Source: an uncultured Candidatus Bathyarchaeia archaeon
GTDB lineage: Archaea; Thermoproteota; Bathyarchaeia; TCS64
Assembly: GCA_964628765.1 (NCBI GenBank)
Contig: CAZVMT010000002.1
Location: 1 to 42,327 of the forward strand
Length of the DNA: 42,327 nt
Direction of reading: 5' to 3'
The notes below the pieces were generated by a model that did no database searches, had not been told where the DNA came from, and saw nothing but the letters and a program-made list of their open reading frames with translations. Positions 1 to 42,327 of this stretch are shown one piece after another. A program made the position numbers and the translations under genes. The number at the start of each line of letters is the position of its first letter. Positions within the stretch are counted from its first letter, which is position 1.

Positions 1-1
1 T

Positions 2-199
2 TACCTCCAATGTTCTTCTCCAATCTGGCAAACGACACTCAATAGGTATATCAAAAGATTCGGGTATAATGGGATTATAAGTCCAATCTAAACCTAAAAT
101 ACATCCTAAACTGCCACCCATTAAGTCCATATAACAATAAGGACAACCATTACAACTTTTTATTCTCGTTCCATTTAAATTTTTTATTATCATTATCAT
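2..199 (-). CDS. hypothetical Cys-rich protein; 3' end runs off the left edge of the window
   Basis: My translation from ATG 199 (or 193): MIMIIKNLNGTRIKSCNGCPYCYMDLMGG... The frame stays open to position 2. AAAGGA lies upstream. Confidence 0.4.
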   Translation of the reverse strand, partial: MIMIIKNLNGTRIKSCNGCPYCYMDLMGGSLGCILGLDWTYNPIIPESFDIPIECRLPDWRRTLEV

Positions 200-240
200 T
201 ATTTCCTTTTAACTAAATAAAATATAAATTGATAATTGCG

Positions 241-262
241 GGGCAGGGATTTCAACCTGCCC
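241..262 (-). terminator. GC-rich hairpin downstream of 286..1491, possible terminator
   Basis: GGGCAGG-8 nt-CCTGCCC stem-loop in an AT-rich context, 24 nt after the stop codon. The downstream tail is T-rich but is not a clean T-run. Confidence 0.35.
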
Positions 263-285
263 GTTGGAGTGTAAAAATGAAAAAA

Positions 286-1491
286 TTAATTAGCCTTTGC
301 CTTGCCTCTGGGGATTGCGTTATTAATCGAGCCTCCAGGCTTGCCCTCTTCAACTATTTCCTCATCATCTAATAAGCCGGTACTACCTTCCTTTAGTTCT
401 AATTTGCCGCCGCCTGCTATGTGCCGCGCTATTGCTAAATTCTCGGCTCTGGTCGGTTCGGCTTTAGTGGCTTTGAGTTTTTCTTCCCTTCTCTTTCTCT
501 CGCCTAAAATTAACTTCTCCTTACTACCCATCCACCAATCCCAAATATCTATAGCCTGTGATTTGGTTAATTTGCCCGGGTCCATTGCAGGTGTCATTTT
601 GCCGGGTGCTTTGATATCTGCTTTGGTTAATAAATGGCTATGAAGGAATCCTAATGATATAACGTGCAATTTTTCATTTTTAATACTATTTTCACATTTA
701 GGACACTTAAAGCCATATACCCTAATACCACAATCTTCACAAACAACCTCGCCATAAATTTGTTTCATCTGTATTTCACTAGGACGGTTGTTAGTTTCTG
801 GTGATATTGCTTTTTCTGTTACTGTTACAACTTCCGCTTCCTGTCCATTGCCCCCATTGTCTTTGTTGTTATGAGTAGTGGTTTTTTCATTCACTAAATA
901 TTCTTCCGGTAAATCCTCAACGTCCTGGGTAAATAATTCTGACAAACTACCTACTAATAAAGCGGCGTCTACTTCTGATCTCTTTTTAGCCATTTTCAAT
1001 ATAGTGTTAGCAATAGAACATATATCTTCATTTTCAACTCTATATTGTTTATAATCGCCATATTTACCGCTTTTTACTCTATATACTAAATCCTCTTTCT
1101 TTATATTATTAGGTAATTTTTTTTCACTTACCCATCTATATCTATACTTATCCTCTTTGGAACTGCATAGACCTATACCTTGACATATTAGATTTTCACC
1201 TGCCCACAAATTCCACCTTAACTCAAACTGAAAAAACTCCTTTTCCCAATCTTTGGTCTCGTCTAAAATATCAAAGGTAGAACGTAACTTACCCAACATA
1301 AATATTTTTTCAGCTCCTGATTTATATAATGTTGGTTTAGATGTTCCAGGAATTATCCCGTAATCTTTACCTTCTTTTAAATTTTCTTGAACCAATTTTT
1401 GCCATTGAGTTATTTTTTGCATAGTTTCTTTAAAAGTAGTAATATCAGCTTGATCAATTATTGATAAACTATTAACTTCATTCATTATCAT
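286..1491 (-). CDS. putative recombination (ssDNA-annealing-type) protein with an internal zinc ribbon
   Basis: 401-aa ORF in the same co-directional gene run as the PD-(D/E)XK nuclease at 1923..2594, two small ORFs away. The N-terminal motif KPTLYKSGAEKI resembles motifs I recall from phage recombinases, but the family is not identified. Contains CEDCG...CPKCEN. Confidence 0.35.
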   Translation of the reverse strand: MIMNEVNSLSIIDQADITTFKETMQKITQWQKLVQENLKEGKDYGIIPGTSKPTLYKSGAEKIFMLGKLRSTFDILDETKDWEKEFFQFELRWNLWAGENLICQGIGLCSSKEDKYRYRWVSEKKLPNNIKKEDLVYRVKSGKYGDYKQYRVENEDICSIANTILKMAKKRSEVDAALLVGSLSELFTQDVEDLPEEYLVNEKTTTHNNKDNGGNGQEAEVVTVTEKAISPETNNRPSEIQMKQIYGEVVCEDCGIRVYGFKCPKCENSIKNEKLHVISLGFLHSHLLTKADIKAPGKMTPAMDPGKLTKSQAIDIWDWWMGSKEKLILGERKRREEKLKATKAEPTRAENLAIARHIAGGGKLELKEGSTGLLDDEEIVEEGKPGGSINNAIPRGKAKAN

Positions 1492-1712
1492 TTTCCCCCT
1501 TTCATTTTTTCTGATAAATTAATTGCTATATTTAAACAATTTCCACAAACACCACTACCTAACATTGGATCACCGCATATAACACATTCAGAAGAATCAT
1601 CGGGCAAATAACCACCAGCACAATTATATTCATTACAATGTTTATTATAAAAAACAAGCCAAGTCCGTTCACTTGGATTTAATCTGCCCCAACCTTCCTT
1701 TGTATATTTCAT
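1488..1712 (-). CDS. small Cys-rich hypothetical protein
   Basis: 74-aa ORF with an ATGA-type overlap with its neighbour and several CxxC pairs. Confidence 0.55.
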   Translation of the reverse strand: MKYTKEGWGRLNPSERTWLVFYNKHCNEYNCAGGYLPDDSSECVICGDPMLGSGVCGNCLNIAINLSEKMKGGK

Positions 1713-1918
1713 TAAATCTCTCCTCCTAACCTTCCATTATTTTTTTGATATTCATACTTCTCATAACTCATTACAGAATCCCGCTTAAAGGCATACAAAT
1801 ATCCGTCAATGCCAGGACGTGAGTTTATATCCCGTTGCCTTCGCTGTAATATGCTTTCCTCTTCTTCTACGGTGTGGCCGTTGCCTCGTGAAAGTAATCT
1901 GGCTGTTCGTGTTGGCAT
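1712..1918 (-). CDS. hypothetical protein
   Basis: 68-aa ORF packed in the operon. Confidence 0.45.
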   Translation of the reverse strand: MPTRTARLLSRGNGHTVEEEESILQRRQRDINSRPGIDGYLYAFKRDSVMSYEKYEYQKNNGRLGGEI

Positions 1919-1922
1919 AATC

Positions 1923-2594
1923 TTATTTCCCCCTATTTAACTTATTGATTTCTTTACTCAACTGATATATCTTCAGGCAACTTAAAAACACTTCAAACTG
2001 CTTACTTAAATTAGTCATAGTTTTTGTTTCAAAGCCTTCTTCCTCATTTCTTCCTAACCGGAGTATGATACATTGATCAACCTTATTCCCTTCTTCCTCT
2101 AATAGATTTTTATAAGCAGCCAATTGATAAAACTGCTCTGTATAAATAGCCTTCCCGGTCTTGTAGTCTATCAGTGTGGGAACTCCATCAAGTAAACAGT
2201 AATTATCCAAAGTACCGCCATACTGATATTTCTCTGAAACAGACTGCTTCTCTAAAAATATACTTTCTATTTTGTGTCTTTCGTGCCAATCAAGATATTT
2301 TAAGAAACAAGTTTCGGCTAAATCAATTTGAGCCTGTGTAAAATAATCAGTATCCGGCTTTTCGTCTTTCTCATAAGATAGTGCCATTAAATGTGTAAGA
2401 GTACCGATATCAGCCTTATCGTCCCGGAATGCTTTATAATCAATCCCTTGTGTACCTAAATTCCACGCCCAATGGATAAGTGCTGGTTTATTAAGGATAC
2501 CTAAAGCAGTAGTAACTCCGGGAACTCTTACCCCTTCTTGATTCTTATAGACTGTGTGAACTTTAACTTTTTTACCATTAGCTACAGTAACCAT
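1923..2594 (-). CDS. PD-(D/E)XK (RecB/Cas4-like) exonuclease
   Basis: GTLD...LIDYKTGK (D...D/E-x-K) followed by YQLAAY (QxxxY), which is typical of RecB-family and Cas4-like phage exonucleases. Confidence 0.75.
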   Translation of the reverse strand: MVTVANGKKVKVHTVYKNQEGVRVPGVTTALGILNKPALIHWAWNLGTQGIDYKAFRDDKADIGTLTHLMALSYEKDEKPDTDYFTQAQIDLAETCFLKYLDWHERHKIESIFLEKQSVSEKYQYGGTLDNYCLLDGVPTLIDYKTGKAIYTEQFYQLAAYKNLLEEEGNKVDQCIILRLGRNEEEGFETKTMTNLSKQFEVFLSCLKIYQLSKEINKLNRGK

Positions 2595-2908
2595 TAAATT
2601 TCCCCCTTTATTTTTAAATTTTCTGCAAAATCAATCAAACTTAATCCTTCCTCAAAACTAACAATTTCATGAGTTGTCATACATTGTATATAACCAAGGC
2701 AATGGTACAAACTGTGAACCTTACACATTTCTTTAAGTAATTCCTTATAATAATCTATGCTAAATTTGGTTACCATTTCTTGTTTAGTTTTGAGCAAAGT
2801 TTGAATATTCTCAATTTCATGTTGATACTTTTTTGGTGTATACACATTGGAATACTTGATTTGTTCTAAAAACTCAATTGCTTTTTCAGTATTCATCTTT
2901 TCACTCAT
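2594..2908 (-). CDS. hypothetical protein
   Basis: 104-aa ORF with overlapping start/stop and an SD-like GGGGGA upstream. Confidence 0.5.
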   Translation of the reverse strand: MSEKMNTEKAIEFLEQIKYSNVYTPKKYQHEIENIQTLLKTKQEMVTKFSIDYYKELLKEMCKVHSLYHCLGYIQCMTTHEIVSFEEGLSLIDFAENLKIKGEI

Positions 2909-3132
2909 TTTTCATTCCCCCCCTTAATCTCTTCAAAATTATCTTCAAAGTATTCTTTCCTTACATACCGTTGGTCTTTATGGTCTTTAGGATTACGTTC
3001 TATCATCCCTACATCATTTGCTAACTTGTCAATATTACTTACACTTATATGTGTTAAATCTTCCCCACGTATGTAAGGTCTCATTTCCGCAAAGCTTGTT
3101 CTTCTATACTTTTTCCAATTCTCCATTTTCAT
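2905..3132 (-). CDS. hypothetical protein
   Basis: 75-aa ORF with SD AAGGGGGA upstream. Confidence 0.5.
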   Translation of the reverse strand: MKMENWKKYRRTSFAEMRPYIRGEDLTHISVSNIDKLANDVGMIERNPKDHKDQRYVRKEYFEDNFEEIKGGNEK

Positions 3133-3177
3133 TTCCCCCTTAATTATTTTTTTTCTCTACCAGTAAAATCTACCGTT

Positions 3178-3333
3178 TTAGTGTTTTATAAGCACACCCC
3201 CTTTCTTTTGTATTCGTTTAATAAATCTATGTTCTTTTATCTTTTCCTTAATCTTTAGCCAGGCTATCCGGGCTATCATCACTAAGAACAGTGCGAAAAT
3301 TATACTTAGTGCTATCATCATTTCTTGTGGCAT
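3178..3333 (-). CDS. small membrane protein (51 aa), not in the ORF track
   Basis: My translation: MPQEMMIALSIIFALFLVMIARIAWLKIKEK... It has a TAATG overlap with the upstream stop and one clear TM helix. Confidence 0.45.
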   Translation of the reverse strand: MPQEMMIALSIIFALFLVMIARIAWLKIKEKIKEHRFIKRIQKKGGVLIKH

Positions 3334-3575
3334 TATCTTGCCCTCTCATCTTTATAAACTAATCCATTTACGTTTAGTGAATTTCCTTGATTGGTAACTG
3401 CTTCTATTACAGAAGAAAGAACATTTGTAGTTAGGTTAAACTTACACAATTCCTCTGCAATTATTTCAAGTGCCTTCATTTTGCGATATTCGATTTCATG
3501 TTCAAGGACATTTCTAACTACCTCATAATCAACATTCTCATCTTTTACCTTTTTTAAATACTCTAAATTCTTCAT
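3333..3575 (-). CDS. hypothetical protein (start moved to internal ATG)
   Basis: AAAGGAGGAAAGAAA precedes ATG at 3575 (MKNLEYLKK...). The longer 3677 start would overlap the upstream gene. Confidence 0.5.
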   Translation of the reverse strand: MKNLEYLKKVKDENVDYEVVRNVLEHEIEYRKMKALEIIAEELCKFNLTTNVLSSVIEAVTNQGNSLNVNGLVYKDERAR

Positions 3576-3588
3576 TTTCTTTCCTCCT

Positions 3589-3771
3589 TTAATTAACCTC
3601 TCTCTTAAACTCGTAACCATTAACCTTAATCGTTTCGCCGTTATGAAGTTTGTAGTTGATCCAGCGATGATTAACAATATTGTTATTGACTTCCTGTAAG
3701 CGCTTAATCAGCTCGCCGAACTTGACGACCTTTCTTGTGTGATCCGCCGTGTTAGTCATAATGATTTTCAT
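3589..3771 (-). CDS. hypothetical protein
   Basis: 60-aa ORF with SD AAAGGAGGCG 7 nt upstream of the ATG. Confidence 0.5.
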   Translation of the reverse strand: MKIIMTNTADHTRKVVKFGELIKRLQEVNNNIVNHRWINYKLHNGETIKVNGYEFKREVN

Positions 3772-3792
3772 AAGATACGCCTCCTTTTTTAC

Positions 3793-3974
3793 AAGCCTCC
3801 GTTTAGGTCCTTGAGTTAGGAAGCAAAGCCTAAATCCCTAACACAACCTTGCGGAGGCTTGATTTATATTTGCCTGCCCTGACAGGATTCCCCACCCTGT
3901 ACCTGTTTCGTTGTTCTACCCAGATTAGCCCCCCAGCCACAACCTTGACTATCTTTCAAGCCACAGGGCAGGCA
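3793..3974 (-). ncRNA. candidate structured RNA or cis-regulatory leader with two domains
   Basis: 11-bp stem TGCCTGCCCTG/CAGGGCAGGCA (3871-3881 with 3964-3974) enclosing three sub-hairpins. A second 9-bp stem AAGCCTCCG/CGGAGGCTT (3793-3801 with 3852-3860) encloses duplicated TTAGG/CCTAA pairs. The 234-nt gap is GC-enriched in a packed AT-rich genome. Confidence 0.45.
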
Positions 3975-4005
3975 TGATTACAAAATAAAAAAAGCCCGAA
4001 CACAT

Positions 4006-4512
4006 CTACCTTAAACATGGTAAACATTCGGACTTTAAAATTTTTGATCCTTTAGAATGATTTTCTTCAGGCGTAATCAATCGTAAATTCTCTAAACCCC
4101 AGCATTCCTGAAATTCATAATCAGTGGGTTCTGAATAATTAAAAACTGAAATAGGCATAATATGATCGAGTTCGAGTTTTCCCTCTAAATAATCATTCCA
4201 TATATAACCTTTTGGTAAAGTTTCCCTTAAATGTTTTTTTAAATCTATAAGCGTATATCCAACATAAGATTCCCATTGGTAACCATTCTTATCATTTAAA
4301 ATACAAAACCTTATAATCCGATACATTCTTTTGGTAAGATTAAATTTTTTCTCATTCCAATATTTTTTAAAATAATAACCGTTATAATATTCTTTATTTT
4401 GCTGATAATAAATCTTGTTTTGTCCATCTTTTTTTGATTTATTTTTTTTGTTATATTCCTTACGATATTTTCTTAAGTGTTCTTGATTATTTTTTATCCA
4501 ATCTTGTTGCAT
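4006..4512 (-). CDS. HNH homing-type endonuclease
   Basis: LELDHIMPISVFNY...ENLRLITPEENHSKGSK (H-N-H core). The N-terminus is Lys/Tyr-rich with Y..N.E repeats, as in phage HNH proteins. Confidence 0.8.
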   Translation of the reverse strand: MQQDWIKNNQEHLRKYRKEYNKKNKSKKDGQNKIYYQQNKEYYNGYYFKKYWNEKKFNLTKRMYRIIRFCILNDKNGYQWESYVGYTLIDLKKHLRETLPKGYIWNDYLEGKLELDHIMPISVFNYSEPTDYEFQECWGLENLRLITPEENHSKGSKILKSECLPCLR

Positions 4513-4530
4513 TTAACAACCTCCTAAAAT

Positions 4531-4568
4531 AAAAAAACCGAGCATCTTTTTAAAGACACTCGGTTTTT
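4531..4568 (-). terminator. rho-independent terminator, bidirectional in shape
   Basis: 9-bp stem CCGAGTGTC/GATGCTCGG (with G-U pairs) followed by T7 on the minus strand and T5 on the plus strand. It lies after the Cro-like gene. Confidence 0.65.
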
Positions 4569-4657
4569 AAAGTTATTCAAATGTTCCCTATCTGCTTACA
4601 TCTGATAACATTTGTTGAACATACGATATATTATAGGACTATAAAAACCGAATGTCT

Positions 4658-4840
4658 TTATTTATTATCTTCTAAAAACTTAACAATATTAGCGATACTT
4701 GCATGGTTTTTGGGGACTGTCTTACTTTTTTTCCATCTCATATATGTGGCATGGTGAACTTTAAGTATAGCAGCCATCATTGTATCAGAATAGTGCTTGT
4801 TTTTTTGAACTTCGATTAACATTCTTATTGCTTTTTTCAT
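4658..4840 (-). CDS. Cro/Xre-like helix-turn-helix regulator
   Basis: MKKAIRMLIEVQKNKHYSDTMMAAILKVHHATYMRWKK... is an HTH-like stretch. AGGAGG lies 7 nt before ATG 4840 and a consensus promoter lies upstream. Confidence 0.55.
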   Translation of the reverse strand: MKKAIRMLIEVQKNKHYSDTMMAAILKVHHATYMRWKKSKTVPKNHASIANIVKFLEDNK

Positions 4841-4862
4841 TTCTCTTTGCCTCCTAATTAAT

Positions 4863-4890
4863 AGTATAAACCTTTTTTTGCAGTTGTCAA
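4863..4890 (-). promoter_or_regulatory. sigma70-type promoter
   Basis: On the minus strand: TTGACA (4890-4885), 16 nt, TATACT (4868-4863), about 20 nt upstream of the SD of 4658..4840. Confidence 0.6.
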
Positions 4891-5078
4891 GCATTATTTT
4901 AAAAATAAATGAAAATAATTTAAAATATTTTTAGCAGGGCAAAACTACACGCTGTAACCCTTTAGAATTACCATTTCGTTATTTAATGGATCTACGGTGC
5001 TCGTGGTGGCGTTTCTTGCTTTAGACATTATATCATAAGCAGGATTTGCAATATTTACAGGTATTTAGGCAAATATAG

Positions 5079-5182
5079 GGTATAAAAACAGAAATGGCCG
5101 GTATAACGAAAGAAGCCCGGCTTTTACACCGAGCTTCAATCGAGGAGGAAAAAATGAAGCTGGACATTATCCGGTCTCCAGC
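5079..5182 (-). terminator. two tandem terminator-like hairpins after 5200..5388
   Basis: GCTGGA-12 nt-TCCAGC followed by TTCATTTTTT (5149-5182), then GCCGG-15 nt-CCGGC followed by CATTTCTGTTTTT (5079-5121), read on the minus strand. Confidence 0.45.
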
Positions 5183-5199
5183 CGCCGGCTTTGGGGGGA

Positions 5200-5388
5200 T
5201 CATCTGCTATCTACAAATCTTTTTATCTCCTCTATCATCTGATCTTCGATTTCTTTACTTTTTAATTTTTCCCGTTGGTACTTTTTATATTCCTCTATTT
5301 CATCTTCATAAACTACATCAAGTCCTCGCTTCTTAAATTCACTTTCCACTTTAGCCAGTATTCCTATTTTAGCCAACTCAATCGCCAA
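5200..5388 (-). CDS. hypothetical acidic coiled-coil protein (TTG start in the ORF track)
   Basis: 62-aa ORF with a weak SD. Its composition looks like a real protein. Confidence 0.4.
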   Translation of the reverse strand: MAIELAKIGILAKVESEFKKRGLDVVYEDEIEEYKKYQREKLKSKEIEDQMIEEIKRFVDSR

Positions 5389-5432
5389 CCAAACAAAAGC
5401 ACTTACCTTGTCTTTTTTGGTCAGCTCTTTGG

Positions 5433-5606
5433 TTAGTTTTTTGGCTGAAATTCTTTTACCGAATCAATGACCATTTTAAATAGTTCATTGTCTATTGCAT
5501 TAGGGCTATTCGCTACGACATCTTCCAACTTACCTAATAGCTGAATAATGTAACCCTTGCCGCTACCGGCCAATGCTCTGATTACTAACAGGATTAAATC
5601 CTCCAT
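5433..5606 (-). CDS. hypothetical protein
   Basis: GAGGTG lies 6 nt before ATG 5606 (MEDLILLVIRALAG...). Confidence 0.45.
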   Translation of the reverse strand: MEDLILLVIRALAGSGKGYIIQLLGKLEDVVANSPNAIDNELFKMVIDSVKEFQPKN

Positions 5607-5637
5607 TATTATCACCTCACTTTCATTTTTTATTTTA

Positions 5638-5973
5638 TTACTTTACCTCAATTTCCTTAACGAAACTGGTCGGGCAATCTCCGTAAACTTTAATTATGTT
5701 ATCAAGGGTATGCCCGTCTGGATCAAACTCCACAACATCGCCAAGTAAGAACATTCGCCCGTCTGCATTCTTCCAGTAAACCCCTTCTACCTGCTCATCA
5801 CCTTCACAACCTGTCATACTCCATTCGTCCCAGTAAACATGATATTGTCCGCCTTCACAAACAATCGGAGTCTCTATTGGGGTAATAGGTTCTTCTGGGA
5901 CTTCAGGAACCAAAAGACAACCGGATAAAGCAAGCGCCATAATCACCGCTAATAGTATTATTAATTTCTTCAA
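5638..5973 (-). CDS. phage lipoprotein
   Basis: Signal peptide with lipobox: LKKLIILLAVIMALALSGC. AGGAGG lies 8 nt before TTG 5973; the track start at GTG 5982 abuts the SD. Confidence 0.6.
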   Translation of the reverse strand: MKKLIILLAVIMALALSGCLLVPEVPEEPITPIETPIVCEGGQYHVYWDEWSMTGCEGDEQVEGVYWKNADGRMFLLGDVVEFDPDGHTLDNIIKVYGDCPTSFVKEIEVK

Positions 5974-6349
5974 GTTAATCACCTCCTTTCCTATTTTTAT
6001 ATATAAACCTGCTTAATCGTGTCCTTAATCGTGCTTCTAATTATGAACTATCCGGTAATTCCGGATAACTTAAAATAGTCTCGACCATTATCGACTGTAG
6101 TCGAAATCTACCACGGTTGTAGTTAATATGGGTTGCCACCCCATAATCGATCATAAAGCGTCGACTACCCCACAATCTTAATATTGATAGTTAAATATGC
6201 AGGGTTACTGTAACGAAATAGTGTCGCTATTTGGTATAAACGTGTCCAGTTTCGTTACTGTATCATTACTCTATAAATGATTATTTAAACTATTTGCTGG
6301 TAGTGATAATAAGTAATTTCGTTATTATCATCTTGTGCAAATAATGCAC

Positions 6350-6589
6350 TTAATCAAAATATGCTAAAAACTTCTCTTCAAATTCTCTCCCTTTCTCGGT
6401 AAAATTATGATCCATCTGAAAGTCCTCAAAAATATCTAAAACAGAAAACTTAAAATCTTCTATAGCCTCTGCTTTTGTTTTCCCCGAACCGTATAAATTG
6501 AGGTCGGTACATTCAACAGTATAAAGTTTCGTGACGGTTACCTCGATAGACTTGTTTAATTGCAGCCCTTTAATTTTATTTATTAGCAT
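6350..6589 (-). CDS. hypothetical protein with HicB/UPF0150-like features
   Basis: LYGSGKTKAEAIEDFKFSVLDIFE resembles the G-x-T-x-EEA motif of HicB-fold proteins. Weak call. Confidence 0.4.
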   Translation of the reverse strand: MLINKIKGLQLNKSIEVTVTKLYTVECTDLNLYGSGKTKAEAIEDFKFSVLDIFEDFQMDHNFTEKGREFEEKFLAYFD

Positions 6590-6607
6590 ATTAAATCCCC
6601 TTCTTTA

Positions 6608-6760
6608 TCAATTAAACCAATTTTTCATCTCATAATATAGTTTAATCCCTCTGTATATATCGTATAAATAATAAAATGCTTTCATGAATATTACCCCAAC
6701 TATAAAGCCTCTCCAAAATAAAGGAATAGTTTTTATTGTTTCGGTTAAAAATTCAAACAT
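6608..6760 (-). CDS. small membrane protein (50 aa), not in the ORF track
   Basis: My translation: MFEFLTETIKTIPLFWRGFIVGVIFMKAFYYLYDIY... AAGGAG lies 7 nt upstream. Confidence 0.5.
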   Translation of the reverse strand: MFEFLTETIKTIPLFWRGFIVGVIFMKAFYYLYDIYRGIKLYYEMKNWFN

Positions 6761-6762
6761 AA

Positions 6763-6936
6763 TTAATCTCCTTTAAAATAAAGAATCTTTCCCAGCAAGT
6801 CTTGTTCCGTTTCAATGTTTTTAAAATATTCTTCCCGAAGCTTTTCCCAATAATCTTTCACTTCTTGCACCGTTTGCGGGTTGCTCGTGTTTAGCCACAA
6901 ATGAAATTTAGTAATTGTTCTTGTTAAAATATCCAT
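6763..6936 (-). CDS. hypothetical protein (57 aa), not in the ORF track
   Basis: My translation: MDILTRTITKFHLWLNTSNPQTVQEVKDYWEKLREEYF... AGGAG lies 8 nt upstream. Confidence 0.5.
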   Translation of the reverse strand: MDILTRTITKFHLWLNTSNPQTVQEVKDYWEKLREEYFKNIETEQDLLGKILYFKGD

Positions 6937-6966
6937 TTAATATACTCCTGATTATTATACTTACGT

Positions 6967-7149
6967 TTATATTAGAATTTTATTGTTGCGTATTTCTTCA
7001 GTTTTTAAACATAATTCAAGAAAAAACATTCTAAGCTCATTATCTATTCCTTCTATTTCTGCTAAAGAATATTGAATTGCTTTTAATTCCGATAAATTTA
7101 GACTTATATTAACTTCCATTACATCTGGTTTTATATATTGTAATTCCAT
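6967..7149 (-). CDS. hypothetical protein
   Basis: 60-aa ORF with AAAGGAGG 5 nt upstream. Confidence 0.5.
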   Translation of the reverse strand: MELQYIKPDVMEVNISLNLSELKAIQYSLAEIEGIDNELRMFFLELCLKTEEIRNNKILI

Positions 7150-7372
7150 AATAACCTCCTTTGTTTATCTTATTTACTGTGACAAGTCAGCCAAACCTTT
7201 CTTACCTGACAAACCCCGTTTTAAGTCAAATTGGGTGGTATTTCAAATATATGACAAAAGTGTCATCAACTGGTAAGAATATGTTACAAGTTGGACACAC
7301 TCCATCTTATGTATTATTTTGTCTATTATGATACGCAAACTATTTTGTATATATTCTATGGCACGCAAATGC

Positions 7373-7810
7373 TTATTTCTCATATATGGCTTTTTCTACT
7401 TTTCCTTCTATTGCTTTACCCCAAACACATAATGTTTTTCTTTCCGCTCTTAGATTTTTAAGAAATTTCTCTAAAGCACCTTCAAACGTTTTACCATAAG
7501 CGGCAAGCGATAAAATGACATTTTCGGTAAAAAATTGCTTACAAGTCGCACAATAATAGCCATCTTCTTTTTTAACAGTAATTTCAAAATTATCCAATTC
7601 GTCGATCTTCCATCCATCTTCATAATCAGTAACTTCCCAACCGAAGTAAATTGCATAACCAGGGTATTTGTTTATTTTAAATTCCTTTGATGATTCTTCT
7701 ATAGTATAAGAACCTTTTATTTTACCCTTTATACACAAGTCTACAATTTTCTTACATCGATAATCCGTAAGTTTTCTTAATCTATCATCTTTTATAAATA
7801 TTTTTTTCAT
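7373..7810 (-). CDS. hypothetical protein
   Basis: 145-aa ORF. No family recognised. Confidence 0.55.
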   Translation of the reverse strand: MKKIFIKDDRLRKLTDYRCKKIVDLCIKGKIKGSYTIEESSKEFKINKYPGYAIYFGWEVTDYEDGWKIDELDNFEITVKKEDGYYCATCKQFFTENVILSLAAYGKTFEGALEKFLKNLRAERKTLCVWGKAIEGKVEKAIYEK

Positions 7811-7911
7811 ATAATTTTCCTCACTTCCTCTCTTATCGCTTCAGGCACATCATCGATAGACCAGCCATAATTTAACTTTGAGAGCCAGATATCGATAATA
7901 TATATTTCCAT
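7807..7911 (-). CDS. possible 34-aa leader ORF coupled to 7373..7810
   Basis: MEIYIIDIWLSKLNYGWSIDDVPEAIREEVRKII. It has an ATGA overlap with the next start and only a weak AAGGA SD. Confidence 0.3.
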   Translation of the reverse strand: MEIYIIDIWLSKLNYGWSIDDVPEAIREEVRKII

Positions 7912-7969
7912 TAACTTACCGTCCTTAGGTGCTTACACATCTTTTCAACTGTATACATTTACGCCCACG

Positions 7970-8055
7970 TCTTTGTAAACTCCTCCGCTGTTCTTTGTAA
8001 ACGCAGAGGTTATTTACAAACGTCTTTGTAAATCTATATACGTTTCTTTGTAAAC
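7970..8055. repeat. iteron array, 4 direct copies of TCTTTGTAAA(C/T) plus one inverted copy
   Basis: Copies at 7970, 7992, 8023 and 8045 (spacing 22/31/22 bp). Inverted TTTACAAA at 8013-8020. Most copies are preceded by ACG. An AT-rich stretch follows. Confidence 0.8.
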
Positions 8056-8059
8056 CAAC

Positions 8060-8191
8060 CTATTTTTTCCAAAATTCTATTGTTAATCCAAACAAAACAA
8101 AATTTAAGGCAAATATTTTAAAATACAATCCTTTGAGATATACAAAGGCAAACTTCTTTACCCACGATTTATGTATTTTTACATTTATCAT
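8060..8191 (-). CDS. possible 43-aa small membrane protein
   Basis: MINVKIHKSWVKKFAFVYLKGLYFKIFALNFVLFGLTIEFWKK. GGGGAA lies 5 nt upstream. It sits in an otherwise noncoding AT-rich stretch. Confidence 0.3.
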   Translation of the reverse strand: MINVKIHKSWVKKFAFVYLKGLYFKIFALNFVLFGLTIEFWKK

Positions 8192-8346
8192 AATTTTCCC
8201 CTGTTATTATGTTCAGCAATTCTCTTTGAAACGGAATTAGTGAACATTGCCGTAGGTTTGTTATACTCCGATTGCATTATGTGTCCTCGTGGGGACACTC
8301 TTTATATTACAACTGTAATTTTCTCCATTACATTTACATTACTACG

Positions 8347-8376
8347 GCCAGAGTACAGCCAGAGTAACGGCCAGAG
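8347..8376. repeat. triple GCCAGAG direct repeat
   Basis: GCCAGAG at 8347, 8358 and 8370 (11- and 12-bp phasing), immediately after the stop of 8378..8578. Confidence 0.7.
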
Positions 8377-8377
8377 C

Positions 8378-8578
8378 TTATTCCACTTTCGCCAACTTTA
8401 TGCCACTTATGGCATTAGTAGATTCCTCTATATCCTTCTCCAATATCCGCTTTAGCCGTTTTCTTCTTAACCGCCTATAACATCGTTTTATTCCAGGGCT
8501 ATATTGCCAAGGGGTATCTTTCCACTCCCATACTTCAACTATATTTTTTTCTTCACGGTTAGGGTTGGTTTGTGTCAT
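8378..8578 (-). CDS. hypothetical basic protein
   Basis: 66-aa ORF with an ATGA overlap with the upstream gene and the Arg-rich stretch RCYRRLRRKRLKR. Confidence 0.5.
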   Translation of the reverse strand: MTQTNPNREEKNIVEVWEWKDTPWQYSPGIKRCYRRLRRKRLKRILEKDIEESTNAISGIKLAKVE

Positions 8579-9063
8579 TTTGCTATATAAACGCTGTAAC
8601 CTGCTTTTATTTTGTTTAATCTTTTTATAATATCTTCTAATTTTTCACCGAAATATATCATAATTGAACTATTGTTTTCGGGATTAATTACAGTAAAAGC
8701 GTATATTTTACCCTTTATAAAATCTTCTCTTCGCCAATCAGAATTAGTATTTTCAAAAACAGAATCACTTTTAGTAAAATTAGCAGGTTCTCTTACTTCA
8801 AAATTAAAATTTGTTGATATATCAGCAATTTTTTCTACATATTCATCATAGACCCGTCCAGCATTATGTTCATAAGGTTTATCGTTCCAATCATCTCCCC
8901 ATTGTTCCCCATTCTTGCCAAGATACAACCTAACCATATTACCCTTAATTTCACAATCAATTAATTCCTGATTTATGTTTGTCATCTCTTTATATTCCTC
9001 CTCAAACTTTTCTTTAAATTCTTTATTCTCCATTAGCTTATCGAGATACGTTTTCTGTTTCAT
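8575..9063 (-). CDS. hypothetical protein
   Basis: 162-aa ORF containing WGDDWNDKPYEHNAG. Family not recognised. Confidence 0.55.
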   Translation of the reverse strand: MKQKTYLDKLMENKEFKEKFEEEYKEMTNINQELIDCEIKGNMVRLYLGKNGEQWGDDWNDKPYEHNAGRVYDEYVEKIADISTNFNFEVREPANFTKSDSVFENTNSDWRREDFIKGKIYAFTVINPENNSSIMIYFGEKLEDIIKRLNKIKAGYSVYIAK

Positions 9064-9305
9064 CTTAGCAATGCTATAAATCTTTCAGCTTCATTTCTAT
9101 CGCTGTTTTTTTCTTCTTCTGGTAATTTGGAATATGGGGTTTTCATTTGACGTTTCCATCTTTCTACTGCCCAAGACGGAATAACCATATTCTCCGTTTC
9201 TTTATCAAATTGCCCTCTTTCGTGATAACATTTTGAAAATAAATACTCCATCCATCCAGACCATTGTTTATGACATAACTCTGCAATTTTTTCTTTCTCT
9301 TTCAT
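9060..9305 (-). CDS. RyR-domain-like small protein
   Basis: HKQWSGWMEYL...PYSKLPEEEKNSDRNEAERFIALL resembles the phage/bacterial RyR (PF02026-type) pattern W...PY.ELPE.EK..DR. Confidence 0.4.
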   Translation of the reverse strand: MKEKEKIAELCHKQWSGWMEYLFSKCYHERGQFDKETENMVIPSWAVERWKRQMKTPYSKLPEEEKNSDRNEAERFIALLR

Positions 9306-9307
9306 AA

Positions 9308-9502
9308 TTAACCTCCCTTATTTTCATAATCAATCTCCCACCACAACACATTACATAGCGGTACATACCATTCATTATCAATTCCCTTACACCTAACAAA
9401 TAACATAGGTATACCATTTTTCTTAACAATTTCAGGTTCATCTATTACGCTACAAAATTCCTCTGGTTCATCTACATCACGATAACTTATTTTTATATTC
9501 AT
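9308..9502 (-). CDS. hypothetical protein
   Basis: 64-aa ORF with AAAGGAGG upstream. Confidence 0.5.
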   Translation of the reverse strand: MNIKISYRDVDEPEEFCSVIDEPEIVKKNGIPMLFVRCKGIDNEWYVPLCNVLWWEIDYENKGG

Positions 9503-9523
9503 AATTAACCTCCTTTATTTTGA

Positions 9524-9756
9524 CCACTCCACCTATCTTGGTTGTTTCCCTTCACCAAAGTTCCAGTAACAACTAACATGTATCTTCAAGAAGAGCCCAG
9601 GGGCTCTTATCAGCAGAGTGGAACGTTTAAGAACTAATTGCCTGTTTTCCCACCCTCACAGGCTCGTCTGCTATAGTCAGACACCCTACCACATCTAATA
9701 AATACAAGCACAGGCTCATACTCTTGTGTGGTATTACTTATACCAATTACTATAGA
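9524..9756 (-). ncRNA. structured noncoding segment between the tRNA-Thr and the next gene
   Basis: On the minus strand: GGTAT/ATACC, GTCTG/CAGAC, GCCTGT/ACAGGC (loop GAGGGTGGGAAA), AAGAGCC/GGCTCTT and GTTGTT/AACAAC hairpins. CCACTC/GAGTGG (9616-9621 with 9524-9529) closes a 3-way junction. Confidence 0.4.
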
Positions 9757-9830
9757 TGGAGCTGACAGTTTGAATTGAACAAACATCTACTGTTTACAAG
9801 ACAGCAGCTCTGCCGTTGAGCTATGCCAGC
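9757..9830 (-). tRNA. tRNA-Thr (anticodon UGU) with encoded CCA
   Basis: Folded by hand. Acceptor GCTGGCA/TGTCAGC, D arm GCTC-AACGGCA-GAGC, anticodon arm GCTGT-CTTGTAA-ACAGT, T arm GTTTG-TTCAATT-CAAAC. U8, A14, GG, U33 and TTCAA are present, with discriminator T then CCA. Confidence 0.9.
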
Positions 9831-9834
9831 AATA

Positions 9835-9916
9835 TGGTGGAGGTGGTGACTTTCGCCACGTTTCCGAGAATAGGGTAGCAACGTAGTTGTGCCTACTTCG
9901 GTCGATTTACACCCCC
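9835..9916 (-). ncRNA. tRNA-like element (7-bp acceptor-type stem ending ACCA) lacking canonical D/T arms
   Basis: GGGGGTG...CACCTCC-ACCA closing stem. Inside are a long irregular hairpin and a GTGGC-GAAA-GTCAC (GNRA) hairpin. It lies 4 nt upstream of the tRNA-Thr 5' end. Confidence 0.35.
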
Positions 9917-9920
9917 ATAT

Positions 9921-10745
9921 CTAAACGCTTGCGTGTATATCTTTGCCCTTCTCTGGTTCACCATTTAATCTGACCCTTGTAGATCCCGTTGCTGGTTTTA
10001 TATACATTCCTTTTAAACTATAACTTGCATATCCCATGTAACTACCTGTTGCTACAAAACATTCCTGTTGTTCTATTAATTTTTTATTGTGCATATCGGG
10101 ATATATATACTTTTCTTTTAATGCTATTTTGCTATGAACATGAGCGCCAAAATATATATCAGCTAAGGCCATACTCTTCAATGACATAATCCGATTTACT
10201 TTTCCACCCTGTGTCCTGCCTCCGCCTATCACATGATGAAGAAAAGCAGAATAACAAATGGGTCGTCTCTTATCCATTCTCTTATTCCCCCGGCTTTCAC
10301 CTACATTTAAAAATAAATAAGCGCACCAATTAGGGAAATATTCTATATCTAAAAACTTTGATAAATCCTGTATAGGACTATCACCAACTGCTTTTAGTAT
10401 GCGTTCTTCGTGGTTACCCTCAAAGCAACCTAATATCTTATCTTTTATCGGTCTTAATTCTTCAGTAATAAAGTCTTTTGCTTTTGCTAAATTAAATTGG
10501 TTATCGTGTACATTGCCTATTGATGTTTTTATGGTAGCGTCAAAAACATCTCCCATTAAAAATGTGTACGCTTCAGGTGTGTCTTTTATCCACTTAACCA
10601 TATCTCTAAATTTTTTAGTTGCATATACTCCTTCGGGTAATTCTCCTCCTAAACCTGATTTATCCCCACAATGAAAATCACCAATGGGTATAAAATAGAT
10701 GTGGTCAAATTCTTGTGGGAATACAATACTTTTAGTCTTTATCAA
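9921..10745 (-). CDS. calcineurin-like metallophosphoesterase
   Basis: IGDFHCG (GDxH), MGDVFDA (GDxxD), EGNHEE (GNHE) and GAHVH motifs, in order. Confidence 0.8.
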   Translation of the reverse strand: MIKTKSIVFPQEFDHIYFIPIGDFHCGDKSGLGGELPEGVYATKKFRDMVKWIKDTPEAYTFLMGDVFDATIKTSIGNVHDNQFNLAKAKDFITEELRPIKDKILGCFEGNHEERILKAVGDSPIQDLSKFLDIEYFPNWCAYLFLNVGESRGNKRMDKRRPICYSAFLHHVIGGGRTQGGKVNRIMSLKSMALADIYFGAHVHSKIALKEKYIYPDMHNKKLIEQQECFVATGSYMGYASYSLKGMYIKPATGSTRVRLNGEPEKGKDIHASV

Positions 10746-10761
10746 ATATTTCCTCCTTTAC

Positions 10762-10944
10762 TTACTCAAACTCGAAGTATCTTTCTAACTTATCATTACT
10801 TTCGTCCTCGTATTCTTCCTTACTTATCTCAAGTCTGTCCCCGCAAAAAGGGCAATAACTGACATATTTGTCCCCCTTTAAAGTAAACGATATAACGAAC
10901 CCGCACTTCGGGCATTCCCAATATTGCTCATTGGTCGCTTCCAT
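10762..10944 (-). CDS. zinc-ribbon protein
   Basis: CPKCGF...CPFCGD in a 60-aa ORF. Confidence 0.55.
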   Translation of the reverse strand: MEATNEQYWECPKCGFVISFTLKGDKYVSYCPFCGDRLEISKEEYEDESNDKLERYFEFE

Positions 10945-11473
10945 TTTTCTCCTTTGGAATTAACTTGCACTGTTCCGCTATTTGAATAACTTTATCCGGA
11001 TAAAATTTATCGGTTGCATATCCGGCTACCCAGATTTCTTTAATAAATATTCTCATATCTTTTAAGGCTTTATCAGTAAGAGCCATTCTATATCTTTGGA
11101 CTTTTTTCCCATCTATATCTATCATTGAATTTTTTATTACATTGACATAATCAAACATACATTCTTGATAATTGTAGTATGCCCTGAAGGTTGCTTTTGG
11201 TATAAAAATATACTTATTTAAAACTTTATCCCATTCGTGAGTACCACAAGTTACATAGCCATTCGTGCCATGATATATTCCCGGTTTAGCTTTTATACCT
11301 AGAATATTGTTCGATTTCTTTCCTGTAATCGTGTCGAAAGGCATAGACCTCAACCAACCTGTTTCCCATATCGCCTGCGCAATGATAGCGGAAGCAGGAA
11401 AGCCAGAAACTTTCTTGACCTCATAGGCTATATCTTTTAATTGCTTTACTACCCACCATTGGCGTATGTTCAT
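10928..11473 (-). CDS. endolysin, GH73 N-acetylglucosaminidase (FlgJ/mannosyl-glycoprotein endo-beta-N-acetylglucosaminidase type)
   Basis: AQAIWETGW...SNNILGIKA...FRAY..Y matches the glucosaminidase family signature. It sits after the tail fibre and a membrane protein. Confidence 0.75.
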   Translation of the reverse strand: MNIRQWWVVKQLKDIAYEVKKVSGFPASAIIAQAIWETGWLRSMPFDTITGKKSNNILGIKAKPGIYHGTNGYVTCGTHEWDKVLNKYIFIPKATFRAYYNYQECMFDYVNVIKNSMIDIDGKKVQRYRMALTDKALKDMRIFIKEIWVAGYATDKFYPDKVIQIAEQCKLIPKEKNGSDQ

Positions 11474-11829
11474 TTAATCTTCTCCCTCAACTCTTTCATC
11501 TCTGCTTGTATTTTAGCTATTGCAGGGTTATTACCATTCATGAAGTCTAATATCCTGTCAAAGCAAGTCAACATTTTACTCCATGCGTCAACATTATCTT
11601 TGTCGTGCTTATCTAACTTATTTAATGTCTGTACCTGTATAACACTTCCATCTTTAAGGTTTTTGGTAATCTCCAAATTAATCCGCTTATTTTCAGTTAC
11701 GTTGTTATCTATATTAGTTATTTTCCCTTCCAATAGACTCCACATCTTACGAACTAAAAATGTTGCAACGTAGAAGATGAAAATGTACGAACCATATTTA
11801 TAAATATTTTCTGGGGTCAATCCTAACAT
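11470..11829 (-). CDS. holin-like lysis membrane protein
   Basis: Single N-terminal TM (YGSYIFIFYVATFLV) followed by a charged coiled coil. It lies immediately upstream of the endolysin and overlaps it. Confidence 0.4.
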   Translation of the reverse strand: MLGLTPENIYKYGSYIFIFYVATFLVRKMWSLLEGKITNIDNNVTENKRINLEITKNLKDGSVIQVQTLNKLDKHDKDNVDAWSKMLTCFDRILDFMNGNNPAIAKIQAEMKELREKIK

Positions 11830-11845
11830 CTAATCACCTATCCTT

Positions 11846-12103
11846 TTACTTCACTACTTCTTTAACTACTACCTCTATCGGCTCTACCTTTTTCGTTATA
11901 CCCAGCTTGATACACTCGGCTATAAGTGCGTTCACTTCTGCAAGCTCTAAATCTCTTTGTGCCATCTCCCTCGCCTTCTGTGCTTCAATAGTTGCTTTCT
12001 GCTTTAGTAGAAAATCATAATTATAGGTATGCTCTACTTCTTTTGTTTCAGTCTTGACTACCTTAATTTCTGTATCGCTTATTTTACTAAATACATCTGT
12101 CAT
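11846..12103 (-). CDS. small coiled-coil protein downstream of the tail fibre
   Basis: 85-aa ORF with SD GGAAGGTG. Confidence 0.5.
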   Translation of the reverse strand: MTDVFSKISDTEIKVVKTETKEVEHTYNYDFLLKQKATIEAQKAREMAQRDLELAEVNALIAECIKLGITKKVEPIEVVVKEVVK

Positions 12104-12125
12104 ATTTATTCACCTTCCTTTTATT

Positions 12126-13646
12126 TTATGGTGTCCAATCAGTCGCTAATTCTCTCCACCCACCATCTGCGTAAACCTTAAAAGTATCATCAAAAGTATT
12201 TATACAGAATAACCCTTCTGCACCTGTCGGGTCGCCTGTGTCTGTTTTGGTAATGATAGTTCCGATTATTTCTCTTGTTGTACCTGTTCGTGTAAAGTAT
12301 AGATTTGTACTGTCCATTTCCAAAGCTCCAACTTCAGGTGTCGTCAATAAAGTCCCTGCGGTAAACTTCAACGGTGCAGTAGAGGCGGTGGCTGTGCCTG
12401 CTGCTATATGGACTTTTGCTGTAGGTGATGTTACTCCATTTATGCCAATATTACGATTTGTTCCCTTTATAGTCATTGCTAATTCTGTAGCTTTTCTACC
12501 ACCTGCATAAAATTCTATATCAGTTGAAGCAGTAAATGCAGAGATGAAGAAATTTCCACCACCAGCTTGTATACCCGCTTTTCCAGTATAAGCAGAAACA
12601 TCAGTATAACCATCATTATAGGCAGCAAAATTAACATTGCAATCAGATGTTGAGGCTATATACCCAGCGTAAAAATTCCCAGCACCAACTTGGTCTAACT
12701 TAGTTATAAGATTATCAGAAGCTTTATAAATGTGTAAAATATTTGTTGGATTCGCAATCCCTATACCTATAAACCCAGTATCTCCTGATACAACTAACTT
12801 ATCTGTATCTACCGTAAAGTCATCACCACTTGCATCACCCAAAGCAATATTAAGCACTCCACCTGTATCTACAGTTATTGCACGAGAATCGTATAAAGTA
12901 GTTCCGCCTAAATCAAGGGACGTTCCTGTGGCTGCACCGATTACAGGAGTAGTTAAAGTAGGTGTAGTTCCGAACACCAACGCACCTGTGCCTGTTTCAT
13001 CACTTATCACCCCAGCAAGCTCAGCGGAAGTAGTTGCGGCAAAGGCAGATAGTTTATCAGTATGTTTACCAAAGGTTGCTTCAAAAGTAGCATCTAAATC
13101 CGTATCAGTATTTTGTGTATGCAATTCAGTATCTCTGGCTATTTTAGCGTCCAGACTAAAGACAGTTCCAGTCAATACTATCTCATCTACTGTGCCTGTA
13201 TAAGTTGTATTGGTATCGGTATAATTGCCTGCATGGATATCAGTTGCTCCCTGGTCTGCTGTCCAGTCTATATGTTCATTAGCTACAAATCCCGATAAGT
13301 TATCGTGAACAATTTCAGAATCTTTAGAAGAAAATACAGTCCCCGTTAAAGTCAATCCTGTACCTGCTGTATAAGTGGTATCTGTGTCTGTATCTGGTTT
13401 AGCGTCTAACTGGTCTTGTATATTGCTTGTTACACCGTCAAGAAAAGCAAACTCGGTCAGGGTTACAGTATCAAATACAGCGTCAATTAAGTCCATGTTA
13501 TCGTTAGCATTTTCAAACCAATCTGTTGTTACATCTTCACTTGCTATTTTTACTAACTCTAAATTGGTTGTTTTAGTTGTTGTCGTATAGCCAATTATGT
13601 AAGCCACTAAACATATTATAATAATAGGTATAAATAATTTTTTCAT
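12126..13646 (-). CDS. tail fibre / receptor-binding protein
   Basis: 506 aa, Thr/Gly-rich. Internal repeats TTYTAGTGLTLTGTVFS and TTYTGTVDEIVLTGTVFS plus ANEHIDWT, typical of phage fibres. It is the last structural gene before lysis. It also has a hydrophobic N-terminus. Confidence 0.65.
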   Translation of the reverse strand: MKKLFIPIIIICLVAYIIGYTTTTKTTNLELVKIASEDVTTDWFENANDNMDLIDAVFDTVTLTEFAFLDGVTSNIQDQLDAKPDTDTDTTYTAGTGLTLTGTVFSSKDSEIVHDNLSGFVANEHIDWTADQGATDIHAGNYTDTNTTYTGTVDEIVLTGTVFSLDAKIARDTELHTQNTDTDLDATFEATFGKHTDKLSAFAATTSAELAGVISDETGTGALVFGTTPTLTTPVIGAATGTSLDLGGTTLYDSRAITVDTGGVLNIALGDASGDDFTVDTDKLVVSGDTGFIGIGIANPTNILHIYKASDNLITKLDQVGAGNFYAGYIASTSDCNVNFAAYNDGYTDVSAYTGKAGIQAGGGNFFISAFTASTDIEFYAGGRKATELAMTIKGTNRNIGINGVTSPTAKVHIAAGTATASTAPLKFTAGTLLTTPEVGALEMDSTNLYFTRTGTTREIIGTIITKTDTGDPTGAEGLFCINTFDDTFKVYADGGWRELATDWTP

Positions 13647-13753
13647 TATATAACCATCTCCTTTAATAACTTATTACATTTTTTTGAGTTACAACTTCTA
13701 CAAGCAGGCACAATATTTTCTTTAACATTATTACCACCCTTCGAAATTGGCAT
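13646..13753 (-). CDS. 35-aa ORF resembling only the C-terminal half of an HNH endonuclease
   Basis: MPISKGGNNVKENIVPACRSCNSKKCNKLL... carries the GG...N....C..CN..K tail of HNH nucleases. It has TAATG overlaps at both ends. Confidence 0.4.
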   Translation of the reverse strand: MPISKGGNNVKENIVPACRSCNSKKCNKLLKEMVI

Positions 13754-13983
13754 TATTTTTCCTCCTCCGTCCAATCAGTAGTGTTCTTACTACCATATTT
13801 ATTTTCTATATCTACCCTTCGGACATCTGCCGAAGGATCATCAAATATATATTTGGCAATAGCTCCGCGGGAGGTATCGCTTTTATCTTCCATATTGCCC
13901 CTTGTAACTGTGCGGTTGGTAATATCCTCACTCTTCCAGTGGGGAGATTGTACTTTTTTTTCTTCTGTCCAATTAGTGGTCAT
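13753..13983 (-). CDS. hypothetical protein
   Basis: 76-aa ORF that begins TTNWTEEKK and ends TTDWTEEEK. Confidence 0.5.
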   Translation of the reverse strand: MTTNWTEEKKVQSPHWKSEDITNRTVTRGNMEDKSDTSRGAIAKYIFDDPSADVRRVDIENKYGSKNTTDWTEEEK

Positions 13984-13997
13984 TTCGTCACCTCAAT

Positions 13998-14026
13998 TTG
14001 ACATTTATTAAAAATAAGAGTATAAG
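13998..14026 (+). promoter_or_regulatory. plus-strand sigma70-type promoter
   Basis: TTGACA (13998-14003), 17 nt, TATAAG (14021-14026), followed by a G6 SD and ATG 14049. Confidence 0.55.
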
Positions 14027-14048
14027 TTATATATAAGGGGGGTCTATT

Positions 14049-14219
14049 ATGCGTGCCTATAAAGGGTATAAAGGAAATATAATAGAAATTTTCTTTAAAT
14101 GGGGTTTATATCTTTTAGTTGGATATATTATGTTTAATATATTGCGGACAAATTGGTTTGTATTTATGTTGATATGTATAATAATTATAATGGCTAATCC
14201 CGGCTATTTTAAAGAGTAG
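14049..14219 (+). CDS. 56-aa two-TM membrane protein, the only credible plus-strand gene (moron-like)
   Basis: My translation: MRAYKGYKGNIIEIFFKWGLYLLVGYIMFNILRTNWFVFMLICIIIIMANPGYFKE. GGGGGG lies 6 nt upstream. It occupies the only gap in the tail module. Confidence 0.55.
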   Translation: MRAYKGYKGNIIEIFFKWGLYLLVGYIMFNILRTNWFVFMLICIIIIMANPGYFKE

Positions 14220-16134
14220 GTAATTTCTTAGTCGGTGCAGATTTATACTTGAAGAAATTCTTCTTAAATATATTGTTCTTTATTTCTATTTTTTTCTTAG
14301 TAATTGACTTCTGTTTATCTTCACTTGATAATGCTTTATATTTTGAGTTAGTCTGCATAAGTTTAAACCATAACTTAAATTTAGTGTTAAATTCTTCATT
14401 TAATGCCTTAAATCTTTTCTCCCCAACCTTCTCCCTAAACTGTTGTAATACTACACCGGGATTTTGTGACCAGTCTGTATTCATCGAATAAGTATTTGTG
14501 CTTATGCCCAATCCTTCAGCTATCATTGAAAGCAATATATCAGCTGAATCCGGGTCATCTTTTAATTCTTTATAATTGGTAAATATAATTGGTACAAATA
14601 AATCTTTTACTGTGCTTCCTGCTGTTGGTTTCTTGCCTTCCCAATCTTTACCTATGGCAAGATTTTTTATTACTGAATATAATGGCGCTAATTTATTCTC
14701 AAAGAAGTCATAAGTAACCGTTAACCTATCAGCAGCCCCGTATTCACCTGTCCCTAATTGTTTTACTAACCCAGTTGTACTGCTCTTTGTAGAATTTGTT
14801 ATTAATCTTGAAGCCAATGTCACTACCGAAGCCATACCACCCGATACATCAAATCTGGTACTACCTATCTTTATTTTGCCAAAATCAGCACTGCGAGGGT
14901 CCCAGTCAACACTTCCGGGACTTGCTGCACCTGCGATAACAAGTATAGCGGCTGTCCCACTTACTATTTTTACCAGATTAGCCGCTGCCTGTTTTTTGGC
15001 AAAAGGAGTTACTTTTGGATCTCCCATGTGTGCAGTTAAAACATCAATATGACTTTTAAACAATCTTGGTGCAAAGAATACATTATTAATTACATTACCA
15101 ACAGGTTCTAATGCGCCCAATGCCCCTCTACCAGTTAATGAATTAACTAATTTACCTATACTCTCAAGTTGTGCTTTATCATCTATATCAATATCAGACC
15201 TTTCGGCAATTTCCATATATTTATCAAATACATCAGCCCTTTGTTTATATATAAATCCAGTATAAGCGTCCTGACTTGCTTTATAAAATCTACCAAAAAG
15301 AGGTATCTTTTCAGGAAGCCCACTTGGAAACTCTTCTTCAATGGTCGCTACTGCTAATCGGGCTTTCTTCATTCTGTCATAGTTCGGTCTTGATACAATA
15401 TCAGCTTTTACTTCGTCTATTATATTTTTACCGCCAATAGTTCTGGCTATATCGCCAAATGATTTTAGAGCATTCTTGGTCCAAATGCCGGGGTTAGTCC
15501 AAAGTGTTTTCCAACCCTGTCTAAATATAGCACTATCATCCATAGAAGCCTTTAATGATCTTGCTATACCACCTATATTAACTACACCCTTCACCCATTG
15601 AGTAGGTTTAAGCTGTTCGCCTACTGTTAATTTTTTGGCATTTTCTTTTAAATTACTTACATAATTGCCGAAATCTACCGCCGCCCTGCCATATTCCAAC
15701 CTATCCCCGCCATTATCCCTTGCCTCTTTCTTCTCCGCTGTTATCTTTGCCAGTTCAGCTATCTTATTCGCCTGTTCAATAGTCACCTTTGTTTTTAGTT
15801 TATGAGCCACCAAATCCTCTAAAAATGCCTTCTCGCTTGTAGGATTTAATATTTCGGTCATCTTGTTAACTCGTGATAAAATATCCCTTTGTGCTTCAGG
15901 CTTCATTCCTGAAACGGTTTTTGCCCAGGTGATCATTCCCCTCTGTTGGTTTTTTAATAATAACTTACTCTCAAATAATGAATTGGTATGTTTTGCGTGT
16001 ATTTCTCCCATGAAGGTCTGGAAGAAAGTCCGCCTTCCTTCGGATGACATCTCGGCAAGGTTGCCAGGATTGATACTTCCGTCTTTTAATCCTTGTAAAA
16101 ACTTATTCGCTAAGTTGGAAGGAAGGCAATACAT
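14209..16134 (-). CDS. large virion (presumed internal/ejection) protein
   Basis: 641-aa ORF with AAGGAG 8 nt upstream of ATG 16134. It has a hydrophobic segment (AAILVIAGAA) and lies between the tail proteins and the fibre. Confidence 0.55.
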   Translation of the reverse strand: MYCLPSNLANKFLQGLKDGSINPGNLAEMSSEGRRTFFQTFMGEIHAKHTNSLFESKLLLKNQQRGMITWAKTVSGMKPEAQRDILSRVNKMTEILNPTSEKAFLEDLVAHKLKTKVTIEQANKIAELAKITAEKKEARDNGGDRLEYGRAAVDFGNYVSNLKENAKKLTVGEQLKPTQWVKGVVNIGGIARSLKASMDDSAIFRQGWKTLWTNPGIWTKNALKSFGDIARTIGGKNIIDEVKADIVSRPNYDRMKKARLAVATIEEEFPSGLPEKIPLFGRFYKASQDAYTGFIYKQRADVFDKYMEIAERSDIDIDDKAQLESIGKLVNSLTGRGALGALEPVGNVINNVFFAPRLFKSHIDVLTAHMGDPKVTPFAKKQAAANLVKIVSGTAAILVIAGAASPGSVDWDPRSADFGKIKIGSTRFDVSGGMASVVTLASRLITNSTKSSTTGLVKQLGTGEYGAADRLTVTYDFFENKLAPLYSVIKNLAIGKDWEGKKPTAGSTVKDLFVPIIFTNYKELKDDPDSADILLSMIAEGLGISTNTYSMNTDWSQNPGVVLQQFREKVGEKRFKALNEEFNTKFKLWFKLMQTNSKYKALSSEDKQKSITKKKIEIKNNIFKKNFFKYKSAPTKKLPTL

Positions 16135-16723
16135 TTTTTAATCTCCTTCTATATTTACTATGACATTCTTCACATAAAGTAATTCCATTATTAATATTAA
16201 AAAGTTCTTCACATTGAAGAGCTTCTTCTAATGTAGTTATTTCATATTTTTGTATAATGGAAGAGAAACCTTTTATATGATGAGCATTTAACTTTCCACC
16301 AATTTGTCCACAATCTTGACAGGTGAAATTATCTCTTGTGAAAATATCAGAAATCCATTGTCTATTTTTAATATTTCCACGAACTTGTGATTGAAGAGGA
16401 GTAATTCCGCCTTGCCAATTAGGTTGTTCTTCTTTTATTCGTCCTTTACATATTCTTGAACAAAATCTTCTTCTTTTAATTTCATTTTTATAAACATAAA
16501 ATTCTCTTCCACATACTTCACAATATTTTTTTATTTTTCCACCATTCCATTGAGGATGTTTTTTCCCTCTGTTTGATTCACTTAACTTTTTCTTTGTTTC
16601 TTCTGATAATTTATACCCTTTACGAATTTCACTTAATTTGTGTTTAAGTTCTTCCGAAAGATGTTTACCTTTATTCCAAGGGATATGTCCAACGGCAAGT
16701 TTATTACCTTTTCTAAATGGCAT
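16103..16723 (-). CDS. HNH homing endonuclease with NUMOD3-like repeats
   Basis: GHIPWNKGKHLSEELKHKLS and KGYKLSEETKKKLS (NUMOD3-like), then CQDCG...LNAHHIKGF...NGITLCEECH (HNH). Confidence 0.85.
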   Translation of the reverse strand: MPFRKGNKLAVGHIPWNKGKHLSEELKHKLSEIRKGYKLSEETKKKLSESNRGKKHPQWNGGKIKKYCEVCGREFYVYKNEIKRRRFCSRICKGRIKEEQPNWQGGITPLQSQVRGNIKNRQWISDIFTRDNFTCQDCGQIGGKLNAHHIKGFSSIIQKYEITTLEEALQCEELFNINNGITLCEECHSKYRRRLKNVLPSFQLSE

Positions 16724-16736
16724 ATTTTATCCTTCC

Positions 16737-18980
16737 TTAACATCTTATTGATTCTATAAACGCTTTCCACGAATAAGCAGTATTTGCATTTTTAATCTCA
16801 CTTTTAATTTTACTGATTAAACTTTCTTTCGCTTTATTTAAAATTTTCCCCGGATATCTTTTTTTAATAGTTTCATTTAATATTTTATTAATATCTTCTA
16901 TTGCCTTAACAGGTGATTCGGGGTCTCTTTCTGCCGCTAACCTTAATTCCTGTGCAGCCGCTGATGTACCCGAAACGAGCGGGGAACTGGCAAGCTCTGA
17001 AGCAAGTTCGCCATTTGCGGTTTTCTTTATATGCTCTTCCATTGCTGTTATTAAGGCAGTGCCTTTTAGCCCTTCAGGTAATGGCTTCTCGCCTCTTACA
17101 ACTTTTCTTGCCTCGTCAATATTGGAATTAATTAGGTCGCTTGCCTTTTGTGCCTGCTCTTTAATCACAATAGGGGTATATTCAGCTAAATGACCATATC
17201 CTTTAGTTAAGCCCTGCTCGATAGATTTTGTTTCAATACTACCTGCTATCTTACTTACTTTGCCTTCGCCAGTAACAGGTGGGGTAGGTTTATTAACTTC
17301 TTTATTCTGGAATAACTTACTTATTTCTTCTGGTGCTGGCTCAACTTCTTCTATTTCTTCCTCAGCCCCGATTATTTCAGCTTTATTCTGATTATAAAAA
17401 TTAATAAGTTCTTGTTTACTTTTTCCTTTAAATTCTTTTAAATCTAAAGCAGATACTTTAGCAGTTGCAGGAAATTTATATACTGTATCCCCGCTCTTAA
17501 TAGATACTGACTTCGGGTTAATTTTAACTATTTCACCATCATGGGGAATACCCGAATTATATTGAGTCGGTGAAGTTTCTCCATAAGTATCAGATTGAAT
17601 TGTAACTAATTCTCCAACTTTAGCTTCTCGGATAGGTCTTGTAGGTTTACTAATATTATTAATAAATTCTTCAGCACTCTTATATTTCTTTACTTCATCT
17701 GCTAAAGTCGCCTCACTCGTTGCCTTTTCTGCACCAGGCTCGACGACCGCTTTTTGCTCGGTAGTTGCCTTTGGAGTCGGCTCTGCTATCTTTATTTCCT
17801 CTATGGTCTTTTTAATCTCTGGGTCAGCTTTGGCTTGTTCAACAACATTATCAAATTTAATACTTTTAGTTACGGTATCCATTTGTGAATATGTTCTATC
17901 AATAATATCCTTAACGAATGTTTTAGGTGCATTGGTTTCATTGACAACACTACTTATAACAACATCAGCACCAGCGCCTAATATAAAGCCCATTACCCCG
18001 GCTTTTACGCTTCCCTTATTCCACTTCCTTGCTTTATCCCAACCTACTTTCGCAACAATATTAGAGCCTGCTTCCTGCAAATATTCCTGACCTGCATTTT
18101 CAATCCCTTTGGCCGCTAAACTTATTATTTTTGAAGTAGGTAATTTAGTTAGTAAAAAATTAAGTCCTAAATATTCCAACCCTGCTTCTGTACCAAAATT
18201 AACAGCACCTAATGAACTTGCCTTTAAAGGGTCTACGTCTGCTTCCCTTGCTTCCTGATAAGTCCTACCTGAAGCGATACCACCAAAAGCAACTGCAGCA
18301 GCCCCAGCATTGCCAGTAACTAAAGATACCCCTACTGCAAGAGCTATTGAAGAAGCGCCAGAACCTAACTCAAATAGAAATTTATTTAACTTACTTGTGT
18401 CAGTGGGTGGTAAATATTTTTCCGTAAATGCCTGATTGGCTTTAATTAATTCCTGACCTTTTTCAGAAACAATCTTACCTGCCTGTCCTATTTGTTTGTT
18501 AAGCAGTTTTCTACTGCCATACATCGCTTCAAATATCTTTTTGTCTGCACCTTCCCACTTTTCATCACTTACAAATTTGGAAGGGTCAGAGATAACTTGT
18601 TCAGTTTCGCCCCATTGTCTCATTAAACCTCCAATAGCTTGTGGTAAGGTTATTGTGCCATACCAAACACCTTTTGCAATAGAAGGGATAGATTTATTCA
18701 TATCAGCAAGGACAGGTTTATCTCCTGGGGTCGATTGCGGTCCGGAAGGCAATCCTAAATTTGCACCCACTTGGGGAATAGTCGTTTCTGGTGCAATATT
18801 AGTTTTAATCTTGCCTAACTTATCTTCTAAAGATAATTCGGTTGTTTCTATCGGAGCGGCTTCTTCCGTGGTAGTCTGTAAATTTAATTTTATCTGACTT
18901 AACTTATCTTCTAAAGAAAGTTCATTGCCCATATTAAGTTTTATTTTGTTAAGTTTTTCTTCTAAACTTAATATTGCCAT
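16737..18980 (-). CDS. large virion (presumed internal/ejection) protein
   Basis: 747-aa ORF with an N-terminal triple repeat LSLE(E/D)KL.(K/Q)IK.N and a Gly/Ala-rich hydrophobic core. Confidence 0.55.
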   Translation of the reverse strand: MAILSLEEKLNKIKLNMGNELSLEDKLSQIKLNLQTTTEEAAPIETTELSLEDKLGKIKTNIAPETTIPQVGANLGLPSGPQSTPGDKPVLADMNKSIPSIAKGVWYGTITLPQAIGGLMRQWGETEQVISDPSKFVSDEKWEGADKKIFEAMYGSRKLLNKQIGQAGKIVSEKGQELIKANQAFTEKYLPPTDTSKLNKFLFELGSGASSIALAVGVSLVTGNAGAAAVAFGGIASGRTYQEAREADVDPLKASSLGAVNFGTEAGLEYLGLNFLLTKLPTSKIISLAAKGIENAGQEYLQEAGSNIVAKVGWDKARKWNKGSVKAGVMGFILGAGADVVISSVVNETNAPKTFVKDIIDRTYSQMDTVTKSIKFDNVVEQAKADPEIKKTIEEIKIAEPTPKATTEQKAVVEPGAEKATSEATLADEVKKYKSAEEFINNISKPTRPIREAKVGELVTIQSDTYGETSPTQYNSGIPHDGEIVKINPKSVSIKSGDTVYKFPATAKVSALDLKEFKGKSKQELINFYNQNKAEIIGAEEEIEEVEPAPEEISKLFQNKEVNKPTPPVTGEGKVSKIAGSIETKSIEQGLTKGYGHLAEYTPIVIKEQAQKASDLINSNIDEARKVVRGEKPLPEGLKGTALITAMEEHIKKTANGELASELASSPLVSGTSAAAQELRLAAERDPESPVKAIEDINKILNETIKKRYPGKILNKAKESLISKIKSEIKNANTAYSWKAFIESIRC

Positions 18981-20209
18981 TAAAGCAGTCCTCTCCTCTT
19001 TAATTCGTCAATAGCCGCTTGGTCGCCAGTTAAGGCTAAATCAGCTAATTCATCATCATTCATAGCCGTATATTCCTGCTGTTGTGGTGTGTTGCCCTTA
19101 TCTTGTATCTTATTCTTAACATCTCCAATAGTTGTATTTTTAAGGTAATTCCAAGCCTTTCCTATTAGTCCGGGTTGCTTTGCTTCTAGTGTAGTGGGTT
19201 CTGTAGTAGGTGCTTCAATAACTGCGTTTACATCAATACCTATCTGCTGTAAATAATCTTCCACCTTCGTTCTCACGTCTGCACTTAAAGAAGGCTTAAT
19301 TAGATTATAATTATTCCTAATCTCTGCTTTCTGTTCTTCTCCTAATTGACTGCCACTATTGATATAATTTTTCATTATTCCGTTAGTGCCAAATAAAATA
19401 TCATTAGGGTCTTGTACTTTGGGAGTTTTAGTTGTAGTTCCACCCGGCTTCTCATACTTCTGTTTATAGGTATCAAAGGTAGTCGGCACATTTAAAGACT
19501 TCGCCATCTGATTGAAGTAGTTGGCATTGCCTGTCGCATAGGCAGCGTCGAGCTTCTTTGTTGTTTCGCCCATTACATCCATTTCGGTTGGCTGTTCTGC
19601 TTGTGGCTGTGTAAACTCTACGCCCTCTAATCCTGGTGTCTGTCCTGCTACGCTTCCGGCTATTTGACCTTGCACATCAGCAGGTGACTGACCGTAGAAA
19701 TCATAAGGGCTGACTGATTTTGGTGCTGCCACTATACTTGCTTTCTTCTCGGCCATATTCCTATAAGCCTCAAAGTAATTCTTACCCTTTTCGGTTGTTA
19801 TCCGTCCCTCTGTAATGTCAAATATGCCTTGAGCATTTGTCCAGTCCATTCCCTCTGTCTCTTCCCTTGTTAAACTTAACCAGTTCATATCTTCCTCGAA
19901 TTTGGACTTATTCATCGTTTGTATAGCGTTAACAGCGTCTTGATATACTGCCTGAACTTCGGGGATCATGGCGTAAAAACAGGTCGTTATTTTCATTTCG
20001 TCATCTTCTGACCATGTACCATCTGCACTTAATTGTTTCATCAGGCCGCCGATAGTAACCATACCTTCTTCATACTCTGCTTGCTTTGTCTCTAATTTCT
20101 TTCTCTGTGCTTTCTGCCACTGCATTTCTTGTATTTGTTTTCCCATATTTAAGCCAGACTGAAGTCCCGAGCTTAAACCCTTCATAAAATACCCAGAATT
20201 ACCTGCCAT
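18980..20209 (-). CDS. virion-associated hypothetical protein
   Basis: 409-aa ORF in the structural operon. Confidence 0.5.
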   Translation of the reverse strand: MAGNSGYFMKGLSSGLQSGLNMGKQIQEMQWQKAQRKKLETKQAEYEEGMVTIGGLMKQLSADGTWSEDDEMKITTCFYAMIPEVQAVYQDAVNAIQTMNKSKFEEDMNWLSLTREETEGMDWTNAQGIFDITEGRITTEKGKNYFEAYRNMAEKKASIVAAPKSVSPYDFYGQSPADVQGQIAGSVAGQTPGLEGVEFTQPQAEQPTEMDVMGETTKKLDAAYATGNANYFNQMAKSLNVPTTFDTYKQKYEKPGGTTTKTPKVQDPNDILFGTNGIMKNYINSGSQLGEEQKAEIRNNYNLIKPSLSADVRTKVEDYLQQIGIDVNAVIEAPTTEPTTLEAKQPGLIGKAWNYLKNTTIGDVKNKIQDKGNTPQQQEYTAMNDDELADLALTGDQAAIDELKRRGLL

Positions 20210-20211
20210 AA

Positions 20212-20640
20212 CTAAATCACTTCCTTTATTTCTTTTGTGTAGATACTACACGTTTTACTAAACCCATACTTGCCCATTCGCCTTTGAACCACACTTTCTT
20301 TCCTTCCTGTAGAAAACATAATCTTTTTAACATTTAATTCTTTTGCTCTTTTATCTCCATATTCTAAAAACTCTTTTAGTAAGTTGGGATAATGGGAATT
20401 AATCCATATAAATGTCATAAAGAAAGAAGATTCACCATAATCATCTTTAGTTATCTTTACCACTACACACCCGTTCATTACGCCTTTATCGTAGCTTACT
20501 AAAGTCATGGCACTTTTATCTACCTGCTCCGATATCATATAGGTATATAATGTATTAGATGTTATCTTACAATTCTTTACATATTTTAATTTATCTAATA
20601 TTTCTAAATAGACATTATTATCATGGCTTTCTTTTATCAT
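20212..20640 (-). CDS. GNAT-like acetyltransferase-fold protein (tentative)
   Basis: IWINSHYPNLLKEFLEYGDKRAKELNVKKIMFST...RRMGKYGF resembles the beta4-alpha3...YxKxGF layout of GNATs. Weak call. Confidence 0.3.
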   Translation of the reverse strand: MIKESHDNNVYLEILDKLKYVKNCKITSNTLYTYMISEQVDKSAMTLVSYDKGVMNGCVVVKITKDDYGESSFFMTFIWINSHYPNLLKEFLEYGDKRAKELNVKKIMFSTGRKESVVQRRMGKYGFSKTCSIYTKEIKEVI

Positions 20641-21683
20641 GATGGTTTCATAAAAGAAGCAGCCAACCCACTGGCAGATCCAATTAAATTCCCTGCTCCT
20701 TCAGCTTCTGCTATCTGTTTATTCCATTCTAATTCCATTTCAGCTAATTCAATATCATACCCGTGTTGCTGTTCGTTTAACTGGCTTGTTAATTGTGATT
20801 GTAAAGTTATATTCTGTGTCTGATATGCCTGATTAATCTCCATCTTCAATAAATCCATCTTGCCCTGCCATACTTGCATTTTAGCCAACTGTTCTGCCTG
20901 CCAAGTAGCAAATTCGGGAGCATACTTTAACTGGCTCTGGTCGCTTAAATAGCCCAAGAACTGACCTGCCTGCCCCATAGCTTTCTCGAAGGAAGCCATC
21001 TTCATCAGTGCTGAGTTAATCTGCACATCGGCGATAGCCCCTGCTATTGCTACGGTGGTATTAGAACGAATAGACTGCTCGTTAGAGAAGGTAAAGCCGC
21101 TATTAGTGATACCCCTGCGTTCCATATTATTACGCATTACCCGGATATTTTCGGTTTCCCTTGCCTTAAGTGCATCGGTCTGCTTCTGGATCATTAGTGC
21201 CTGTGTTTCTTCTGGTATACCATAGCCGCCTGCCTCTACCCAGTCCGTTACCGTACCGCCATACATATCCTCAAAAGCCTGTTGTGCGGGTGATATCTCA
21301 TAAGGTGGTGCTGGGGTGACTTCGGGTGTGGGTATGTTAGCCGCTGCACCTGCTCCGAAAGTAGGTGTAGTGGTTGGTGTAGTGGGTATAGTTGGAACAG
21401 TTACTCCTGCTATTTTTGCTTCATGTTCTGCTTTTAATTTATCCCTTTCTGCTAACCATGCATCGTATTCAGTCGAAATACTGGTTGTTGGTGTAGTAGT
21501 AGGTGTAGCTCCGCCTCCACTTAGCCCTGCCAATTCTTGTGGTGTATAGGCAAGCCCCGTAGAGGGATTTTTATAAGTTGAAGATAGAAGTTGACCGTCT
21601 ATATACCAGCCAACGCCATGAGATTTTGAGGGGTCTGCCGCACAATTATATGCTGTGCCGTACCATCCTGATACTCCTGCCAT
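20637..21683 (-). CDS. virion-associated protein with Pro/Thr-rich linkers and a C-terminal coiled coil
   Basis: 348-aa ORF with TPTTTPTT and PTIPTTPTTTPT linkers. Confidence 0.5.
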   Translation of the reverse strand: MAGVSGWYGTAYNCAADPSKSHGVGWYIDGQLLSSTYKNPSTGLAYTPQELAGLSGGGATPTTTPTTSISTEYDAWLAERDKLKAEHEAKIAGVTVPTIPTTPTTTPTFGAGAAANIPTPEVTPAPPYEISPAQQAFEDMYGGTVTDWVEAGGYGIPEETQALMIQKQTDALKARETENIRVMRNNMERRGITNSGFTFSNEQSIRSNTTVAIAGAIADVQINSALMKMASFEKAMGQAGQFLGYLSDQSQLKYAPEFATWQAEQLAKMQVWQGKMDLLKMEINQAYQTQNITLQSQLTSQLNEQQHGYDIELAEMELEWNKQIAEAEGAGNLIGSASGLAASFMKPS

Positions 21684-21735
21684 TTAAATCACGCTCCTTA
21701 AATAATTGCATAAGAAATCCCCCTTGTTTATATTT

Positions 21736-23115
21736 TTACCTTGCTTTAATATCTAATTTACACATTACTTGTGTCGATATCCCCGTTAATACACCTGATT
21801 CAAATTTGACCTGATATTTACCTGTACCTTCAATCATTACATCAGCTACAGCTATATCAACTTGGTCGGAATGATAGGGTCCATACTTTTTACTCCATTT
21901 ACCGCCAACTTTCCTCACATAAAAACTAATAGTATTACCGCCTGCGTATGTCCCATCACTATCAGGTTCAGAATTATTTTCTTCATATATTTCATAAGAG
22001 CCAGTAATAACAGCAGTAGTAATACAGGTATACCATTCCCCGTAAGCAATCCCATAAATATTTCCCGCCCAAGCTCTAATATAATAAATAGTTAAAGGTT
22101 TGAGTCCATTAATGGTCATTGTAAATTCGCCAGTCTCAGTGAAATCTCCTTTTTCCCTGACTGCATACATTTCAGAATCGTAATTATCTCCATACTCGTA
22201 ATATTCAAAACCTCTGTCGGTATATGCTCCGCCTGCATTAGTAATATTGCCTACCGCAGTCATCGTGGTGGATTGCCTATCAGTGCAGGGACCTGTTGAA
22301 GTAACTGTGGGTATACCCGTAGGTGAAACAACAAGTGTATATTGATAAACAGTGTCATCGTCAGACCCCACTATATACATCTTGGTGCCATCAGAACTAA
22401 AAGCAAAACCAAGGGGGTAACCTTCTTGGGTACTTAAATTCCCACTATTTTTACTTGCATAAGTAGCTGTGCTTACATCCCAGGCAGTAGTTAGAGTATA
22501 TTGATAGACTGTGTCGTTAGCATTCCCCATAATATACATCTTGGTGCCAGTAGGACTGAAATCTACATCACAAGGGGAAGTATCTTGAGCACTCACACTT
22601 TTTGATTTACTTGCATAAGTAGCTGTGCTTACATCCCACGCGGTAGAGAGTGTATATTGATAAACTGTATCAGTATTGTCTCCCACCATATACATCTTAG
22701 TACCAGTAGGATTAAAGACTATACCACGAGGTAAAGAATCTTGGGCTTGTACACTTACACTTTTATTTGCGTAGGTAGCGGTAGATACATCCCAGGCAGT
22801 AGAGAGTGTATATTGATTGACCCTCTTATCATAACCATCACCTACCAGATACATTATGGTACCATCAGAATTGAAAACTATATCACGAGGGGCACTCTCT
22901 TGGGAACTTATACCTTTATTTTTACTTGCATAGGTAGCAGTAGACACGTCCCAGGCAGTAGAGAGTGTATATTGCCAAACCCTATCACTATTAATCCCCA
23001 CTATATACATCTTGGTGCCATCAGAACTAAAAGTTACACTATAGGGGGCAACTTCTTTATCACCTATATATACACTTTTATTAGTATACACGGCAGTTGA
23101 GACATTCCAAGGCAT
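21736..23115 (-). CDS. beta-propeller-repeat tail/receptor-binding protein with a C-terminal FN3-like domain
   Basis: Five units of about 48 aa: YQYTLSTAWDVSTATYASKSKSVSAQD..P..F...GTKMY. The C-terminus has GLKPLTIYYIRAWAGN. Confidence 0.6.
   Translation of the reverse strand: MPWNVSTAVYTNKSVYIGDKEVAPYSVTFSSDGTKMYIVGINSDRVWQYTLSTAWDVSTATYASKNKGISSQESAPRDIVFNSDGTIMYLVGDGYDKRVNQYTLSTAWDVSTATYANKSVSVQAQDSLPRGIVFNPTGTKMYMVGDNTDTVYQYTLSTAWDVSTATYASKSKSVSAQDTSPCDVDFSPTGTKMYIMGNANDTVYQYTLTTAWDVSTATYASKNSGNLSTQEGYPLGFAFSSDGTKMYIVGSDDDTVYQYTLVVSPTGIPTVTSTGPCTDRQSTTMTAVGNITNAGGAYTDRGFEYYEYGDNYDSEMYAVREKGDFTETGEFTMTINGLKPLTIYYIRAWAGNIYGIAYGEWYTCITTAVITGSYEIYEENNSEPDSDGTYAGGNTISFYVRKVGGKWSKKYGPYHSDQVDIAVADVMIEGTGKYQVKFESGVLTGISTQVMCKLDIKAR
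22374..23110. repeat. about 5 tandem DNA repeats of roughly 144-147 bp inside 21736..23115
   Basis: Near-identical stretches such as acatcccaggcagtagagagtgtatattg recur with this period. Confidence 0.75.
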
Positions 23116-23136
23116 TATATCTTCTCCACATTTATT

Positions 23137-23412
23137 TTATAAAATTACTGGACTACTAAAATTTCTTATCTTAAAACTTACTTTACATTCTACTAATTTT
23201 GTCATCTCGTTTATTAGTTCAAAATCCATTATGAAAGGATAGGTTGCGTCACAATTTCCCCAGTCATTGAATATCATTGTATTGCGATATTCGATGATGT
23301 TAGAGGATTTGATACGCCCCTCTAATTGGTCATTCATCGCTTGAAGTTGAAATTTTACTATTCGCAGGTCATTTTTAAGTTGTTCGAGTTCTTCTTGAGA
23401 AAGTTCTGGCAT
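23137..23412 (-). CDS. hypothetical protein
   Basis: 91-aa ORF. Confidence 0.5.
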   Translation of the reverse strand: MPELSQEELEQLKNDLRIVKFQLQAMNDQLEGRIKSSNIIEYRNTMIFNDWGNCDATYPFIMDFELINEMTKLVECKVSFKIRNFSSPVIL

Positions 23413-23414
23413 TT

Positions 23415-25367
23415 CTACTCCTTCTCTTCTGCGAAAGGCTCAACTTCGTAACACACCATATAGCCGTGTATTTCAAAATCAAACTTATCACTCATATAAG
23501 GTTTTGGGGTTAATGTTCTTGCCCTTTTGCCGCCGCTGCCTAAACTTACCCGATACCATTTGGTAGTATCAGCGGTTAAAGTCTTTTCGGCTAAACTCCA
23601 ATCAGCGTCATTATCTAACTTATAATAAAATTTAAAGGCTGTTCCTGTTGTGCTTTTTATCTTAACTAATATCGAATACCATTGTTTATAAACTTCAGGT
23701 ATACCCAAATCCAAAGGCTCTATCTGGTCGTATGCTTCAATATCTGAACCAGCGTCATCAAGTCCGCTAAAGATAGAATAGACTTGGCCTATAGTATTGC
23801 TGCCACCTTTTAATTGAAGCCCGTCAGTGCCTCTACTCCAAAGAGAAAAACAGCTAAAGGCAAAGTCATATACCCCGTAAGTTTTATTTTTTAGGTCTAT
23901 CCATATCGTTTCGTTCGGAACGGTAGAACCTGTTTTCGGATAGCATAAAATATATTTGTTATCCCAGTAGATTGCACAGCTTAAATATCTGTAAGCATCT
24001 ACGATATTATCTCTTATATATTTATTCACTGCTTCACTAAATACCCCTGAAGTAGTTCCGTCAAAGTAGTTTATCCCGTTAAAACCAAGATAGACTATCA
24101 AATTATCACAATTTATATAAGACCTTAAAGCAACATTACCTTCGGTTGAATAACTATTTATAAACTCAAAATTATCTTCATCAGTGCCAACCAGTCTTTC
24201 GATACTATCTTCTGTCGCCACAGGAAGAGCGGTTAACTGTTCAAGTAATCCCATTATCTTCTGACTGTTACCTGTCCGTAAACGCCAGAGTGGCGGGAAG
24301 TATTCTACATCACTTATATGTGAAGGATAAAGATAATCCTCAAAAGCTAAATAAAGTTTATTTCTTCGTTTAGTAATTAGATGACAAGTAGTTTCGGGTG
24401 TAGTATGGTTTGTTTCCACTACAGTTTCTAATGAACTATCTGCTATTGTAGATGAGAAAATAGTAGTAGTGTTATCGGCTATTTCACCCTCATAATAATA
24501 AATCGCACCTCCAACGGAAGTGCGATAGATATTCTTTGATACTATTTTAGGGTCAGTCGAATTGGCTACGCCGGTTAAACTTATTGTAGCTAAAGCTGTT
24601 GCTGTTATAGCGTCACTTACAGGTGAGGCGTTGCTTTCATAGCCGTCCTCATCTACCCAAGTGTATACATATTTATAATCTCCTGCACCTAAATATCCCG
24701 AAGTCCCACCGGCTGTTCCTGCACACGCTGTTGCAGGTGGAGTAATACCCATAGTCCTTATAGTTGAAATTTTAATACGGTTAGCTCCTGCATGTAATGT
24801 GCCAGTTATAGTTACTGTACCAGCAGCATTATCCGCTATGACAGTCCAAGTCCCAACTGTGGGGGCAGTATCAACATAGGAAAATGCGTATTGCCCTATT
24901 AAAGCATCAACATCCCAAGTTCCGGCGGTTCTTGTAAATATCGTATCAGATGTTCTTGTTCCTGTAATTGCATCAGAAAGAGTACCTTTAAAAACTCCAT
25001 CAACACCATTAACAAAATAAAAATGATTAAGGAAATCAACAAAATATGTATCAGAGTCAGCAGTTAAACTTGCCTTAATTAAAGTTGCTCCATAAGGTGA
25101 AGTATCTGATTTTACATATATACCTGTGTTCCAAGCTATAAGAAATTCTTTAACCGAAGTGTCTTGTCTATAAAAACGGTGTATACCTACTATTTTATGA
25201 GAATCACCTATTGAAGCACCATAGGTAGAATAGCCTGCACGCTTAACGAGTTGGCCATATTCATTTACCTTTAAGTTATGTAATCCGTCAGGTTTGCGGG
25301 GTAATTGGGATAGTTTAATATCGGAGGGACTTAAATTATCTAAACATTTCCATACTTTTTTTGTCAT
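23415..25367 (-). CDS. large tail structural protein (nozzle / tail tubular B-like by position)
   Basis: 650-aa ORF directly after the adaptor-like gene. The call is by position only. Confidence 0.45.
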   Translation of the reverse strand: MTKKVWKCLDNLSPSDIKLSQLPRKPDGLHNLKVNEYGQLVKRAGYSTYGASIGDSHKIVGIHRFYRQDTSVKEFLIAWNTGIYVKSDTSPYGATLIKASLTADSDTYFVDFLNHFYFVNGVDGVFKGTLSDAITGTRTSDTIFTRTAGTWDVDALIGQYAFSYVDTAPTVGTWTVIADNAAGTVTITGTLHAGANRIKISTIRTMGITPPATACAGTAGGTSGYLGAGDYKYVYTWVDEDGYESNASPVSDAITATALATISLTGVANSTDPKIVSKNIYRTSVGGAIYYYEGEIADNTTTIFSSTIADSSLETVVETNHTTPETTCHLITKRRNKLYLAFEDYLYPSHISDVEYFPPLWRLRTGNSQKIMGLLEQLTALPVATEDSIERLVGTDEDNFEFINSYSTEGNVALRSYINCDNLIVYLGFNGINYFDGTTSGVFSEAVNKYIRDNIVDAYRYLSCAIYWDNKYILCYPKTGSTVPNETIWIDLKNKTYGVYDFAFSCFSLWSRGTDGLQLKGGSNTIGQVYSIFSGLDDAGSDIEAYDQIEPLDLGIPEVYKQWYSILVKIKSTTGTAFKFYYKLDNDADWSLAEKTLTADTTKWYRVSLGSGGKRARTLTPKPYMSDKFDFEIHGYMVCYEVEPFAEEKE

Positions 25368-25378
25368 TTAATCAACTC

Positions 25379-26071
25379 CTAATCGAATACATCAGTTCGC
25401 CCATATCTAATAGCGTGACTATGTCCTCTTGCCCGGTAGCCGGGGATGATCATTGCTCCCTGGTTTTTGTTGCCGTTTAGTATTGCGTTAATGTTATATA
25501 TTCCCCTCAAAAACTCTGCCATTTTACCCTGATACTTGTCTATCTCATTTTTCTTGTACCAGCACTGTGCAACTGCATAATCCCTCATATACCGCCTAAA
25601 AGCTATAGTTCTATAATCACCTGATAGAGGCACGGTAGACCCTGATAACTCGGTAGCCCTCTCTATCCCGTAATATTCAACAACTGCACCGGCGGAAGGT
25701 ATAGGGTAAAACCCTATCATGTCGCTACGGAAGTAAAAGCGTGTCGGCGTTCCTGTGGTTTCCCGCCAATTCCCGGCGTGTTCATTTAGGGCATTCAGGC
25801 TTATCTGTTCTAATGGCTTATCATCATAGACAATACCGCCGTCATCGAGAGCAACGAAATCAGAATACATTCGTATCTCCCGGCTATTAACTATATCGGC
25901 AGCAATTAGGGTGTGTTTATAATATTTAGACAGGCATTTAGTTTCAGTCCCGATAATCTCCTGCCCTTCATTCGCCCAACGGGTTATCTCTACATCCGTC
26001 CAGAATGAGGCAGTAGTTTCGTTAACTAAAGACCTGACATCTGTAATAATTTCAGCTATGGTTGCTAACAT
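25379..26071 (-). CDS. head-tail adaptor / tail tubular A-like protein (by position)
   Basis: 230-aa ORF with N-terminus IITDVRSLVNETTASFWTDVEITRWANEG, similar in style to phage adaptor proteins. Confidence 0.4.
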   Translation of the reverse strand: MLATIAEIITDVRSLVNETTASFWTDVEITRWANEGQEIIGTETKCLSKYYKHTLIAADIVNSREIRMYSDFVALDDGGIVYDDKPLEQISLNALNEHAGNWRETTGTPTRFYFRSDMIGFYPIPSAGAVVEYYGIERATELSGSTVPLSGDYRTIAFRRYMRDYAVAQCWYKKNEIDKYQGKMAEFLRGIYNINAILNGNKNQGAMIIPGYRARGHSHAIRYGRTDVFD

Positions 26072-26086
26072 AACATCACACTCACT

Positions 26087-26269
26087 TTATTTTTTCTTTT
26101 TCATAGGTTGTATATGTACTTGTGGCTTACTGTTTTCTGTATATACATTTGTTTCTAATTTTTTAAGTATCAATAGGGCAACATCGTTTATCTCTCTCTT
26201 TATCTCTGCCTTATCCTTGTCTAACCTCGCATATATATCATCTCGGTATATCGGTATTCGTGTCGGCAT
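26087..26269 (-). CDS. hypothetical protein
   Basis: 60-aa ORF with AAAGGAGGAAATA upstream. Confidence 0.45.
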   Translation of the reverse strand: MPTRIPIYRDDIYARLDKDKAEIKREINDVALLILKKLETNVYTENSKPQVHIQPMKKKK

Positions 26270-26287
26270 TATTTCCTCCTTTAATAT

Positions 26288-26554
26288 TTAATCTTCTATT
26301 TTTTCCATTTGTATAAACCATTTACCATCTTTAGTTTCTATATACAATATTCCATCATCAAAGGTTATGTTTGTCCATTCATATACATAACTCCACTCAG
26401 TAGGAATATCTGCAAAATCTACACAAGATATCAATTCCCCGGATTGCTTCCATCTTAAATCATTAACCAATTCTTTGGTTTCATCACTTAAATTAGCCAT
26501 TCCGATTATAGTTATTAACGATAAAATGACAATTATTATTAATAGCTTTTTCAT
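26288..26554 (-). CDS. secreted or membrane-anchored small protein
   Basis: N-terminal signal/anchor MKKLLIIIVILSLITIIGMANLS. Confidence 0.5.
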   Translation of the reverse strand: MKKLLIIIVILSLITIIGMANLSDETKELVNDLRWKQSGELISCVDFADIPTEWSYVYEWTNITFDDGILYIETKDGKWFIQMEKIED

Positions 26555-26575
26555 AGTTTCCTCCTTTCTTATTTA

Positions 26576-26848
26576 TTAATCTACAGTCAAAAATACTTCA
26601 CCTGCTGTCCAATCTACATAACATCCTGCAGCAAACTTAATACCACAAGCCGGTATTTTTGCGTCATCACTTAATATGGTTGTGGTAACAGCAAGAGCTA
26701 TCCTCTTTTTAGCATCGGTTACAGAACTATCCGCTTCATCATAGATATTACAAGTAGTAGCCCCTGTATGGACTAATCTTGCACCGTATATGGTAATCGG
26801 CACATCATAAGCTAACTGTGTATCGGCTGCAATTCTTATAATTTGCAT
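26576..26848 (-). CDS. head/neck-associated hypothetical protein
   Basis: 90-aa ORF in the head module. Confidence 0.5.
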   Translation of the reverse strand: MQIIRIAADTQLAYDVPITIYGARLVHTGATTCNIYDEADSSVTDAKKRIALAVTTTILSDDAKIPACGIKFAAGCYVDWTAGEVFLTVD

Positions 26849-26863
26849 AACATCATCTCCTTT

Positions 26864-27259
26864 TTATTCTTTTATTAATCTACCTAATTGATATAAGATA
26901 TCGGGTGTAATGGTTTCGCCAAATACTTCCTTTGTTGCTTTAAGTGGCTCAAAGGGTATTTCTATTTCTCTCTGGGTTAACTTGTCCCATTGCACACCCA
27001 TCGCAATACGGTTATCTTTGGTAAGGTCATAAGCACTCTTACCCTTCTTATCTGTTTTGTATAAAGGCTTACCGTCTTTATCTTTCTTGGCATACTTCAC
27101 GGCTAATCTGTTTCTTTCTTTTTCAACTTCTTGTAGCTCTTTTACGAAGTTAACTATTAATCGGCTAAATAAACTTGCTGTTGGTGGGGGTAATTCCCTC
27201 ATCATAATGGCGTTAACCCCTGCATTTAAACCCATAATTTCATTTAAAGTAATTTTCAT
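26864..27259 (-). CDS. head/neck-associated hypothetical protein
   Basis: 131-aa ORF in the head module. Confidence 0.5.
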   Translation of the reverse strand: MKITLNEIMGLNAGVNAIMMRELPPPTASLFSRLIVNFVKELQEVEKERNRLAVKYAKKDKDGKPLYKTDKKGKSAYDLTKDNRIAMGVQWDKLTQREIEIPFEPLKATKEVFGETITPDILYQLGRLIKE

Positions 27260-27333
27260 TTATTATTTTTCCTCCTTTTGGAAATATATATTTGCGGCTG
27301 TTTACAGAGGCACAACCGCAGAAGCCTATTTAG

Positions 27334-27768
27334 TTAAGTTGTAAATGTTATTACATCACTCACAACTATTCTTCCAGTTGGTAAAACTATTGCAAAATAG
27401 AAACTATTCGTTCCTGTATCGGTAAATCTTAAACCTATTTTTCCGTCTGCCTCACTAAGTAGTGTATATTCAGTTTTTGCAGTTACTACTAATATTTCTC
27501 CATCAGTAAGTATGGCTGTTTCTGTTGAAACAGTAGTGGTTTCTTTTGTAGTACCTGCTGATGTTGTGCAACAATAAGCTGGAATATAAGTAGGGGTAGC
27601 TACGTTATTACCCAAATAATCTTTTAATTGAATTGCTACATCTATGGTGTTTGTACCTTCTGCACCAACGGTAATATCTGCGTCTACTGGCATATTATTA
27701 AACCATTTCAGAACATCGTATAGTTCACCTTTACCAAATCCTTCGCCTATATGTTTTGTTATAGTCAT
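27334..27768 (-). CDS. possible capsid decoration / Ig-like protein
   Basis: 144-aa beta-rich ORF immediately after the major capsid gene. Called by position. Confidence 0.4.
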   Translation of the reverse strand: MTITKHIGEGFGKGELYDVLKWFNNMPVDADITVGAEGTNTIDVAIQLKDYLGNNVATPTYIPAYCCTTSAGTTKETTTVSTETAILTDGEILVVTAKTEYTLLSEADGKIGLRFTDTGTNSFYFAIVLPTGRIVVSDVITFTT

Positions 27769-27791
27769 AAAATCTCACTTCCTTTTTTGCG

Positions 27792-27813
27792 GGCAGGGTT
27801 TTTACGCCCTGCC
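27792..27813 (-). terminator. GC-rich hairpin after the major capsid gene (attenuator or mRNA-stabilising hairpin)
   Basis: GGCAGGG-8 nt-CCCTGCC. On the minus strand it is followed by A-rich sequence and the next SD, so it is not a classical terminator. Confidence 0.35.
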
Positions 27814-27845
27814 TATTTGTGTTAATCTGTTATTATGTTATTCTA

Positions 27846-29051
27846 CTATGCGGGAGTCGAAGCTCCACTAAGGATCTGAACACCGAATAAGCCGTTTAAG
27901 ACGACTGCTACAAAATAAGCCTTCCATGATACAAGACTAAATGCGTTAGTAGCATTAGAGGTGTCTTGTGGTCCGGAAACCTTAATTATAAGTTTGTCTT
28001 TTACGCCTGATATCCGAGTACCAGCTATAGCGTGCTTTCCGAATATTGGGGTCTGGTTGATAGTACCAGTTGCAGAATAGATACTGAATCCAGCATCATC
28101 ATTGTCAGCAGTTCCATTACAAATTACAGTGGTAAAGGCTTCGGTATCTTCATACCATCTAACTCCACCCCATTTACCGAGTTCACCGTTCTTAATAGCT
28201 TCGGGGCTTGCATAATGTTGTGCATTTACCCAGGCACCATCTTGCATGAAGTCATAGACTACGAAAGGACTCATAATCCCTACATAGAATTTGCCGTCAT
28301 ACTTTGGTGCTTTATTGTGCTTTAGGATAGCTACAGCTCTTTCTACAGCCGAACCGGTTACAATATTAGTTGCAGCTAATCCGGTAGTAACTACAATACG
28401 GAAATGGTCGCCTGCTGCTGGTGCGTCTTTTAACGCAGGTGAGAAGGTTGCTGTATCAGTTCCAGCTACAAAAGTAGTGACTTCTGCTGCATATCCTGCA
28501 TTTTGTCCATCAGTGAAGATGATTAAGCCATTACACCAATAATGGTCTGCTTGAGTTAAAGCAGCAGCATCAACGACTGTAGTGGTAGTTGCAGAGTCGA
28601 CCTCTCCGGTTACTGCATAGGTGCTTGAATTATCTACCCTTAACGGATAGAAGCCTAAAGACATTGCGAGTCTATACTGGTAATTTATTGATTCACCCAT
28701 GTTTACGCCACAGAGCATAACAGCCCCTTCAGTTACATCATCGTAAGCAGTCAATACTAAAGTATCGGTAAGTCTGATGGTGTTACTGTATTTGGCTGTG
28801 GTTTTCTCGAACTCGAAGGCTTCCATTTCTACATAATCGGGATTGTCTCCTTCTGCGGTTGCAGCGGTTATTTTATCAAGCGGTACATATCGGGTGAAAT
28901 TTACGGTTTGCCCCTGTTTTTGGGGTATATCACGACTATGGTCTGCGAGTTTGTCTGCTACCATTACTGGTTCGGCAAAATCTAACAGCTTCCTGTCGTA
29001 ATATGTTTTCATTAATTGAGTTAAAGTTGAAGTTGTGGTTGCAGTTGACAT
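27846..29051 (-). CDS. major capsid protein (HK97 fold, possibly N4-gp56-like type)
   Basis: 401 aa, directly after the scaffold gene. The N-terminus TLTQLMKTYYDRKLLDFAEP...QGQTVNFTRY resembles MCPs of that family as I recall them. Confidence 0.75.
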   Translation of the reverse strand: MSTATTTSTLTQLMKTYYDRKLLDFAEPVMVADKLADHSRDIPQKQGQTVNFTRYVPLDKITAATAEGDNPDYVEMEAFEFEKTTAKYSNTIRLTDTLVLTAYDDVTEGAVMLCGVNMGESINYQYRLAMSLGFYPLRVDNSSTYAVTGEVDSATTTTVVDAAALTQADHYWCNGLIIFTDGQNAGYAAEVTTFVAGTDTATFSPALKDAPAAGDHFRIVVTTGLAATNIVTGSAVERAVAILKHNKAPKYDGKFYVGIMSPFVVYDFMQDGAWVNAQHYASPEAIKNGELGKWGGVRWYEDTEAFTTVICNGTADNDDAGFSIYSATGTINQTPIFGKHAIAGTRISGVKDKLIIKVSGPQDTSNATNAFSLVSWKAYFVAVVLNGLFGVQILSGASTPA

Positions 29052-29126
29052 ATATAATTCACGTCCTTTTTATTAATATTTTTGTTTTCCCCCGTGAATT
29101 ACAGACTATTTAGTTATTAGTTTATG

Positions 29127-30044
29127 TTAGTCTTTTGGTTTCCCGACTAATCTTTCAAGGTCTGCCATCGGCATATTATTGTAGTCGGTTGATCCACTTG
29201 GAGCAGAACGAACGCCTGTTGGTTCGGTATAAGTCTTGCTTTTCTTCCTGGCCTGTTCTTCTGCTTCTTTTAGTGCTTTCTCTTGAAACTCTTTCTTTTC
29301 TTTCTCAATAGCGGCGTCAAGGTTTTGATCACGGTATATCTTATAGGCTTCTTCATAAGCCTTTATACCGTACTGGTCAAACAGCTTATTCCTGCCGTTT
29401 TCGTTGGTGAACCCTGCTACAATCTTTTCTACTGTCTTACGGTCATAAGGAACACGTTTGTCCTTATTTGCTTCAATTAATCTGCTTATCTCTGTTTCGG
29501 TTGCCTGTCTTGCTTGTACTACTGCGATTGGCTTCATTGCTTTGGAGATGTAGGGCATGAGTGCTTTAGCTGGATCTTCGCTGAAATCATCGTAAAACTT
29601 CTGCTTTTCGGCGTCAGTCATAGCTTTGATTTCATTTTCTACGATATTCCGGGAAGTAGCGTCTATCTGATACTGTTTCATATCAGTATCAAGTTTGTCG
29701 GCTTCTTCCTTATACTTGCGTAGGTTGCCCAGTTCCTCATCTTGCTTGGCGTGCAGTTTGCGTATGTTTAGATAGGCTTTAGACAGTTCTTCGGCTGACT
29801 TCCCTTTCAGGTCGTCAGGTAGTTCTTCGGTTGGTGCTGGTGCTGGTTCGGCAGGAGGTTCGCCCTCCTTTACAGGTTCAGCAGGTTCAACAGGTTTAAC
29901 AGGTGCAGGTTTTCCCTTGGCTAATGCTTCCAGAGCTTCGTCGGAAAGCTGGTCATACGAATCTTCTTTAATTTCATCAGTCCCTACTGCTTGTCCTTCC
30001 GGGGCAGTGTCAGGATTATTGATGTTTTCTATTTCAGATTGCAT
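29127..30044 (-). CDS. scaffolding protein
   Basis: 305 aa, acidic, Pro/Glu-rich N-terminus, long coiled coil. It lies between portal and MCP. Confidence 0.65.
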   Translation of the reverse strand: MQSEIENINNPDTAPEGQAVGTDEIKEDSYDQLSDEALEALAKGKPAPVKPVEPAEPVKEGEPPAEPAPAPTEELPDDLKGKSAEELSKAYLNIRKLHAKQDEELGNLRKYKEEADKLDTDMKQYQIDATSRNIVENEIKAMTDAEKQKFYDDFSEDPAKALMPYISKAMKPIAVVQARQATETEISRLIEANKDKRVPYDRKTVEKIVAGFTNENGRNKLFDQYGIKAYEEAYKIYRDQNLDAAIEKEKKEFQEKALKEAEEQARKKSKTYTEPTGVRSAPSGSTDYNNMPMADLERLVGKPKD

Positions 30045-30065
30045 GATTTAAAATACTCCTTTCGT

Positions 30066-30257
30066 TTAATTGGTTTCTTTTATTTCTTCTACGGTTTCTT
30101 TAGATAATCTTAAATTAAACTCTACTTTCTTTGGGAGACTATTAAAACCGTAATTTAAAAATAATCTCTCTCCACTACAATGTTGTAATATCAAATCACC
30201 ATCGTCACAAGTTATAATTTTTTCACAATTAATATCTCTAATTGTAAATGGCTTCAT
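30066..30257 (-). CDS. hypothetical protein
   Basis: 63-aa ORF. Confidence 0.45.
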   Translation of the reverse strand: MKPFTIRDINCEKIITCDDGDLILQHCSGERLFLNYGFNSLPKKVEFNLRLSKETVEEIKETN

Positions 30258-30268
30258 AATTCCCCCTC

Positions 30269-30520
30269 TTATTTTTTCTTCATCTTCCCTGCCTCATCAC
30301 CTACATTAAGCAACGCATTAATCTCTAATATGAAATCATCTATCGCTTGAACATAGGCTTGAGCATAATATATCTTGCTTATTTCCTTCTCGGTAAGTGC
30401 CTTATCGGTATAATAGGCCTTCTTTATATTAACTATTCTCATTATGTCCTGCCAGCCAGCCGTGTTAAGAGTGGCTCGCAAGCGGTCAGCTTGCTCAATA
30501 GCGGAGTCATAGTTGGTCAT
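30269..30520 (-). CDS. hypothetical protein (start moved to internal ATG)
   Basis: AAGGAAG precedes ATG 30520 (MTNYDSAIEQ...). The longer 30577 start overlaps the upstream gene. Confidence 0.45.
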   Translation of the reverse strand: MTNYDSAIEQADRLRATLNTAGWQDIMRIVNIKKAYYTDKALTEKEISKIYYAQAYVQAIDDFILEINALLNVGDEAGKMKKK

Positions 30521-30533
30521 GGTAAAATCTTCC

Positions 30534-30752
30534 TTATTCTTCGTGAATATAGATATTCTGAACACGTTTTGCTTCATCTAAATTATATTTTGCAATTCTT
30601 AGTTCTTCTAAATCTGATTGGGTTGGATGTTTTTCTTTGGGATTAAATAAATGCTTTTGTTCTAAATAATCAATAAAATCGCTTATTGTATTCTGATTTG
30701 GAATATACCAACATTCCTTTAATTCGTCCCACATATTTTGATATTCATTCAT
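30534..30752 (-). CDS. hypothetical protein
   Basis: 72-aa ORF with AAGGAGGGAAAATAGAA upstream. Confidence 0.5.
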   Translation of the reverse strand: MNEYQNMWDELKECWYIPNQNTISDFIDYLEQKHLFNPKEKHPTQSDLEELRIAKYNLDEAKRVQNIYIHEE

Positions 30753-30774
30753 TTCTATTTTCCCTCCTTTATTT

Positions 30775-30909
30775 TTAATAATCCTTTGTAAGCCATGCCA
30801 AGATTTTCACTAACCCAGCTATTATTATCATGGCGATTAACACAACAACAAATAGTATATAAAAATAACCAACAAGCTTACCTATTGCAATTGTTGCTTC
30901 CCATACCAT
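30775..30909 (-). CDS. 44-aa membrane protein, not in the ORF track
   Basis: MVWEATIAIGKLVGYFYILFVVVLIAMIIIAGLVKILAWLTKDY. AAGGGGGGA lies 6 nt upstream. Confidence 0.5.
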   Translation of the reverse strand: MVWEATIAIGKLVGYFYILFVVVLIAMIIIAGLVKILAWLTKDY

Positions 30910-30936
30910 TTTAAATCCCCCCTTTTAATTTTTTAT

Positions 30937-32859
30937 TTATCTTCCCCCTCTTATTTGTGGTGGTTGTCCCCCTTGATTCGGTGGTGGTCTCATTCCCGCA
31001 GGGTTAGCTAAAAGCGGGGGATTCTTTTCAGCTAACCCCTTTGGCGGGGTGGCGGAAGTGGATTGTTCCGCCGTTTTGGCGGTCTTTTGTGCCTCTTTGC
31101 GTTCCCGTTCTTCTGCTAATCCCGGGATTAATTTCTCTAAATCTCTAAAGTTCATATCTTCACCCACTCGCTTGGCTATCTCTTCTAAATTAAACACTGG
31201 TTGCATTACAGGTTTGCCGTCTTCGCCTATCTGCACGTTGCCCATCGGGTCGGTAGCAGGCTTCACAAATAGCGGTGCAATGTCGGTTAATTTAAGCAGG
31301 TTAGCCATCTCTACCTGATGTTCCTCGAATATACTAACCCCTCTCGGTATAAAGTCAGGGTTGCCGGCCATCTTAATATCAGCCTTTCTAATATCGTTAT
31401 TGCCCTTCTCGGCTATCCACTGCGCACCCTTCTCTTTGCCTAACACCCTATATGCTGCCTCTTTAGAGAAGAATTGCAGGTCATGTTTATATATAATCTC
31501 CAATACTCCTTGATACCACGGTTCTAAACAATGCTTAACGGTATGCTTAATTGGCTCTGCGGCGTTCCCCTGCATCATCTTGGTAGCCCCTAAGGTATCT
31601 GGTAAGCCTTCCTTATTTGGCATGGAAGAGATAACGGGGACTGCCTGTGTGGTTTTCATTATCTTATCTTCTAACATTCCTATAGAATTAATTAGCGGAC
31701 CAAGTGCGGCTGCCTGTGCAGTCAAATTAACAAATACCATTGCCTTACTGACATCTTCTACATTAGCATTGGTAAAGAAGGTTTTTCCCGGATGGGAGAT
31801 TATTATTCCGCCCGATACCCCAGCCATCTTCTGCTGGTTCATTATAGACATCGGGTTAGATATTAAATTAACACAGTCGGACAGCTTATTGTGGGCATTA
31901 GTCAGCTCTTCTGCATAACTCTGTATATCCTCGCCTGTTCCCACACCAAACTGCTCGTTAGGCATTTTGTCTTTGGAAGCGTCAACAAATATATTCCCGC
32001 AGTCATAGGGGTATTCGTCATTTCTGATACAGACTTCACGGTTGGCAATGGTGATTATAGCCCTGACATAATCATCTTCATAGACGTTCACGGTAGACTC
32101 GTCTGATATTTTGCCCTCTAATAGTGATTTCGGCACTTCGCCGTGATATTCCAGTAGTTCAACCCTATCAGTATTGATTTTATTTTCGCCTACGGTATCG
32201 GATGATCCAGGCTGTGAAGTGTCTTTTAGGTCTAATATGCTGTGATAAGTGCCTTGTGTCTCTAACTGTCTCAGATGTGATACAAAGACATCAGGTTTAC
32301 GAATGACAATCCAGCTTTTATTAACATCAATTGCTACCGGGTCAGGGAAGGCGTTAAAGACATCACATACCTCGATATCTATTCCCTCAAATGTAGTCTT
32401 GCCTTTATCAGTCTTTTCTATCCAAGGGACTTTAGCCAGTGAATAGCCATATATCTCAAATTGTTTAATAAAACCTTCTGCCACATTGAATAGTCCGCCC
32501 CTTCCTTTACCTACATTACCTAATTGATAGGCAATAATATTCTTTAAGGCAGGGATCATAGCTTCATCAGATTCTTCTCCTGGCTGAATATCGAAGGAGT
32601 TCTTGAGGTCGGCAGGGAACAGGATATTCATGTAGATAGGTAACTTGGTGCGGACAGCCTCTTTTAGTGATGTAACTACATAATTGGACTGCCAGTCCTC
32701 TTTTTGGTCGGATCGTGTGCCTCTATAATCATTGTAGTATTCTATCCATTGGGCGTGACGACCTGCCATATTGGTCTTACTATAATTGTAGCGGTTCAAG
32801 ACAAATTCTACGAGGGCGTCACCTTTGGTCTTTGCCTTTTCGTCTTTCTTCTTTGTCAA
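30937..32859 (-). CDS. portal protein
   Basis: 640 aa, placed after TerL and before scaffold/MCP, with a Pro/Gly-rich C-terminal tail. Called by size and position. Confidence 0.65.
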   Translation of the reverse strand: MTKKKDEKAKTKGDALVEFVLNRYNYSKTNMAGRHAQWIEYYNDYRGTRSDQKEDWQSNYVVTSLKEAVRTKLPIYMNILFPADLKNSFDIQPGEESDEAMIPALKNIIAYQLGNVGKGRGGLFNVAEGFIKQFEIYGYSLAKVPWIEKTDKGKTTFEGIDIEVCDVFNAFPDPVAIDVNKSWIVIRKPDVFVSHLRQLETQGTYHSILDLKDTSQPGSSDTVGENKINTDRVELLEYHGEVPKSLLEGKISDESTVNVYEDDYVRAIITIANREVCIRNDEYPYDCGNIFVDASKDKMPNEQFGVGTGEDIQSYAEELTNAHNKLSDCVNLISNPMSIMNQQKMAGVSGGIIISHPGKTFFTNANVEDVSKAMVFVNLTAQAAALGPLINSIGMLEDKIMKTTQAVPVISSMPNKEGLPDTLGATKMMQGNAAEPIKHTVKHCLEPWYQGVLEIIYKHDLQFFSKEAAYRVLGKEKGAQWIAEKGNNDIRKADIKMAGNPDFIPRGVSIFEEHQVEMANLLKLTDIAPLFVKPATDPMGNVQIGEDGKPVMQPVFNLEEIAKRVGEDMNFRDLEKLIPGLAEERERKEAQKTAKTAEQSTSATPPKGLAEKNPPLLANPAGMRPPPNQGGQPPQIRGGR

Positions 32860-32897
32860 TGTAAATCATATCCTATCTCCCCCGAGAATTTGTTATT

Positions 32898-33098
32898 CTA
32901 TTCTGGTCTAATCTGTAACGAAAGTTTAAAAACATAATTGGTATGTCTTAAGGCTACATTTTGAAGAGGTTTCGTCATTTCGTCACTCATTCTTTCCCAT
33001 ATATTTATCGCCATATATTTTAGTTCGTCTTTATCGTATTCATTACAGTCAAATTTAAAATTATGTTGGAAAACAATACCTTTTTTATCTATTAACAT
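32898..33098 (-). CDS. hypothetical protein
   Basis: 66-aa ORF preceded by an A9-G8 homopolymer SD region. Confidence 0.45.
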   Translation of the reverse strand: MLIDKKGIVFQHNFKFDCNEYDKDELKYMAINIWERMSDEMTKPLQNVALRHTNYVFKLSLQIRPE

Positions 33099-33117
33099 TT
33101 CTCCCCCCCCTTTTTTT

Positions 33118-33288
33118 TTAATTCCTCGATACCCTTCGGCTATTTGCTATCAGTTCAGCGGACACGTCCATTGCCTGGATAGTTTTGACTTTGATGATAC
33201 AATCTAAATTATTTGCAAAGTCTTCAATAGATTTTGAATGTTTACCAAATATATATTCTTCTAACTCTTTTAATAACTTATTGTACAT
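33118..33288 (-). CDS. hypothetical protein (56 aa), not in the ORF track
   Basis: MYNKLLKELEEYIFGKHSKSIEDFANNLDC... AAGGAGGAAAAT lies upstream. Confidence 0.5.
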   Translation of the reverse strand: MYNKLLKELEEYIFGKHSKSIEDFANNLDCIIKVKTIQAMDVSAELIANSRRVSRN

Positions 33289-33299
33289 ATTTTCCTCCT

Positions 33300-33443
33300 T
33301 TATTTTCCTTTATAATTGGCATATAGTGCCTTCAGATACGCCTTTGCCCTTGCGCGACTCATCGGCTTCTTATTCTTCTTCTTGCCTGTATTCTGGTTAA
33401 CTACATTACATTTGTCGTCTTTGCCTGTTATCTTCCAGGGCAT
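33300..33443 (-). CDS. small basic protein (47 aa), not in the ORF track
   Basis: MPWKITGKDDKCNVVNQNTGKKKNKKPMSRARAKAYLKALYANYKGK. GAGGAGG lies upstream. It resembles a widespread small phage protein type ending ..A..L.ALYAN. Confidence 0.5.
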   Translation of the reverse strand: MPWKITGKDDKCNVVNQNTGKKKNKKPMSRARAKAYLKALYANYKGK

Positions 33444-33586
33444 GGTGTGTCCTCCTCTTCCCAAAACCCACACATTTCTTTACCTTTTTCTATTGCGGTT
33501 ACTCCATCTTTAATTTTTTCATTTAAACAAGTTATTCTCCACTTATTATCACAATAATATTTACAATCAACACAATCTTTATCCAT
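33428..33586 (-). CDS. small Cys-rich protein (52 aa), not in the ORF track
   Basis: MDKDCVDCKYYCDNKWRITCLNEKIKDG... TAATG overlap with the upstream stop and GGAGGGATA upstream. Confidence 0.45.
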   Translation of the reverse strand: MDKDCVDCKYYCDNKWRITCLNEKIKDGVTAIEKGKEMCGFWEEEDTPCPGR

Positions 33587-33804
33587 TATCCCTCCATCTC
33601 CTCCGTCCCTACACTGTCACGGTATAGCGGGTTGTCCTCTTTATATATCGGTATCGGTGCGTTCTGGTCGCCTACATAGCCCATCTTAATCTTTTTCATA
33701 TCTGATAAAAAATAGCAACCATCGTAAGTATGATAAGCATTTTTCGTTATTTTTATCCCAAAATTACTTTTAAGAAATCTAATAAAATCCTGAACTTTTA
33801 CCAT
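33586..33804 (-). CDS. hypothetical protein
   Basis: 72-aa ORF with AAAGGGGGGAAAG upstream. Confidence 0.5.
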   Translation of the reverse strand: MVKVQDFIRFLKSNFGIKITKNAYHTYDGCYFLSDMKKIKMGYVGDQNAPIPIYKEDNPLYRDSVGTEEMEG

Positions 33805-33822
33805 CTTTCCCCCCTTTATACT

Positions 33823-33996
33823 TTATGGTATATAAAAATAACGGATTGAATAATATATTGATTTTATTTTATTTATTAATGTTCTGTTTTTAAATGGAAT
33901 CCACTTTGGTTCTGGATATCTAAAAGCATTATTGGTTCTTATTTGCTCTACTATAGACCACCAATGTCTATCTGCTTCTTCCCATGTTTCACTCAT
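33823..33996 (-). CDS. hypothetical protein (start moved to internal ATG)
   Basis: AAGGGGG lies 5 nt before ATG 33996 (MSETWEEADRHWW...). The longer form overlaps the TerL 3' end. Confidence 0.45.
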   Translation of the reverse strand: MSETWEEADRHWWSIVEQIRTNNAFRYPEPKWIPFKNRTLINKIKSIYYSIRYFYIP

Positions 33997-34006
33997 ACAT
34001 TCCCCC

Positions 34007-35386
34007 TTATAATCCTGAATATTTATTGCTATGCTTCTTAACATAGTCGTAATCGTTATCTACGTATCTCCCCAGTATCTCGCTTGCTACTGCCCTTTTC
34101 AGCGTATACAAGCCCATAATATAGGTGTCTGCCCTATCAGGACTTCTGCCTAACCGCTTCTTGATGTATTCCTTTTCCTCTATCTTTATCTTGCCGTTCT
34201 TGATTTCGTAGGTCGGTGCAGTTAGTTGCCGCTTTATTTCCTTATCATCATAAGTTAGCTGTATATCTTGCCTGGCAAACATTTCCCCTGCTTCCCACCA
34301 CATCTGCGCCCTCAAGTTATAATATTTATTCTTGTTCTCACTGGCATTACTTGAGTTAATCGGTAAAACATTATTTCCCATCTCGATTAGTCTGTCTGTC
34401 ACACCTGCTCCTACGCCTATTTCATCTATACCAATTAAGTCAGGCCGTTTTTCTTGTGCCCAAATATGGATCTTACCGGCTGTATACATGGTATCTTTCT
34501 GGCCGAAGATTATAGCGTCCTTAATATCTGTGCCTTCCATGTAGTAAATAACAGTTTCATCATCGCCAAAGCGAGATATATCGCAGGCTATTATTTTCTT
34601 CCTGCGGTTATCAATAGCCGGTATAATGGTTAGTTCTGCCTGTCTAATCCAAATATCCTTAATAACAATGTCAGATCCTTCAAGTGAGTCCCAGCTTCCC
34701 TCAAGATTGGCCAGTAATAGCTCCGGTCTGTACTTAAAGGCTTCTTGTAGGCTATCTATGTAAGTAATCGGTAAGTAAGGGTTTTCTTTGGGTAGTGCCG
34801 GAATAAATATTTTATGCTTATCATTACCTAAAACAAACTCATCTTTAAGAAAGCAGTTTTTTGGATTAGCTGTAAATAAGGTTTTATAGGGCAAGGCTAT
34901 ACCGTTAATCTGTAATCTAAACCTTGACATTAATACGGCTATATTATCCTTTTTACACTCTTCTGCTTGGTCAATAAAGACTACTGCAAATTCAGCCGAT
35001 GAAAACTTTGATACTGCTTCGGTGTTATCCAGTCCACCAAAAGCATATTTAACCTTATCCTCAATAACAATTTCTTTATCCTGTGACCTAATATAATAAT
35101 GGTCGGGTGTGATACGTTTCCAGGTTTCAAGGGTAGTATCGTTAAAGTCTACTGCCCGGTTACGCCCCATGAAGCCAAGATTAATAGGGTATTTAGAAGG
35201 TTTTAGGTTAAATTTTTCTATTACCCAGTTGGCAAATCTATCAAGTAAGAGGCATCCGATATAGGATTTACCTCCACCCATAGCTCCTCCAAAGAGGATA
35301 GCAAATATTTCGGGGTTCCAGAAAGCGTCCCAGCATTTGGTTTGTTTAAGGGTCAGTTTGACCCGGATTATCTTTTGCTCTGTCAT
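34007..35386 (-). CDS. terL: terminase large subunit
   Basis: Walker A GGAMGGGKS, Walker B VVFIDQAEE, TANP coupling motif, and nuclease-domain IACDISRFGDDETV. AGGGGGAAG precedes ATG 35386; the track start is 35398. Confidence 0.9.
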   Translation of the reverse strand: MTEQKIIRVKLTLKQTKCWDAFWNPEIFAILFGGAMGGGKSYIGCLLLDRFANWVIEKFNLKPSKYPINLGFMGRNRAVDFNDTTLETWKRITPDHYYIRSQDKEIVIEDKVKYAFGGLDNTEAVSKFSSAEFAVVFIDQAEECKKDNIAVLMSRFRLQINGIALPYKTLFTANPKNCFLKDEFVLGNDKHKIFIPALPKENPYLPITYIDSLQEAFKYRPELLLANLEGSWDSLEGSDIVIKDIWIRQAELTIIPAIDNRRKKIIACDISRFGDDETVIYYMEGTDIKDAIIFGQKDTMYTAGKIHIWAQEKRPDLIGIDEIGVGAGVTDRLIEMGNNVLPINSSNASENKNKYYNLRAQMWWEAGEMFARQDIQLTYDDKEIKRQLTAPTYEIKNGKIKIEEKEYIKKRLGRSPDRADTYIMGLYTLKRAVASEILGRYVDNDYDYVKKHSNKYSGL

Positions 35387-35708
35387 CTTCCCCCTCATAA
35401 CTCTTTTCTATAATATATTTAATCGGTGTCCCGTCTGCTCCGGTAAGCTCATTCTTAGTAGTGGTCGGCACATACTTGTTTATAAAGTCTTTTAGTAAGG
35501 TGTTATCATTCATTAGCTCTTCTATATAATGCTTTAATATGGTTGTGTCATGGGTCTTATCGTATGCTAAAGCTGTATTAGTCAGGTCTTTAATGGTATA
35601 GCCTTTTTTTTTCATACGGCCTATTTTGTTACCTTTGGCAAATCTACATTGACCTTTTTCGTTTGTTGTAAATTCTCCGATTTTTTCCGATTTGCGGACA
35701 TCTTCCAT
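35346..35708 (-). CDS. putative terminase small subunit
   Basis: 120-aa ORF immediately upstream of TerL and overlapping it, with a basic N-terminus. Called by position only. Confidence 0.45.
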   Translation of the reverse strand: MEDVRKSEKIGEFTTNEKGQCRFAKGNKIGRMKKKGYTIKDLTNTALAYDKTHDTTILKHYIEELMNDNTLLKDFINKYVPTTTKNELTGADGTPIKYIIEKSYEGEDDRAKDNPGQTDP

Positions 35709-35900
35709 TTACCAATCACTCTCCTCTATTTCACTTATTGTTACCTTAAATGGCTTCGTCCCGTCCATTGCCATTAAATTAACTACCGCTGCTAATTCGG
35801 ACTGTGGTATATCTATCTTAATTCGTGTGTTCCTGGTCTGCCCGCCAATCCCAATGGCTTGGATATCAGGCAAAGACGCTATAAATACTATCTTTTCCAT
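35709..35900 (-). CDS. hypothetical protein
   Basis: 63-aa ORF. Confidence 0.45.
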   Translation of the reverse strand: MEKIVFIASLPDIQAIGIGGQTRNTRIKIDIPQSELAAVVNLMAMDGTKPFKVTISEIEESDW

Positions 35901-36180
35901 TCATCATTTCCTTTAGTTTATTTAATGCTCTGTCTTTCGTGTCATGGACTGTTGCTCTGGGTAGGTCTATCATCTCTTCTATCTCTCGTATCGAATAGCC
36001 TTGATTACTAAATACAACTATTTCTCTTTCGGTAGGAGTTAATTTTTGCAGGCTTGCTTGCAGGTCAAGATTGAAGATAACTTTATCCTCGTCAAAGGAA
36101 TTGTTATCTTCCCAAAATGGTATGGCGTTTTCTGGCGGGTTTAGACCGTAGTTTTCTATCACAATTTTATTTCTTGCCAT
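35866..36180 (-). CDS. sigma-70 region-4 / LuxR-GerE-type HTH regulator (stand-alone)
   Basis: LTPTEREIVVFSNQGYSIREIEEMIDLPRATVHDTKDRALNKLK matches the region 4.2 / GerE HTH pattern. It is the first gene after a strong promoter at the head of the packaging operon. Confidence 0.65.
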   Translation of the reverse strand: MARNKIVIENYGLNPPENAIPFWEDNNSFDEDKVIFNLDLQASLQKLTPTEREIVVFSNQGYSIREIEEMIDLPRATVHDTKDRALNKLKEMMNGKDSIYSVFA

Positions 36181-36192
36181 CTATATCCCTCT

Positions 36193-36220
36193 ATTCTAAT
36201 TATAGCGAAAAACTTGTCAA
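36193..36220 (-). promoter_or_regulatory. sigma70-type promoter
   Basis: On the minus strand: TTGACA (36220-36215), 16 nt, TAGAAT (36198-36193), in the 64-bp gap between rusA and the sigma-like gene. Confidence 0.55.
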
Positions 36221-36244
36221 GTGTCCGACAGAGATATAAAATAA

Positions 36245-36625
36245 TTACCTTCCCTCTATAATTATCTCAGTTCTCGGGTTCACCTTGTCTACCCCTGCAA
36301 TATGTGAACCGTCAAAGGATACAATCTTTTTATCATTCGATATTACTTTTGCCTTCTGTAATATGTCACAGGTCGCTTGCAGTAAATTATTTAAGTCTGG
36401 CCTTGCTTTAGTTGGCATGTAATATAAGGCTTGCAAGTTAATTTGGTTTGTAATGGTTTCGCCTCGGTATTCTGTTTTAAGCTGCCATAAACAATCGTTC
36501 TCATAAGTAAGATATTGTTTGCTTTGGATAATAAATCTCTTGCCTGTTTTAGTTAACGCTATCCTTTGGCTATTCTTTTTTGTTATCGGTCTACCCGTTA
36601 GAATTATCTTAATTTTATTCTTCAA
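36245..36625 (-). CDS. rusA: RusA-family Holliday junction resolvase
   Basis: RPDLNNLLQATCDILQKAKVISNDKKIVSFDG matches the RusA catalytic-Asp region (pDlDNl.K...D.L......DD..i). Confidence 0.75.
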   Translation of the reverse strand: MKNKIKIILTGRPITKKNSQRIALTKTGKRFIIQSKQYLTYENDCLWQLKTEYRGETITNQINLQALYYMPTKARPDLNNLLQATCDILQKAKVISNDKKIVSFDGSHIAGVDKVNPRTEIIIEGR

Positions 36626-36635
36626 TTTATCTCCT

Positions 36636-36938
36636 TTATATTTTTAATGCTGGTTGAACTCGTCTTGCTTCGCCTCCTTCTCTTTTTATTCTATGCATGT
36701 ATCCAATTAATTTATCTGACCAACTATATGTATAGTTCCCTTCGTCATCATAAACTACTCCATGTTCCAATCTATCCCACATCTGCCGATACACCTTTAG
36801 CTCTATGTTCTCCGCTTTTAACGCCTCACCTTGTTGGAGCAAATGTATTAAATTCCAAGCTTCTTCTGGTGTTGGAATCCAGTCTTTTTTTGATATTGTG
36901 TATCCCTTTAAAAACTCAATTGCTTCTTTAGTTTCCAT
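36636..36938 (-). CDS. hypothetical protein
   Basis: 100-aa ORF. Confidence 0.5.
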   Translation of the reverse strand: METKEAIEFLKGYTISKKDWIPTPEEAWNLIHLLQQGEALKAENIELKVYRQMWDRLEHGVVYDDEGNYTYSWSDKLIGYMHRIKREGGEARRVQPALKI

Positions 36939-37143
36939 CGCTTTTCACCTCCTCTAATTCCCTCTTATACAATATAGCCTTGTCATCATCTACGCAGTTG
37001 TTTAGTAGTGTTTGGTATCTTTCTTTTTTCCGTTCTCTTATTTTTCTTACTTCTTCTTTGAACCAAGGTTTCTTCGCTAAAATATTTACCACTTCCGCAA
37101 GTTCCGAAAATTCTTTATCGCTCATTATGTTATCGCCTCCCAC
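36928..37143 (-). CDS. hypothetical protein
   Basis: 71-aa ORF. Confidence 0.45.
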   Translation of the reverse strand: MGGDNIMSDKEFSELAEVVNILAKKPWFKEEVRKIRERKKERYQTLLNNCVDDDKAILYKRELEEVKSDGN

Positions 37144-37541
37144 TTCTCGCCAGTCCAGATTTTGTGATAAAACTCTTCCATTATATAAATTAATAAACAG
37201 CTTTTTGTATCATTAAAATCTAATTTAAAATCTTTATATTTGTCAATGTCTGAATTAAGCATCCATTCAATAAAATCTGCTATAATTTCATATTCCTTAG
37301 ATTTATGATAAGCCTCCTTATCTCTTACCTTGTGTGCCATTTCAAATAGCTGTTCGAGTGTGGGTAGCCAGACTCTATGAGTTGCTTCACTATATTTTTT
37401 TTGCAATGACGTTATTATTGATATATTTGCACATAGCGTTTTATTGTTACACCAAAACTGCCAATCCCCTACTTTTGGCTTCCACACCTTTTGTATCTCC
37501 TCTGCCTGCTTACACATCTTAAGAAAATTATCAGTTATCAT
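37125..37541 (-). CDS. hypothetical protein
   Basis: 138-aa ORF with AAAGGAGGAAAAATAAG upstream. Confidence 0.55.
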   Translation of the reverse strand: MITDNFLKMCKQAEEIQKVWKPKVGDWQFWCNNKTLCANISIITSLQKKYSEATHRVWLPTLEQLFEMAHKVRDKEAYHKSKEYEIIADFIEWMLNSDIDKYKDFKLDFNDTKSCLLIYIMEEFYHKIWTGEKWEAIT

Positions 37542-37559
37542 CTTATTTTTCCTCCTTTT

Positions 37560-37937
37560 TTAGCCGATTATCGGTCTACTCAATAAATTATCTACTAGCT
37601 TTTGATCCTCCGTAGAATGTTCAAATTTAATATACTTAATTCCTTTTTCTTTATCATTATTTTTCTTGGTATTAATTGCCCTTTGTGCTAAAAATGCTTT
37701 GCTAAACTGCCGCTTGTAGTGCTCCCATGTTACCAGTCTTTCCTCTTTTCTACGCCTCGCCCCTTTATATTTTTGAATAGAAACACCCCACTTGACTAGC
37801 CGTAGATATATAATAGACCTCGACACGCCGTATAATTCGGCTAGTGCGTTTATCGGCATATCTTGCTCATATTTTTCGATGATGTTTTCCCTGTTCTCGT
37901 CGATATAGGCAGCTATTAGGAATTTGTTTTTAGTCAT
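37560..37937 (-). CDS. helix-turn-helix DNA-binding protein
   Basis: INALAELYGVSRSIIYLRLVKWGV is HTH-like. GAGGAG precedes ATG 37937. Confidence 0.55.
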   Translation of the reverse strand: MTKNKFLIAAYIDENRENIIEKYEQDMPINALAELYGVSRSIIYLRLVKWGVSIQKYKGARRRKEERLVTWEHYKRQFSKAFLAQRAINTKKNNDKEKGIKYIKFEHSTEDQKLVDNLLSRPIIG

Positions 37938-37950
37938 TTTTACTCCTCGT

Positions 37951-38514
37951 TTAAACATAACTCATTGCAATTTTATTGATTTTATCCATATTTTTACCAC
38001 TCTCTAAACAATGTGGTATACTTCGGTGTAATTCTTTTAATATGTAGATAACATCATCTTTATTAATATGATGAGCTTCCGACCCTCCAAAATATTTATT
38101 CAGAGGGTTAAAGCCTAAATTACGTCTTCTTTTATTGGCCGCCTTTATCCCTATAGCTTTCGCTTTTTTTGGATTATTTATTCGCCATCTTCTTTGCCCC
38201 TCTAATACTTTTTCCCGATTATTTTCCCGATATTGTTTCTGATATTCTAACGATTTTTCAGTTTTTTGATATTTTCTCATATATCCTAAACATTTTTTAT
38301 AATTATTTTTTTGCCAAATACTTATATGCCTTTCGGTTTCCTCCTTATGTTCTATCTTGTATTGTTTGGTTTTTTGTAATATATTCTCTCTGTTTTTTAT
38401 ATAATATTTTTGCTTGCGTTGTTTTATTTTATCTGCATACTTTTCTCTATATTGTTCATCATATTCTTTTATTTTTTCTCTATTTTTAATATAATAATCT
38501 TTAAAACTAAACAA
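37951..38514 (-). CDS. HNH-like endonuclease (divergent), TTG start
   Basis: The N-terminal Y..N.EK repeat region resembles that of 4006..4512. The C-terminus has GGSEAHHINKDDVIYILKELHRSIPH, as in phage HNH proteins. Confidence 0.5.
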   Translation of the reverse strand: MFSFKDYYIKNREKIKEYDEQYREKYADKIKQRKQKYYIKNRENILQKTKQYKIEHKEETERHISIWQKNNYKKCLGYMRKYQKTEKSLEYQKQYRENNREKVLEGQRRWRINNPKKAKAIGIKAANKRRRNLGFNPLNKYFGGSEAHHINKDDVIYILKELHRSIPHCLESGKNMDKINKIAMSYV

Positions 38515-38516
38515 TA

Positions 38517-38951
38517 TTAATCTCCCTCTTTATTTTCGAATATAACGATTTTGCCTTTTAGGATGTGGATATCCCACTTTCTAATTAATTTTTTAAGTGA
38601 ATCAGAAGCAAGAAAGAAATTAGAACAAGTGTCTTGAAAAATTCTTGATAGTTGGTATTCATCCTTGCCGTTATTTTTGTCTTTATTTAGCAGGGCATAG
38701 CGTTTTTTCCCAGTATGACTTCTATAACTACATGGCACAGGAAATTTTATCTTGTCGAGGTTCTCGCCATTGACCCAAGTTCCTTTGGTGTACTTTTTAA
38801 TTTCATGGCTATTTACATCTACAAGTTTCCCACAGTTATGGCATCTATAACCTATCATTCCTGGTTTATAATATATCTGTAAGTGTTCACATTCCTTCTT
38901 CACCTTCACTACCTTCATTTCAAAATACGGTATCTTATTCACTTTTTTCAC
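38517..38951 (-). CDS. hypothetical protein with a CxxC motif
   Basis: 144-aa ORF containing YRCHNCGKLV. Confidence 0.5.
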   Translation of the reverse strand: MKKVNKIPYFEMKVVKVKKECEHLQIYYKPGMIGYRCHNCGKLVDVNSHEIKKYTKGTWVNGENLDKIKFPVPCSYRSHTGKKRYALLNKDKNNGKDEYQLSRIFQDTCSNFFLASDSLKKLIRKWDIHILKGKIVIFENKEGD

Positions 38952-39208
38952 CTCCTTTTCTCCTCCTCTACCTCGACATCCATTTTTCTTGGTTTAAAAG
39001 CATGTTGGTCGAGTGGTATAACGTAATCTTTATTTCCATCTAAATATTCTAAAACTACCGCTCCATAAACGCCACTCAGTGGTCCATTAAATACTACTGT
39101 TTGAACATATCTAAATTTATTGTCAGGACATCTTGCCAATCTACAATATTTCCCTTGCCACCATCTTTTATACCTTTCTTGTACTGTCCCCCCGCTTGAG
39201 ATAAACAT
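38948..39208 (-). CDS. hypothetical protein
   Basis: 86-aa ORF with GGGAGG 6 nt before the ATG. It overlaps the 3' end of the upstream gene by 115 nt, out of frame. Confidence 0.5.
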   Translation of the reverse strand: MFISSGGTVQERYKRWWQGKYCRLARCPDNKFRYVQTVVFNGPLSGVYGAVVLEYLDGNKDYVIPLDQHAFKPRKMDVEVEEEKRR

Positions 39209-40041
39209 TCTTTTCCTCCCTTCGCCGTCTCCGGCATTTTAAATCCGCCTTTTAGTTTGTCCATGATTGCCTTATTCTTCGCTAAATTTTCTTTTATCTG
39301 CTCAGGTGTAAACTTCGGCTCCGGCTTAAATATGTGCTTTGGCTGAACTTCGCTGTCCTGTGGCTTCCTAACCTTACCTTCCTTCTCATCTTTCCGGTGC
39401 CAGGCAAGTATAGTCGCATAGTGGCTTTTATAATATTTTTCTTTCCCTTTAGACAGGATATGAAGCGATAAATCCTTCATATATTCTTTGGTTAATGGAT
39501 CACCTAACTCAATAACTAATTTCTGGTATTCTTCTTCGGTTAAAAAAACTGCGGGTTCTCTCTCCCTCTTCTTATTATCATTCTTATCATTATTACCATT
39601 ATTGTTTGTTGCCCTACCCTTGCCCTTGGCTTGCCCTACCCTTGCCCTATCGTTGCCCTTTTGTTTGCCCTTATAGTTGATAATACCCTGATAAAGGTTA
39701 TATTTTAATATGGTTATATGAGAATAACCGCTTGCCGTTTTGATTGCCAGAAAATCCATTTTACTTAAAGTTGACAAAATTAGTCGGATTTTCTTAGTTG
39801 TTATCAGCTTATCATTAATTTTCTTTCTGATGCCCTCAATGGAAGTGATAAAACTACCCCTTTTAATGGTAATAAATTTTTTATGGTAATTATCCCACCA
39901 TTCATTATCTTTATGATTTGCCATCAATATTAGATATATAGTTATTAATTTTTGTATAGCATTTAAGGAAGAAAATGTCTTACTGCTGAATATTTTTCTT
40001 GATAGTAAAACAAACCCATCTTCTATATATTCTTCTGCCAT
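39094..40041 (-). CDS. replisome organiser / replication initiator (N-terminal winged helix plus DnaD-like C-terminal domain)
   Basis: FVLLSRKIFSS...IKRGSFITSIEGIRKKI...ITTKKIRLILSTLSKMDFL is of the phage replisome-organiser N-terminal type. ...YKSHYATILAWHRKD is DnaD-like. The central linker carries DNA iterons. Confidence 0.65.
   Translation of the reverse strand: MAEEYIEDGFVLLSRKIFSSKTFSSLNAIQKLITIYLILMANHKDNEWWDNYHKKFITIKRGSFITSIEGIRKKINDKLITTKKIRLILSTLSKMDFLAIKTASGYSHITILKYNLYQGIINYKGKQKGNDRARVGQAKGKGRATNNNGNNDKNDNKKREREPAVFLTEEEYQKLVIELGDPLTKEYMKDLSLHILSKGKEKYYKSHYATILAWHRKDEKEGKVRKPQDSEVQPKHIFKPEPKFTPEQIKENLAKNKAIMDKLKGGFKMPETAKGGKECLSQAGGQYKKGIKDGGKGNIVDWQDVLTINLDMFKQ
39609..39671. 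repeat. six TTGCCCT iterons phased at 11 bp; putative origin of replication together with the adjacent AT-rich tract
   Basis: Copies start at 39609, 39620, 39631, 39642, 39653 and 39665. An AT-rich stretch with a TTATCATT duplication at 39569-39608 adjoins them. Confidence 0.6.
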
Positions 40042-40052
40042 TTATACCTCCA

Positions 40053-40724
40053 CTAAAATAATAATTCTGGTATAGCCTTGATTCTATTTCTGGCTATCTC
40101 ACAATATTCTGGGCTTATCTCTATCCCGATATACTTACGCCCTAATTCTTTACAAGCTACTGCAGTAGTCCCTGAACCGAGAAAGGGGTCAAGAATTATA
40201 TCATTCTTATTAGAATAATTTTCCAATATCCATTTTATTAACTCTATTGGTTTTTGAGTGGGATGGACTCTCTTTTCTCTTTTCCCTTCTTGTAGACAAC
40301 CCATATATAAATATCTAAATATTTTTAAAGGTCTGTTAAATGAAGTCCATGCCATTTCCCCATCAGAAAAATTATCGTTCCAGTCATTCTTTTTCTTTTT
40401 ATCCCAAACTATCCAACCTTTTGAAATTGGTAAATTAAAATAATTACCACCGAATATAATTTGATTTTTTGATACTCTAAATATTTCTGAAAAGTCTATT
40501 TTTATATCATCGTTTATTATCGGTTTATATTTATTTACATTAACAAGTTTACTCCCACCTATACTTCCAAAAGATTTACTCCCACCTATACTTCCAAAAG
40601 ATTTACTCCCACCTATAATATTTATTCCATAAGGCGGGTCAGTTACTATTAAATCCACACTCTTGTCAGGTATCCCCTTCATTACTTCGAGACAATCACC
40701 GCATATTATTTGGTTATATTCCAT
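40053..40724 (-). CDS. beta-class DNA methyltransferase (N6_N4 MTase family, probably N6-adenine)
   Basis: DLIVTDPPYG (motif IV) lies N-terminal to HPTQKP...ILDPFLGSGTT (motif I). Confidence 0.85.
   Translation of the reverse strand: MEYNQIICGDCLEVMKGIPDKSVDLIVTDPPYGINIIGGSKSFGSIGGSKSFGSIGGSKLVNVNKYKPIINDDIKIDFSEIFRVSKNQIIFGGNYFNLPISKGWIVWDKKKKNDWNDNFSDGEMAWTSFNRPLKIFRYLYMGCLQEGKREKRVHPTQKPIELIKWILENYSNKNDIILDPFLGSGTTAVACKELGRKYIGIEISPEYCEIARNRIKAIPELLF
40548..40617. repeat. 27-bp in-frame tandem repeat, about 2.6 copies, inside the methyltransferase gene
   Basis: tttactcccacctatacttccaaaaga occurs twice, followed by a 16-bp partial copy. It encodes GGSKSFGSI GGSKSFGSI GGSK just after the DPPY motif. 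Confidence 0.9.
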
Positions 40725-40731
40725 GATTCTC

Positions 40732-41115
40732 CTAACTTACCCTTACTAATCTCTTCCCGAAACTAAATACCTGCTGTATCACGTTCTTGTGAAAATACTT
40801 GTATACGCCAAACCCGACCGGCTTAAGTTTCGCTATCTGCTTTTTAGCCTTTGCCATTTCACGGTCTTTCCAGTCAAAATATTCACGCCGGTTAGCCGGG
40901 TAATGATATCCGCCGGGATCTTCAGTAGTGGATAATATCGGGTAGCCTTCAAAGCGAAGTTCTTCAATCGCTTTTCTAATAGTCCTTGCCGTGATATGAT
41001 CGCCTGTCCGCCTGATATACTCATCAGCTATAGCGTGTTGATTTATTGCAGTAGGTTTGCCTATGTGGGTCTTGATTATGTCAATGATAGTAGCTTCGTC
41101 AATTTGCTTATTCAT
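40732..41115 (-). CDS. winged-helix-like DNA-binding protein
   Basis: HITARTIRKAIEELRFEGYPILSTTEDPGGYHYP fits a wHTH recognition helix plus wing. Confidence 0.45.
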   Translation of the reverse strand: MNKQIDEATIIDIIKTHIGKPTAINQHAIADEYIRRTGDHITARTIRKAIEELRFEGYPILSTTEDPGGYHYPANRREYFDWKDREMAKAKKQIAKLKPVGFGVYKYFHKNVIQQVFSFGKRLVRVS

Positions 41116-41130
41116 TTAGATTCACCTCCT

Positions 41131-41247
41131 TTATTTATTTAATATTTTTTCTATTTTTGTTAATGTTCTCAGGTCAGGATATTCAACATCTTCATCAGGT
41201 TCTAACATTATCTTTCGTATCTCTTCAATTTTTTCTTTATCAGTCAT
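41131..41247 (-). CDS. possible 38-aa acidic protein
   Basis: MTDKEKIEEIRKIMLEPDEDVEYPDLRTLTKIEKILNK. The SD is only moderate. Confidence 0.3.
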   Translation of the reverse strand: MTDKEKIEEIRKIMLEPDEDVEYPDLRTLTKIEKILNK

Positions 41248-41271
41248 CTTACTTTTCACCCCTTTGATAAT

Positions 41272-41655
41272 TTATTCTGGAAATTGCCATCTCGAAGAAT
41301 GGCAGATACTTCTTATCCGCTGACGTATACTAATAGTAGTTTCCAATATACCTACAAATTGTCTATAAATTAAACTATTTTTACTATGATATTTCTTCTC
41401 AACCTCCATACTTTTAAGCCAAAATTTTACTTGATTCTTCAACTCATCCTTTAAATTTATTATTGCCATTCTATTCGCCAGCCATTTATTAATCCCACGT
41501 TTCAATAATATTTCTCTCGTTACTTCTTCTGGAACTCCATACTCAGTAAAATCTCGAACTAAATATTTAATTTTATTTTGCTTAAAATTGTTAATAGTTT
41601 TTTCGTTAATAATCAACACTTTCACCCCCTTTTTTATAGTATTTCTAATATTCAT
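41272..41655 (-). CDS. hypothetical protein (true start may be GTG 41619)
   Basis: 127-aa ORF. ATG 41655 has no SD, whereas AAGGGGG precedes the internal GTG/TTG. Confidence 0.5.
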   Translation of the reverse strand: MNIRNTIKKGVKVLIINEKTINNFKQNKIKYLVRDFTEYGVPEEVTREILLKRGINKWLANRMAIINLKDELKNQVKFWLKSMEVEKKYHSKNSLIYRQFVGILETTISIRQRIRSICHSSRWQFPE

Positions 41656-41665
41656 CGCTAAAAAA

Positions 41666-41803
41666 TTATAGTTCCCCTGCCATATCTACCAGATAGTCAC
41701 GCCCTCTAATCACGCAGGAATATACTATCTCAGGCGCCACTATCAACACGGCAAGACAGACTATAATTATTGCTTCGGTTAGGTTAGTGATTAGCTTGGT
41801 CAC
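41666..41803 (-). CDS. 45-aa membrane protein, not in the ORF track
   Basis: GTG start. MTKLITNLTEAIIIVCLAVLIVAPEIVYSCVIRG... AAGGAG lies 8 nt upstream. Confidence 0.45.
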   Translation of the reverse strand: MTKLITNLTEAIIIVCLAVLIVAPEIVYSCVIRGRDYLVDMAGEL

Positions 41804-41805
41804 GC

Positions 41806-41958
41806 TTATATCTCCTTAAAACGATTAATTATTGATAAAAAAGCAAACATAATTAGAAAAGCTAAACTCCTATGGTCAATAGGATTATCACCAAACATTA
41901 AGCATAAAAAATATATACAGAAACAAAACTCACAGATTAAGCTAAATATTTTACTCAC
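41806..41958 (-). CDS. 50-aa two-TM membrane protein, not in the ORF track
   Basis: GTG start with a GTGA overlap with the upstream stop. MSKIFSLICEFCFCIYFLCLMFGDNPIDHRSLAFLIMFAFLSIINRFKEI. Confidence 0.4.
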   Translation of the reverse strand: MSKIFSLICEFCFCIYFLCLMFGDNPIDHRSLAFLIMFAFLSIINRFKEI

Positions 41959-42179
41959 AATATCTCCCTCCCCTCTACCATAATTCTATGACACTCGTCA
42001 CACCCTGCATTCTCTCGCTTCTCATCTTCGGTCTGCTCTACCTCTTCTTCATAATCACCACAAGTAGCTTGGTCTATATCCTCTAAATCTTGTTGATCGA
42101 AACTCCATGCTTGTGGACAACTCTTTTTATGCTTACAAGTATCACATGTGTAATCATTCTCATTTACTTTAACTGCCAT
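41955..42179 (-). CDS. acidic Cys-rich protein
   Basis: 74-aa ORF with CDTCKHKKSC...CGD...CDECH. AAGGGAGG lies upstream. Confidence 0.5.
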   Translation of the reverse strand: MAVKVNENDYTCDTCKHKKSCPQAWSFDQQDLEDIDQATCGDYEEEVEQTEDEKRENAGCDECHRIMVEGREIL

Positions 42180-42201
42180 TCCCTTTACCTCCCTTATTTT
42201 T

Positions 42202-42327
42202 TTATAACTCTAACTGGTAATAATTCTCTTCTCTTCTAAATCTTTCATCTAACTGTTCTAATGTATAATCCATTCTAAACTGCCATTTACATTGCTTTTG
42301 CATTTCAAGTAATCTTTTCCAATAGTC
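42202..42327 (-). CDS. hypothetical protein; 5' end beyond the right edge
   Basis: Open frame from the window edge: ..DYWKRLLEMQKQCKWQFRMDYTLEQLDERFRREENYYQLEL, with stop at 42202. Confidence 0.4.
   Translation of the reverse strand, partial: DYWKRLLEMQKQCKWQFRMDYTLEQLDERFRREENYYQLEL

Follow-up and report, generated by a model that had tools for sequence, protein, structure and literature searches.

The 234-nt non-coding gap in the stretch of DNA analysed here (42,327 nt, hereafter the window) very probably contains two independent, conserved, cis-encoded RNA modules, D1 and D2, which belong to the early-operon transcript of an uncultivated tailed phage. They apparently represent two well-supported phage RNA families that are uncatalogued in Rfam 15. 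A first-pass annotation had singled out the gap as one ornate two-domain structured RNA beside an HNH endonuclease gene and had suggested that it works as a translational switch. The structural side of that reading is largely right, and its functional side is largely unsupported. The features to which the argument refers are the following.

5137-5112, minus strand: terminator, followed by promoters and then by a small HTH gene.
4658..4840, minus strand: small HTH regulator gene, with weak HTH matches and a likely start at MKKAIRML... after the Shine-Dalgarno (SD) sequence AAGGAGG.
4630..4658, minus strand: sigma-70-like early promoter, AAGACA-17-TATAAT, followed by ATGTT-type repeats.
4533..4568, minus strand: leader intrinsic terminator, a 16-bp stem with a T-run.
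4006..4512, minus strand: HNH endonuclease gene, an ORF of 168 aa (phrog_1035, E 1e-5).
3984..4036, minus strand: terminator hairpin over the HNH stop codon, with a U-run (-20.6 kcal/mol and z -6.3 for 3993-4036).
3772-4005, minus strand: the 234-nt gap, between the HNH ORF (4006-4512) and the 60-aa ORF (3589-3771).
3871-3974, minus strand: D1, a four-way-junction RNA (covariance model R1: 74.3 bits, E ~2e-17).
3964-3974 with 3871-3881, minus strand: P1 of D1, an 11-bp GC-rich clamp, TGCCTGCCCTG/CAGGGCAGGCA.
3959-3963 with 3946-3950, minus strand: P2 of D1, UGGCU/AGUCA, a hairpin of conserved sequence.
3901-3945, minus strand: variable centre of D1.
3896-3900 with 3882-3886, minus strand: P4 of D1, which carries a 9-nt T-loop-like loop, GUGGGGAAU, at 3887-3895.
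3792-3861, minus strand: D2, a long nested hairpin of a nine-member family (alignment A4).
3852-3861 with 3792-3801, minus strand: basal stem of D2, 10 bp, CAAGCCUCCG/CGGAGGCUUG.
3779..3784, minus strand: SD sequence GGAGGC of the 60-aa gene, whose ATG is at 3769-3771.
3589..3771, minus strand: 60-aa gene, the first early gene after the slot that holds D1 and D2, with homologues in the related loci L001 and L002 (44% identity).

The enrichment of the gap in GC, noted at the outset, is present: the content is 0.46-0.53, against 0.2-0.35 in the flanks. The minus-strand RNA of the gap folds with an energy of -83.1 kcal/mol (z -4.1), which none of 200 shuffled sequences reached, and the plus strand likewise beats all 200 shuffles (z -5.7). 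Folded alone, D2 has a minimum free energy (MFE) of -31 kcal/mol (z -4.8) and D1 one of -43.8 kcal/mol (z -3.6). The decamer CAAGGTTGTG had been described as occurring once in each domain; it is found exactly at 3842-3851 and 3938-3947, where chance would give about 0.03 occurrences, and it reflects a motif that the two families share, namely (C)AGGUUG in D1, where it follows P2, and CAAGGUUG in D2. Small ORFs within the gap (36, 31 and 42 aa) were rejected as coding candidates, the centre being free to vary in both length and sequence.

Exact-pattern scans, first for the 3′ motif and later for the 5′ motif, identified relatives of D1 among IMG/VR and metagenome contigs; the names of these contigs point to samples that were presumably taken from sediment, groundwater, soil and saline lakes. 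The covariance model R1 was built on 18 D1 members (alignment A1) and, at a cut-off of E<1e-3, recovered at least 38 non-identical copies on uncultivated phage contigs, the copy in the window (matched over 3871-3973) being the only one there. Common to all copies are a 5′ module, UGCCUGCCCUG-UGGCG-UUCUGG-CGUCA-GG, and a 3′ module, GG(G)U-ACAGG-GUGGGGAAU-CCUGU-CAGGGCAGGCA, while the centre measures 35-180 nt and falls into several unrelated sequence classes. Divergent second copies are present in neighbouring intergenic gaps of L003, L020, L038, L084 and L011, the last of these at E 0.012.

In the alignment of 38 D1 members, which is itself fitted to the model, 98.7% of the cells are paired, both sides have changed in 17 of the 20 modelled pairs (in 2-5 once the partners are slid by 1-3 columns) and the covariation values were matched by none of 500 shuffles; the compensated helices are nonetheless visible by eye. 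Examples are ACCUAUCCUG/CAGGAUAGGU, UAACA/UGUUA and GUGGAG/CUUCAC in the second copy of L003, UGCCACCUG/CAGGUGGCA in L040, AGGCUCG.CUG/CAG.CGAGCCU in L041 and GUGAG/CUCAC in L001. Both the 11-bp stem and the ACAGG/CCTGT hairpin of the first-pass annotation are thus present and supported by covariation. Two further helices drawn there fared less well: CTTGA/TCAAG is a possible pairing in an alternative register, the family using UGGCU/AGUCA instead, and the GTTGT/ACAAC hairpin is present in the window, in the hypervariable centre, where it has no comparative support.

D2 was recognized in nine loci: the window, L004, L043, L059, L074, L086, L087, L088 and L089. Above the basal stem, which is real and one pair longer than the 9 bp first assigned to it, the members have in common an internal loop (CA/AAA), an invariant helix (AGGUU/GACCU) and a second internal loop. 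These are topped by an upper stem of 8 bp, variable in sequence and with compensatory change at all eight pairs, and by an apex with the conserved motif GACUUUG. All 23 consensus pairs are kept in the family, the eight of the upper stem being those that show compensatory change; the basal stem is conserved in sequence, and its sole double change is from U-A to C-G in L089. The TTAGG and CCTAA blocks of this domain had been thought compatible with either a nested hairpin or an H-type pseudoknot. Both pairs of blocks exist in the window, where the second CCUAA is part of the invariant GACCUAAA that pairs with AGGUU, but the second UUAGG is missing from the eight other members; consequently, the nested hairpin is supported, and the pseudoknot, which is not conserved, lacks support. 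The 17-mer AAGCCTCCGCAAGGTTG was also abandoned as a query for D2, since it mostly retrieved an unrelated high-GC coding gene and a true D2 in only 4 of 42 loci.

The orientation of both RNAs follows from their G.U pairs. The G.U pair in P2 is kept in 33 of the 38 D1 members, G.U cells number 67 in the whole D1 alignment, and D2 carries an invariant U.G pair; the folded strand is therefore the gene strand, as had been proposed when a structured RNA was read on the minus strand.

No known family accounts for either module. At gathering thresholds, Rfam 15 recognized only a tRNA-Thr (9760-9830) in the whole window and no family matching D1 or D2 in 25 related loci, and at E<=10 it returned only noise for positions 3700-4100 and for the D1 and D2 of L004. 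BLASTN of 3700-4100 against 50,697 GenBank phage records gave no match. A scan of the genome collection for the 3′ motif of D1 had no result; its 5′ motif is found there on one real contig, from an Omnitrophota-binned MAG, in two copies, and a match in Alcanivorax was set aside as chance. Exact-protein look-ups of the proteins of the window returned no record, and nothing relevant was found among bioRxiv preprints. The failure of the first-pass annotation to assign the RNA to a family by eye is therefore upheld.

The phage is far from cultured ones, its large terminase being at most 27% identical to the best full-length cultured-phage matches. All gene-like large ORFs (at least 80 aa) are on the minus strand, with the head and packaging genes upstream. 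Behind the leader terminator come the HNH gene, D1, D2, small early genes and an exonuclease gene, and in the transcription map D1 and D2 are found at the beginning of a unit. Parts of the window (1-14000 and 28000-42327) were scanned for terminator-like sites; of those on the minus strand, the leader terminator has by far the longest stem. Relatives lacking the HNH gene have a homologous terminator directly before D1 or D2. The HTH protein is the one most often shared upstream of the slot, its gene lying 500-1500 nt before D1 or D2 in 13 loci; a search for further loci by way of this protein added one. At the place equivalent to the early promoter, related loci have TATAAT followed by GGTAACC/GGTTACC repeats, and the ATGTT-type repeats found after the promoter in the window may constitute an operator. 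In many relatives, TATAAT and GGTAACC-type repeats come first, then a short leader and a terminator, and finally ATTTT(G)(T)AATCAT with D1 or D2.

The recurring order is early promoter, leader terminator, slot, a linker rich in A, SD and small early gene, and the content of the slot is interchangeable. D1 is present without D2 in about 33 loci, D2 stands behind D1 in the window, L004 and L086, and D2 follows a terminator without D1 in L059, L074, L087, L088 and L089. Since each module occurs without the other, the gap does not contain a single two-domain RNA. In L011, D1 directly precedes a homologue of the 60-aa gene of the window, with D2 absent, and in L019 it precedes a gene that in L004 comes after both D1 and D2. 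The same slot also accommodates other interiors between the same P1 arms (L020, 5928-6081; L011, 4198-4305; L086). An SD and a start codon are located at most 16 nt after P1, mostly 3-9 nt, in 29 of the 38 D1 copies, the other nine having no ribosome-binding site (RBS) close by, and a T-run terminator precedes 14 of the 38. D2 is followed by an SD after 5-9 nt in eight of its nine copies, the exception being L043, which has no SD nearby. The genes after D1 are diverse and small.

The first-pass annotation had placed the RNA next to the HNH gene; the comparison reveals no functional link between the enzyme and the RNAs: HNH genes adjoin only 3 of about 36 distinct D1 loci (the window, L001 and L092) and one of nine D2 loci (L089). 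The HNH protein of the window is 38% identical to that of L089, which occupies the same position before D2; L092 has a homologous HNH gene before D1, and L001 a different one after D1. The junction TTTTTTTATTTT is found at both edges of the cassette (4526-4537 and 3982-3993) and once in L005 and L029, which are devoid of HNH. These arrangements suggest that the gene is a mobile, homing-type cassette lodged between the leader terminator and D1, beside very conserved sequence. The T-run hairpin that had been noticed at the end of the HNH gene is real, and its 3′ half and U-run match the 3′ half of the ancestral leader terminator (alignment A7). Two nuclease-associated RNAs were considered and rejected. 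A HEARO or omega RNA of IscB is contradicted by the lack of an obligate nuclease link, by the size of the HNH proteins (139-168 aa), which are not IscB, and by the lack of an Rfam match; a group I intron with an HNH gene is contradicted by flanks that are separate complete genes and by the lack of an intron match.

Several traits of D1 recall tRNA. P4 abuts the 3′ strand of P1, as the T arm abuts the acceptor stem. In L011 (4198-4305), the same P1 encloses a canonical T arm, UUAGG-UUCGAUU-CCUAA, and directly before the D2 of L043 stands GCAGG-UUCGAAU-CCUGU, with CAGGGG behind it. Programs designed for tRNA and its relatives did not recognize D1: ARAGORN detected only the tRNA-Thr (9757-9830) in the window and nothing at the D1 copies of 33 loci, the Rfam tRNA family (RF00005) had no match at E<=10 on 3700-4100 or on the D1 of L004, and neither the tmRNA family (RF00023) nor a YrlA model matched D1. 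The P1 stem, GCCUGCC.../...GGCAGGC-A-AAU, has neither a G.U pair at position 3 nor a CCA. Mini-tmRNA-like genes and tRNA-Thr are located elsewhere in D1-bearing phages.

In many D1 members, the P2 loop probably pairs with the variable centre. For the loop UUCUGG, the centre of ten members offers a fully matched 6-nt Watson-Crick partner, CCAGAA, and in L018 a loop UUAUAG is matched by CUAUAA, a compensatory variant of the same pairing. Of 32 members, 11 have such complementarity with an individual p<=0.022, where about 0.7 would be expected, and it is significant for Watson-Crick pairs only; with G.U allowed, the test has no power and the contact is indistinguishable from shuffles. Several further members carry CCAGA in the centre, and in MFE folds the centre motif is usually in a loop. 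The contact is not universal, the D1 of the window having just AGAU/AUCU (4 nt, p 0.19).

As to function, we tentatively propose that D1 and D2 may punctuate the early polycistronic mRNA as sites of processing or stabilisation, a reading suggested by their sequence and position that we consider possible but short of an even chance. According to this proposal, D2 and the P1 stalk would be read by host RNase III-type machinery, and D1, with P1 as its stalk, by a host enzyme of the tRNA-processing type; alternatively, the modules could simply block 5′-3′ and 3′-5′ decay. In either case, a very stable structure would form the start, or the cap, of the downstream mRNA, a few nucleotides ahead of the RBS, and this mRNA would be insulated from the upstream terminator. 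The D1 arms are near-identical across phages whose neighbouring proteins share only 27-44% identity, which indicates that something conserved reads their primary sequence and argues for an interaction with conserved host machinery. Such machinery fits best with the strand-specific folds, the fixed position before the RBS in the early operon, the swapping of modules and the conservation of the arms. Recognition by a host factor is further supported by the observation that no phage RNA-binding or RNA-processing protein co-occurs with D1, the shared proteins being HTH, exonuclease, ATPase, HNH and small uncharacterised ones.

D2 has the geometry of an RNase III-type processing hairpin: it comprises about two helical turns (10 + 5 + 8 bp) with two internal loops, is intergenic and ends 5-9 nt before the SD. 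In this layout it resembles the RNase III sites of T7 and SP82. The canonical T arms of the L011 and L043 paralogues would add a tRNA-processing flavour to the proposal. Several observations speak against it. A plain stabiliser would need no T-loop, conserved P2 or loop-loop contact; P1 stacked on P4 would give 16-17 bp, against the 12 bp measured by RNase P; D1 has no 3′ CCA and is given no score by tRNA models; and the RBS is not close in 9 of the 38 D1 copies. The extreme sequence conservation could instead reflect a trans-acting function, recombination or homing.

The main rival to punctuation is that D1 is a trans-acting tRNA mimic, excised from the leader, which sponges a host factor or a tRNA-targeting defence system. 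P1 would then be a processing stalk, and the hypervariable centre would be either the mark of an arms race or dispensable. The T-arm-like P4 and the canonical T-loops of the paralogues suit this idea, as do the compact fold with its loop-centre complementarity and the compensatory L018, arms that stay near-invariant beside highly diverged genes, an early promoter-proximal place among small accessory genes and HNH insertions, and the mini-tmRNA-like RNAs and tRNA-Thr carried by the same phages. However, D1 lacks an anticodon arm and a CCA end, tRNA and tmRNA models do not score, the tight recurring spacing to the SD is unnecessary for a trans-acting RNA, and no partner has been identified, so that we regard mimicry as unlikely. 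To a similar degree we doubt that D1 founds a new class of tRNA-derived phage RNAs, in which a four-way junction with a T-loop is clamped by a processing stalk, released early in infection and active as a decoy or inhibitor of a universally conserved host machine, or as a ribozyme; its targets would be sought among tRNA-processing or tRNA-modifying enzymes, the ribosome and tRNA-targeting defence nucleases.

Less probable still is the switch of the first-pass annotation, in which GCCUCC of D2 has two alternative partners: its own GGAGGC, in which case the SD stays free, or the real SD, in which case translation is shut off. The position of the SD and its complementarity to GCCUCC are as described; the basal stem maintains its sequence instead of covarying freely, a perfect SD-like GGAGG is part of it, and a purine-rich SD comes 5-9 nt after eight of the nine D2 copies. 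Complementarity between CCUCC and an SD is nevertheless generic, applying to any CCUCC with any SD, and any covariation of D2 with the SD would be confounded by the generic sequence of the SD. In a segment comprising D2, the SD and the start of the ORF, the hairpin has -35.7 kcal/mol against -28.7 kcal/mol for the forced anti-SD:SD pairing, a gap of 7 kcal/mol, and in the predicted ensemble of the D1-D2-SD transcript the SD bases are unpaired with probabilities of 0.7-0.9. No trigger is apparent, L043 has D2 without an SD, and in L089 the stem has changed to CCCCCG/CGGGGG on both sides together, which indicates that the intramolecular stem is what is maintained. Slightly less credible again, in our estimate, is a riboswitch-like D1 that senses a small molecule, an ion or a protein and controls the downstream gene. 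It would agree with the 5′-UTR position directly before the RBS and with conserved purine-rich junctions and loops beside variable peripheral helices, but no expression platform is evident: P1 is separated from the SD by 3-9 nt, a conserved anti-SD or terminator is absent downstream of D1, and D2 may intervene between D1 and the SD (the window, L004, L086). The downstream genes are diverse, and no riboswitch class in Rfam matched.

We consider it very unlikely that D1, D2 or both are cis-acting processive antitermination RNAs, similar to HK022 put or to EAR, serving a long one-strand genome. They are promoter-proximal, head a long co-directional gene array and combine structure with a conserved primary sequence. 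Against this stand their location downstream, not upstream, of the strong leader terminator, the scarcity of terminator-like sites after them in the scanned parts of the window, the many copies between ordinary genes (up to two per locus) and the lack of an EAR match in Rfam. Equally remote is the idea that D1 is a new self-cleaving ribozyme, or a DNA-level inverted-repeat site for recombination or for homing by the HNH enzymes. Small ribozymes are common in phage intergenic regions, the same P1 arms frame different interiors, and they have HNH cassettes inserted beside them. Nonetheless, D1 matched none of the ribozyme families searched at E<=10 (hammerhead, twister, twister-sister, pistol, hatchet, HDV-like) and has no obvious conserved unpaired catalytic core, and a role in DNA only would leave unexplained the compensatory changes in P1, P2 and P4, the 67 strand-specific G.U cells and the constant orientation relative to the genes.

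Whatever their function, D1 and D2 are two well-supported structured-RNA families from uncultivated phages that are missing from Rfam 15. The first of them is compact, at about 100 nt, and joins tRNA-like hallmarks with a hypervariable insert. Their setting is unusual, in that folded RNA modules and apparently homing HNH genes are swapped into one fixed slot, located where the early operon begins. Should the modules prove to be processed, bacterial viruses would possess a counterpart of tRNA punctuation. Mimicry, if true, would make D1 an RNA-based factor of host takeover or anti-defence, and in a tRNA-derived reading the identical P1 arms with their swappable interiors would amount to an RNA 'cassette slot', comparable with protein anti-defence islands.

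Among known systems, the C4 family (c4 of P1/P7, CI of P4) likewise has a regulated promoter followed by a leader that contains a structured RNA, the operon being one of early or immunity genes. Maturation of c4 and CI is carried out by RNase P. D1 differs from this family (RF01695) in having no Rfam match, another architecture and a centre without consistent complementarity to the flanks; an antisense role of the centre was rejected, its duplex energies with the flanks (own leader and RBS) being no better than those of shuffles in most of 13 loci. HK022 put and the EAR of Bacillus are likewise cis-acting structured RNAs near the start of a long operon, whereas D1 and D2 come after the leader terminator, lie between ordinary genes, occur in multiple copies and give no EAR match. 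D2 is best compared with the RNase III hairpins of T7 (R0.3-R1.3) and SP82. Like these it is an irregular helix of about 23 bp, intergenic and before the RBS, in an early polycistronic transcript, with a lower stem and loops that are conserved and an upper stem that varies. It has no sequence similarity to them and carries a conserved apical GACUUUG, and its cleavage is hypothetical.

D1, finally, is a tRNA-like four-way junction but no tRNA. Its closing stem has 11 bp instead of 7, its 9-nt loop, GUGGGGAAU, is not UUCRANN, and its centre measures 35-180 nt; it lacks the anticodon arm, the CCA end and the G3.U70 pair of tRNA and tmRNA, and its P2 loop is complementary to the centre instead of contacting the T-loop. 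With tRNA and tRNA-like RNAs (the tmRNA domain, YrlA and other Y RNAs, mascRNA) it nevertheless shares four helices around one junction and a terminal stem stacked directly on a hairpin of 5 bp with a T-loop-like loop. Its second helix occupies the position of the D arm, and rare paralogues possess a canonical GGUUCGAUUCC T arm.

Identical arms of P1 (GCCUGCC.../...GGCAGGC), the closing stem of the four-way-junction RNA D1, surround very unlike interiors in three related uncultivated phage loci:

L020 5928-6081, minus strand: P1-arm copy whose interior lacks the P2 hairpin and the T-loop
L011 4198-4305, minus strand: P1-arm copy with a tRNA-like interior
L086 about 13,020-13,105, plus strand: P1-arm copy with a reduced interior

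Because the same arms hold different interiors, the sequences suggest that P1 and its flanks constitute a slot able to take different RNA cargos. Elements also adjoin D1 copies in other related loci:

L039 650-790, minus strand: tRNA-like element of ~137 nt, 35 nt upstream of the D1 copy
L018, about 10-60 nt past D1, and L084, past the second D1 copy: stretch UUCCUUAGGGAA(A/G)U(A/G)GUGAAAUGCCGUAAUGCCCG

In the L039 element, a long insert accompanies an acceptor stem (GGAGAGG/CCUCUCC), a D arm and a canonical T arm (GAGGGUUCGAAUCCCUC). ARAGORN made no call on this element, and its match to the tmRNA model was weak and partial (E 0.006). The stretch 3' of D1 is conserved in L018 and L084, loci that otherwise differ, and may be either an additional small module or an AUG CCG UAA mini-ORF.

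A tRNA/tmRNA-like RNA is also present in the window, with counterparts in two relatives:

9835-9916, minus strand: 82-nt RNA immediately 5' of tRNA-Thr(UGU) (9757-9830)
L001 545-650 and L017 1283-1388: counterparts of 106 nt each, matching the Rfam tmRNA model

The window copy, which had no Rfam match in the window scan, has an acceptor stem GGGGGUG/CACCUCC with G3.U70, a 3' end ACCA and a predicted fold of a stem around two hairpins (-28.3 kcal/mol, z -2.6). Both counterparts exceed the tmRNA gathering score (52 versus 47 bits), yet lack the entire mRNA-like and pseudoknot part; we therefore classify them, by sequence, as phage 'mini-tmRNA' genes.

The 544-nt HNH cassette is bordered on both sides by the 12-nt junction TTTTTTTATTTT (3982-3993 and 4526-4537), which is single-copy in L005 and L029, relatives without the HNH gene. 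This doubling looks like a trace left when the cassette inserted, via homing or recombination. The window carries a second HNH gene and a second GC-rich patch:

37951-38514, minus strand: HNH endonuclease gene of another family, 187 aa
4895-5210, minus strand: non-coding patch, GC up to 0.53
5137-5112, minus strand: intrinsic terminator within this patch
near 5040, minus strand: extended -10 promoter-like TGATATAAT, upstream of the HTH gene

The second HNH protein groups with HNH ORFs of L001/L006, L003, L017 and L074. The patch, overlapped by a plus-strand 80-aa ORF (5094-5336), may be a late/early transcription boundary or a further RNA.

Repeats occur about 60-110 nt upstream of D1 in L004, L005, L022, L023, L029, L036 and L037. 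These GGTAACC/GGTTACC units, spaced ~11 nt apart and in some cases arranged as palindromes, directly follow TATAAT, and the window has promoter-proximal repeats of another type:

4575-4625: ATGTT-type repeats directly after TATAAT

In these loci and in the window, the repeats are followed by a short leader and then by one or more strong terminators. This repeat-leader-terminator layout is reminiscent of lambda PR'-qut-tR' and may belong to an early promoter that is regulated and whose read-through is controlled.

Follow-up and report, generated by a model that had tools for sequence, protein, structure and literature searches.

A probable miniature tmRNA reduced to the tRNA-like domain and lacking the T loop, located beside a tRNA-Thr gene

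An 82-nt element ending in ACCA, situated between an exonuclease gene and a tRNA-Thr gene of the DNA studied here (42,327 nucleotides in total, referred to below as the window), is most likely a tmRNA that has been reduced to its tRNA-like domain (TLD). On the basis of sequence comparison, it appears to belong, as a divergent copy, to a family of TLD-only miniature tmRNAs of phages that contain neither pseudoknots nor a tag reading frame, and it is a rare variant with a GNRA tetraloop in place of the T loop and no Gs in the D-analog. We consider it rather probable that this mini-tmRNA competes with the host tmRNA for SmpB. The features of the locus, all of which are encoded on the minus strand, are listed in the order of transcription:

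9921..10745 (-), upstream gene for a metallophosphoesterase-type DNA repair exonuclease (phrog_7339), synteny anchor
9835..9916 (-), probable TLD-only mini-tmRNA, T-loop-less variant ("class B"); basis: fold, family model R1, syntenic homologs and class-B homologs
9910-9916 (-), 5' strand of P1 of the element, GGGGGUG
9902-9909 (-), D-analog of the element, UAAAUCGA
9864-9901 (-), P2 hairpin of the element
9860-9863 (-), linker AAAC of the element
9846-9859 (-), T-stem analog of the element, GUGGC-GAAA-GUCAC, with the GNRA loop at 9851-9854
9839-9845 (-), 3' strand of P1 of the element, CACCUCC, giving G3:U70
9835-9838 (-), encoded ACCA end of the element
9831..9834 (-), spacer of 4 nt (UAUU) that separates the mini-tmRNA, ending in ACCA, from G1 of tRNA-Thr; basis: sequence
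9757..9830 (-), tRNA-Thr(UGU) with encoded CCA; ARAGORN, Rfam tRNA 64.9 bits
9632..9756 (-), noncoding block with three hairpins, ~90% identical to positions 2234-2358 of relative L006
9524..9621 (-), element of stems and a junction, immediately before the ribosome-binding site; MFE fold, L306 homolog
9308..9502 (-), downstream ORF of 64 aa with the SD AAGGAGG at 9509-9515, synteny anchor

The initial annotation had placed a tRNA-Thr(UGU) at 9757-9830 and, four nucleotides away, an ACCA-ended element composed of an acceptor-like stem, an irregular hairpin and a GNRA hairpin. Both ARAGORN and Rfam recover the tRNA, the sequence bears out the element and its spacer, and the fold described is that of minimum free energy (-28.3 kcal/mol), represents 66% of the ensemble and has a z-score of -2.6, with equal stability reached by 3 of 200 shuffled sequences. 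The 7-bp acceptor (GGGGGUG/CACCUCC) contains the wobble pair G3:U70 and is followed by the A73 discriminator and by CCA; stacked under it, the 5-bp stem of the T arm (GUGGC/GUCAC) is kept, and the helix P2 leaves the junction between the D-analog and this arm. The 7-nt UUCRANY T loop is absent from the element, where the predicted fold has GAAA instead and where the loop positions are deleted in the R1 alignment, and the D-analog contains UCGA(C) without GG and measures 8 nt rather than 11-13. From the D-analog to the linker there are only 38 nt, and none of the components of an mRNA-like domain (resume codon, tag ORF, stop codon, pseudoknots) was encountered in the element, for which ARAGORN reports neither a tmRNA nor a tag. 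Its G1 starts 4 nt past the stop codon of the exonuclease gene.

Using the neighbouring exonuclease gene, we collected relatives of the locus and then compared the slot occupied by the element. In these exonuclease-linked relatives the same slot carries genes of 77-125 nt, of which Rfam aligns only tmRNA positions 1-18 and 345-374, deleting ~326 positions of the model. The syntenic relatives score 59.1 (L004), 49.2 (L002), 47.1 (L013), 44.2 (L005) and 42.4 bits (L011) against the Rfam tmRNA model, the gathering score of which is 47, and L012, which shares the T-loop-less form of the window, scores 18.4 bits (E 0.0014); the 82-nt element itself gives no match to this model (RF00023) even at E<=10. 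The slot, which follows the stop codon of the exonuclease either directly or with one small ORF in between, is common to the window and to undoubted members of the family (L002, L004, L005, L010, L011, L013, L014, L019 and L028-L030). The exonuclease of L002 is 95% identical to that of the window, and both have the same 14 nt, AUAUGGGGGUGUAA, where the element starts.

Scanned with a sequence pattern, IMG/VR gave at least 120 contigs, and all but four (L065, L097, L145 and L161) of the 121 matches listed are Y-shaped TLD-like genes of 67-92 nt, as called by a filter and by inspection by eye; more than 115 IMG/VR contigs carry such similar 67-92-nt genes, with strong covariation. The homology search and covariation analysis proposed in the initial annotation gave a clear result: in an alignment of 51 diverse members, in which the search pattern had left the helix P2 unconstrained, P2 covaries at 7 of 7 pairs, the proportion of paired cells is 95.7% versus 72% in shuffles, and the covariation score is 0.626 versus 0.153, a value attained by none of 500 shuffles. 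The tertiary pair 19:56 also covaries in class A, from G:C to A:U. Many class-A P2 loops begin with a UAA or UGA that precedes a small hairpin.

A family model (R1), derived from these IMG/VR sequences and built without the sequence of the window or close relatives of its element, has as its top match in the whole 42-kb window exactly 9835-9916 (28.3 bits, E 1.7e-4), and it also recovers the published gene of mycobacteriophage DS6A (JN698994, 28478-28560; 59.8 bits). In a control for R1, 98 chance matches in GC-rich bacterial DNA, all chosen in advance to have the same termini and TCGA, scored mostly 14-30 and up to 32.6 bits, so that the 28.3 bits of the window come mainly from the framing by acceptor, ACCA and CGA and add little to what the initial annotation had already recognised. 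The proposed homology rests on synteny, on architecture and on a series of intermediate forms (L068, whose loop has 5 nt, L012 and L006). Other searches returned no further copies: BLAST of the locus against GenBank phages and an exact search of IMG/VR for the 82-nt element gave no match, L001, the sole IMG/VR relative of the exonuclease, is without the element, and the exonuclease search of genome contigs found no relatives. With ten concatenated mini-tmRNAs as query, BLAST against cultured phages retrieved only full-length tmRNAs, permuted or tagged. In bacterial genomes the pattern scan gave mostly chance matches in GC-rich coding DNA (116 of 120) and is therefore uninformative on prophage hosts.

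The T-loop-less class B comprises five related sequences, those of the window, L012, L169, L006 and a partial one, L021. The acceptor stem, with G3:U70, and the ACCA end are identical in all five, each has a GNRA loop (GAAA or GAGA) on a stem of 5-6 bp, and the D-analog contains no G and is 3-4 nt shorter. Compensatory changes are found both in P2 (CCGA/UCGG vs CCAG/CUGG) and in the T-analog (GUGGC/GUCAC vs ACGCUU/AAGCGU vs GUGGGG/CCCCAC), which we take as a sign of selection on the variant of the window; L012, L169 and L006 fold like its element, with z-scores from -2.6 to -4.1 within the class. All five sequences with loops shorter than 7 nt (5/5) have a G-less, shortened D-analog; a crude Fisher test across the family detected no link between loss of GG and loss of the canonical T loop (p = 1). 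Broader class-B pattern searches returned only L169 or chance matches, and additional relatives from ENA and Logan assemblies yielded no new class-B sequence, L296 and L297 being the same as L006.

Compared with bacterial tmRNA (RF00023), the acceptor of the window, GGGGGUG/CACCUCC-ACCA, is close to the consensus GGGGguG...CaCCUCCACCA, and G3:U70, UCGA, the junction helix P2 and a 5-bp stem on the acceptor are shared, whereas ~326 of the 374 model positions, corresponding to the four pseudoknots, the resume codon and the tag ORF, are missing, as is the T loop. The closest known counterpart is DS6A, the sequence of which is little more than a TLD according to the passages on Mao et al. 2009 in two later papers of the same group (PMC4131195; PMC11915505), through which that study is cited here. 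Like the element, the DS6A gene is phage-encoded, ~80 nt long and free of pseudoknots and tag ORF, with a G3:U70 acceptor, a UCGAC D-analog, a short P2 hairpin and a T-arm stem. By contrast, DS6A has a canonical UUCGAUU T loop, GG in the D-analog and the genomic end ACUA, while the window has a GAAA tetraloop, a G-less D-analog shorter by 3-4 nt and an encoded ACCA, and its element abuts a tRNA gene. The element is better grouped with the TLD-only tmRNAs that those papers already report for DS6A than regarded as the new class once suggested for it.

Reduction to a tag-less, tRNA-like part is also known from jakobid and oomycete mitochondrial tmRNA (RF02544) and from plastid forms of ~65 bp (PMC11915505; PMC3985003); unlike the window's element, these organellar tmRNAs are vertically inherited, rely on a nucleus-encoded SmpB partner and are in some cases in two pieces, and the Rfam mt-tmRNA model matches neither the window nor the relatives. 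Full-length phage tmRNAs (the mycobacteriophage Bxz1 group, Streptomyces phages, cyanophages, Caulobacter phages) are likewise phage-borne ssrA genes, often beside tRNA genes, but they have a tag ORF (ANSKFAFALAA in Streptomyces phages) and a host-type architecture, the tmRNA of cyanophages and of CcrColossus being permuted and in two pieces.

From the layout of the sequence, the mini-tmRNA would share a transcript with the exonuclease gene that precedes it and the tRNA-Thr that follows. RNase P would cut at G1 of the mini-tmRNA and at the 5' end of tRNA-Thr, and 3' exonucleases would remove the UAUU spacer as far as the encoded ACCA; the release by RNase P with a near-CCA end that had been predicted for the element is borne out as regards the arrangement, with only four extra 3' nucleotides to remove, and the processing itself stays a prediction. 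Since the acceptor has G3:U70 and A73, the RNA could be charged by the host alanyl-tRNA synthetase (AlaRS), of which G3:U70 is the determinant (PMC3985003). The TLD is bound by SmpB, with which a 59-nt TLD fragment co-crystallises (PMC3985003), and no SmpB homolog was found in the window, so that host SmpB would be needed. According to the relevant passages of PMC4131195, a TLD-only molecule modelled on the DS6A gene inhibits E. coli tmRNA, perhaps by titration of SmpB; by analogy, the mini-tmRNA would bind host SmpB in competition with host tmRNA, and phage-made proteins would undergo less degradation tagging. In class B the elbow is dismantled, with GNRA in place of the 7-nt T loop and a short, G-less D-analog, so that the variant of the window may be mainly a decoy for SmpB or AlaRS rather than a full ribosomal substrate. 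Lacking the elbow kept by all other tmRNAs, class B may fail on the ribosome or not bind SmpB.

How phages handle host trans-translation is poorly known. Bacteria rescue their ribosomes mainly through trans-translation by tmRNA-SmpB; in the literature that we read, only DS6A is named as a TLD-only phage tmRNA, and the viral search of the 2025 tmRNA database paper was confined to RefSeq viruses. The more than 115 uncultivated phage contigs recovered with a single narrow pattern, and showing clear covariation, would make the TLD-only tmRNA a common phage tool, the genes of which standard annotation (ARAGORN, Rfam at the gathering score) misses. Class B can be seen as a natural dissection, in which acceptor stem, G3:U70, CCA, UCGA and P2 are kept and the T loop is swapped for GNRA, and this pattern of retention points to the parts that matter for the phage function. 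We offer as a tentative proposal that class B is a functionally distinct, elbow-free alanine-acceptor RNA, which keeps the AlaRS identity set and CCA and acts off the ribosome as a decoy of SmpB and/or AlaRS or in some undescribed way, and, separately, that TLD-only tmRNAs are a widespread phage counter to host trans-translation, in hundreds of lineages, and not an oddity of DS6A.

Tag-less ribosome rescue would be a different, and in our view rather unlikely, role: the Ala-charged mini-tmRNA, with host SmpB and EF-Tu, would enter stalled ribosomes, accept the nascent chain and trigger release of the broken mRNA, thereby freeing phage proteins from processed or cleaved mRNAs without a degradation tag. 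As the mini-tmRNA has no reading frame, the peptidyl-RNA would need another resolution, by drop-off with Pth, by ArfB or through further rounds. The family does keep what charging and EF-Tu require (G3:U70, A73, CCA and the 12-bp stack of acceptor and T stem), and class A keeps, to judge from the 19:56 covariation, a tRNA-like elbow that a pure SmpB sponge would not obviously need; moreover, mRNA is released upon translocation of TLD-SmpB (PMC3985003), and mitochondrial tmRNAs without a CDS are found together with SmpB and are believed to assist in dealing with incomplete mRNAs (PMC11915505). However, the experiment related in the passages of PMC4131195 on the DS6A-like molecule is one of tmRNA inhibition, independent of chargeability, the absence of the elbow argues against full ribosomal function of the window's form, and inspection of the P2 loops for a hidden short tag ORF revealed no stop codon in a consistent frame. 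That tmRNA-related function has been lost altogether in the lineage of the window seems less credible still; the element would then be an RNase P substrate-like helix serving as a processing or stability module, which marks where the exonuclease mRNA ends and the tRNA transcript begins, or a relic near loss. Such a loss of function would suit the disappearance of the T loop and of the Gs of the D-analog, the start of the element 4 nt after a stop codon and the high plasticity of the slot, which in relatives is filled by class A, class B or homing-endonuclease ORFs or else is empty, but five diverged class-B sequences keep the acceptor, G3:U70, ACCA, the GNRA loop and compensatory stems, and a processing site alone needs neither A73-CCA nor G3:U70.

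Derivation from a decayed tRNA gene, for instance a former tRNA-Ala, or from an attP remnant of the host ssrA 3' end, is very unlikely and largely refuted. A G3:U70 acceptor is common to tRNA-Ala, phage contigs L122 and L165 contain genuine tRNA-Ala genes of identical acceptor sequence, and phages that integrate into tmRNA genes carry the tmRNA 3' end (PMC11590407). Against both origins stand the UCGA D-analog and the P2 arm, which are tmRNA features, the conservation of structure with compensatory changes and the relatives that match tmRNA; no tRNA model matches the element, neither in ARAGORN nor in Rfam (RF00005) even at E<=10, and the degenerate tRNA contemplated in the initial annotation can be set aside, while the tRNA mimic also mentioned there agrees with a conserved, tRNA-like, ACCA-ended element. 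An attP fragment is further contradicted by the presence of both the 5' and the 3' strand, paired, and by a non-exhaustive scan of the ORFs, in which no integrase was found. We give almost no credence to the whole 418 nt being one large, ornate, tRNA-containing RNA like GOLLD or ROOL. Several MFE hairpins and the compensatory changes of two sub-blocks speak for it, but Rfam gives no GOLLD or ROOL match in the locus at the gathering threshold or at E<=10, the fold is unremarkable for the 254 nt downstream of the tRNA (z = -0.04) and for the 418 nt as a whole (z = -0.93), and each module has different relatives, L039 being an "empty site" where both flanking genes are present and all the RNA modules are missing. 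This mosaic distribution refutes the single ornate RNA, and by comparison with these relatives the 418-nt locus looks like a mosaic of independently exchanged modules.

The structured character attributed to the entire locus is not confirmed for the 418 nt or the 254 nt downstream as such, but may hold for sub-blocks 9632-9756 and 9524-9621; as the two sub-blocks show compensatory changes in different relatives, some local structure downstream of the tRNA, in separate modules, is probably real. The tRNA-Thr is an insertion relative to L006, in which the downstream block directly follows ACCA. Within the block 9632-9756, of which no homolog beyond L006 was found and the stability of which is not significant (z = -0.9 and -1.6), the hairpin GUCUG/CAGAC is AGCCG/CGGCU in L006, that is, three double compensatory changes. 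The CCACUC/GAGUGG helix noted earlier is present in the MFE fold. A hammerhead-like reading of CUGAUAA...GAAA in 9524-9621 was discarded, as the core G8 is an A and Rfam gives no match, and the 64-aa ORF that follows has no relatives in IMG/VR. The 9524-9621 element is closed by the helix CCACUCUGC/GGUGGAGUGG and contains the inner hairpin AAGAGCC-CCUG-GGCUCUU, together with a further arm of ~47 nt seen only in the window; in its homolog, L306 1540-1605, a U-A pair of the closing helix is replaced by C-G and a C-G pair of the hairpin by A-U.

All genes in the window, a segment of phage genome, are on the minus strand; the ORFs scanned include those for a terminase, a portal, a capsid, an endolysin, two exonucleases, a DnaD-like protein, RusA and a methylase, and no integrase was found among them. 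Between an exonuclease gene and a 64-aa ORF lie 418 noncoding bases, and the locus is composed as follows:

9921-10745, minus strand: metallophosphoesterase-type exonuclease gene, upstream neighbour of the 418-nt stretch
9835-9916, minus strand: 82-nt element, four bases upstream of tRNA-Thr
9757-9830, minus strand: tRNA-Thr(UGU), CCA encoded, ARAGORN and Rfam agreeing
9632-9756, minus strand: noncoding block of 125 nt, homolog at 2234-2358 of the related contig L006
9524-9621, minus strand: stem-within-stem or junction element, homolog only at 1540-1605 of the related contig L306
9308-9502, minus strand: 64-aa ORF, downstream neighbour of the 418-nt stretch

The sequence places the start of the element 4 nt past the exonuclease stop codon and its end 4 nt before tRNA-Thr, and shows that its acceptor stem is of the AlaRS type and its CCA encoded. 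The initial observation of a canonical tRNA-Thr(UGU) and an adjoining element is real: ARAGORN and Rfam both call the tRNA, and the fold described for the element was reproduced exactly; it dominates, with 66% of the ensemble, a free energy of -28.3 kcal/mol and z = -2.6. Downstream of tRNA-Thr, the 254 nt are no stabler than shuffled sequence (z = -0.04), and the 418 nt as a whole give z = -0.93. Besides tRNA-Thr, Rfam finds nothing in the locus, either at gathering threshold or at E<=10, so tmRNA, a second tRNA and the large phage RNAs GOLLD and ROOL, with which a comparison had been suggested, are excluded by those models.

The locus has no match among GenBank phages. Using the neighbouring exonuclease gene as query, we recovered 41 metagenomic loci, many of which carry a gene of 77-125 nt a few bases past the exonuclease stop, or one small ORF further, that starts with GGGGG(U/C)G and ends with (C/U)CUCCACCA. 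Rfam places these genes on the bacterial tmRNA model RF00023 (gathering score 47), at positions 1-18 and 345-374 only, which are the acceptor stem, D-analog and T arm, about 326 positions of the model being swapped for roughly 34 nt; the scores are 59.1 bits for L004, 49.2 for L002, 47.1 for L013, 44.2 for L005, 42.4 for L011 and 18.4 (E 0.0014) for L012, which shares 75% identity with the element in the window. The L002 exonuclease is 95% identical to that of the window, and the first 14 bases of the element, AUAUGGGGGUGUAA, are common to both, after which L002 reads GGUUUCGA, a canonical T arm GGGUUCGAUUCCC and then tRNA-His. These comparisons indicate that the window's element sits in the slot of a miniature tmRNA made only of the tRNA-like domain (TLD).

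Scanning IMG/VR with the pattern GGGGGYG-N(3-9)-TCGA-N(38-68)-CRCCTCCACCA gave at least 120 contigs, evidence, as a by-product, that TLD-only tmRNA is widespread among phages that have not been cultivated. Y-shaped genes of 67-92 nt, as assigned by filter and by eye, make up all of the 121 matches listed except four (L065, L097, L145, L161). An alignment was made of 51 diverse members among the matches listed, excluding the window and its close relatives. In this alignment the junction hairpin P2, whose pairs the pattern leaves unconstrained, shows double compensatory changes at 7/7 pairs; overall 95.7% of cells are paired, against 72% when shuffled and 48-56% with partners slid, and the covariation score of 0.626 (0.153 in shuffles) was matched by 0/500 shuffles. 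Pattern and filter themselves partly account for the invariant acceptor stem and perfect T stem. Among the matches listed, the tertiary pair between D-analog 19 and T-loop 56 covaries as in tRNA (GG with NC in 48/49 sequences, GA with UU in 12/17), so these RNAs retain a tRNA-like elbow. Most of 58 contigs checked have no tRNA gene beside the mini-tmRNA; about one in ten does.

Hudson, Lau and Williams list "Mycobacterium phage DS6A (TLD only)" (PMC4131195), where a similar molecule is reported to inhibit E. coli tmRNA, perhaps through titration of SmpB and whether or not it can be charged. DS6A is also given as TLD-only by Nawrocki, Petrov and Williams, whose survey draws its viruses from RefSeq only and describes CDS-less tmRNA forms in mitochondria and two plastids (PMC11915505). 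The covariance model R1, built from the 51 members, matches the DS6A gene (JN698994, 28478-28560) with 59.8 bits, linking the metagenomic family with the published example; in the GenBank record this gene is unannotated, in a gap between gp33 and gp34.

Across the 42-kb window the best R1 match is exactly 9835-9916 (28.3 bits, E 1.7e-4) and the second best is tRNA-Thr (12 bits). Bacterial control loci, picked from 596 Gb solely for sharing the termini and TCGA, are almost all GC-rich coding DNA and score up to 32.6 bits, so the 28.3 bits mainly reflect the acceptor stem, ACCA and CGA, features already seen in the first reading. The element is nevertheless very probably homologous to the mini-tmRNA family because four things combine: the acceptor/ACCA/CGA framing, which is unlikely to occur in 42 kb; a leader sequence and genomic slot common to element and family; the same three helices, with a stack of 7-bp acceptor and 5-bp T stem plus the P2 arm; and the intermediates L068 (5-nt loop), L006 (39.4 bits with R1) and L012 (32.1 bits, also matching Rfam tmRNA). 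The tRNA mimic proposed initially was right in spirit, its specific identity being, on these comparisons, a phage tmRNA of the TLD-only kind, for which one example from a phage has been published.

What is new in the window is a T-loop-less variant, class B, as distinct from class A with the usual T loop. Class B comprises five related sequences, the window, L012, L169, L006 (identical to L296 and L297) and the truncated L021, in which the 7-nt T loop has given way to a GNRA tetraloop (GAAA or GAGA) carried by a stem of 5-6 bp, and the D-analog has no G and 8-9 nt instead of 11-13. Both partners of the elbow interaction are gone together; a family-wide association between loss of GG and loss of the T loop was tested and was not significant, so co-loss is claimed only for these five short-loop sequences. 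The acceptor stem GGGGGUG/CACCUCC with G3:U70 and ACCA is identical in 5/5, whereas P2 (CCGA/UCGG in the window, CCAG/CUGG in L012 and L169) and the T-analog (GUGGC/GUCAC, ACGCUU/AAGCGU, GUGGGG/CCCCAC) vary with compensation, and each sequence folds to the same Y shape (z from -2.6 to -4.1). This is not the pattern expected of a decaying pseudogene, and it argues against the decayed tRNA considered in the initial annotation. Broader class-B patterns returned only L169 or chance matches, which suggests that the variant is restricted to this phage lineage.

In known tmRNAs the AlaRS determinant is G3:U70, the 5' end is made by RNase P, SmpB binds the TLD and a 59-nt TLD fragment suffices for crystallisation with SmpB (PMC3985003). 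Most likely, the element acts as a charged, SmpB-binding competitor of host tmRNA: it would be co-transcribed with the neighbouring genes, RNase P would cleave its 5' end and that of tRNA-Thr, exonucleases would trim off UAUU, host AlaRS would charge the RNA, and the form bound to host SmpB would compete with host tmRNA, thereby sparing proteins synthesised during infection from ssrA tagging. No SmpB was detectable in the window with an approximate E. coli SmpB sequence as query. The main rival, tag-less rescue on the ribosome, suits class A, whose elbow is intact, and suits the elbow-less form of the window less well. Class B may instead serve only for processing or stability, or have lost its function, but either would leave its strict retention of G3:U70, A73 and CCA unexplained.

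The exonuclease stop codon UAG (9921-9923) lies 4 nt before the predicted RNase P site (window 9917-9923), and processing there would strip the exonuclease mRNA of nearly all its 3' tail past the stop, which recalls the Carsonella smpB/ssrA overlap discussed in PMC4131195.

Rather than the single structured locus first proposed, the 418 nt are several modules stacked together, with histories that differ. In L006 the homolog of the 9632-9756 block directly follows ACCA, so tRNA-Thr is an insertion in the window. Window and L006 agree at about 90% of positions in this block, though their exonucleases are only 78% identical, with three double compensatory changes in one hairpin and other substitutions that fit the structure; it has no Rfam match, no homolog found besides L006 and no significant stability. 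The CCACUC/GAGUGG helix noted initially falls inside the 9524-9621 element, just upstream of the ribosome-binding site of the next gene; compared with L306, both helices show compensatory changes and the window has an extra hairpin arm of about 47 nt. This element could be a processing site or regulatory structure.

An empty site is seen in L039 (547-640), where the same exonuclease gene and 64-aa ORF are separated by a terminator-like hairpin and about 70 nt alone, without mini-tmRNA, tRNA or other modules; in other relatives the site holds homing-endonuclease ORFs or lacks a spacer, and L002 and the window have nearly identical exonucleases yet different mini-tmRNA classes and different tRNAs. 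Judged from these arrangements, the site is a recombination hot spot. Homing-endonuclease-type ORFs in or near the slot, in the window (16103-16723, minus strand, NUMOD3/HNH) and in relatives (HNH, LAGLIDADG; L021 3875-4410, L004 ~1185-1500, L303/L304), are consistent with cassette swapping.

Many class-A P2 loops open on UAA or UGA, with a small GC hairpin two or three bases further on. In the tmRNAs of E. coli and B. subtilis a similar UAR triplet precedes the resume codon by a few bases. The feature in the P2 loops may be a relic or may contact SmpB; no consistent stop-terminated ORF was found after UAA/UGA in these loops (A1 alignment, L043-L162).

L004 (1578-1614, 38.7 bits) and L012 (1657-1692, 32.9 bits) each match the Rfam abiF RNA motif (RF03085, gathering score 37) a few hundred nt beyond the 3' end of the mini-tmRNA, with no match in the window. 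A conserved noncoding stretch following the mini-tmRNA/tRNA-His, ...UUAUCAACYGCCCGUUGAGGGYUUUGGCUAAAGACGGGCU..., is shared by L002 (4195-4380) and L012 (1500-1650) and absent from the window. Full permuted, two-piece tmRNA genes occur in cultured cyanophages and a Caulobacter phage, namely S-CAM1 (L170, NC_020837, ~108.6-108.9 kb), S-SSM7 (L171, NC_015287, ~20.98-21.29 kb) and CcrColossus (L172, NC_019406, ~132.3-132.7 kb), with Rfam scores of 128 and 109 bits for cyano_tmRNA and 84 bits for tmRNA_permuted; in GenBank they are without annotation or under a 'hypothetical protein' CDS. Among the phage contigs, L155 has two clear mini-tmRNA-like copies, L145 and L146 have a more divergent second copy, L010 has a weak second match just upstream of its mini-tmRNA (2026-2089), and L122 carries a true tRNA-Ala alongside a mini-tmRNA.

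Follow-up and report, generated by a model that had tools for sequence, protein, structure and literature searches.

In lambda-type phages the boxB hairpin of the nut site consists of a short stem that is capped by a purine pentaloop of the form G-N-R-N-A, the nut site itself being located between promoter and terminator. The tRNA cluster of phage T4 holds small stable RNAs, i.e., species 1 and 2. G-rich single strands which pair with the 3' NCCA ends of tRNAs are found in the UGGN bulge of the T-box and in the P15 loop of RNase P. Next to these single cases, surveys of phages have already reported many tRNA-like candidates and leader structures (PMC10690425).

The window considered here, i.e., the whole stretch of DNA that was analysed, is a contig of 42.3 kb, which lies within a 3.0-Mb, 335-contig genome bin (MAG) and is the genome of an uncultured tailed phage from a salt marsh; two sequencing runs were found to hold it, both of them of salt-marsh metagenome DNA. 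The word AGGGTGGGRAA occurs in exactly two copies within the window, both on the minus strand and each between inverted repeats, namely AGGGTGGGGAA at 3888-3898 in locus A and AGGGTGGGAAA at 9646-9656 in locus B. The copy of locus A belongs to arm P3 (3882-3900, minus strand), whose 7-bp stem ACAGGGU/AUCCUGU (3894-3900 with 3882-3888) carries the pentaloop GGGGA (3889-3893). That of locus B belongs to the third hairpin (also P3; 9640-9663, minus strand) of a 114-nt, three-hairpin RNA located directly 3' of a tRNA-Thr gene (module B; 9636-9749, minus strand), and here a 6-bp stem GCCUGU/ACAGGC encloses the 12-nt loop GAGGGUGGGAAA.

Comparison of the two hairpins with the described systems revealed partial likenesses in each case. 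The GGGGA loop on the 7-bp stem of locus A fits the G-N-R-N-A form of boxB, is invariant in three lineages and resides in the leader of a one-strand block of small phage genes. This likeness is confined to locus A, the B-type loop of 12 nt being unlike boxB. The locus A element follows terminators, with the nearest strong promoter at 4890-4863, a context that would not suit a nut site, and a scan of 39 proteins brought up no N-like family. The likeness of module B to T4 species 1 and 2 is one of position, i.e., it is a structured non-tRNA RNA which adjoins a phage tRNA gene, and it is probably released from the same precursor as the tRNA-Thr. Like the T-box bulge and the P15 loop, the hairpin tips hold UGGG or GGUGG, which are complementary to the UCCA/CCACC of acceptor 3' ends, and module B has genes for a tRNA and for an ACCA-ended RNA as neighbours; unlike them, the tips are part of neither architecture and yield no corresponding Rfam match, the pairing being hand-drawn only. 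Finally, P3 of locus A recalls the T arm of tRNAs, as it is the 3'-most arm, abutting the 3' strand of an acceptor-like closing stem, and as its invariant core GGU-GGG-GAAUC resembles, by our own judgement, GGUUCGAAUCC. A T arm has 5 bp and a 7-nt loop of the UUCRANY type, from which the P3 hairpins differ, having 7 bp and 5 nt in locus A and 6 bp and 12 nt in module B. By analogy, P3 of locus A may be the T-arm counterpart of a tRNA-like RNA, albeit one that fails the tRNA tests: with the tRNA model RF00005 (threshold 29 bits) nothing was obtained at 3860-3990 or 9625-9756 up to an E of 10, the tRNA-Thr (9760-9830 in this search) alone scoring in the window, and ARAGORN identified no tRNA in the framed elements described below. 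A search of Rfam 15 at permissive thresholds, which included the isolated modules, gave noise only and no meaningful match.

Genomic setting of the two loci

All convincing genes of the window locate to the minus strand, whereby the replication genes (41-37 kb) are followed by those for the terminase (35.4-34.0 kb), the major head protein (29.0-27.8 kb), the endolysin (11.5-10.9 kb) and the exonuclease (10.7-9.9 kb), after which small ORFs continue along this strand for about 10 kb. Loci A and B are the two large gene-free stretches of this small-ORF region. Locus A (3772-4005, minus strand) is positioned between the terminator of an HNH gene (4006-4512), which matches PHROG 'endonuclease VII', and the gene for a 60-aa protein. 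Locus B (9503-9920) comprises the ACCA-ended element, the tRNA-Thr gene and then about 250 nt up to the next gene. A near-consensus promoter (TTGACA, 16 nt, TATACT) was seen at 4863-4890 (minus strand), ahead of a small helix-turn-helix ORF, and is probably the promoter of this gene block. In L018-L021, TTGACA and an A/T-rich word which we read as -10-like stand ahead of a homologous-looking small ORF, this TTGACA site preceding the gene for the 60-aa protein by about 250 nt. Elsewhere in the window, from the head-tail adaptor to the terminase (32860-34006), neither strand lists an ORF of at least 80 aa.

The tRNA-Thr(UGU) gene (9757-9830, minus strand) was identified with ARAGORN, scores 64.9 bits in Rfam and lies immediately 5' of module B, and the same tRNA-Thr precedes the variant of module B in the related locus L039. 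The ACCA-ended element (9835-9916, minus strand; GGGGGUG...CACCUCCACCA) appears, in our own reading of its letters, to resemble the tRNA-like domain of tmRNA. Homologs of this element with a tmRNA-like 5' end (GGGGG(U/C)G...CCUCCACCA) bring the number of lineages which carry it to four, the window included; they locate upstream of the tRNA-Thr/module B position in L008 (about 950-1017, minus strand), L039 (4544-4651) and L043 (3694-3778). The copy of L039 possesses the canonical T arm GGGTTCGATTCCC, and L043 has kept the element although both the tRNA-Thr and module B are missing there.

Homologs of the loci were sought widely. BLAST searches with both loci gave no match among 50,697 phage records and none among 70 genomes of the MAG's family, and locus A was not found in the IMG/VR relatives G071 and G072. 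Scans of IMG/VR for the two hairpins as drawn in an earlier note on this DNA returned 0 matches and 1 match (L008), respectively, and nothing specific on either the motif or tRNA-like RNAs of phages came up in the literature. A relative of the 401-aa gene, L017, starts where its contig ends and thus provides no upstream region.

Conserved helices around the shared word

The earlier note had described one G-rich loop, held unpaired on both loci by stems with exchanged strands. Its sequence statements stand for both sites, as does the placement of the two copies at the tips of conserved RNA hairpins within structured non-coding modules, but the structure drawn for locus A and the idea that the motif is unpaired in both hairpins do not. 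In locus A, the ACAGG (3902-3906, minus strand) and the CCTGT (3882-3886) do flank the copy as reported; their pairing, an alternative register with the distal ACAGG as its 5' strand, was found in 73% of the alignment cells, which is no better than in shuffled or slid controls, and was therefore rejected as a conserved stem. The P3 helix, on the other hand, is 100% paired in the alignment of the window with L026 and L039 and shows 4 compensatory pairs, as compared to 33-48% paired for slid controls. It is also part of the minimum-free-energy fold of locus A, for which a z of -4.1 was obtained. The motif extends in P3 from the 5' stem strand through the loop to a single nucleotide of the 3' strand, and since three lineages support ACAGGGU/AUCCUGU, half of the assumed loop motif is in fact stem.

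P3 is the 3'-most of three arms in a larger framed element (3872-3973, minus strand), which is delimited by an outer 10-bp stem of GCCUGCCCUG (3964-3973) and CAGGGCAGGC (3872-3881). Downstream of this outer stem AAAUA follows and then a ribosome-binding site, and the near-invariant stem would enclose a tRNA-like set of arms in locus A. For the 60-aa protein encoded downstream, 19 homologs were found, and a single scan of metagenomes with their alignment yielded 26 loci. Of these 26 homologous loci, 1 (L026) has a copy of the motif with at most 2 mismatches no more than 300 nt ahead of the gene for the 60-aa protein, while L039 has the variant AGGTGGGGAA further upstream of that gene. The G-rich arm is kept in three lineages only, i.e., in the window, in L026 (2156-2260) and in L039 (7464-7639); a remnant of it was seen in L030.

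For locus B the hairpin GCCTGT-GAGGGTGGGAAA-ACAGGC was confirmed in the sequence. Folding of locus B as a whole is no better than that of shuffles (z = -0.6). Module B is conserved in the IMG/VR contig 3300033145_000606 (L008/L014). Upstream of its P3 hairpin it consists of P1 (9687-9733, minus strand), which has a CUGU tip, and P2 (9665-9683, minus strand), which has the loop ACUAUAG. As compared to L014, none of the 29 pairs is lost; P1 and P2 together show 4 changes that are compensatory and 6 that are one-sided. P3 with its flanks is the sole 27-nt stretch which is unchanged in L014/L008, about 19% of the columns differing elsewhere. Being invariant, P3 provides elevated sequence conservation instead of covariation. 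A covariance model built from these two close copies scores the window with 140.8 and L014 with 140.7 bits.

A diverged copy of module B follows the homologous tRNA-Thr in L039 (4732-4822), those of L044 and L045 being identical to it. It shares the 5' word AAUUGG. Its P1 is short and has CAGU as the tip, in its P2 the identical loop ACUAUAG sits on a different stem, and a third hairpin is GCAGU-UGGUGGGG-ACUGC. This copy escaped the covariance model of the window and L014, and its three-hairpin fold lies 5 kcal/mol above the minimum-free-energy fold. The earlier note had proposed covariation of the stems as a check and absence from homologous loci as a refutation. For the former, the stem proposed for locus A turned out not to be conserved and that of locus B to be invariant towards L014 and different in L039. 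Absence was encountered in part, given the single motif-bearing locus among the 26 and the lack of module B in the relatives L007 and L043. When IMG/VR and GTDB genomes were searched with module-B patterns that leave out the hairpin, the three known lineages only were recovered; pattern matches in L009-L011 and L046-L049 were dismissed as chance matches, most of them in coding sequence. A riboswitch-like attenuator was likewise rejected, as the terminator-like hairpin after module B is conserved neither in L014 nor in L039, and so was a closing stem AAUUG/CAAUU, which would have turned module B into a four-way junction and is absent in L014.

Some repeats were noted in the same region. The 9-mer GAGCCTGTG is present twice in locus B, at the tip of P1 (9708-9716, minus strand) and on the 5' side of P3 (9657-9665, minus strand), and in L014 the variant A(A/G)CCTGTG is repeated likewise. 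Downstream of module B in L008, CTCTGGCTGTTA stands 3 times in tandem and AT-rich words (TTACACATATT...) are repeated, at about 570-620 and 400-520 (minus strand) within a 700-nt gene-free stretch, which may be an origin or iteron region.

Proposed common descent of the two copies and rival readings

The reading which we favour, at a probability of about one half, is that the two AGGGTGGGRAA copies are related by descent and do not represent one loop on exchanged stems. When long gaps are made cheap, the B hairpin aligns to the whole framed element of locus A in three collinear blocks, CCTGTG, AGGGTGGGRAA and CAGGCAA(A/T)TA, of which CCTGTG is the end of the 5' strand of the frame, the second derives from P3 and the third (CAGGCAAAT) is the end of the 3' strand of the frame together with its tail. 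Against the A element of the window such an alignment was reached in 0 of 500 shuffles, and against L026b P was 0.002; for the B copy of L014, 0 of 500 shuffles reached it against both A elements (window and L026b). This collinearity does not support the view of the earlier note that a structural module rather than a simple sequence duplication is at hand, and the strand-swapped stems which it described are not supported either, AGGGU being the 5' stem strand in locus A and the proposed stem lacking conservation. Under stricter gap costs AAUCCUGUCAGGG-CAGGCAAAU of locus B aligns to AAGCCUGUGAGGG[UGGGAAAA]CAGGCAAAU where the A element ends on its 3' side (P=0.001 with the copy of L014, 0.023 with that of the window). 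A weak match of the module-B covariance model in L030 (E=0.08) joins the 5' word UAAUUGGUAUAAU to the remnant of an A-type P3 and the 3' strand of the frame. These P values are generous, because the motif was chosen before the tests, and the independent extra signal is essentially one 9-mer, CAGGCAAAU, just after the hairpin; as each hairpin type is present in only three lineages, all of these statistics are thin.

If related by descent, the hairpin of locus B would be a collapsed copy, i.e., a paralogue, of the framed element, although the change may also have run in the direction of an expansion. The stem GCCUGU/ACAGGC with its tail AAUU (AAAU in L014) would correspond to the frame of locus A instead of to a reversed inner stem of it, and the 12-nt loop to the 5' half of P3 plus its loop. 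The appearance of a swap arises because frame and P3 consist of the palindromic words CCUG and CAGG, and because the 3' strand of P3 in locus A (CCUGU) runs directly into the frame (CAGGG). It is most likely as RNA that both hairpins would act, serving as structural arms of small RNAs or leaders which would be co-transcribed, and probably processed, in the small-gene region of the phage.

Chance has to be weighed against common descent, namely that unrelated G-rich hairpins of GC-enriched non-coding regions happened on the same 11-mer. The earlier observation that plus-strand cccaccct (CCCACCCT) is restricted to the two sites was borne out by a search of the window; at least 2 matches of it occur in 17 of 100 shuffles. 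When the two loci are shuffled by dinucleotides, 41% of the shuffles leave them with a common 11-mer, 1 mismatch being allowed (mean 0.75 pairs), and the real loci have two such 11-mers in common, the second one being the ribosome-binding site. With 41% (A) and 53% (B) of the 11-mers locating to some loop of at most 16 nt closed by at least 5 possible pairs, a common word that is also placed at a hairpin tip is expected by chance at about 0.15. Given these shuffle and hairpin-tip values, the window alone makes no case, and within it the shared word is not beyond chance. The occurrence of the word elsewhere agrees with such a coincidence: the 3-Mb MAG contains 6 exact copies of the motif as compared to 3 of the reversed control, and copies with one mismatch are found at 10200 and 15508 of the window, inside coding sequence. 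Nevertheless, coincidence is rather improbable as an explanation, as the collinear similarity of the flanks goes beyond what shuffles reach and as the core of the word was found again in both modules of a second lineage. A Chi-like DNA site was rejected on account of the 6 copies per 3 Mb.

Beyond the question of origin, the GGUGGGRA tip might be a common recognition element by which one partner binds both RNAs, a possibility which we regard as tentative and on the whole unlikely. Candidate partners are an RNA-binding protein of phage or host or an RNA which carries UCCACC, e.g., the tmRNA-like RNA with its ...CUCCACCA 3' end or acceptor ends of the tRNA-Ala type. Every A-type arm (window, L026, L039) and every B-type hairpin (window, L014, L039) contains the 8-nt core GGUGGGRA, and as L039 carries it in both module types (at 4796 and 7614), a shared recognition role is possible. 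Covariation affects 4 of the 7 stem pairs of the A-type arms, in which GGUGGGGAAUC does not vary, and the B hairpin with its flanks is the only unchanged 27-nt stretch. The B-type loop of L039 (UGGUGGGG) resides on an unrelated stem that is unlike the frame, which is more in keeping with a loop under selection than with simple inheritance. In a list of C-rich words the sole non-coding CCACC/UCCACC words on the transcribed strand belong to the 3' strand of the tmRNA-like element, with which a speculative hand pairing gives 6 bp for the loops of the window and 8 bp for those of L039. The complementary word, however, sits inside an acceptor stem. It further speaks against recognition that GGU is base-paired in the A-type arms, so that the presentations differ, half-paired in A and fully looped in B, and that the motif is missing from most homologous loci as well as from L043, which keeps the tmRNA-like element. 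Among the 39 scanned proteins no RNA-binding protein was recognised, and the exact B loop does not recur as a hairpin loop in IMG/VR: a 16-mer of it gave 7 matches there, of which only L008 has a comparable hairpin loop, the word forming a stem strand in L050. Reading the tips as T-loop pentanucleotides was given up, as the copies are inconsistent.

It is quite improbable, and less to be expected than coincidence, that the palindromes of frame and B hairpin act as DNA, i.e., as recombination or homing boundaries or as protein-binding sites, with the motif riding along. The region is rich in HNH endonuclease genes, one of which (4006-4512) abuts the site in the window, and HNH-type coding sequence was recognised upstream in L038, L039, L041, L042 and L043 by our own reading of motifs. 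The strands of the frame are nearly identical in 13 elements with unrelated interiors, and L028, L040 and L041 possess 'empty' sites. Yet the compensatory changes in P3 of locus A and in P1 and P2 of module B show selection on RNA pairing, and every element belongs to the transcribed strand, where a terminator precedes it and a ribosome-binding site follows.

A near-constant frame with unrelated interiors

By itself the shared motif is of little weight. It is confined to uncultured phages from salt marshes, a small group, and common ancestry is a sufficient explanation for it. Its value is that of a marker, which connects module B behind the tRNA-Thr with the framed leader of locus A. It also exposes a constant stem with exchangeable structured-RNA cargo at one genomic site. 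This constant frame around exchangeable RNA cargo in locus A is more unusual than the shared motif. Besides locus A, 12 distinct elements have its outer stem in almost the same form, ATCATGCCTGCCCTG ... CAGGGCAGGCAAATA, followed by a ribosome-binding site. The frame is a near-invariant 10-12-bp inverted repeat, TGCCTGCCCTG ... CAGGGCAGGCA, between terminator and ribosome-binding site, and its interiors, of 58-345 nt, are unrelated. Next to the element of the window, it was found in L022 (3672-3826), L025 (108-177), L026 (1651-1759 and 2156-2260), L027 (7671-7796), L029 (1409-1507), L030 (2474-2830), L031 (1481-1557 and 8073-8150), L033 (902-1018), L036 (95-162) and L039 (7464-7639). At the empty sites the terminator passes straight into the ribosome-binding site. 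As the frame surrounds so many unrelated interiors, this region must exchange and delete sequence readily, and the frame has the look of an unchanging holder into which different structured RNAs are placed as cargo, or else of a boundary for recombination or processing.

Canonical tRNA T-arm words were seen in the interiors of L026 1651-1759 (GGTTCGATTCC) and L027 7671-7796 (GGTTCAAATCC). ARAGORN found no tRNA in these two elements, and their interiors appear to be tRNA-like fragments carried as cargo. The interior of L030 2474-2830 holds a ribosome-binding site and a small ORF (start ATGGATAAAGAG...) instead of folded arms and terminates in the truncated copy GAGGGGAATCCTGT of the G-rich arm.

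A far-reaching and very improbable extension would treat the frame as a holder for swapped small RNAs (tRNA-like arms, T-arm fragments, a small ORF), with the end hairpin of module B as its minimal form and the GGUGGGRA tip docking to the ...UCCACCA 3' end of the phage tmRNA-like RNA or of host tRNA-Ala or tmRNA. If such docking were true, it would tie the modules to the control of tRNA or of ribosome-rescue RNA during infection. More generally, were the tip a binding site, these phages would represent a compact and mutable system for the recognition of phage small RNAs.

Frame-like words were also noticed outside the position of locus A. The pair GCCTGT ... CAGG(C) surrounds about 55 nt in the region 4990-5080 of L039 (GAGCCTGTAAC...AGCAGGCAAC), about 20 nt upstream of a ribosome-binding site, and at 4020-4085 of L043, where about 100 nt more of structured sequence follow.
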